This document shows positions 1 through 38,940 of a DNA stretch of 38,940 nt, piece after piece. How positions within the stretch are numbered: position 1 is the first letter of the stretch; every line of letters starts with the position of its first letter. The position numbers and the translations under genes are program-made. Source of the stretch: Cyanophora paradoxa CCMP329 (lineage: Eukaryota; Plantae; Glaucophyta); assembly GCA_004431415.1 (NCBI GenBank), contig QPMI01000394.1:1-38940 (forward strand). The letters are read 5' to 3'. The notes beneath the pieces are model-generated. The model was given only the letters and a program-made list of their open reading frames with translations, searched no databases and had not been told where the DNA came from.

Positions 1-16
1 CTCCTCCCCGTTGCAG

Positions 17-2788
17 TCTGTGTGGCGTCCGCGCTCGCTTCCGTTCACGCCCGCGAGGTGCGCCTGCGTTCCTGGGGCGGCTGCCGGGCGCAACATCCCC
101 ACCTTCCCCCCCCCCCCCCCCCCCCCAGATTGTGCATAGGGACGTGACGTCAGGGTGAGCGTTCTCCCGCCCCGGTCCGACCCTGGCCCCAGCCTGACGC
201 CTCGCGCCAGGAACGTGCGTTGGGCGCCCAGCCCGTGCTCGCACATACTCTCCCGCCCCTCCCCGAACGCCGTACCCCCTCCAGGTTATCGTGAGCGCGT
301 CGGGGACGAGGTCAGGTTGGCGGATTTCGGCTCGCGGGATTCGTGCAGGTACCCTCGCCCCCTCCTTACCCCCCCCCTCACCCCCTCACCCTCCCCCGCC
401 GACCCGCCGATGAACCTCTTTCTCGAGTGGAAGCCGTCTGACTTGGAAGCGCGCTCAGGACACATACATTCAGGCCGAGATGGGTACCCTTCTGCCCTGC
501 TCCCCTTACGCCCGGACGACCTGTACCCGATCGTCGCAGAGGGCTCCTTGGCTTTATGGCTCCCGAGCAGGTGTGTACCCTCACGGCAGCGCTTGTACCC
601 TCTTGACGCCTCCCCACCCCTCAGACGAAGCGCGTCCACGGCATTGTGGACCACCGCTCGACCTTTACAGCTTCGGTATCCCTTCCTGTAGCTCTTTCCT
701 GTACCCCTCGCCGACGGTCGCGTGCAGGAGTCACACTGTACCACTGCCTGACGGGCCGCCTGCCGTTCACGTGCGCCGGCGCCGCCTCGCGGGCCCAGCC
801 CGACCGCCCTGCCGAGCGCGCCGGGCGGCAGGGGCGACGCATGTCCGTGATCCACGGGCACATCGCGCGGCCGCCCCGCCGCCGCCTCCCTCCGCGAGCC
901 GCCCCCCCCGACATCTCTCCTGCTTCCCCCTCACCTTTCCTCCCCGCGCAGGCCGGAGGCGCCGGAGGCCTCTGCCGCATCGTGGCGAAGGCGCGGTCGC
1001 CCCGCCCTCCCTCGGACCCGCCCTGCTCCTCTTCTGAGCCCGCCGCGGCGCGCAGCTCATGGAAAGGATCCGAGCAGCGCTACCAGAGCGCCCACGGTCC
1101 GCCCCGCTCCTCCGCCCGCCTCGGAAACAGGCGGCGCGGTGGAACTGAAAGCGCGCAGGGGTGCGGGAGGACCTGCGACGCTGCCTGGAGGTGCTGCGCG
1201 GGCCCGGGCCGGGCCGGGCCGGGGAGGCGCCCCCGCCGCCCGGCTTCGAGCTCGGCGGCACGACTTCTCCAGCGCCCTCCAGCTCCCCGACCGGTGCCCT
1301 CCTCGCTTGCTCCCTCTCTTTCCTCTGCTTTGCTTCGCCGTGTGCTTATTTTGGGCGGAGGCTTTTCGGGCGGGAGGAGCTGCTCCGGCGCCTCGCCGAC
1401 GCGCACACGGCGGCGGAGCGCGCCGGCGCGCCGCGCCTTCGTCGGGGGCCCAGCGGCGCGGGGAAGACGCGCCTCGTCGCGGGCTTCGTCGAGGAGCTCG
1501 CCGAGCGGGCGGCGGAGCGGGCGCCGGGGCTGCTGCGGGGCAAGTACGACGCGGGGCCTGCGCGCGGCCTACAGCGCCCTCGTCGTTGCCGTCGCCGGAC
1601 ACGTCCGCTCGGCGCGCCCGCCGGCCTCGGCCCGATCCGAGCCTCGCTCGCCTCTGACTGGCGCCCCTCTCAGCTGCTTGCCGACGGGGAGCGGCTGGCG
1701 GCGGCGCGGGCGCGCGCGGTGCGGCCCTCGGCGACAGCGCCCCGCCCTCGTCGACTTCATCCCGAGACCCGGTTCGAGCCCGCCGGCTCCTTTGCGGCCT
1801 GGACTCCAGGTTCGAGCTTCGCGCCCGCGCAGCATTTGTTCCCGGGCGCCGCTGGGCCGGCGGTGCCGCTGCCGCGGCGGAGGCGGCGCTGCGGCTCTCG
1901 ACGGCCTTCTGCGCCTGCTCGCCGCCTCCGGCCCTCGTCTCTTCCTCGAGTCCGCCCCGCCCGCCCCGCCCCGCCGGCGCCCGACCCTCCCGCCGCAGCG
2001 ACGTCCAGTGGGCGACCCCGCCTCCCTCAAGCTGGCGCGCCGCCCGCGCCCTTCTGCGCCGCCCTCGTCTCTGAGCCCGCCCGCCGCCGCAGATCGGGAC
2101 CTTCTGGCCTCCCGCCGTCGGCTGCCTCCTCGTCCTCGCCTTCCGCTCCAACGAGGTACCCCTCCTTGCCCGTCAGGCCCTGGCCAGTGCAGCCAGGCGG
2201 CGCGCGCGGATCGGGCAGAGTGGTGATGCGGGGCGGGGCGGGGCGGGGCAGGTGCGGCGGGGCACCCGTGGCGCACGCGATGCGCGAGATCCGCGAGAGC
2301 GGCGTCCACGTCGAGGTCGGGCCCGGCCCGCCGCCAGCCACTCTTCAGTTTCGAGCTGGCGGCAGGAGCTGGAGGTGGCCGCTGGGCGAGGGCGACGCGA
2401 ACGCGCTGCTGGCGAGCGCGCTGCGGTGCCCGCCGGAGGCGGCGGCGCCCCTCGCCCGCCTCGTGCACGCCAAGACGGGGGGAACCCCTGTGCGCCCCGC
2501 CCGCCCCGCCCGCCCCTCGAACCCGCCTCCCCCGAGCCGGCGCCCGCGCGCAGTCTTCATCCGCTCGTTCCTCGCCACACTCCACTCGGAGCGCAAGGTC
2601 CGCTTTCGTTGTGTCGGGTCCTTCGGGCGGGGCCGGCGGCGGCCCACGCGGGGCCGGATTAGATCCGGGCGGACGTGGAGGCGGGGGCGTGGCGCTGGGA
2701 CGTCGCCGAGATCGAGCGCGAGGCTACACCGACAACGTGCCGCCCCGCCCCGCCGCCCCGCCCGCGCGCGGGCCCGAGCGCCGCCGCG

Positions 2789-2819
<31 letters not shown>

Positions 2820-5800
2820 CCTCAGGTGGTGGACATGCTCGTGGCTTCATCGGGCACCTCGACCCGGGCACCCAGCGCGCCCTCAAGGCCCGCGCCCGTC
2901 CCCTCGTCCGAGTCCTCCGCCCCGGCCCTAGACCCGACGCCCCGGGCCTTGTGCAGGTGGCGGCCCTCCTGGGCAACACCTTCGGGCGCGGCTGCTGGCG
3001 GCGGCGGCCGGCCTGCCGATGACGGCCGTCCGCGCCGCGCTCGCCGCCGCCCGCCGCTCCCGCCTTGTCGACGCCGCCTCGCCCTCGGGCGGCGTGCACC
3101 GCTTCGTCCACGACCGCGTCCAGCAGGCCTGCTCCTGTGCGCCCCGTACCCCCCGGCACCCTCGGCTTCGCTTCGTTCTCACCCTCTCAGGCCTCGTACC
3201 CCCGAGGAGCTGCCGGCGCTGCACCTGCAGATCGGGCGGCGGCTCCTCGCGGCCCGCGGGGCGGCGGCGAGGGCGAGGCGCGGCCCTCGCCGCCGCCGGC
3301 GTCCCCGGCCCGAGGGCGCGGACTGGGCGCCCGACCCCGACGCCGAGCCGACTCCGAGCCCGGGCCCGCCGACGTCGACGTCCAGGTCCTCTCCCCCCGC
3401 TCTTCCTCCCCTCTTCTAAGCTTTGCCGGGCAGGAGCTGGCGGCGCACTACAACCGGGCGAGCGGCTCGTGTCGGACCCGGCCGAGCGGCGGCGCCTGGC
3501 GGAGCTCAACGCCCGCGCGGGGCCACCGCCGCCGACTCCACCGCCTACGAGGCCCGCCTTTTATTTGATTTACGTCCCAGGGAAAGGAGCCCGGCTGAGG
3601 CTGCGGCGGGGCGGGGCGCGCGCAGGCGGCGCGGGCGTTCTTCGCGGCCGGCGTGCGGGCGCTGCGGGCCCGCGTCCGGGAGCTAAGCCCGAGCCCGAGG
3701 ATGGTGACCCGCTGCCGGAGGCGGCGTGCCTGGACGACGCTCTGGGAGACCCCGCTCCCGGCCCTCGCCCTCTCCCTGCTCCTGCGGTCCGAGCGGGCGG
3801 GAACGCTAATCCCATTGGAAAGACCTGACCGGCCGGGGCCGGCAGGCTGGTGGAGGCGGAGTACCAGTGCGGGGACGTCCCCGCCGCCCTCCGCCACCTG
3901 GCCGCCGCCGAGGCGCGCCCCGCCCTCGCCCCTCCTCCTCCTCCCCGCCCCTCCTCTGAAGCTGAAGCGTGCAGACGCGCGCCGGGACGCGGCGGGAGCG
4001 GCTCGACGCGGCGCGGCTCCGCCTCAACATCCTCTCCGCCTCCAACCAGCGCGCCTTCCCCTCTCCCTCAATATTTGATGACCGCCCTCTGACGGCCTCC
4101 TTCTCAGGTTCGAGGCCTCCATGCGCTGCGGGCTCCAGGTGCCGCGGGCGACACCGCGCAGCTTCGGTCCCTTCTCCCCTCTTACGCCCCTCCAGATGCT
4201 GGGGAGTACGGCGTGTACCTGAGCGCGGAGGGGCACCCGACCCCCGACGAGATCGCCGCGGTGCGGCACCGGGCGCCTCCACATCGCGGGCCCGCCTCTC
4301 TCACTCACGGCTCGCCGCAGGCGCACGAGGGGGTGCGGGGGGCGCTGCGGGCGCGGGGCCTCGCCGTGCCCGACCTTGCCGGCCTGCCCCTCGTCCGCCC
4401 CGCCCCTTCCGTCCTCCCCTGCCGCCGCCGACTTAAGCTCGCGTGCGCGCCTGCAGGGGGCCGCCGAAGTGGACGGGGACCTGCACCGCCTCCTCACGAA
4501 CGCCGTCGAGGTCGTCCCCGTCCTCTACCTCCTCGCCAGGCCCGCCTCCGGCCCCCTTTCTCCGCCCTTCCGCGCTTCAGCATTCTCAATCTGCTCTAAT
4601 TTCCTCAGGTTCGAGCTCTACCAGGTGCTGGTGGCGGCCGTGGCGCGGCTGTGCGTGGAGAGCGGGCGGGGCGGGGACGCCGCCGCCCCTGGCTCGCCAT
4701 CCACGGCTTCTCCCTCTCCGTGCGCCCCCTTGGAAGATAGAGGGAGCCCATACCGCGGCCTGTTTCGCACAATCGCGCTCGAGGATAGGAATGCACACAG
4801 CAAGCTCCCCGCTGTTCCCTCTTGTTTAGCGCGCTCGCCGCTGCCTGCACGGGGCCCGCGCGCGATCATCTCCGCGACCCCGCGGCCGCAGGGCTTCCAG
4901 TACCTGTACGAGGAGGGCGAGTCCTTCGTGCGGGCCGCCGCGGCCCTCTCCGCCCGCGACGGCGTCTCCGACTTCTGCAGGCGCCCGCCTCCACCTCCTT
5001 CCCCCTGTGGCCCCCGCGTCTTAGCGCCTAAGCGTGCGCAGGGCCGCACCGCCGTCTTCCTCTTCGCCCCCTTCCCCATGGGCGAGACCTGGCGCGCTCG
5101 CGCCCGGCCCCCGGCGCACCGAGCGCCGGGCGAGGTCTGACGCGGGCGCAGGTGCGAGAAGCTGCCGGCGCTGGCGACGGGGTTCACGGCATCGGCGGCC
5201 GTCGGCGACTTCAACAACGCCCTCTACGTCCTCAACCAGGTGCCCCGGGCCCCGATCCCGTCCCGCCCCCCGCGCCTCGCCGAGGGCCCGCCGGGGCCGC
5301 AGTACCACTGGGTCTCCTTCTTCCACGGGAAGCCCCTCGCCGAGAACGCGGCCTTCGGTGCGCGATCCCCCGGCTCCCAGCGCGCCCCTTCCGGCCCGAC
5401 CCCCGGGGCCCCCGCAGCGGCCCGCCACGAGGCCTTCGTGCGCAAGTGCGTCAACCACGAGCTCGAGCAGGTCCCGCCCCGTACCCCCTTCCCCGCCTCC
5501 CCCTCCCGCCCTCGGGCGACGACCCGCCCCGCAGTCGGTGGTCGCCGCCTCGCGCCACTACAGCGTGCTCCTGGTACACGCGCGCCCCTCCTAGTCTCCC
5601 CGGGTCCCCGGGCTTCGCGCCCTTGACCCTCTCCCCGCGCAGGGCGGGGAGGGCCCGGGGAGGACGCGGAGGCGCTGCTGGCGGCGGCCGACATGGGACC
5701 TGAGGCGGCCCAGCGCGGCTACTACATGCGGGCCCGCCCTCCGCCCGCCTCTGGCCCCTCCTCCGGCTGACCGCGGCGGCAGGCGACGTACTTCTCGTTC

Positions 5801-8800
5801 CGCTTCGTGACGCTGCTGGCCCTCGGCCGCTTCCGCGAGGCCGCCGCCGCCTTCCCCGCCTTCGCCGCCGTCGTCCCCTACAACGCCGTTCGCCCTCCCG
5901 CCAAACTCTGCGATTTCCTTCTTCCCTCTCACCGCGCCGGGGCGGGCAGGGATGATCTTCGGGATCGAGTTCGCGTGGTTCGAGGGCCTCTACGAGCTCA
6001 CCGCCCGCCTCGGCTTCTGGCGTCCGCCCCGCCCCCCACCCCCTCCACCTCCTCTTTTTTAAGCTGGCGCAGCGGGGACGCCGGGGACGGGGGCGGGGAG
6101 GGGGGAGGCGCCGCCCTCACGGAGGAGGAGCGCGCCGCCGCCGCCGCCATCGGGCGCGCCTCCGTCGACCACCTCCGCGTCCGCGCCCCTCCCCGAGGCG
6201 CTCCCCGTACCCCCGCGAGCCCCGGGCAGGTCCTGGCCAGCCACAACCGCATCTACACCTGCCGCTCGCTCTTCCTCGAGGTCCGTCCTGTACCCCCGCT
6301 CCCCGTGTCCCGCGCCGAGGGCCCCGGCGCCCCGCAGGCCGAGCTGGGCCGGCTGCTGGCGCCCACGCCGGCGGCCGCCCTCGCCTCGCTGCCCCTCTAC
6401 GAGGCTGCCGGCGCCGCCGCGCGCGAGGCCCGCCCAGCCCCGCCCAGCGGCTACCCCGCCCCGCTTCCTCTCAGGGCTCGGGGCAGGTCTCCGCGCCGAA
6501 TGTTGCGGGACTGGCGCACGAGGCGGCGGCGGCCCTCTGCGAGCGCGCCGGCGCCGCCGCCGCCTCGCGGGCCTACCTCCGCGAGGCCCTCGCCGACTAC
6601 GCCGCCTGGGGCGCCCGCACCAAGGCCCGCGCCCAAAGAAGAATGGAGAAAGAAACAGGAAGCTGACGAGCCCGCCAGGTCGCGCTCATGCTCCAGCGGC
6701 ACGCATGCTTGCGCGGCGCCGCGCCGGCCGCTCCCCCGCGGGCCACCGCGGCGGCCGCCGCCGCCTCGTCCGCCTCCGGCTCGGGCTCCGCCTCCTCCGA
6801 GGCCAGCGAGCGGCCTGCCTCCTTCTTTGGTGACCGCTCCCCCCCGCGCCTCCCGCCTCGTTCGAGCCCGCCGCTGATGCGCATGCCCCGTCCCTCGAGC
6901 AGCGCTGCCGGTGGCGCCGGCGCGGCCGGGCGGGGGCCGAGGCAGCGGGAGCAGCGGCAAGTCGCCCATCTCCCCGCTGCCCGTCGCCGGGTCCTTCTCC
7001 CTCTTCCCCCCCGCGGGAGCCCCCGCGCTCCCTCATCCCTGCAGCAGCGCGGCCGGGGCGGCGTCTGCGTCTGCCTCGGGGCTCGCTGTGACGCGGGGCG
7101 GCGGGGGCGGCGGGGCGCTGTCGGTGGACCTGCTCACCGTCGTGCGGACGGCGCTGGCGCTGGCGGCCGAGGAGGACCTCGAGGCGCTCCTCTCCCGCCT
7201 CCTCCTCCTCGCCATCGAGAACGGCGCGCCCCGCCCCGCCCCCCCGTTCGGCGCGGTCCGAGCTTCCATCGCGCGCGCCGCAGCCGGGGCGACGACGGCG
7301 GCGCTGGTGCTGCGGAGCAACAAGCGGTGCCGGCACGGGCCGGGGGACCCCGGGCGGCTCCCCCCCGACTCGCCGGCCGTCCGCTACTGCGTCCGCGTCG
7401 AGGGCGAGGCGCGGCCGCCCCGCCCCCCTCTCCGCCTTCGTCCCCTGATCGGGCCCCGTGGAGGCAGGTGGAGGAGGAGGGCGGGCCGCCGCCGCCCTCG
7501 CCGCCCTCGCCCTCGCCCTCACCGTCGCCGCCGCCGTCGGAGGGCGCCTCGGCGCGCGTCCGCTGCATCCACGTACCCCTCGAGGAGGCCCGCCCCGCTC
7601 CGTCTCGCTTGGAGCACGCCTCGTGATTCCGGGCCGGGGCGCAGTACGCGGGGGCCTCCCCCGCGGTCCTGGACTACGTCCTCCGCGCCGGCGAGCGCGT
7701 CTGCCTCCCGAACGCCGCCGCCGCCGTCCGCGCCGCCCGCCCCGCCCGCCCCGCCTCCTTTCCCCTCGCCTTATTTACCGAGCCCCGCAGGGGGACTTCG
7801 TGAGCTGCCGGCACGTGCGGCAGGCCGGCGTAAAGTCCGTCCTCGCCCTCCCCGTTGTCTACCAGGCCCGCACCCTGCCACCGCCCCGCCCCGCCCCAGG
7901 CCTTGGTCGTGTCGCTTTTAGATACGCCGCCGCGCCCACGCCTTTCGCTTTTTCTGAGAGTTTTGATGATGGCGCGCCGCAGATGGAGATGATGGGGGTG
8001 CTGTACCTGGAGAACCGGCGCGCGGCGGGGGTGTTCACCGCCGACCGCGTCGACCTCCTCCAGCTCCTCGCCCTCCAGGCGCGCCAGATCTGGAGGAAGC
8101 AAAGCGAGGCAAAGGAAAGCAGAGCTCTCTGACGGGGCGGGGCGGGGCCGGGCCGGGCGCAGCTCGCCGTGGCACTGCTGAACGGGACGCTGCGGGAGGA
8201 GCTCACCGCCAACAACCGCGAGCTCGAGGCCCAGAACCGCCAGCTCGCCATGCTCGGTCCGCCCCTTTGATTCTTCGGTCTCCCGGCGTCTGGAGCTCTG
8301 ATTCGAGCGGCGGGGCGGCACGGCAGACGCGGCGAAGGACGCGCTGCTGGCGAACACGAGCCACGAGCTGCGCACACCCTGCGGCGCCATCATCGGTGCG
8401 GCCGACGCCCGCGGCGCGGCGCCTGCCGCTCCTGCGCTGCTTACCGTCGGACCGCCGCCGCCGCCGACGCCGCCGCGGCAGGGATGACGGAGCTGCTGAT
8501 GGACTCGGGCCCGCTGACGGAGCAGCAGGCGGAGGCGGCGCGGACGGTCCACCAGTCGGCGGAGCACCTGCTGCGCATCATCAACAATTTCCTGGACCTC
8601 TCCGTGCTCGAGTCCGGGGCCGTCAGGCTCGAGGCGGCCGAGCTCGACCTCGAGGCCCTCGTCGACGCCTGCGTCGCCGCCGCCTCCGCCCAGGCGCGCG
8701 CTCACCTGATCCGATCCGATTTGATCTGGTCCGATCCGATCCGCCCGCCCTGTAAACGCAGGCGCACCGGGCGGGGCTGGAGGTGGGCGCCGCCGTGGAC

Positions 8801-10799
8801 CCCCGCTGCCCGCGGCGCCTCGTGGGGACCCACCCGCCTCACCCAGGTCCTCTCCAACGTGCGCGTACCCCCCGGGCTCCCGCCCCCTGCCCCCCGCCCC
8901 CTGACAACGCTGTACCCCCAGCTGCTCTCGAACGCGGTCAAGTTCAGCTCGGGCTGCGCCGGCGGGGAGGGGGATCCCCCCGGCATCCTCGTCACGGTCA
9001 CCTTCGTCGCCCGCGTCGGGTGCGCGCCGTCCGCCCCGCTCCGCTCTGGCCGGGCGGCGCGGGCGGGCGACGGCAGCCGCAGGGCGGAGTGCGTGGTGCG
9101 GGTGGAGGTGGAGGACTCCGGGTGGGGATCAAGCAGGAGGACCTCCCCAAGCTCTTCCAGCGCTTCTCCCAGGCCCGCTGGCGCCGGCGCCCCGCTGGCG
9201 CCAACTGTAGGAGTCGAGCGCCCTCTGACGCGGGGCGGCTGGGGCGGGCAGGTGGACAGCTCGTTCTCGCGCCGCTGGGAGGGCTCCGGCCTGGGGGCGC
9301 GCCCTCTTCTCTTCTTCTTCGTGCGCCTCGGGCCTTAGCGTGTCTAAGCTTCGCGCCCGCAGCTGGCGATCTCGAAGACGATTGTGGAGCGCTGCGCGGG
9401 GCGGGAGCCGGCGAGCAGCGCCGAGCACGGCGCCGGCACCATCTCCGTCCGCTCCCAGGTGCCGGATGATGTTCTTACTATCGATTCGAATACATATAGC
9501 GCGATTCAATGCATATGTTTGTCGCAGTTCGGCAAGGGCTCCGTCTTCTCGTTCACCGTGGCGCTGGAGTACCCCCCGGGGGCCTCCCCGGGCTCCGAGG
9601 CGGGGGTGCCCCCGGCGCCGCCTGAACCGGACCCGCCGGAGCACACCGCCGGCCCGGTCGCCGTGCCGCTCCTCGCCCGCCCCTTTCTCCGCTCGCTCCT
9701 GGAGCGGTTCCTGGAGGGTGCGGGGGCGCGCGCCGCGCCCTGCGGGGCCGCCGGCGAGCTGGCGCCGCTCGCCGCGCGCCTCGCGGGGAGGGCGCCCGCG
9801 TCCCCTGCGCCCTCCTCGACCTCGCCTGCCGGGGCGCCCCCGCCGCCCTCGCCGCCTGGGTGCGTGCGCTTGATCTCGGGTGCAGAGAAGTGAGGGTGAC
9901 GCGGGGCGCAGGAGGCGGCGGGCCCCCGCTGGTCGCCATCCTCCCGGGCGACGGGCGCGCCCCGCCGGCCGGCCCGGGCCCGGACCCCGCCGCGTGCCTC
10001 CGGCGGCCCGTCTCCCGCGCCGCCGTCGCCGCGGAGCTCGCCCGCCGCCTCCAGACGCCGGGCCCCGGTCCCGGACCCGGCCAAAGGCCCGCCGAGCCCG
10101 CCCCAGCACAGCCGGCGGCCGCGTCCCCGCCCCGCGCGCGGGCGCCGCACCGCCCCCTCCGGTTCCTCGTCGTGGAGGACAACCCGGGTGCTTATGCGCC
10201 CTCTTGCTCATACCCCCCAGCGCTCCGCTCAGCGCCGCCCTGCAGTGAACCAGGCGGTGGCGCGGCGGCTGCTGGAGCGGGCGGGGCACGCGGTGGACGT
10301 GGCGGGGGACGGCCTCGAGGCCCTCGCCCGCCTCGCCGCCGCCCCGCGCCCCTACCACCTCCTCTGGATGGGCCCGCCCCCTGCCCTCCGCCCCCGCCGC
10401 CCCCGCTGCTTCTTCTCTTCTGAGCGGCCGGCGCGCAGACTGCAGCATGCCGCGGTGCGACGGGTACGAGGCGACGCGCCGCATCCGGGCGATGGACGCC
10501 GAGCGGGGCACGCACACCGTCATCGTCGGCCTCACCGCCCACGGTGCCCGCCCCTCCGCCCGGCCGCGGCGGTCTCTCGTTCCTGATCCGCAGCGGGCAG
10601 CGCTGCCGGGGGAGCGGGAGAAGTGCCTCGCGGCGGGCATGGGCGCGCCCCCTCGCCCGCCCGCCCTCCCGCCACGGCTCGCCTCCTCTCACGTGCCGTC
10701 GACGCCCCCCCCGCAGACGACTACCTTTCGAAGCCGGCGAAGCGCGAGGAGCTCCTCCGCATGATCGCCAAGCACGTCCCCGGCGCCATGCATGCGTAG
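17..10799 (+). CDS. Hybrid Ser/Thr kinase - AAA ATPase - GAF - histidine kinase - receiver protein (5'-partial, dozens of short introns, several 1-nt indels)
   Basis: Spliced motifs appear in order. Kinase: [11 protein letters not shown] (~129-220), VRLADFG (~311-331), GSLAFMAPEQ (~542-571, needs a 1-nt fix), [31 protein letters not shown]: LFGREEEL, Walker A GPSGAGKT (~1445-1469), [16 protein letters not shown]: [17 protein letters not shown]...FTADRVDLL. HisKA: [11 protein letters not shown] (~8347-8380). HATPase: N box [22 protein letters not shown]2 GSGLGLAISK. REC: [32 protein letters not shown]. Stop TAG at 10797-10799. Confidence 0.93.
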
Positions 10800-11159
10800 T
10801 CCCCTGAGAATATGTAGTTGCCTTCATGTAAGAGCAAGAAATCAAAGAGCCGCGAGCCTAGGCCTCTGGAAACGCAGAAGCGCTGCGAGCTTCCTCCAGC
10901 TTCGACGAAGACTCGTCGTCTTCGAATACTTTGACGATTGAGCTTCAATGAGAAGTTGCGTATGCATGCGCTGCCAACTGCAGGCTAGCGCTGCCTTATT
11001 GATCAATGTTAACTTAGCCAAGTTAGTAATTAGCTGACAAACATATGCATTGAGAACCTGAGCAGACGTATTTAACGCAATAATCACTTATATCGATCAT
11101 GATCATCATCCGTCCTAAAGCTCGCTACATATATACATGTACTACGATACGTCTTTCTC

Positions 11160-11392
11160 TACGAAAATCAATTCTAATAATGCGCCCCCAAATTAATGCG
11201 TTCTTACGCTTCGTCGCCTGCATTAGAGGGGTACTGAGGTCTACTGACAGCAGTTTCTTAGGCTAATTGAATCTTAGCAATCTGGTATTAATGCGCCCCC
11301 AAATTAATGCGTTTCCACGGCAAACAAAACGCATTAAATTGGGGACGTCGAGGCCTTAATATTATGCGCGCATTAATATTCTGCTTTCGGTA
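11160..11392. mobile_element. MITE-like element with imperfect terminal inverted repeats and internal repeats
   Basis: aatgcgcccccaaattaatgcgtt occurs twice directly (~11179, ~11290) and once inverted (aaacgcattaaattgggg, ~11327). The ends tacgaaaatcaattctaataatgcgc and gcgcattaatattctgctttcggta are imperfect inverted repeats bounded by TA. Confidence 0.45.
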
Positions 11393-11792
11393 CTTCGAAT
11401 TCGGCAACCGTTGAACTGGCCCATGGCCCAGTGGGAGTCTCCCCCGAAGCGGCGAGGGCCGAGTACCTACTACCTAGGGGCCCCGGCCCCCGGGCCGGGC
11501 CGGGTCCGAAGTTCCTCCGGATCCGATCGAATTAATATTTGATTCCGAAGTTCGAACGTTTAACGAATTCGAACGAACAGCCGCGCTGAGCTCGAGCCTT
11601 TTTAATTTGCTGAGTCAGTGATATATCGTGCCACGATTCGTGCGCATGTGTGCGGGGGCCCCGGGCCATCGGGGCCCAATCGATTGGCCGTATTATAGTA
11701 CCGAGTACCGGGGCACAATCGATTTATATGCATGCTTATAAATAATTATCATGCCATGATCATCATGATTCATGATGATCTGATCATGCCAG

Positions 11793-11901
11793 TACCGTAT
11801 AACACAATATTAAGGTCTGCACTAGCTTTATTATGTCGTCCCCAGATTATAATTATGTCGCCGAAAACTTGACATGCCGACATAATTCGGGGACGACATA
11901 A
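11793..11901. repeat. Inverted-repeat element (possible second MITE remnant)
   Basis: ttatgtcgtcccc (11831) ... ggggacgacataa (~11889-11901) is a perfect inverted repeat with internal aattatgtcg/cgacataatt; the element begins with taccgta. Confidence 0.45.
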
Positions 11902-12418
11902 CACTGGGAGCCAGGAATTAAGTTTACCACATGGTAAACTTGCAACTTCACTCACTTAGGGCTGACTTTACCACACCTGTCTTTACCCCACCTAGGAAAG
12001 CCGCGCGGGGGAGCACTGCTGCCGTGCTAAATGTGCTTAGCTAGGCATAAGTGCATGGGATCCATTGAGCGCCGATGGCCCGGTAGCTTCTGTGGTCCGT
12101 CGTGGATGCGAGCACAACTCGTCAAGAGAGCGACGCATGCGGGCTGCCTTGACTGGTTCAAGTGTTCTAAAAGGTCGTTTAGAGACGATTTGCAGCTTTT
12201 AAGGGGAGGTTGTTGGGCGGCCCGACCTCGGCCAACTTCACCCAGGCCCGACCATTATGAGCTGGGGCGCAGCGCACAGCGCTTTGAATGCGGTAAGCAT
12301 TGATTTCAGCTACGTTACAACCGAAGTACGGCTGCCACATCGGTGCTCTTGAGACCGATGGCTGCCAATGGTTGCGTACCGAACGCTCAGACCGAGCGCC
12401 GCCGAGGTAGCCGGCGGT

Positions 12419-12712
12419 GCTAACGCCTCTAGCTAGCTAGATCGCGTGCTCTAGCTAGTTCTCCGACCGCCGGGTGCCGCCGTTGGAGCCTTGCTGGTGC
12501 GGTGGTCGGACGGGTACCCCCCTGCGAGTAGTTCCCCCCGGGCAAAGTCGCCGGGGCAAAGTCGCCGGGGCAAACTTGCCGGGGCGAAGTCGCGGTTTCC
12601 GGAGCGCAGGATCTGGAGCTGTGTTCTGCTAGCGTCCAAGTGCTGTCGGCGTGGCAAGCGGTCAAAGTGCTGTCGGCGTGGAAGCGTGGCACGTGGCGCT
12701 CGAGAAACGCCA
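12419..12712. promoter_or_regulatory. Dispersed intergenic cassette copy 1 (14-bp gggcaaagtcgccg array, aagtgctgtcggcg x2, CACGTG)
   Basis: Near-identical to 15817-16034, to 19116-19204 (truncated) and partly to 23951-24060. It lies just upstream of a putative gene start. The regulatory role is inferred. Confidence 0.55.
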
Positions 12713-12761
12713 GCTGGAGACTTTCCAAGACGCCGGGGCGAACTTTCCGGAGCGAAGTCGC

Positions 12762-13619
12762 ATGAGCGCTATTAAGCGCCCGCGTGCCGGAGATGCGTAT
12801 GATGCGAAGGACGCAAAGGATGAAGTACGCGCGGTCACACTTCATATCGCTACATCCAGCGTGCGTCTGCTCGCTCGCGCTTCGAATTCTTTGCTCGCTC
12901 GGCCACAAATTTAAACCACGCGCGCAGGAGATGCCCGTGGTCACTCTCGAAATCTCCAGCCCCGCCTGCATCGTCGTGCGGCCCGCCCGCCGGCGCCCTC
13001 TTGCTCGTTTTCTCAGACCAGCCGGCTTGCCATTGGCACAGGACCCGGAGCAGAGCACCTTCAAGCCCAAGCAGCGGCTGCCGGCAGAGGGGCTGGCCAT
13101 CATCGAGGCCACCCTGCGTGCCCACCAGCCCCGCACGGTCGCATTGCGGCTTGAGAAGTGCGCGCGGCTCCCGAGCGCCGCCTCGTGCACTAAGTGCAGC
13201 CCGCAGCGCCCGCCTCGAGGACATTCCGGCATCGCTGCAGGATATCCTCGTCGAGAAGGTTGCGCACATCCACCTCGTCGGCGAGACCACGCTGCACCCG
13301 TTCCCAGAGGAGAACGCAGAGTCGGCCCTCGTCTATGCTACTATGTCGGACCTTCGCAAGCGTGGGCTGCTCACGATGACCATGTCGCCCGAGGTGCGGC
13401 ACGGCCATGGCCAGCTAGCGCCCTCCCTTTCCTCGACCCCGCCCATCTGCAACCCAGGTACCCTGGCTCGTGGACCCCCTCAAGTTCGTTTGCGGCGAGT
13501 TGCCACCCTACAACAAGATTTTCCAACGGTTTAACACCTTCATGGAGCACATCTACGGCCCCTTCCTGTGAAATCAATCAGGGCAGGCACTCGTTATGCA
13601 CTACGGCGCCGACATGTAA
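12762..13619 (+). CDS. Hypothetical multi-exon protein
   Basis: ATG AGC GCT ATT AAG CGC CCG CGT (MSAIKRPR, NLS-like) followed by GT..AG-bounded coding-like segments; no recognisable domain. Confidence 0.4.
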
Positions 13620-14006
13620 TGCGCTACCTCAGTAGCTCTGAAACCCTGACTTCAATTAAATAGTGCACGCCTCCGCCTCGCCTATCGCCGGAGTCGACAT
13701 TAGCAGTTGACGACGCTCAAATGGCAGGCGCGCGCTTTAGGCGAGAAAGCGCCATCGCTGAGCTACATGAAGCTCTCCACGCGTACATTCATGGGTTGCC
13801 GCTGCCCACAAGGGAGCCGACAAGTCGACAACCGGCATCTTCGATGACAGGTGCATGCACATGCAGTTTTGCGGTCAAACCAGAATTGAGGAGAAACAGA
13901 TCAAAAACCAAACCAGAACCAAGCTCGCCAAGATGTTCGAACCAGGGTGAAAGTGTCCAAATGGATTCCTGGTGCGAGGGTATCCGGGATTAGCTATGTG
14001 TCACTT

Positions 14007-14238
14007 GCAGTGATGTGTTCGGCATCGATACCGGTATATTCGGATCCAGGGTATTGATTGAGTTTCCAGCTCAATCGCGAGCGTCTGCAGCTGGCATGGC
14101 TTATGTGAAGGCAGCACAGAAAACCCATCGTGACATTCTTGTGCATGGTACACTCAAGATCTAAATATCGCGCGCAGTGATGTGTTCGGCATCGATACCG
14201 GTATATTCGGATCCAGGGTATTGATTGAGTTTCCAGCT
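14007..14238 (+). repeat. 65-bp exact direct duplication (14007-14071 and 14174-14238)
   Basis: gcagtgatgtgttcggcatcgataccggtatattcggatccagggtattgattgagtttccagct occurs twice; each copy looks like AG|exon|GT. Confidence 0.85.
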
Positions 14239-15143
14239 AAATCGTGCGCACACATACATATGTTATTGAGTCCGTTCTGCTAATCCTTATAATCTCTGCG
14301 AAATGCACTTGCAGTTTGCGAAATGCGAGAGCGCAATCCCAAGTTCTTCGAGAGCCTTGAAACAAAGTAGTTTGAATTACACAGCTCTCTCGTCAAGAAC
14401 TGCTCCACGTGCACCAGCACAAGACGAGAAGCACATGTTGGTGTCGCATGCAGGTAAAAACCATTGCACGTTAATCAACACATGAATTAATTGAATGTAT
14501 ACGCAGGGTTTCTATTCGCTGTTCCCTCTTATGCAGTACGTACACTACCAGGAATCTCGATAAATATAGCCAGCGAACAGATCTAGAGCGAAGCTTACAG
14601 ACGGTATATCTTTCCAATAGACTATTACCATCCGGACTTAAGCATTTCCTTGCCTCCCCAAAACTCTATTGCTAGAATAGTTATAGCAATCAGAAGGTCA
14701 GGTACATATGCACGCAGACATGCAGCTTGTTAAAGATCCGGCCGCGGAGGTAAGGCTCCTAGGAAACGGTACAGGTAGAATTTGTAATGTAGAACTTAGG
14801 TAAGGCTTGGTAGCCCGAGTGTATACGTAGTGGTATCCTGTTCGTGTCGTAGATTTGTTGTGTAATATGATGTGTTAAATATATTTGAATCGTTGTGTAA
14901 AGTTTCGGATTTCCAAAATTCGTGCTGCACTACGGCGCCGGCTTCGACTTGGATCCGAGACGAATGCGACCAGCATGACTACTATATAGTTCACGTCTCC
15001 TGCTACTCAGAATTCGAATTCGAGAAAACAATACAGCAATCTCTGTGCAGAAGAATCTGTGTTTGGCTAGTGCGCATGGCGTCGGCGACCACGAATAAGA
15101 TGCAGCTGCGGACCCGTACTAGGTCCTAGGGGATTTGCACTGG

Positions 15144-15772
15144 CTAGGATCCGGAAACGGTCGCCAGGAAGGGCACGTGCTCGATTTTCGGGACCACCTC
15201 ATGCCTCGCGACGTAGAACAAATCATCCGGGAATGGCCCTGTACTCGACGCCTGTGCACATGCACGCGTGAATTCGGGAATGCCGCATCAGAAATCAAGG
15301 TAAGAAGCAAAGATCGCTTGCACCGGCGGCTCGAAGCAACGGCTTTCTGGATCGTACCAATAGAGCGCAAGCCCGCTAACATTGCCTACAGAGTTGCATT
15401 CGCAGTCCAGGTCGAAGTAAGCCTGGATCAGAAGGTCTGTCTGCCACGACATAGAAACATCTATCCTGACGCGCACTGGCCCTGCCTGTTGAGATCAGGG
15501 CACACAATCAGGGGCAACGATGCCGGGTTGCAATTGCACGTGTGCACCCGTCTTTTCAGTGACGCGTAGCGGGGAAGGCCGGCAGTCACCGAGAACCCGC
15601 ACCTCGACTGAGCTGCCCCGTGCACGAGCCGCGGTCGTGGCGCGTATAGAGCAATCAGCACTTCCGACTCTGCGATCTGCTCTGCTGTCGGCGGCATGCG
15701 CAGCTGTCCCGCTGTCACTCCTGACTTCCTTGCAGCTTTGGTAGCGAGCTGTTTTCGAGGTACTTTCTGCAT
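15144..15772 (-). CDS. H3-tail-mimic family protein, copy 1 (2 introns, one 1-nt indel)
   Basis: MQKVPRKQLATKAARKS (PRKQLATKAARKS is H3 16-28 exactly) is followed by PTAEQIAESE..VEVRVLGDCRPSPLRVT|GPVRVRID..LALYWYDP|ASSTGPFPDDLFYVARHEVVPKIEHVPFLATVSGS*. Confidence 0.8.
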
Positions 15773-15816
15773 TCTGGAACGCAGTCCGACAGCGAGCGAA
15801 CCGAGCGCCGCCGTCT

Positions 15817-16034
15817 TTGGAGCCTTGCTGGTGCGTGGTCGAACGAGTACCCCCGGCAGGAAGTTCCCCCGGGCAAAGCCGCCGGGCAAAGTCGCCGGGG
15901 CAAAGTCGCCGGAGCACTGTCGCGGTTTCCGGAGCGCCGGATCTGGAGCTGTGTTCTGCTAGCGTCCGAAGTGCTGTCGGCGGGGCAAGCGGTCAAAGTG
16001 CTGTCGGCGTGGAAGCGTGGCACGTGGCGCTCGA
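15817..16034. promoter_or_regulatory. Dispersed intergenic cassette copy 2, between divergent genes
   Basis: Homologous to 12484-12712; flanked by an ATG on the minus strand (15772) and an ATG on the plus strand (16134). Confidence 0.6.
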
Positions 16035-16133
16035 AAAGGTGCGCCGGATGCCTTCTTTCCGCATGCGCACCCATATATAGCGGCCTTGCGCGTGCGTCCG
16101 TGCGGCCTCCCTTGACAGTAGCGTCTCTCAGGG

Positions 16134-17131
16134 ATGAATGCACACGAGGAGACGAAACGCAAACTCGAAGAGAGCGAACAGGAGGTTGATTATGAGCTTG
16201 AGACGGAGGAAAGCGGCCCGGCGCGTGCGGAGAAACGTGCGCGAGATGAGGCGTCGCGGCGGCAGCTCGAGAAGCAAGCGTCAGCGGAAGCGGTGGCGGA
16301 GATTCATCGACGTCTGCGGAAGGCTGAGGAGCGGGCTGCAGCCGCCAAGAACGACGCAAGAGCTCTCAGCGACGACGAAGAAGTGGAAGAGCGGCCAAAG
16401 GAGGTTCCGTGTCGTACCTGTGTCGAGAACCCATCATCCCACTGTGCATATGCGCCATCATCCTGGGTATCGAAAGTGCCAGCACTTTGCACGAACTCCC
16501 TATGGACGTTCGGCCCTTCGCTAATTTGGCGCTTCGGATTGCCAAGCTCCACCGGCAGTCGCGGGCCTTCGACATCCTCCCCAGTCGGGCGAGGACAGCG
16601 ATCGCGAAGGAGAAGGTGAGGACACGAATTACTGCACCACCCTGATTGAATCTCTGCCGTCGGAGGGGAGGGGAATCTGGACCTGAACAGTGCGCATGGC
16701 CTTCTGTTTTAATTTACCCCGAGAAATTTTGCTTTCACAGAGCCAGTGATCATGAGCACAGGGGACTCTGGGAGGACATCTGTATGGTCACCCTCGAAGG
16801 TTTTCAAGTGGTGAAGAGCCCGCTGCGCATGTTTCAGCTCTGTGATGGTGGTTTCCGCGTTTGCGATCCTCTTCATCCGTCCGTGGATGAAGCGCTTCGC
16901 GACCTCTGCGGACTCTGCCTCAGCAACAGCGACCTCGAGTTCTTTAGGGACATTTCCAAGCGCCTGAAAGAAAAGCAGGCCACTGAACAAGCACGCAAGC
17001 ACATTTTGCATGACTTTTGACATCTTGCATGTACCTTTGAACAAGCACGCAATAGTATACTGCAGCTGAAGCTTGAGCACCTCAACCTCGGAACCAACCT
17101 CAACGGGGCCGGGGCAGGGGGGGGCACGTAA
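16134..17131 (+). CDS. Hypothetical multi-exon protein with N-terminal acidic coiled coil
   Basis: MNAHEETKRKLEESEQE...EKRARDEASRRQLEKQ; the following ORF segments at 16409 and 16646 are joinable through GT-AG introns. The 3' end is uncertain. Confidence 0.5.
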
Positions 17132-17406
17132 TTGTATTCGGAAACTTTAACTCTTCGATGGTTTTCGCATACATAGTTCTCTGGAGAATTCCAACTCTTC
17201 GATTTATGCGATCGCGGCCGCGGCAGCCATGCCCCAAGGCGCTCTGAATTCGAATTCGAGAAGACAATACTGCTACCAATCTCTGTGCACAAGAATCTCT
17301 GTTCGGCTAGCTTGCATGGCGCCGGCGGCCACCGCTAGCGTGCATGGCGCCGGCGTGCAATTCGAATAAGATGCAGCTGTCGGACCGCTAGGGGCCTTGA
17401 CACTGG

Positions 17407-18046
17407 CTAGGATCCTGTAACGGTTGCCAGGAAGGGTGCATGCTCGACTTCCGGGATGATTTCCTTCATTGCCACGTAGAACAGGTCATCCGGGATGGCC
17501 CTGGACTCGACGCCTGTGCACATGCACGCGTGAATTCGGGAATGCCGCATCAGAAATCGAGGTAAGAAGCAAAGATCGCTTGCACCAGCGGCTCGAAGCA
17601 CCGGCTAGCTGGGTCGTACCGATAGAGCGACAGCTCGCGGCGATCAATGGGCACCGGTGTGCAGCGCAATTCCCGGTACGCTTGGGCCAGAAGATCTTTC
17701 TCCCACGTCTTTGAAACATACAGCTTGATTCGCACAGGCCCTGCGCGGTTGCAATTAGGGCGCACTGGCAGAGCAACGATGAACCGGACACATGTGCACC
17801 TGTCATTTCAGTGACGCGTGGCCGAGAAGGGCGGCAGTCCCCGAGAACGCGCACCTCGACAGAGCTGCCCTCGAGCTCGTTCTCGAGCCGCGGTAAACGT
17901 CGCGGCGTGTATAGAGCAATCAGCGCTTCCGACTCTGCGACCTGCTCCGCTGTTGGCTCTGGATCGGGTACGAATCGTGAAGTAGGCGGTGCTTTCTTTG
18001 GTCTGGGTCTAGTGCCGAGAACTTTGCGGGGAGCTTTGCTTGACAT
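17407..18046 (-). CDS. H3-tail-mimic family protein, copy 2
   Basis: MSSKAPRKVLGT..PTAEQVAESEALIALY..VEVRVLGDCRP..|GPVRIKLY..LSLYRYDP|..DDLFYVAMKEIIPEVEHAPFLATVTGS*; same two introns as the other copies, with one 1-nt indel in the last exon. Confidence 0.78.
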
Positions 18047-18145
18047 TGCTTCTAGAGATGCGCGGCCGCAACGTTAACCCAATGCCTTAATGTTTACCCC
18101 CGGTGGGATTACCCCTGGGCATACTGACCGTGACTTCGTTCGCGA

Positions 18146-18218
18146 TTCAGCTCTGTGATGGTGGTTTCCGCGTTCGCGATCCTCTTCATCCGTCCGTGGA
18201 TGAAGCGCTTCGCGACCT
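18146..18218 (+). repeat. 73-bp fragment duplicated from the 3' exon of the 16134 gene (16833-16905)
   Basis: ttcagctctgtgatggtggtttccgcgtt.gcgatcctcttcatccgtccgtggatgaagcgcttcgcgacct is present at both positions. Confidence 0.85.
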
Positions 18219-18371
18219 TCGCGAAATCAATGCCGATACATTAAATCGCGACGAAAATTCGAATTGACAAAACGAAGTACAGCATTCCCTGTTCAAATAT
18301 CGTGCATGGCGTCGGCGGCCATGAATTCCAATAAGATGCAGCTGTCGGGCCGCTAGGGGCCTTGGCACTGG

Positions 18372-19003
18372 CTAGGATCCGGAAACGGTCGCCAGGAAGG
18401 GCGCGTGCTCGACATCCGGTATTACCGAATTCCTCGCCACGTAGACCAGGTCATCCGCGAATGGCCCCAGCGGACTCGACGCCTGTGCACATGTTCGCGT
18501 GAATTCGCGAATACCGGATCAGAAATCGAGGTAAGAAGCAAAGATCGCTTGCACCAGCGGCTCGAAGCACCGGCTAGCTGGGTCATACCGATACAGATCC
18601 AAAGTGCGGAAATCGATTACGTACGCATGACAGTTCAGGTCCATGTACGCACGGGCCCGAAGAACTCTCTGCCACGACATTCGAAAGTTTGAAATATCTA
18701 TCGTGACTCGCACAGGCCCTGCGCTGTTGCGATTAGGGCTGTTGCGAGGCGAAGATGCAACCGGGTTGGACCTGTCATTGAAGTGACGCGTAGCGGGGAA
18801 GGCCGGCAGTCACCGAGAACGCGAACCTCGATAGAGCTGCCCTCGTTCTCGAGCCGCGGTCGCGGCGTGAATAGAGCAATCAGCGCTTCCGACTCTGCGA
18901 TCTGCTCTGCTGTCGGCTGTCGGGACTCTGTCGCTGCTGACTTCCGTGAAGCTTTGGAAGCGAGCTGCTTGCTGCTTGCTGCTGCTTCGTCGCCGCGCTG
19001 CAT
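18372..19003 (-). CDS. H3-tail-mimic family protein, copy 3
   Basis: MQRGDEAAASSKQLASKASRKSA (about H3 18-29) followed by PTAEQIAESE..IEVRVLGDCRPSPLRVTSMT|..LDLYRYDP|..EHAPFLATVSGS*; the start codon is uncertain. Confidence 0.78.
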
Positions 19004-19115
19004 GTTCGAAATCCGCAGGAATGCGCAGGCGCACCGTGATCTACTGCGCGCAGGCATGCGCAGGCATGAAATCATGAGCGCCAGACTCGATCTACTCAAT
19101 CTGCTGGGTGCCGCT

Positions 19116-19204
19116 TTTGGAGCCTTGCTGGTGCAGTGGTCGGACGGGTACCCCCCGGCAAAGTAGTTCCCCCGGGCAAAGTCGCCGGGGCAAAGTCGCC
19201 GGGG
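19116..19204. promoter_or_regulatory. Dispersed intergenic cassette copy 3 (truncated after the 14-bp array)
   Basis: ttggagccttgctggtgc..gtacccccc..gggcaaagtcgccg x2, homologous to copies 1 and 2. Confidence 0.55.
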
Positions 19205-19518
19205 ACACTTGGAGCGAAGACGCGAGGAAAGCTCCAGTACGCAAATTTAGAGGTATGCAAACCCGCCCGAACCGTGGAATCAACCATTTGAACGCACTGC
19301 CGCATACGCAGGTCAAAACCTCGTCCGGAGCGCCCTGCAGCGGAGCACCTCGGGTTTAAAGCTCCGGTTCTCACAAGTAGAGGTAGGCAAACCTGCAGAT
19401 CCGTGGAATCAACCATTTGAACGCAGCGCGGCACACGCAGGTCGAAACCTCGGCCGAAACCTCTTGCAACTCCGAGCTCAAGCGGGTACTTGGGGAGAAG
19501 CGAGAAGCTCCCGCAGTA

Positions 19519-22007
19519 ATGCACACGCAAAGGCTGTTCACTCGAGCCCACGCACTTGCAGATGTGCGCCCGTGCCTGTGCTGTGTGAATGCACGTGGAC
19601 TTGCAGCTGAGTGTGCAACAGGTTGAGAACACGTTCAGAGCCCTCCTTTTGGATTCGAAGAACACTCCGCTCTTCATTCGTCCGAAGTGGCTTTTCGGTT
19701 CGCCGAAGGAGCAGGGAATATCGTTCCTTGGAATCGCGTCACCCAATTTCCGGATATGCATTGACAGTACCTTCCTCGCATCGGACAACCACAGAGCAAC
19801 TTTGGTGCCTCTGTTTGATCCAAGCATCGTCTACTGCGGGGTGTGGAGTAACAGCACGGAGCACGTCGAAAGGATTCGTAAAACTCTTGATATCCAGTGG
19901 CCGTCACTTCGGGCGATCGAAATCGACGACCTAGCCACCGCAGCGAAGCTGGACGGAACCTTGCAGAAAGACAGAAGACAAAAAGGTCTCAAATCCGGAA
20001 TCCAGGATCTTTCTACGGAATTTTTGCGTAAGGCGTTCGAGAAACCTGAGGATTTCAGATTCTTCGGGACTGGCTGGGACAGCGCCGAAGTGGACGAGAC
20101 GAGGCTGGCCTTCGCTTTTCGGGAATTGGAAACAGGCATCGGGATTATCAAAGTCATTTTAAAAAGGGTGGGGTTGAAGCTGACTTCTGCAAAGTTTTCG
20201 CTATCACTATCTATCGCTCTCGCAAACTTCCGCTATCGTTTAGTATCCGGAGACGAGCAGGAGGTTTGTCCTCGACGTCTGTGATAAAGAGGTGAGCTTG
20301 CTTTACTTCTGCTTTTTCAACCCGGCTGTTCTGCTGTTAATTATAATCGCAGGATGCACGTGTTGCTCTGGAGCTGAGCAAGTCTGAATGCGTCGACGGT
20401 GGAAAAGATGCATCCGCTCCGACACTGACACCTTCGATGCAAAAAGAAAAGGATGCTTCGAACAAACCTTTCCCTCCCATTTCATTCGTCCCAGCGCAAG
20501 GTGCCTCAAATCTCCAGTCGGAATGGTCTTCAACCTATGGAGGCTGTCACAAACACACTGGTGACACGATGAAAGACAGTCTATCTATCCCTCGGATAAG
20601 TTGAATTCCGGCTCGCAGGTACCGGTTCTCAGAATGCCGAACTTCGGGATCCGGAGGAGATTCGATGCTTGCAGCAGCAGGTGAAATCACTTCAGGATGA
20701 TAACGCCTTACTTCGACAAGCGAAAGAGCGCGTCGACGGTAAATGCCTTTTTTGCGTTCAGCTATAACTGCTTTCAGTTAATTAGTATCCGCGCGTAATC
20801 CCCGCTGCAGCCCCCGACTGCAGCGGCTGCAAGGAAAACGCTTTCCTGGTCGCCCAGCTGCAGCGGCTGCAAGGTCGAATCGCTCAGGGGCGCCTTCGTT
20901 CATTCTTCTTTTGAAACGTCTGCAGGCCTCCAGAATGAGAATGCTTCCCTGCTCGCCCAGCTGCAACGGCTGCAAGGTCGAATCGCTCAGGGGCGCCTTC
21001 GTTCATTCTTCTTTTGAAACGTCTGCAGGCGTCCAGCATGAAAATGCTTCCCTGCTCGCCCAGCTGCAACGGCTGCAAGGTCAAATCGCTCAGGGGCGCC
21101 TTCGTTCATTCTTCTTTTGAAACGTCTGCAGGCGTCCAGAATGAGAATGCTTCCCTGCTCGCCCAGCTGCAACGGCTGCAAGGTCAAATCGCTCAGGGGC
21201 GCCTTCTTTCATTCTTCGTTCGAAACGTCTGCAGGCATCCAGAATGAGAATGCTTCCCTGCTCGCCCAACTGCAGCGGCTGCAAGGTCGAATCGCTCAGG
21301 GGCGCCTTCTTCCAGTCTCCTCTTGAAACGTCTGCAGGCGTCCAGAATGAGAATGCTTCCCTGGTCGCCCAACTGCAGTGGCTGAAAGGTCAAATTGCTC
21401 GGGGGCGCCTTCTTTCATTCTTCGTTTGAAACGTCTGCAGGCATCCAGAATGAGAATGCTTCCCTGGTCGCCCAGCTGCAGCGGACCAATGGTGTTTTTT
21501 TAGACTGCTTTTCGATTTAGGTCTCGATTTGACCGTTTCCCGTGCGTGTAGCTGTGAATGCAGCTCCCCAAGCGCAACTGCAGCGGCTGACCGGTTTCCA
21601 CTTCGCCGTTTTCTCGGAATTGGGATTTCTGAGTGACTGATAATGACTGCAGCTATGAATGCGGGTCTCCAATCTCAGAAGAAAGCTCTTCGTGGTACGC
21701 TATCTCACTCCTTCGCGGTACATTCAATTTCCGGCCTTGAGTATGGGTATCTTAGATGAAGTCACGACGCTTCGTGGTACGGCGGTTTTCCTCCCCGATG
21801 ATTTTATGAACGTCGCGGTACATTTATGTTTACACCTCGTTCGCGATTCTTTGTAAATGTCAGCTGAAATTGCGACACTGCGAGGTATGGCGGTTCCCCT
21901 CGGATGCATTTTTATTTACTCCGATGCTGATATTGTGATCAGCAAAAATCGACGACCTGGAGGATGCTGAATTCCAGCGCCTGTTCGAAGGCGTGCTCAA
22001 TATTTAG
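19519..22007 (+). CDS. Degenerate DEDDy 3'-5' exonuclease-like domain (WRN/EXD/MUT-7 type) plus C-terminal coiled coil
   Basis: The large exon (19589 ORF) follows the WRN-exo pattern: PLFIRPKW..ISFLGIAS..LFDPSIVYCGV..IDDLATAA..GIQDLSTEFLRKAFEK..GWDSAEVDETRLAFAFRE. Downstream small exons give heptad repeats and end KIDDLEDAEFQRLFEGVLNI* (22005-22007). The start is uncertain. Confidence 0.62.
20836..21491 (+). repeat. 103-bp tandem repeat (51-nt exon + 52-nt intron), about 6.5 units
   Basis: Exon gcgtccagaatgagaatgcttccctgctcgcccagctgcaacggctgcaag (GVQNENASLLAQLQRLQ) alternates with intron gtcaaat...tctgcag; exons start at 20926, 21029, 21132, 21235, 21338 and 21441. Confidence 0.92.
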
Positions 22008-22228
22008 ACGTGTGATCTTCGTTTAAATCACAATTGAATTTCAGTATTGCACTGAACCTGCTGTTCAAATACGATTTAATCGGGAAGCTTCCACACAGTG
22101 CATACTCAGGCCACGGTCATAGAGGAAGGAGGGGGGGGGAAGAGAAGGGGGGGGGAGTGCCGAACTTACCGCGGCCGGCAAAAAAAGCCGGCTTGGCGTG
22201 CAGTGCTGCCACAACTCGAAGCTGCTGG

Positions 22229-22861
22229 ATGGCGAAAGTGAAAGAGAGAGCGCGTATGTCTACAGGCGGAAAAGCTCCTCGAAAGAACCTCGCACAGCGG
22301 CCGCGGCCGCCGACAGCGGAGCAGGTCGCGGAGTCGGAAGCACTGAATGCTCTTTACGCGCCACGACCGCGGCCCGAGAACGAAGGCAGCTTTGTTGACG
22401 TACACATTCTCGGCGACTGCCGGCCTGCCCCGCTACGCGTCACTGCAATGACAGGTGCAAATGTACACCGATTCACCGTTGCTCTGCCAGTGTGCCGTGA
22501 ACTCAACAGCGCATGCGCAGGGCCTGTGCGAGTCACGATCCGTGCTTCGGACTCGAATGCGTGGAAGAGCGAGCTACTGGACCTGGCGTTCGAGGAGCTG
22601 CACTGCAGTACGCATGTGCACCTCGAGGAGCTGGTGCTGTATCGATCTCGGTACGACCAAGCAGGCTGGTACTTCGAGCTTCCGGTGCAAGCGATTGTTG
22701 CGTCTTACGGTGATTTCTGATGCGGATCTCGCGAATTCACGGGTGCGCGTGCACAGGCGTCGAGTCCGGGGCCATCCCCGGGAGATCTGTATTACGTCGC
22801 GAGGAGGGATATCATCCCGGAAGTCGAGCATGTACCTTTCCTGGCGATCAATCAGGAATAG
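22229..22861 (+). CDS. H3-tail-mimic family protein, copy 4 (K9M-like tail)
   Basis: MAKVKERARMSTGGKAPRKNLA aligns to H3 1-21; introns 22455-22520 and 22685-22756 (GT-AG); ends GDLYYVARRDIIPEVEHVPFLAINQE*. Confidence 0.85.
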
Positions 22862-22960
22862 TTGCAAGTGCCGGCATCCCTTCCCTAGTCCGGATTTCGT
22901 AGCCAAAAATACGCGGATGTATTATACGTATACGCGGCGGCACGGATACAACAGGAGCGC

Positions 22961-23736
22961 CTAATTGCCAGCGCTGTAGTGCAACACGAGCGCCTCAAAT
23001 TCTCTCCTACGGCGCTCTATGTAGTCTCCATCTAAATCTAGATCTAGAGGGTTGCCTCGCATTTCGCGCTCTGCGAAGTCCAGCAACCAGATCCCGCACT
23101 AGCGAGCGTGGTCAGCCGTTGCCACTGGCCACGGGCGGGAGTGAAAACAGCACTAACCTGATGGCCGTCATGCTGCACTGCTCGCTGTACCGATTGGATG
23201 ACGTCAATTTCATGTTTCAAGAGAATTCTTGCGAGCTTGCGCGGAGCCTTCGCGCCAATGCTGTCGTAGTATCTGCAGACCTTGCCGTCGATAACCAAGA
23301 GTGTCCAGTGTCGTCGGTTGTTGACGGGGACGAGAGCGCGTGTGCTGGTGCCATTCAAGTGCTCGAGTAACGCTTCTATGTAGGATTCAGCGTCGTGGAG
23401 GGCGAGCGGATGTGCGATGAACCAATTCTGTGTGACTGCCTCCTTGGCCGCCGCCGCGCGGATGCAAACGAGCGCGCTCTCGATTGCGCTCGATGACAGC
23501 CACAAATCCCGGCTGCAGCTGAAGCTGAGCTGATGCCGAACTAGATCTGCGCTAACGATCTTCGGCCGCGCCTTGACTGTGCCCAGCTCCTCCAACTCAG
23601 AAGAGGGCTCTGGGTCACCACACTGCAGCTGTCTTTGCCGCCGTATGCGCTTCTTTAAAACTACAGGAGAGGGCTTCGGATCTGAATCATCACATTGCAT
23701 ATCCCGCCGGCGCTTCGCTGCCTTCGCGGAGGCCAT
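22961..23736 (-). CDS. Ulp1/SENP-family (peptidase C48) cysteine protease
   Basis: WLSSSAI..VPVNNRRHWTLLVI..YYDSIG..QHDGHQ|CGIWLL (intron 23099-23157) gives the His, Asp, Gln and Cys catalytic set; basic NLS-like N-terminus (KRRR, KKRIRR). Confidence 0.88.
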
Positions 23737-23950
23737 CTGCGAGGATCCGGAGAACGGACGACCTAGGCCTGCAGGGGAACAAGCCCGCATGAGTTCCAGC
23801 GGCGAACTGTAAAGGCAGAGCACGAAGCGGGCGTGCACATTCACGAATGCCGAAGTCGACGGCTATATCTATCAACGTTCAACGTTCAGCGCCGTTGATC
23901 ATGACAGGCCACGCGGCGCCCGAGTCCACGTCAGCGAGGCTGCCGGCGAT

Positions 23951-24060
23951 GGCTAAGCCTCCGGCTAGCTGTTTTACGCGCTCTAGCTCGATCTCCGACC
24001 ACCGGTCACCGCCTGAAAGCTTCGAGACTTGCTGGCGGCATTGAGCGCACGTGTACCCCC
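23951..24060. promoter_or_regulatory. Diverged copy of the left part of the intergenic cassette, between the Ulp1 gene and H3-mimic copy 5
   Basis: gctaagcctccggctagct..gctctagctcgatctccgaccaccgg..gtaccccc resembles 12419-12520. Confidence 0.45.
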
Positions 24061-24228
24061 ACTAGTCCCATCCCGGGCCGTCCGGGCCGTCCCGGACGAG
24101 ACCAAGATCCAGCAATCTAGCGTCTGCACAAGGCAGCGCGGCGCGAGCTCGAGGAGCGCGACTCCCCAGTTTCCAGTTTTCCGACAGGATCTAGCGACTC
24201 TCGGAAGTTTCGAGGCGCGCTCGCTCTA

Positions 24229-24864
24229 ATGGCGAAGACAAAACAAAAGGCGCGAAAGTACAACGGATCGATTCCTCAGAAGAAAATGCCTACCAAAGCT
24301 TCAAGAAAGCGGAAGTCAGAGCCGGAGCCCGACCCGTCAAAGAAGCAGGTGCCCGAGAACGAGGGCAGCTCTAAAACTGTCGAGGTGCGCGTTCTCGGCG
24401 ACTGCCGGCCTGCCCCGCTACGCGTCACTTCAATGACAGGTGCATGCCCGGTTGCATCGTTGCTTCTGCTAGTGTGCCGTGATCTCAACAGCGCATGCGC
24501 AGGGCCTGTGCGAGTCACGATCCGTGCTTCGGACTCGAATGCGTGGAAGAGCGAGCTACTGGACCTGGCGTTCTTGGAGCTGCACTGCAGTACGCATGTG
24601 GATGACCGCGGCACTCTGGCGGTGCATTGGTACGACCCAGCAAGCCGAACCTTCCAGTCGTTGGTGCAAGCGATCTTTGCGTCGTATACGTACGGTGATT
24701 TCTGCTGCGGATCTCGCGAATTCACGGGTGCGCGTGCACAGGCGTCAAGGGCGCAGGGGCCATCCCCGGATGATCTGTTTTACATTACGAGGAATACAGT
24801 TGATCCGGCCGTCGAGCATGTACCTTTCCTGGCGGATCCGGACGCAGTGATAGAGCTTGACTAG
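24229..24864 (+). CDS. H3-tail-mimic family protein, copy 5
   Basis: MAKTKQKARKYNGSIPQKKMPTKASRK (H3-like K4, K9 and K27 positions) followed by the same conserved domain; the two inferred introns happen to be open in frame. Confidence 0.82.
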   Translation: MAKTKQKARKYNGSIPQKKMPTKASRKRKSEPEPDPSKKQVPENEGSSKTVEVRVLGDCRPAPLRVTSMTGACPVASLLLLVCRDLNSACAGPVRVTIRASDSNAWKSELLDLAFLELHCSTHVDDRGTLAVHWYDPASRTFQSLVQAIFASYTYGDFCCGSREFTGARAQASRAQGPSPDDLFYITRNTVDPAVEHVPFLADPDAVIELD

Positions 24865-24969
24865 CCCATGGCCGTGGCTGGAATTGCGTTTGCATGTTCG
24901 TGCTCTCATGTATGAATTGTTCACTTCGAGTGACTGTCTAGCTGAAATGATTGACAATTGCATGATCGA

Positions 24970-27213
24970 TTACACGATAATAATGCATTTCGAGAGGGAC
25001 TGCATCTCTAAGATACGATTTTTTATCGTCTTGATCTCATTGTCGACATTATCGCTCTGTGCTTTGATCAGAGCGTTCTTCTGGCGCACATGATCGAGAA
25101 GTGACGCAAGCGCTGTTTCAAGAACGTCGAAGGACGTCGCTTGCAATTGCTGGTTGAGTGTTCCTAGGGCACGCGTTGCGTCGTAGTTGACATCGGTTTG
25201 AGCACCAGAAATCATGAGTGCCATCTGCGCAGCAGGAAGCTCATTTATGGCACCACAAATCTGGAAACTGCAAAAAAGAACGTCTGCGAAAGAGAGGTGC
25301 AGACGAACCTTCTTATTAAGCTCATGTAGCTGTGCGAGGAGGTTAACAATACACCTTATTCTCTCTCCAAGTGCCCGGTCGAAGACAACTTCGTTGCGCA
25401 AGTAGATATCTACAAGATGCAGCTTTTCTAAGGATGGCGCCTTCTCGAACGCCCCGACCACACACTGAGCAACATATTCTGGGATTGCGCGCATTGCATC
25501 TGTTCGCTGTTCATAGCCAGTCACTCCAACCAGGCGGAGGGTTTCCAGAGATGAGCACTGCGAAGCGATCTTCGTGATGGAGGTGACCAGCCAGTTGCGC
25601 TCGACACGTAAGACTTGTGCTCCATGAGCGTCAGAGGGTGCAAGCGGAAGGATCAGCTCGCGAAGGCTGCTGAATCGTAATGTCTTTGCGAGTTCCGCGA
25701 GACGATTCGGTGATAATTTACGGAGCTGTGCCACGGTTGCATGTGGAACTGTGCATGCCACCAGGTCCAGCGTGATAAGAGATTGACACTTCCGCGCTGC
25801 TGATAAGATTTGCTCGTAATCACGCCCGTCCTCCAGCGTGAAGCGCAACGTTTGCGTGAAATTGCTTAGATACCGTTCCATCTTATTTATATTCGTGCTG
25901 TCGCTCTTAATGATGCAATTGATGAACGAAATATGTTTGAGACAGCACGAGTCGGGAGAGCAGAAGAACTGGACGACTGGATGCGAAGCTGGGCGGATGC
26001 GAGTTGCTGTGAATTCGACATGGAGCTCCTCCGTGCATTCCCCCGCCGTATGATGCAATACCAGAGATGCCGGCCGCGGTGGGGCCATTGACGAGTCATT
26101 TTGGATGTCCCGAGGCTCGTCAGATATCTGCAATCCAAATCAGGCTGCTCGAATATAAATAGTGGCAGGTCGTGCACATTGAAAATCATGGACGCGGGCG
26201 CTGGACGAAAGAGTCCTGGGGTTTTCAGCTCTAGGCCTTCGCTTGTTAGACATCCTTTGATGATGACTTTCTTGGCACTGAAAGCCCAGTAGGAGAAGGA
26301 ACCCGCAGCTTCTTGAAACATGATGGTTTCTTGGTCGACACATAGCTCTTCGACCGTCCCAAATGACGTGTCATCAGGCCCGCAGTCACGAAAGCTGCAA
26401 ATTATGAAAAAACTGTTTGTCAGCTTCTGGTTCTGAATGGATTACGTAAACGAATACGTAGCGAATTTGGACTTACTGAACGGGCCCCCCGAATACCTGC
26501 GTTGGTAACAGAGTTCGATACGGCTCGATGCTGGCTATTTCCTCCGTTTCACGGTGTGCGCGAAGGCTTGCGCTTGCCTTGTCGTCCAGAATAAGACGGC
26601 GAGGCGCCGTCTTCAAGATAAGGTGGACCCAGTCAAAATGAATGGCCTCAAGGTCGTCGGAACCACACCCTGTGCAGATTCCTAGGCACCGCTTGGGCTT
26701 CTCAAAGAAACGCTGTATGCTGTCCAGGAGGATTGCAAGTTTCTTAAACGTCTTTGGCTGCTTCCATAATTCCGAGGCAAAGCTGGAGGAAGCGAATTTG
26801 ATGCTACCGCCATGCTCTAGGATCCACTTCGCGCGAATCCACACCCTTTCAAGCAGGAGAGCCGGAATTGTGTCAAGAAAGATGGTCGCGGTGCGGACGC
26901 GCTTCAAGCCATTGCCCTGTTCCACGAGAATCCTGTAGAAGCGCCGGCTGCTACTCCACAGAGCTCGCACGGACTCGAGGCGTTCATTAGGAACCATGCT
27001 GGCAATTATGGCGATGGCATCGTCTGGAAGATCATTTATCGTTATGGTTGCCTTTCTTGTCGATTCGAGCCTGTGCGGCGAATGTTAGAGAGGGGTTCTT
27101 TCGCTTGCTTTGCCTCCGAATGAATATGCGTACCGCTCATCTACTTCTGGTACCGGTGGCGACGTCTTTAGTAGATCCATGTGTAGGTTCGAATCCCCGC
27201 CCGCAGGCTCCAT
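24970..27213 (-). CDS. F-box-like / LRR (RNI-like) protein
   Basis: Spliced N-terminus ..TINDLPDDAIAIIASMVP..WSSSRRFYRIL (F-box pattern); repeats SLITLDL, SLRELIL, SLETLRL, SLEKLHL. Confidence 0.7.
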
Positions 27214-27586
27214 ACTGCAAGCCGATTCCCTGCATTATGTGAGCCGATTTGGTCCGCGAATGCGCGTCAACGTGCATGCGCACTGCAGCTGCGCATTTGT
27301 CGGCCCAGCACGTTTTGGTGTCTTCCCAGAGTCAGCGGCCAGATCCAGACTCTCGTCCCTGCGCGCGCAGAGGACAACAATCAAGGCACGATAAACGCAC
27401 CCACGCCAATATTAATACGACGCACGAGCGTTTCCTTCGTCTACGCTGCATCGCAAGTTTGAAATTTCTCAGAGGGGTACGGTAAGGATACGGTTAGGGG
27501 GTTCTAAATGGGGAAGGGGTACGAGCTACGGGATTTGCGCGGGAAGCCGTCGTTTTACTCGGAAACGCGTATTACAAGCTTTAAGT

Positions 27587-28527
27587 ATGTCGCAGCTTGA
27601 AGACCCCATGGCCGGCCTGGTATCGCAGTCGAATCAAAGCTCTGAAGATAAGGTGCGTCGCACTCAGCGGCCAGCGGATAAGCTGCTGGCTTAAGCTAAC
27701 CGGCCACGCATGCGCATGCGCAGTGCACGACGGTGAAGCGGGCGCGGGAGGAGATCAATGGCGAGCGTGCGAGCAAAAGGCAAACTTCGGGCACAGGGAA
27801 CTCCAGCGAAAAAAGGCCCTTAAGCTTGCTAAACAGTGAGCACCTGGTGCGAACACTACTCCACTCTAGATCTACGACTCGGCGAAAAGTATTCTTCATA
27901 ACACGGTTTGAACGCTCGCACTTTTAGAAACAGTTTGAACACGCGCTTGATTTCACGTACGGGCTTCCCTTCACATTTCACAAGTTGATGGTGCGAATCA
28001 AATAGTAGTGATGAGTTTTCCTTGACCGTCGGACGTCTGTGCGAACGAGTGCATGTACAGCACGACAACCAGCGGAACATTATGCGGCAGCTTCGAAGTG
28101 ATGTGATGGCGCTATCAGCTAATGTGAGCCGTGGCCCGCACTCACTGATGGTCAACTCTCTGAAATGCTCGAATTCCAGGTCAGTTCTGTAATCGAAAAG
28201 GAGATCGCTGATATAAACCAACCGGTCGCCTCCGAAGAGTGTGTGCTCATGTTAAACTCTCAGCAACTGGAAAAGCTATTTCAAAGCCTCAAGAATGCTG
28301 TTATTTGTGAGATCGAATGCTGTCAAAAGCGAATGGTAAAGACAGATTTGGTGATTATATAGTCATGCCGACGTCTGTCAGTTCACGTGCGTGCACGACA
28401 GATCAAAAGGGAATTCGACGAATTCAACCATCTTGAGAGGGAAATCGAAACCGTGAATGTGTCAATCTTAAGTCTGCAACGTCAGGCACTATCGTCGCTT
28501 AAGACCGAGGGCGGAAGTCAGGAATGA
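27587..28527 (+). CDS. Hypothetical multi-exon coiled-coil protein
   Basis: MSQLEDPMAG..|..VKRAREEINGERASKRQ..; last exon IKREFDEFNHLEREIETVNVSILSLQRQ..QE*; GT-AG introns. Confidence 0.45.
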
Positions 28528-30933
28528 AGTAAGAAGAGATCCCATGTGCGAACATGCGACTTTGTCTTTGTATTATTTGTTGCGAGCAAGCAAAAGCTAG
28601 CTGAGTATGTAACTTGGCATATTGTAGCGCTAGCCAAGCGAGCTCGATAATCTTACATACTGCACACTGCACCAATTCCCTCGCTGCATTTTATTGATCG
28701 TGGAGAAAAGCAGTTGAATTAGAGGATAAAAAATCGCGTAGACCCTTGTTGGTATCTATGAATTGCCCCTGGGCCAGGAATGACGTGCCGCCTCGTATTT
28801 CGACTCTCCAAAAGCAATAAAGCCGAGAAAGCGTATTTTGATGTTCGCAGAGCATGTTGACGGCTTGCGTAAGCTCCTCCAGACCAACTCTGGTACGCAC
28901 AGCGATGTTAAGTTCAACATGAGCCAGTCTTGGACCCGACTCCAACAGCGCCTTCTTTCATTGATCAGAAACACGGAATCGCATTTGAATGAGTGAAACA
29001 GCGAACCCGCAAGATTTCTGCCGGATGTGGAAAGAAGCCTTCGATGCTGAGCAGGCGAACTTTCGTTCGCATTGACCGAAGGAGGGCCATAAAACTGTCT
29101 TGGTGAAGTGTTCGGCTTTCTACATTCTGATGGTAGCGAGTGCCTAGATCTCGTACAAGCAGATCACATTGTTCGAGCGCCGGGAGTTGCTCCAAGTTCG
29201 CTCGGATTTCTTCGAAAGATACACCGATTGCTCTGTGCACGTCTTCTGCTGGATAACTCCGCGTCTGCTGAATTGTGGGTGGAACGATGGCCCGGCACGA
29301 ATGCACAGATACGCACTTCGATATGAATTCTAACATTTTTAAGCATCGGGAGCGGTCGCAAAATTTTGAAGTGGGTCTCGCAGCCGATCTGACGTTGCCG
29401 AAGTAAGCAACTCGAACACCGAACAACAATGCCGAATCGCACCTGAATCTCGAGACTTTCGAGGTTAGCCATTGTGCTGATACGCTCGACCGTCGACCCA
29501 GTGCTTTTATACGCAACTATCAACGCTCGCACACTTTCCGGATTGAGCGTCGAGAGCGCTGTGTCCTCCCGAACTGTGCATGATAAGCGTTGCGGGGAGA
29601 GTTTGACTATCGCGTCCTGCAGTAGATATCGATGTCAGTAAACACTATCTGCGCTGATGGGATATTACGTGCATCTGATGCATACGTACCGCCTGATCAG
29701 CTGACAGGAAAGGCGGTGTTAACTCAATGGTCCTCTGGCCCGCATGCTCGCATCGTACCATGGACAACTCGCGGAGCCCTTTCAAATTGACCTCAGCGGC
29801 TGCACGGAGAAAGATGGCGGCAAAGCGTTCGTATGCGGTCACTGATAACCGGCCTTCTGGATAGTTCCGCAGCGCCTTCGTGAATGCGCGTGCGACATCT
29901 AGAGTGCTGACAAATTGTTCGCTGACTTCGTCATACAACACGTGTTCACATTTCTCCCAGTAGTCCCAGCCCTCGAAAATGACATGCACAGAATTCCGCA
30001 GAAGCTTCGCCTTTGCCACGTCCTCGATCACATCTGAGCTCGAGGCCAGTTAGAACACCGGTTTTTTGAAGTGGAATTGATGCAATTGTCGCGATGTCTG
30101 TGCAAATTTCGCGCACCAAATATTGACCTCAGAATACTGAAGCATAGCTTGAATGCAAATTTCCTCTCTGTTCGGTGCGAGTAGAGCATGTCGGGGAACT
30201 GCTCGAACCGGTCATGCCAAAATGAGCTGACGATGACGTTCTCGCAGCCCGCGAGTTTCTTTTCTCTGAACAGAGCTCTGACTGCGCTGAGGAGCTCGTT
30301 GGCTGCGGGCCCCATTTCCACAAGATCGGAACCGTTCAGCCGGAGCACAGGCCAGTTCTTATCTTTGAGAAGCTGCGTGAAGCGTTTGTTGATGCTGAAG
30401 AACTGGTGTTTGCACGCTTCGGAGAGATCATCGTAGACGAGCTCTAAGATGCGAACGAGGAGGCTATCCGGCATCTGGTCGAAGGGGCGGGTTGCTGCTC
30501 TGCATGCGCATGCTCCTGCTCATGATCACGGTTTGCGCTGATGCATCGCTCAGCATCAGCGCCAGCTTGCCCGAAAGGGGGTGGTTCGCAAGCGCTGGCA
30601 CCTCTCTGTCGCTGGCTCCGCGCCCGCAGCTTGGAGCAAGTTTGAAGCGGCTGCCGTGTCTTGTGCAACCGGCTGCTCTGCCCACTGCAGCAGCCGCTGA
30701 TCATGAAGCTGAAGGACCTCCGCTTCTGCAGCGGACGCCAGCTGCAAGTCTGCTCCTGGGGTGTCTGCAGCTGCGCAACCAAGCTCGCAACCAAGCAACA
30801 CAAAGATGTGAGAGTACGCACCTTGTAACGCTGCAGCCCTATTAGTCGCATGTTCAGGATCGCTCTCCTCCTCGTTCACACGCGCGCGTTTCGAGTCGTG
30901 CGCGTCTCGCGCGGCGTTCGCCGCGCAATCCAT
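28499..30933 (-). CDS. F-box-like / LRR protein
   Basis: MDCAANAARDAHDSKRAR..; FDQMPDSLLVRILELV..FFSINKRFTQLL (F-box); LRR-like NLKGLRELSM, NLESLEI, LPALEQCDL. The 3' end is approximate. Confidence 0.65.
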
Positions 30934-30949
30934 CGCCGGTTGCAATGCT

Positions 30950-30973
30950 GCGCTACCGCGCTACCGCGCTACC
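30950..30973. repeat. (gcgctacc)3 in the ~120-bp spacer between divergent F-box genes
   Basis: Three exact 8-bp units plus a degenerate fourth. Confidence 0.8.
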
Positions 30974-31056
30974 GCACGAGCTACCGCTGAGCGGCTAGTT
31001 GCAACGGAAGGAGGGTACACGGCTCTCAGCCACGCCCAGCTCGCAGCACGCGAGCG

Positions 31057-32967
31057 ATGGCGGAACGCTCAGCGAAGCGAGCACGTGCAGAAGCGCCAGT
31101 GGAATCTGGCGCGGTGCTTCGTTCCATCTCCGACCTGCCCGACGGCGTCCTTGGCAGTGTTTTCAAGTCAGTCTCGCTGGTGCAAGCCTGGCCGCTTCGA
31201 GAAGTGTGTAGGTGCGTCCCAGGCTCGCTCGCCGAGTCGACTTGGACCCTCCGGATCCAACCCGCGCTGCCACGCAGGCGTTGGAGGAGCGTGATCGAGG
31301 GCACAGCGTGGGACTGTATCGAGCTGCGGTCGAATGAGGATTTCGTGTTTCAGCATCTCGTGTCGCTGCTCCGGAGCGAGAAGATCAAGCTCGCTTGCGG
31401 CGCGCATACGCGGGTCACCGTTGGAATGCATGCGCAGAGCGAGAGCAATTTCGGCTTTGTCGCATTGGCCTCTGCCGTGCTGGCGGCCTGCAACAAGGAC
31501 GGCAAGGTGGCAGAGGCAGACGTGTGCTTCTTGGCAGAACACATCAACAGCCTCGACAGCGTCGTGCATGCTTTCATCCTGGCAACCCTCGCAGCTCTCC
31601 GGCCGCAGCGTGCGGCGCGCAGCGCTCTGGAGAAGCTTGCCATTCGCCTAGAGACGCTGGAGTACGAGTTCTTTCGGATACTCCCTAAGGGCGACCTTGT
31701 CAACCTACGTATTGACCAGAGGCAAAAGGCAACCGCTGAGGACTTGCAAGCGTCCTTGGAGTCGTTGAGCAGTATTCGGTCCCTCAAGCTGATGCCGAAC
31801 GCGTTTCCCCTGGACAGCACAGCAGCAGCAGCGATCGCCAGCAGCCTCCCCAACCTTCAGTCTATCCACTTCTCGGCAAACGACTGCAGCGTGCTTGCAG
31901 TCCTCGCGACCTTATCAGCTCTGCGTGACGTTGTCATCAACTGGTTCACCCCTGAAAGATTCCCCACGGACCCTTCAGAGATCGGCGACGCCTTCTCGAC
32001 TCTAGCTGCTGGCCCTGCTGGAAAGTCGCTGCGATCAATTGTCCTCGATCCTGATCCCGTGTGAGTGCTCTGGCAACTGCGTGCGGTTTGCCAAAAAGCC
32101 CAGGTCGGCCGATTCCTCGACGCAGTAAATTTTTCTTTCCGCTCAACAACACTGGTCTACACTCCATCGCGAAATTTCCTTTCCTCGAGGAAATATGTAT
32201 CGACGTGCGCGTCCATATGAGCTAAGTTATGCTCTCGTCACTAACTCCCTAACTGCGTGACGCAGCTGAGCAGTGACAAACTGGAGTCTGCCGACCTGGC
32301 GGCATTCCAGTCGACAAGCTTGCGAGATGTGAGTGTGAGACTTCACGTTGTGAAGCGTGCAATGGTCGAGCGCTTGGGAGCGCTCGAGTCCGCCATTGCG
32401 AGGTTCTCGAAGCTGTCTTCACTGACATTAAATCTGGCAATCCCCGAAGGCGGTGCAGACGGTGCACCGGCTCTAGATCTGTGCAGTCATTCCCGCACTG
32501 ATGATGATCTCTCGGATCTGCACAGACATGCACCCCGCGGATGATGAGGCTATTTCACGCTTCCTCCGCACGTGCAAGTCGTCTCTGCGCGGATTGTTCC
32601 TCTATCTCAGGCGGCCTCTCAGCGCGTCGGAGGCAGAGTCTATATCTCTCTGCACAGAGCTGAAGTCCCTGGATGTGTCCTGCAATATTCGCTCCGTCGC
32701 AGAGATCGGGCCGCTGCAGGTGCGGCGCCGGCGTATGCATTATGAAGCAAAGAAGTTTATTTATTTAGCAAAGCAAAGAAGTTCATTTATTTATACTTCC
32801 CTCTACAGGGACTGGACGTGTGCCTCGACAAAGTACCGTCCGCGAAATTTCACATTGCGATTTCGCGAGAGCCACGAGAGCCGGGCTACGAGAGCGTCGT
32901 CAAGCAGCTGCTGCAGGATTTTTTGCCGCGCGCCACGATATCGACTAGTATTCTTACGTATAGCTAG
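31057..32967 (+). CDS. F-box / LRR protein
   Basis: SISDLPDGVLGSVFKSVSLVQAWPLREVCR|RWRSVI is a classic F-box; LRR-like LSSIRSLKL, LPNLQSIHF, FSKLSSLTL, CTELKSLDVS. Confidence 0.82.
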
Positions 32968-34464
32968 TGTACAATGAGCAATCATGACTCCGGGGAAATT
33001 GAAGCCGGGCCCGGGGCTCATGAATGATATCGATAATGATCATCATGGCATCGGACCACGACTTGCGATCGGAGCAGGCAGGGCAGCCAGGCCCGGGGCT
33101 TATGATCATATCATGACTCATGACGAGCCCCAGACCCGGGCCTCATGATCAGCTCTTGCTCCCACACTAGGCAAGCCAGGCACGCCGCCCAAGGTCCCCG
33201 TCAGCTCCGCCCCAAGTTCCCCCGCTGGCTCAGCCCCAAGACCCCCCCGGCCGCCCTGTGCGCCCCGCGTAACCCCCCCCCCCCCCCCCCCCGAAGCCGG
33301 TCCGCGTACCCCCCCCATCCCCCCCCAGGCATGCGGCCCCCGCCCCCCCAGCGCCCGCCAAGGCCCCCCCGACCCTGCCTGGTGCCGACTCCCCCGCCAA
33401 GATCCCCCTTCCCATTCCCCCCCCCGCCCCCCAGCGCCCGCCAAGGCCCCCCCCCGACCCTGCCTGGTGCCGACTCCCCCCGCCAAGACCCCCCCTTCCC
33501 ATTCCACCATCCCCCGGGGGGCTAGTTAGAACTCGGAAGGCAGTTTGGGTAGGTCCCAGCCCTCCTAGCAACGAATGTCCTGGCCCGGGCTATATAATAG
33601 CCTATATTTACCAGCGTTCAGGTCGCATTTGTGGTCTCTGCCAATACAACAATGCCCCCGTATGGCTATTTGGAAAAAAGCTAGTGTACAATGAGCAATC
33701 ATAACTCCGGAGAAATTGAAGCCGGGCCCGGGGCTCATGAATGATATCGATAATGATCATCGGACCGTACCACGACTTGCGATCGTGACATCGGCTACAG
33801 TTGAAGGCAGGCCTAGGGCAGCCAGGCCCGGGGCTTATATGATCATATCATGACTCATCATGGCATGACGAGCCCCAGGCCCGGGCCTCATGATCAGCAC
33901 CGTACATGCGCGTGGCACGGCGGCAGTGGCAGAGGCGAGGACTCCAGGAGCTAGAGCCCTCAGGGCGCCCGGCCTCGGAGGCGCCGGCCCCCGGGGCGAG
34001 GTACCGGTGGGATCACAGCTGCAGGCCCTGAGGCAGGGCAGCCAGGTCCGGGGCTCATGATCATGTCATGTCTCGTAATGAGCACTGACTCAGTGAACAT
34101 GTGGCAGTGCGGCATTGGCAGACTTTGAGATCTTTAGGAAGCCTTGAAGGGAGCCCGCGGAGGCCCCTGGGGCCCAGGCGGGGAAAATGTGACTTCCGCT
34201 GCAGGGAGGGCAACCAAGCCCCGGGCCCGGGCCTCATGATCATGAGCATGATTCGTGATCAGCACCGTACATGCGCGTGGCACGGCGGCAGTGGCAGAGG
34301 CAAGTAGCCCCCGGGGCGCCGGCGGCGAGGTGCGATCACATGTACAGCCGCTGAGCTGCAGGAAGGGCAGCCATGCCCCGGGGCCCGGGGCTCATGATCA
34401 AGATCACGACCCGTGCCCGGCCATCGGAACGTTAACTCCAGTACATGATCATGATTGGTCCTAG
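32963..34464. repeat. Nested non-coding repeat or non-autonomous element array between convergent genes
   Basis: A ~190-220 bp direct repeat starting gctagtgtacaatgagcaatcat at 32963 and 33680; gatcagcaccgtacatgcgcgtggcacggcggcagtggcagaggc at ~33892 and ~34257; a C-rich ~80-bp tandem at 33351-33505; many ccgggc/tcatga motifs; CTAG boundaries. Confidence 0.75.
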
Positions 34465-34473
34465 TACACTGTT

Positions 34474-37400
34474 CTAAGAAGCCGGAAGACATTCATTACA
34501 CGACGGCATCATGCAAGTCATTTCTCCGTAAAGTCCTCTTAACATAGCTGCATATGTATCCCGAAAATGAAAATCACACGAGCGCTGCGCCGCCTGCTGA
34601 CGGAAGTCCAGAAGACGGCATTTCTCGTTTCCCTCCGTGTACACGACGTAGCCGCAGGCATTTCGTCCAGTATGGCCTCCGCACAAACACTCCGAAATCG
34701 TCCAGTATGGGAGAATGTGAAGCAGACGCGCGGCATAGTCGTCGGTGACACTACCGCGGCAACGACTGAAAGCAATACTGCACTCTGCCAGCACGTCCGG
34801 CTTGCATCGCGCCAAAGGAATCAGCTCTTGCATCCAAATATCCAATGGAACAGATGCATCGCTCTCCTGCGGGGAAGACAGGGCTTCCGAAAGCGGCTGA
34901 TAACCTATCGGCCATTCTGTTGAGAGCTTGGAAGGTCTAAAGTTTTCGAAAACGACATGGATTCGTTGAAGACGTTTGCATGTCGAGAGAGCAATCGCGA
35001 CCGGTTCTCCAAAAGGTTCACCCACGTAACAAAACTCACGCAACGTGTTCCTTGCTGCAAAGATGAGTTCGGCAAGTGCCACCGAAACATAATCTCGAGC
35101 TCCAACAAGGTGAAGGCTGACACTCTTTAACTGGGAACTGAGATGGCGAGAGCTGAGGGCATCACTCCATGCAGACAGGCATTCTTGCTGATTCTCATGG
35201 GCAATAAACCCTTCATTCGGCTCCGCCATGTCATCGTATATGCGACGGAAGCGCAGATGAAACGTGAGGCGGAGATGTAGGAGAGACGGTATATTTGAAG
35301 AAAGTGACGCAAGTCGATTAGATTCATGGTGATTCAAAATCACATAACTCATGCTCTGAAGTGATCTGCTGAACGGAATCTTGCATGTTGATTGGGAAAA
35401 GTAATCCAGATTTCGCTTCGCCAGCCATGTGCAAGGAACATGAAATGCACAAGATTCCTGAACTCAGGTCAGAGAACGTGCTTAATGTTTGAAAAATACT
35501 TTCAGACCAGTTTAGCAATCGCAGAAATATCGTTGCAATCGAAGACGACCCCATGCTTCAAGGCCATAAGAGACGACGAAATACCAAATCCAGTCTGCGG
35601 GGGCCCGGAACCGCCGAAAATGACATTTGGAAGTGTTCGCGATGAGCTCGCGATTTCTTTGTCCGAGTCTTCAGTGTCGGACAGATAATCGATCACACCA
35701 AAAATCGAGGCTATGATCGCAGTGAACATCCCCTTTCGCATTGGAAAGTCGAGCACTGCGCACGTGGAAGTTCAGATAAATGAACGTATGACACCAGTAA
35801 TAATCCAACGAAGCTACCAAGAGTTTTCAAATTGACACTGCCACTGCTAGCAATAGGTGGAGAGTTTTCCGCGCCGTAAAAAGGAACGTTTTCACCCCGA
35901 ATCTCCAGTTCCTGTGCAAATAAGACTTGTTGTTGAGTGGGATGCATTCAAAGCACCTGCAGGTTTGGAAGGGCAGCGACGAGCTGTGAAGGAGTTCGAG
36001 CGGTGACATTCTGCAGAGGAACACGAAGACAGACGAGTGCCCGCGTTGCAGCTCCAATTCGTAGAACATCATCCAGCTCGAAAAATCCGCCGATGCCATG
36101 TGAACGCAAATCAAGCGACTGAAGGCGATGCAAACTCTGCATAAAAGATAGGAAGGTGTTGAAATGTTGCATCGATGGAATCGATGCGCTGAAATTGGAC
36201 GGCTCGGTAAAATCGCAGCTGAGATGTGGCACCGAATCAGTTTCAGTATGTCGAAGATACTCCTCGAAGTGCCGGATATTACGATGCTCACAAATGTCAA
36301 GACGAACAGCCGAGAGACCGTTCCCGAGTGTTTCGATTACAGCGGAGCGGAATGCGTGGGAGTCTGGAACAGAACACTCGAGAAAAAAGGACTGCAGGCG
36401 AATTCCTCCTCGCGATAAGCAACGAAGAAGACCGAGAACTTCTTGGGCAGCTTGAGTTGCCGTAGACATATCCGGTTGAGTGTGAAGAGTGATCGATAGT
36501 TGAAGGGGGTTCCTGAGCTTCAGAGACCCGTTTGCAAAACGATGTCGAATCCATCGCAGCTTCTGGAGAGCTTTGGTGTCGGCCCAGAGCGTCCCAATTT
36601 GGAGTTCTTTCCAACGATGATTCTTGAACGACTGCATAAAGTATTGGGAAACACGAAGCAGTCCTTGATCAGGAGCGTCGAGGACGCCCGCGAGACCGAT
36701 GACATCAAAAAGAGCGTCCAAAACGTCCAAGCACAAATGGCTCCAAGCTGTCAATGGGACACCAGAATCGACAGGTTCGCACTGCTCCGACGTCGGCGTA
36801 GAATGGTGCACGTGAGCGCCGATAGAGTGATGCATATGTTGTGCGAGCGTCTCTGATTTTGACATCAGGACTTCGAAATACGACGCAAGAAAAACGGCAC
36901 TTAAAAAGGCCCTATTCCTTATAGGAAGGAATATTTCACTCACTTGGAATAGGGATCCCCTGGGCGCTCTGCAGCATATCGCTCATCTTGAACACAAGGT
37001 CGATGAAGGCAGCTGATGCGTCAACCAACTGCTTTTTGACCTTCTCAGAAGGATCTTTTCGCAAGTCGGATTCAGGTTTGATTCGATGAGGATGCCCCAA
37101 CTGAAATCTTTCCCGCATTTCTGTTTTCGGGCCTCAGATGCATCTTTGCAATCGAAGCTTCAGGTTCGACAAACCGAGAACAAGAAGCAAGGATACAAAT
37201 CGTTGGAGACTCGAGCTCGGAATTGAAGTGTGTGCTCGAAGACAAGATCGCAAAGCCGAAGAAGGATAACTTGTGCGCCAAATTGCGCCCACATGGCTCA
37301 CGGAATACAATGTTGCGAGCGATAAATGTTCCAGGCACCGAAGTTCAGCAGTGCTTGCACCCTGCGAAACATTTTCTTCCAAAACGTTATTGGCAACCAT

Positions 37401-37944
37401 ACATGTACAAAGACCGATCAATATAACACACCTAGCTGAAAATCAGCCCTGTGCAATTGAGGATGGAGTTGGATGAAATCATTCTGGACTTCTTGTCTGA
37501 GGTCATGAAATGCATTCACAACAGCCGCCTTCAGAAGCACTTCGGCTGGGGCACGGATTTGACAGATCAAGGCTGCGACAAAAATAGATCAGCAACGTTT
37601 TATCACAAAAACGAATACCGAAGAATCAAAATTCACCAGCATGCATATATCCAAACACGATTAAGCGTGCAATTTGAACAGCTCTGTTACGAAACGTGTC
37701 CTGCTCTTTTTCGTGCAGAAGCACAGTTTCGAGATCTTTGGTCAATTCCGCGACTCTTGCCCACGCCGCGAATATCGTTGTCGATGCTGCTCGGACACAG
37801 AGTGAATGAAGTGGTGATGACTTGTTTTCGGGATTATCTAGGGCACTGTCAGGTGACATGTGTCTTGACAAAAGAACGAAAACATACGTTCGATCATACA
37901 CCTTTCAATGGGGCCTCTGGCAACGCGGCCGGCGGGCTCGGCAT
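34474..37944 (-). CDS. F-box-like / LRR protein (multi-exon; the 5' exons are tentative)
   Basis: AWSHLCLDVLDALFDVIG..LLRVSQYF (degenerate F-box); LHRLQSLDL, LPNLQVL, IPSLLHLRL, CKRLQRIHV; putative start MPSPPAALPEAPLK at 37944. Confidence 0.6.
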
Positions 37945-38592
37945 GGAACAGAGTGCCTAAACGCATTCTCGATGCACTAGGAAGCGATTTACATCGTTAG
38001 TTCCCCGCGGTCCCGGTACCCGGGGTTTCGGCCGACCCCCGGCCGGGCTTTTCGGTCGGACCTGGCGCGCCTGAGCCCCGCCCGCGGGCCGAGGAGGCAC
38101 GAATTCGCATCTGCAGTGAAGCCCGGCTAATAGAGCGCTTCGTCTCTGCCGGAGCTCTCGTCGGGGGGCCGAGCCCGGGGCGGGCCCTGCGCCCTGGCGC
38201 GGCGCGAGCGCAGAGGCGGCTGCCGGGGATCGTTCCAAGCGTTCTTCTGATGCATTCCGAGCTAATAGAACGCATCGTCTGCGGGCGTAAACGCCGGCGC
38301 CGGGCTCCCTGCCTCGGGTCGGGACGGTTTCGAATACGCCCGGGCCGCTTTCCGCTGTCGCTTGAGCTTGATGCAGTGCGTCCTGCACGCTCAGAGCGAG
38401 CTGCGCGGCGTGCTCGCGGCTGCGCCGGCGCCGGGCAGAATATAATTATAATCACGTGCCTGAATTGGACCGTCGGACCTGCAGCCCAGCGGCTGCAGCT
38501 GGCGGTCGAGCAGATAAGCATGTCGTTCGCTTTTGATTAGTGCCCCGGTGGCCCAGTGGCTTTCGACCCCCGCGGTCTACTCATATATAACA

Positions 38593-38940
38593 ATGCCCGC
38601 ATCAAGGTAGGAAAATGATCATGAAAGCCCGCTGAATTCATATCTGCGATTCTTAGTTCTTTCGAGTTCGTTGAACATTGTAATTATACTTTGCAGCAAA
38701 ACTGCCAAGCGTGGCACCGGAAACAAGGCCCCGCGAAAGGCATTCAAGAGCTCCGGCGCCAGCGGCCTCAAGACCAAAGCCGCGCGGAAAAAGGCTGTGG
38801 GCGAGGGCGGAGTGAGAAAGCCGTTCCGGTCGGCCTGCTCTCTTCCCTACGTTTTATTTTCAAGAGAAAGTCCCGGCACGTGAGAATCGCGCGCTCGCGC
38901 AGCCATCGCCCTGGGACGGGGCAAAGCGCGAAATTGTGAA
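38593..38940 (+). CDS. Divergent histone H3 variant (3'-partial)
   Basis: Exons 38593-38606, 38697-38828 and 38903-end give M..[50 protein letters not shown]. With one extra G in the G-run this continues AKREIVK, matching H3 KPHRYRPGTVALREIRK. TATATAA lies just upstream. Confidence 0.8.

Follow-up and report, generated by a model that had tools for sequence, protein, structure and literature searches.

Five tandem genes in Cyanophora paradoxa join slices of a histone H3-like tail to an orphan domain

Introduction

What are five small genes of the alga Cyanophora paradoxa for, if each begins like the tail of histone H3 and then continues into a domain that is not a histone? We analyzed the window that holds them (38,940 nucleotides of contig QPMI01000394.1) and asked where the tails come from, what the domain is, and whether the copies have been kept as coding genes.

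Results

We searched the window with tblastn and nhmmer and found exactly five copies, here called A to E, and no sixth. All five stand at the coordinates and on the strands that a first-pass annotation of this DNA had claimed, with A, B, and C on the minus strand and D and E on the plus strand (Table 1); the tBLASTn check of family size that it proposed thus agrees with five copies, for the window. The two intron positions claimed to be common to the copies also held, as both splice sites are shared by all five. Both introns were deduced from the sequence alone. Intron 1 is in phase 1 (53 to 66 nt) and putative intron 2 in phase 0 (72 to 78 nt), and both are GT-AG in all copies. In 5 of 5 copies the length of intron 2 is divisible by three, and this intron is conserved more than exon 2. 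The conserved domain, put earlier at about 110 aa, measured about 107 aa (about 24 + 53 + 30).

The assembly shows three of the five copies intact, and the frame of copy E stays open across both introns. Copy A lacks one base of a G run in exon 1 (15616-15619), and copy B lacks one base of a C run in exon 3 (17492-17494), so that both frames are broken as assembled. A third single-base shortfall in a G/C run of this PacBio assembly lies in an H3-like gene (38918-38921). The shortfalls in A and B may be either assembly error or decay. We found no annotated gene model for these copies, though the Cyanophora proteome was among the proteins searched. The annotation also mis-models a neighboring F-box gene.

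The cluster sits in an island of 45 to 60% GC that adjoins a gene of 70 to 79% GC. The same island holds F-box/LRR genes and orphan open reading frames (ORFs), and a Ulp1-like protease ORF (weak Pfam match) lies between D and E. A stretch of 136 nt is 97% identical between D and E. A noncoding element is repeated upstream of A and C and is possibly a shared promoter.

Table 1. Positions in the window of the exons and other features of the five-copy family.
Feature	Position	Strand	Remarks
Copy A exon 1	15548..15772	(-)	H3 14-38-like tail, linker, first domain strands
Copy A exon 2	15324..15481	(-)	intron 1, 15482-15547
Copy A exon 3 to stop	15144..15251	(-)	putative intron 2, 15252-15323
Copy B exon 1	17800..18046	(-)	H3 14-32-like tail in register, linker, first domain strands
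Copy B exon 2	17586..17740	(-)	intron 1, 17741-17799
Copy B exon 3	17407..17513	(-)	putative intron 2, 17514-17585
Copy C exon 1	18772..19003	(-)	H3 18-31-like tail, linker, first domain strands
Copy C exon 2	18555..18718	(-)	intron 1, 18719-18771
Copy C exon 3 to stop	18372..18482	(-)	putative intron 2, 18483-18554
Copy D exon 1	22229..22454	(+)	H3 1-24-like tail, exact register, linker, first domain strands
ATG (Met) at H3 K9 position of copy D	22256..22258	(+)
Linker of A-D (D coordinates)	22310..22372	(+)	conserved in A-D, absent in E
Copy D exon 2	22521..22684	(+)	intron 1, 22455-22520
Hypervariable patch of exon 2 (D coordinates)	22607..22648	(+)	50-59% DNA identity, 10/10 pairs
Copy D putative intron 2	22685..22756	(+)	72 nt; in-frame TGA aligning with TGC in copy E
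Copy D exon 3 to stop	22757..22861	(+)
Copy E exon 1	24229..24439	(+)	H3 1-28-like tail, RKRK cluster, without linker
Copy E exon 2	24503..24663	(+)	intron 1, 24440-24502
Copy E exon 3 to stop	24742..24864	(+)	putative intron 2, 24664-24741
Repeated noncoding element	15801..16037	.	directly upstream of A
Further copies of this element	19103-19224; 12470-12706		first copy upstream of C

We compared the N termini with 177,635 PDB sequences. All matches were to the histone H3 tail only, and they were significant for A and D and weak for B, C, and E. Residues 1 to 24 of D matched H3 1-24 (E value, 2e-5), and residues 3 to 27 of A matched H3 14-38 (E value, 1.5e-4). A profile of the A-D tails also found H3 (E value, 8e-6); taken singly, B (0.45), C (0.3), and copy E (0.04 to 0.1) gave weak H3 matches. 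The tail motifs read as the first-pass annotation had quoted them, and each copy does join a different piece of the H3 tail to the domain. Copy A is identical to H3 14-28 at 14 of 15 residues and keeps K14, K18, K23, K27, and S28. Copy B keeps K14, K18, K27, and A29-P30. In copy C, 11 non-H3 residues precede a tail piece with K18, K23, K27, and S28. Copy D carries A1, K4, M9, S10, K14, and K18 and has kept the STGG and APR runs, and copy E keeps A1, K4, K9, K23, and K27 and has lost S10. Each copy thus holds a different subset of the H3 lysines, and B, C, and E have eroded tails. All copies have 6 to 12 Lys/Arg in their first 35 residues. These matches indicate that the tails derive from H3.

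PHD-type readers of the H3 N terminus need A1 and K4 at an exact distance from the start. In D and E, A1 and K4 lie at the exact H3 distance from the start codon. The claim that no histone fold follows was upheld, as the PDB matches end near H3 36-38 and Pfam gave no histone match. We considered the A-D linker as a remnant of the H3 alpha-N helix and found no support for this, as it has no match to H3 alpha-N.

Copy D alone has a Met at an acceptor-lysine position in H3 context, at K9, a residue on which the first-pass annotation was silent. It may be a K9M-like change, or its codon may be an alternative start; B begins with Met at about the same position.

We found several signs of coding constraint. 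Coding indels keep the frame in 10 of 12 cases (P about 5e-4), whereas most intron 1 indels break the multiple of three. Differences between the tails are mainly synonymous (pooled pN/pS, 0.30, a value biased downward by the choice of segments by amino acid similarity and drawn from nonindependent pairs), and B and D use different codons at 7 of 10 identical tail residues. The linker is conserved more than the tails (pooled dN/dS, 0.32). In the domain, exon 3 has an omega of about 0.5 (2dlnL of 5.0 versus omega = 1), and exon 2 has an omega of 0.8 to 0.9, which is indistinguishable from 1. No copy has a stop in exon 2 (neutral simulation, P of 0.013), and the copies lack stops even though dS between them is 0.3 to 0.7. 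The hypervariable patch gave no support for positive selection (pN = pS = 0.57). The neutral decay of the tails that the first-pass annotation had named as a possible refutation is not what we found; frames and tail residues are constrained. Judged by these substitution and indel patterns, coding constraint has acted on the family.

Searches and models used single exons or natural open frames. The domain had been called unknown, and no known family matched it in any search that we ran. In a length-independent HMMER search, a profile of exon 2 (64 positions) had no relatives among 1.84 billion cluster representatives. Its matches to a bacterial RHS protein (P0001) and a bacterial repeat protein (P0002) were sums of weak repeats with best stretches of 5.8 and 12.8 bits, and we rejected both. 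Pfam had no match to the domain, and a PDB profile search found no relative. The open frame of copy E had no homologue among proteins of 116 to 369 aa, and D residues 1 to 75 had none among 11 candidates, a set from which canonical H3 itself was absent and which therefore carries little weight. Viral contigs, metagenome contigs, and phages held no relatives, and the K9M-tail DNA pattern was not present in viral contigs. A Verrucomicrobiota locus (L158) has about 10 residues in common with the family, but they belong to an enzyme-like ORF of 427 aa that is otherwise unrelated, and we rejected the match as chance.

The domain downstream of the tail is predicted to be strand rich. An AlphaFold model of copy C exon 2 has one helix and three strands (pLDDT, 70), and a model of the unspliced frame reached a pLDDT of 35. 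The Foldseek check proposed earlier for the spliced proteins, run on the unspliced model and the exon 2 model, gave nothing significant; E values for exon 2 were never below 0.1, and the best resemblance was a weak one to the AMPK C-terminal domain (E value, 0.14). We take the domain to be a small orphan, probably of alpha/beta type. A ubiquitin-like or Crinkler fold was unsupported (hhalign probability below 1% for each exon versus 78 ubiquitins); the LxLFLAK and HVLVxxP motifs are not in the domain, and Pfam was blank for the CRN N terminus and ubiquitin. The domain runs to the stop codon in all copies, with no toxin or nuclease module after it.

Discussion

The architecture, in which small tandem paralogues carry H3 tail slices on an orphan domain, is new. 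The family resembles histone H3 and its variants in tail sequence over parts of residues 1 to 38 but lacks the alpha-N helix and the histone fold. Host histone mimics (G9a/GLP, SETDB1, ATF7IP, and LIG1) and viral ones (influenza NS1 and SARS-CoV-2 ORF8) likewise have an H3-tail-like motif in a nonhistone protein. These are mostly short motifs within large enzymes or viral proteins, whereas in Cyanophora small paralogues carry at their N termini slices of 14 to 28 residues that appear to come from an H3 gene, with a different slice in each. Copy D resembles EZHIP and the K-to-M oncohistone mimics in the Met that replaces a methyl-acceptor lysine. EZHIP is mammalian and disordered, mimics K27M, and inhibits PRC2; in contrast, D has K9M in a direct copy of H3 1-24, followed by a predicted folded domain. 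The Crinkler/RHS ubiquitin-like header is similar in size and, by eye, in a loose strand-helix-strand pattern, but it is N-terminal before a toxin or nuclease, whereas the Cyanophora domain is C-terminal without a toxin module. PAF15 (PCLAF) is also a small protein with an H3-like N terminus. D exon 1 scored 12.9 bits against Pfam PF15715 (E value, 0.19), under the 23.4 cutoff, and we rejected membership, with no sign of common descent. PAF15 is not known to carry a comparable domain or to form a diversified tandem family.

Our leading explanation, which we hold tentatively and at a little under even confidence, is that the genes encode small nuclear adaptors or decoys that mimic histones and have diversified in specificity, in a tandem family restricted to Cyanophora. 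According to this model, an H3 N-terminal tail (about residues 1 to 30/38) was joined to the small alpha/beta domain, and the chimeric gene was then duplicated in tandem with patchy gene conversion. The products would be nuclear proteins of about 160 to 170 aa whose free tail may be bound or modified by H3 enzymes and readers, and the domain, which carries a hypervariable hairpin, may bind a partner. We infer the decoy or bait role: such proteins would sequester or divert the writers and readers of H3, with A, B, and C aimed at the K14-K27 region and E at K4/K9. D could act as a K9M-type pseudo-substrate that inhibits H3K9 methyltransferases, by analogy with K-to-M peptides, which inhibit lysine methyltransferases; H3 K9M sits in the G9a active site (10.1101/585729). 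In host proteins, histone-mimic motifs serve as functional docking sites (10.1101/2025.01.21.634156). A K27-decoy role is weakened because PRC2 homologues were not found in C. paradoxa and H3K27me3 was inconclusive (PMC5405695). The frameshifts in A and B, the absent gene models, the eroded tails of B, C, and E, and the exon 2 omega near 1 also count against the adaptor/decoy explanation.

The tail might instead be a mere basic patch for nuclear import or nucleic acid binding in functional genes whose orphan domain does the work, with no selected mimicry. This fits tail pieces that differ per copy and are partly eroded, a linker that is conserved more than they are, and the content of basic residues as the common feature, including the RKRK cluster in E. 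A basic patch does not call for the nonbasic H3 residues kept in D (STGG and APR) and in A (nearly all of H3 14-28), nor for the exact register from the N terminus in D and E, and we consider it rather unlikely. We give a distinctly smaller chance to the idea that the genes belong to a selfish element (a transposon or endogenous virus) and encode anti-silencing or targeting factors that blunt H3K9 silencing of its own island. Transposons often capture chromatin domains (10.1101/2021.11.30.470311), K9M is a change from which such an element would profit, and the GC contrast of the island and its F-box/LRR, Ulp1-like, and orphan ORFs count in favor of this idea. However, no transposase, integrase, or capsid family appeared in the 20 ORFs scanned, which cover the neighboring spliced genes in part, viral contigs and phages held no relatives, and the genes have host-type spliceosomal introns.

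Decay of a chimeric duplicate that was once or never functional, with silent copies alike through recent duplication and gene conversion, is improbable to about the same degree. It would account for the broken frames of A and B, the missing gene models, the near-neutral exon 2 beside a better-conserved intron, and the nearly identical stretch in D and E. It sits poorly with the excess of in-frame indels, the lack of stops at such dS, and the predominance of synonymous changes in the tails and exon 3; moreover, the A, B, and 38918-38921 frameshifts are all of one kind, and the annotation fails on the F-box gene as well. Least probable, and very doubtful, is that intron 2 is not (always) spliced, so that the TGA in A-D is a stop, a selenocysteine, or a read-through codon and E is the Cys form. 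The length of intron 2 in all copies, its sole indel of 6 nt, the TGA-TGC alignment, and an omega of about 0.44 when it is read as codons point this way, but that omega is not significantly below 1 (2dlnL, 2.7). As in host introns, the GT donor and AG acceptor are invariant, and a TTCAC motif that resembles a branch site lies 21 nt upstream. There was no Rfam SECIS match, the 3' flanks were no more stable in folding than shuffled versions, and D has the TGA but an unrelated 3' flank. The UGA-Cys paralogue alignment, a selenoprotein feature, holds only if intron 2 is retained.

A bolder form of the adaptor/decoy explanation, which we regard as unlikely, is an expressed array of nucleosome-free H3-tail decoys tuned to different marks, including a natural K9M inhibitor of a heterochromatin methyltransferase, that would rewire chromatin in trans for the alga or for a selfish element. 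Most of the histone mimics known consist of one short motif, and the natural K-to-M inhibitor of which we found a description is the K27M-like EZHIP. The orphan domain offers an uncharacterized fold as a target for study. If the explanation is true, the division of an H3 tail among small genes, one of which has K9M, would add a new means of controlling or subverting chromatin in trans. It would do so in an alga that branched early among the relatives of plants and in which chromatin has received very little study.

Five gene copies pair an H3-like tail with an orphan domain

We recovered, each in its place, the five gene copies (A to E) that the first-pass annotation had described as histone H3-tail mimics; a sixth was not detectable within the window. 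The two shared intron positions also held: a phase-1 intron of 53 to 66 nt and a phase-0 segment of 72 to 78 nt with GT/AG ends are common to A to E. Copies C, D, and E are intact as assembled. The other two are each a single base short: A within a run of G in exon 1, B within a run of C in exon 3. Because the divergent H3-like gene at the window end has the same kind of one-base shortfall, assembly error is a plausible source of the A and B frameshifts.

Features of the window, with the H3 residues kept in the PDB alignments of copies A to E
Feature	Position	Strand	Details
Copy A	15144-15772	-	K14, K18, K23, K27, S28
Copy B	17407-18046	-	K14, K18, K27
Copy C	18372-19003	-	K18, K23, K27, S28
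Copy D	22229-22861	+	K4, S10, K14, K18; Met at position 9
Copy E	24229-24864	+	K4, K9, K23, K27
GGKAPRK-coding stretch	14746-14766	+	Isolated, 400 nt from A, between stop codons in non-coding DNA; tail remnant or chance
Divergent H3-like gene	38593-38940	+	Separate; introns 38607-38696 and 38829-38902; frame switch in G run 38918-38921; runs past window end
Junction-like stretch	13839-13865	+	End of orphan ORF; 27-nt resemblance to family exon 1/intron 1 junction, not significant (nhmmer E = 2.6)
GC- and intron-rich gene	1-10800	+	Open frames resemble kinase/ATPase/GAF hybrid histidine kinase with receiver domain
Repeated non-coding element	12470-12706; 15801-16037; 19103-19224		Between divergently oriented ORFs
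Tandem array	20728-21589	+	About eight 103-nt units; each looks like an exon with its intron, coding for a coiled-coil-like repeat
Ulp1/C48-like ORF	23044-23844	-	Between D and E; weak match (E = 0.11); KAPRK word at 23250
F-box/LRR-like and orphan genes	24970-37000		Succession within low-GC island
Cyanophora-specific F-box family member	31057-32950		Mis-modeled in public annotation
C-rich low-complexity tracts	32962-34304		With short dispersed repeats

Among all PDB sequences, histone H3 was the sole match of each N-terminus, in agreement with the proposed tail identity; the matches of B, C, and E are individually weak. Residues 1 to 24 of D align in exact register with H3 1 to 24 (E = 2e-5), residues 3 to 27 of A align with H3 14 to 38 (E = 1.5e-4), and a tail profile built from A to D matches H3 at E = 8e-6, all against PDB sequences. 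Both D and E keep Ala1 and Lys4 at the correct spacing from the start. We infer that the simplest history is a single H3-tail capture followed by duplication and differential erosion. GC3 is 0.40 to 0.56 in the tails versus 0.95 in a host exon, so the captured tail was not copied recently from a GC-rich host gene.

The H3-like gene at the window end has a tail with an 8-residue insertion that matches H3 6 to 38 (E = 0.003), followed by an alpha-N-like stretch. This gene may encode a variant of H3 or represent a further tail fusion.

No credible relative found for the domain

As claimed, no histone fold follows the tails of A to E: similarity to H3 stops at 36 to 38 without continuing into alpha-N, and the AlphaFold model of exon 2 is unlike a histone fold. 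That model (exon 2 alone) has one helix and a three-strand meander (pLDDT, 70; pTM, 0.41) and no significant structural neighbor; the unspliced E frame gave a pLDDT of 35.

We found nothing credible for the C-terminal domain in Pfam, the PDB, or large protein collections. The exon-2 profile, run without a limit on target length, gave no credible relative among 1.84 billion cluster representatives; nor was one found in a 5.8-billion protein collection (length-limited search) or in viral, metagenome, prokaryote, or phage DNA. No support was found for a ubiquitin/Crinkler identity. P0002 (L002, 217-6837), a rejected weak match of the exon-2 profile, is a 2,206-aa bacterial protein built from ~223-aa repeats; it matches ankyrin weakly, has no family assignment, and is unrelated to the H3-tail family. 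The A-to-E family belongs to none of the families tested, and such a family is not described in the literature searched, which covered few subscription journals.

The searched collections include the Cyanophora proteome and hold no models of A to E, so the copies are unannotated. This is weak evidence against their expression, because the same annotation reduces the neighboring F-box gene to a 212-aa fragment.

Genomic setting

The published C. paradoxa assembly is PacBio based with Illumina correction and has a mean GC content of 67.6%; introns average 86 nt, and curation of the gene models is described as necessary (PMC6704402). GC content is 70 to 79% across bases 1 to 10800 of the window and drops to 45 to 60% from about 11000 onward. 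A to E lie inside this low-GC island, together with orphan ORFs, genes of F-box/LRR type, and an ORF weakly similar to Ulp1-like proteases. A EukProt model labeled Cyanophora paradoxa is 100% identical to the F-box/LRR ORF at 31057, which also has close paralogues under that label; this assigns the window to the nuclear genome of this glaucophyte. The Ulp1-like ORF has a His-Trp motif; its catalytic Cys region lies outside this frame, so the ORF may be spliced or broken. The repeated-element copy at 12470 has no H3-tail gene behind it.

Constraint, splicing, and possible roles

Decaying duplicates seem improbable. Coding indels preserve the frame in 10 of 12 cases (P = 5e-4 at p = 1/3), whereas most intron 1 indels break the multiple of three, and exon 2 is stop-free (neutral simulation, P = 0.013). 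Neutral decay of the tails, the outcome that would have told against the first-pass proposal, is not what we observed: alignable tail segments have a pN/pS of 0.30, a value from segments selected by similarity and from overlapping pairs. Pooled dN/dS was 0.32 in the linker, 0.61 in the exon-1 part of the domain, 0.90 in exon 2, and 0.58 in exon 3, and in likelihood tests exon 3 alone differs from 1. Copies D and E are 96 to 100% identical across the first half of exon 2 and A and B 99% identical across intron 2, while a 14-codon patch shows 50 to 59% identity in all pairs. This patchiness is consistent with gene conversion flanking a divergent patch; positive selection on the patch was not supported (pN = pS).

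Retention of intron 2 would explain why its length is a multiple of three in every copy and why the in-frame TGA of A to D aligns with TGC in E. However, the donor and acceptor are invariant, a branch-like site lies at the usual host distance, and no SECIS was found. Splicing is the likelier reading and retention very doubtful.

That the tail is a mere basic targeting patch is unlikely; that the products are anti-silencing factors of a selfish element has a slim chance. We tentatively favor, at somewhat short of an even chance, small nuclear histone-mimic adaptors or decoys that work like known histone mimics; the likeness to EZHIP is limited to D. H3 K9M peptides sit in the G9a active site and inhibit G9a (10.1101/585729), which makes D the sharpest case. 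Alternatively, its Met at position 9 may serve as a second start codon, but the residues upstream are conserved with E (pN/pS, 0.30), which counts against this. As adaptors or decoys, any proteins expressed would engage H3 writers and readers through the tail and a partner through the variable hairpin of the domain, and D might inhibit H3K9 methyltransferases; different paralogues would cover different histone marks. The evidence for this family comes from one locus in one genome.

Follow-up and report, generated by a model that had tools for sequence, protein, structure and literature searches.

The window (the whole 38,940-nt stretch of Cyanophora paradoxa DNA analyzed here) contains five paralogous genes, 67–80% identical to each other at the DNA level. 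Copies 3–5 are intact; either decay or assembly error may explain the one-base gap present in both copy 1 and copy 2. The initial annotation dealt with an H3-like peptide at the start of copy 4 and missed both the spliced gene that begins at 22229 and the four paralogues. The exons of copy 4 were aligned singly to a C. paradoxa homologue, tig00021290_g19967 (P0003); a further homologue is tig00000157_g9696 (P0001). The features are as follows.

10900..38940: low-GC (∼55%) island of intron-containing, lineage-specific genes, which holds the family
15144..15772, reverse strand: copy 1, with H3 residues 14–28 including K27; exon 1 has a one-base gap near 15620
17407..18046, reverse strand: copy 2, with no more of H3 than residues 14–18; exon 3 has a one-base gap near 17494
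18372..19003, reverse strand: copy 3, intact, three exons; H3 residues 18–29 with K27 kept
22229..22294, forward strand: H3(1–21)-like N-terminal tail of copy 4 with Met for K9 (translation, PDB matches, shuffles)
22229..22454, forward strand: copy 4 exon 1 (226 nt, phase 1), which encodes the H3-like tail, a Pro/acidic linker and the first domain strand
22455..22520, forward strand: copy 4 intron 1, 66 nt, GT-AG; when translated, it matches nothing in P0001 or P0003
22521..22684, forward strand: copy 4 exon 2, which continues the beta-grasp-like domain with a strand, the helix and more strands (P0003 alignment)
22685..22756, forward strand: copy 4 intron 2, 72 nt, phase 0; a TGA at 22718–22720 lies within a CTGAT branch-like motif
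22757..22861, forward strand: copy 4 exon 3 up to the TAG stop; last domain strand, no C-terminal GG
23044..23844, reverse strand: ORF lying between copies 4 and 5; one stretch, containing His/Asp, weakly resembles Ulp1/C48 peptidases (Pfam E 0.045, below cut-off)
24229..24864, forward strand: copy 5, intact, three exons; introns at 24440–24502 and 24664–24741

The three exons of copy 4 sum to 495 nt and hence 164 residues. The peptide had been taken for a free, non-nucleosomal entity: that no histone fold follows it agrees with the second part of this description, but it is the N-terminus of a 164-amino acid protein with a beta-grasp-like domain rather than a free peptide. In the alignment to P0003, exon 1 reaches residue 42 and exon 2 takes over from residue 45, which leaves no space for intron 1; the spacing ahead of the last strand in P0001 and P0003 likewise rules out intron 2 as coding sequence. 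Translations of the introns do not align to the homologues, and the exons fit back to back.

The same two GT-AG introns are common to all five copies, with donors, branch-like motifs, acceptors and phases conserved. Intron 1 measures 53, 59, 63, 66 and 66 nt, two of these lengths not being multiples of three, and the differences explain most of the apparent frameshifts among copies. Decay as the cause of the frame changes in copies 1–3 was accordingly rejected: the two introns account for nearly all of them. Intron 2 measures 72–78 nt. It is more alike between copies (0.79–0.99) than are the exons (0.66–0.89) and its length is always a multiple of three; gene conversion, a regulatory role or retention of the intron now and then are candidate reasons for this conservation.

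The naive open reading frame of copy 4 ends at the TGA at 22718, which sits in intron 2. This TGA is shared by copies 1–4, copy 5 having TGC (Cys) at the aligned position; the surrounding segment is 72 or 78 nt long in every copy and, as noted, better conserved than the exons. Were it a selenocysteine or read-through codon, the 72-nt segment would be coding. We regard this as very improbable: every TGA-bearing copy shows intron signals (GT donor, CTGAT branch-like motif, CAG acceptor), neither C. paradoxa homologue leaves room for the segment, and Rfam returned no SECIS, only two sub-threshold chance matches. A selenoprotein was rejected for copy 4 on these same grounds.

The 66 bases at 22229–22294 (forward strand), with which copy 4 starts, translate as the initial annotation had read them. 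The ATG at 22256–22258 places Met in the K9 position (numbering after removal of the initiator Met), and the tail matches H3(0–21) in register at 16 of 22 residues. The exact correspondence to H3 that had been claimed holds for A7–R8 and S10–K18, which are the same residues as in H3, but not elsewhere: R2K, T3V, Q5E, T6R and Q19N differ and, together with K9M, bring the changes to six among 20 tail positions. In 200 block-shuffled windows the best match to H3(0–21) anywhere was 7–10 of 22 residues, and none exceeded 10. The best 60 PDB sequence matches of copy 4 were without exception H3 or H3-tail entries (best E 0.0011), confined to H3 residues 1–33 and covering the first 24–33 residues. No Pfam match to a histone-fold domain follows the tail, and the PDB matches stop by residue 33. 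Translation, PDB matches and shuffles thus bear out the original identification of an H3-tail mimic with Met at K9: the peptide is a genuine derivative of the H3 tail and, there being no histone fold, is not part of an H3 variant.

A word-based protein search with residues 1–40 of copy 4, which sees only proteins 0.55–1.75 times the length of the query, gave no match, and exact look-ups of copy 4 and of the window-encoded protein P0005 (see below) returned no contig and hence no second independent DNA for the ATG codon. This lack of an independent copy, and the one-base indel problems in the window (the kinase gene described below, near 9120, and copies 1 and 2), are what speak for the ATG being an assembly error for AAG. 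However, the visible faults are indels, not substitutions, and five other real-looking substitutions surround the codon; the probable source, the C. paradoxa assembly (PMC6704402), had also been corrected with Illumina data, which left 27,675 residual variants in 99.94 Mb and counts against a misread ATG. An error here is scarcely credible.

The copies differ in the portion of the H3 tail that they carry. The tail of copy 5 is a degenerate H3(1–27) that retains K4, K9 (AAG) and K27; it begins M-A-K in H3 register, as does that of copy 4, and the K27 segment is retained in copies 1, 3 and 5. Several differences among the copies in the shared KAPRK stretch are synonymous. The simplest history would be a single fusion of a whole H3 tail, with differential loss thereafter. 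A search of the paralogues for ARMST, as proposed in the initial annotation, finds it in none of the other four: copy 5 keeps K9 and copies 1–3 have lost the segment. A further GGKAPRK match lies between stop codons at 14746–14770 (forward strand), ∼370 bases past the end of copy 1, and is either a degenerate H3-tail fragment or chance.

Pooled dN/dS values, from pairs that are not independent, are 0.61 for the core of exon 1, 0.90 for exon 2 and 0.35 for exon 3, which at the level of sequence points to weak and uneven constraint, apparently purifying in exon 3 and near neutral in exon 2. Apart from the single gap in copy 2, every indel in exons 2 and 3 preserves the frame. Copies 4 and 5, 73% identical overall, share a 136-nt tract (22483–22618 and 24465–24600) that is 97% identical and looks like a recent gene conversion. 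No family member was found among annotated proteins, a set that includes the EukProt proteins of C. paradoxa, and a word-based search with copy 5, under the same length limits (0.55–1.75 times the query), gave no match. That the annotated proteome lacks the family hints weakly at low expression.

All five copies share a domain of ∼110 amino acids. A profile search of 1.84 billion protein representatives, for which exon pieces were placed on the stop-free genomic frame of copy 5 as a scaffold, returned two credible relatives, P0001 (E 2.3e-8) and P0003 (E 5.6e-5, both among 1.8 billion proteins), so that the true relatives found are C. paradoxa proteins only. In both, the domain is an N-terminal module and there is no H3 tail. 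Two further HMMER matches (P0002 and P0004) were rejected as repeat-driven noise. The domain was absent from the viral and metagenome contigs searched and had no PDB match by profile. AlphaFold2, run on the natural homologue segment P0001:30–142, predicts strand-strand-helix-strand-strand-strand (E-E-H-E-E-E) with a mean pLDDT of 68; the top Foldseek PDB fold matches to this model are ubiquitin-like, RA and DIX domains, with probability up to 0.99 and E of at least 0.016. The model suggests that this Cyanophora-specific domain is probably a beta-grasp (ubiquitin-like) fold. None of the five copies ends in the C-terminal di-glycine of ubiquitin-like modifiers; the LxLFLAK motif is absent, and the proteins end directly after the domain with no C-terminal effector domain.

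To the left of the island, positions 1–10,800 hold a host gene at 76% GC. Judged by eye, this is an intron-rich hybrid kinase on the forward strand (1–10800) with Ser/Thr kinase, AAA, GAF, histidine kinase and receiver domains; some of its introns appear to be GC-AG, and in runs of GC the frame is broken by single bases (near 9120, for instance), probably through assembly error. F-box/LRR-like genes occur at 24970–27084 (reverse), 30031–30519 (reverse), 31057–32960 (forward) and 34477–36982 (reverse). The ORF at 31057 is 100% identical to a EukProt entry (P0005) and 45–63% identical to three C. paradoxa proteins; the others were called by eye only. The Ulp1-like ORF beside genes for a ubiquitin-like fold may be a chance pairing. 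The ORFs scanned, and a self-BLAST of the window, beyond whose right end the island extends, revealed no transposase, terminal repeats or viral hallmarks.

Repeats are also present. At 20840–21484 a 103-nt unit occurs 6.3 times; it resembles an exon together with its intron, encodes what would be a 17-residue coiled-coil-like repeat and perhaps belongs to the gene starting at 19589. A repeated element with 14-nt tandem units, 88–89% identical, is found at 12470–12706, 15801–16037 and 19103–19224, two of the three copies being directly upstream of copies 1 and 3; it is possibly a small mobile or promoter element. Finally, a divergent H3-like gene leaves the window at 38593–38830 (forward strand). 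It has a short first exon at 38593, an acceptor near 38697, a tail in register with S at position 4 and R at position 9, and GGVRKPFR followed by a probable intron. This may be a full H3 variant, kin to the donor of the family's tails.

K9M is found in one of the five copies, and the codon at position 9 is ATG in copy 4 and AAG in copy 5. Because copy 5 has AAG, K9M is most simply a single derived one-base change, in keeping with the AAG-to-ATG-type change originally envisaged. At the rate of change seen in the tail, a rough estimate gives any one lysine a probability of ∼0.03–0.06 of having turned to Met, and puts the chance that drift yields it across the seven K4, K9 and K27 sites of the copies at 0.21–0.35 (also rough). 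K9M in copy 4 may thus be drift in a fast-changing tail.

The frequency of K9M elsewhere was assessed by scanning metagenomes for the motif with any position-9 codon lacking a middle A, with 120 loci listed. Among the matches listed, K9M accounts for 19 of the 120 K9-substituted loci, and in A-R-x-S loci position 9 is R in 56 cases and M in 19. By clusters, again among the matches listed, M at K9 arises in 10 lineages and T in one (p 0.012). The share of M among non-R replacements is 10/29 at K9 and 3/8 at K18 (clusters among the matches listed; Fisher p = 1.0, the K18 control being small): since K18 turns to M at a similar share, no K9-specific preference is demonstrated. Nonetheless, the excess of M over T at K9, and the perfect A7–R8 and S10–K18 around the Met, leave room for selection on K9M.

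Most metagenome K9M loci are full H3 variants, with L061, L082 and L084 as tail-only fusions (among the matches listed). Many of these eukaryotic H3 variants carry R, M, I, L, V or F for K9, and in the matches listed K4 is kept in 45 of 46 clusters. One locus (L099) is a tail-only fusion with K9W on an F-box/LRR-like protein and another (L117) resembles an animal H3 pseudogene; none of the contigs retrieved was judged to be human. A K9M H3 variant has also been published for Alexandrium monilatum (PMC4751559). Natural K9M is therefore not unique to this gene; it is already known and is common in divergent H3-like sequences. ARMSTGGKAP was not found in the viral contigs or prokaryotic genomes searched: of 38 H3-like tails in viral contigs 35 keep K9 and none has M. 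These 38 IMG/VR contigs (L121–L158) encode H3-like proteins with near-canonical tails, and many are labelled as giant-virus MAGs.

We tentatively prefer, with confidence a little short of even, to see the five genes as a family of histone-tail mimics in which K9M is incidental. The proposal builds on the observed gene structure, the five copies, the H3 origin of the tails and the kinship of the domain, and on a beta-grasp fold that is predicted. An H3 N-terminal tail (approximately residues 1–28) would have been joined to a Cyanophora-specific beta-grasp module; the fusion gene would then have been duplicated locally into five copies, each of which kept a different piece of the tail. The products would be small, nuclear, non-nucleosomal histone mimics (location and binding are predictions) whose exposed basic tail acts as a decoy that engages readers and writers of the H3 tail, with the ubiquitin-like domain as a protein-binding module. 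M9 would leave the site unmethylatable and could make copy 4 a weak pseudo-substrate of SUV39/G9a-type enzymes, but it is probably incidental and not the reason for the family's existence. Points against mimicry are the gaps in two copies, the near-neutral exon 2, the failure to find any family member among annotated proteins and Foldseek E values no better than those given above (at least 0.016). A serious, if somewhat less probable, alternative is that all five genes are chimeric duplicates, silent or decaying, within a methylated island; K9M would then be a product of neutral decay, and the captured H3 fragment would have no role in chromatin and serve at most as a basic tail for nuclear import or nucleic-acid binding. 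Tails lost or degraded differently in each copy, frame gaps in two of five and the dN/dS of 0.90 in exon 2 are as expected under such decay, as is the absence of the family from an annotated proteome in which the neighbouring F-box/LRR fragment is present. In addition, 21% of C. paradoxa genes are CG-methylated and silenced (PMC12344493). Decay sits poorly, however, with splice signals and exon phases retained at 67–80% DNA identity, with exon 2 and 3 indels that are in frame save for one gap in copy 2, with purifying constraint on exon 3 and with three intact copies.

A further alternative casts copy 4 as a dedicated inhibitor, selected for its K9M pseudo-substrate and thus the K9 counterpart of EZHIP, which would occupy the SET pocket of the host H3K9 methyltransferase together with SAM and loosen silencing, perhaps that of its own island. 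The biochemical premise of the initial annotation is sound: a canonical H3(1–21) K9M peptide is an in vitro inhibitor of Clr4 and, with SAM, binds both Clr4 and G9a (PMC5030085). Residues 3–12 are ordered in the G9a-K9M structure (PMC5030085); of these, copy 4 retains 4, 7, 8 and 10–12, and 3, 5 and 6 are altered, so that some binding in vitro is plausible. The gene is intact, A7–R8 and S10–K18 are unaltered around M9, and K9M recurs in ∼10 unrelated metagenome clusters against one K9T (among the matches listed). The silencing of 21% of genes (PMC12344493) supplies both a motive for anti-silencing, which could pay in C. paradoxa, and a reason why the island may itself be silent. Against this, K9M is confined to one copy, with K9 kept in copy 5; three residues of the G9a-ordered segment have changed; M shows no K9-specific excess over the K18 control (among the matches listed); and no transposase or viral hallmark was found in the window. 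Moreover, trapping in vivo required recruitment of Clr4 to K9M nucleosomes, and K9M nucleosomes of fission yeast failed to trap Clr4 when they lay outside heterochromatin (PMC5030085), from which we infer that an effect of copy 4 in vivo would need targeting or high abundance. A dedicated inhibitor is therefore unlikely, and marginally less likely still is the fuller proposition that copy 4 is an expressed H3K9 methyltransferase inhibitor within a family of decoys that share out the K4, K9 and K27 sites among themselves and shield a fast-evolving island from silencing.

Inhibition of histone methyltransferases by K-to-M substitutions is known from cancer mutations, from engineered histones and from EZHIP (at K27). 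The literature searched contained no report of a natural non-histone K9M inhibitor, and there appears to be no earlier description of a family in which one small domain is fused to differing parts of the H3 tail. Copy 4 and the tail-only metagenome K9M fusions provide cheap candidates at the peptide level. If the inhibitor reading were true, the recurrent K9M tails of other eukaryotes would be convergent versions of the same trick; even without inhibition the histone-mimic family shows the birth and diversification of such mimics. If the copies are silent they are a mere curiosity of gene shuffling.

The natural H3K27M mimic EZHIP (CXorf67) carries a motif that is highly conserved in placental mammals and inhibits PRC2 (PMC12713659). 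Like copy 4 it is a non-histone protein bearing a K-to-M version of an H3 methylation site. In copy 4, however, the site is K9, the motif is present in one of five paralogues and is not conserved in the family, and a near-literal H3 N-terminus sits on a predicted beta-grasp domain; with an unconserved motif and a candidate activity, copy 4 is not to be filed with EZHIP. A second comparison is with Crinkler (CR) proteins, which carry a Ubl header (PMC5289972), and with AACRNL, a CRN-like anti-silencing parasite that ADP-ribosylates EZH2 (PMC12957317). The likeness would lie in a lineage-specific, predicted beta-grasp module with varied partners, and a selfish gene that blunts a histone methyltransferase is a precedent. 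In contrast to CR proteins the Cyanophora family has no LxLFLAK, no toxin domain and no recognised sequence link, and AACRNL does not work by mimicry. The domain is N-terminal in P0001 and P0003 and follows the tail here, and its fold matches to Ubl and RA domains have E of at least 0.016. P0001 and P0003 share the domain with the family but have long, unrelated C-termini (a beta-helix in P0001) and no H3 tail.

The H3 of Alexandrium monilatum (PMC4751559) and metagenome loci such as L001, L031, L045, L106 and L114 have the same ARMSTGGKAPR as copy 4. The Alexandrium and metagenome K9M H3s keep the histone fold and can enter nucleosomes, whereas copy 4 has no such fold. The tail-only metagenome fusions, of which no published description was found, join an H3 tail to non-histone sequence as in copy 4 (K9M in L061, L082 and L084, K9W in L099), but their partner domains are unrelated to the one found here.
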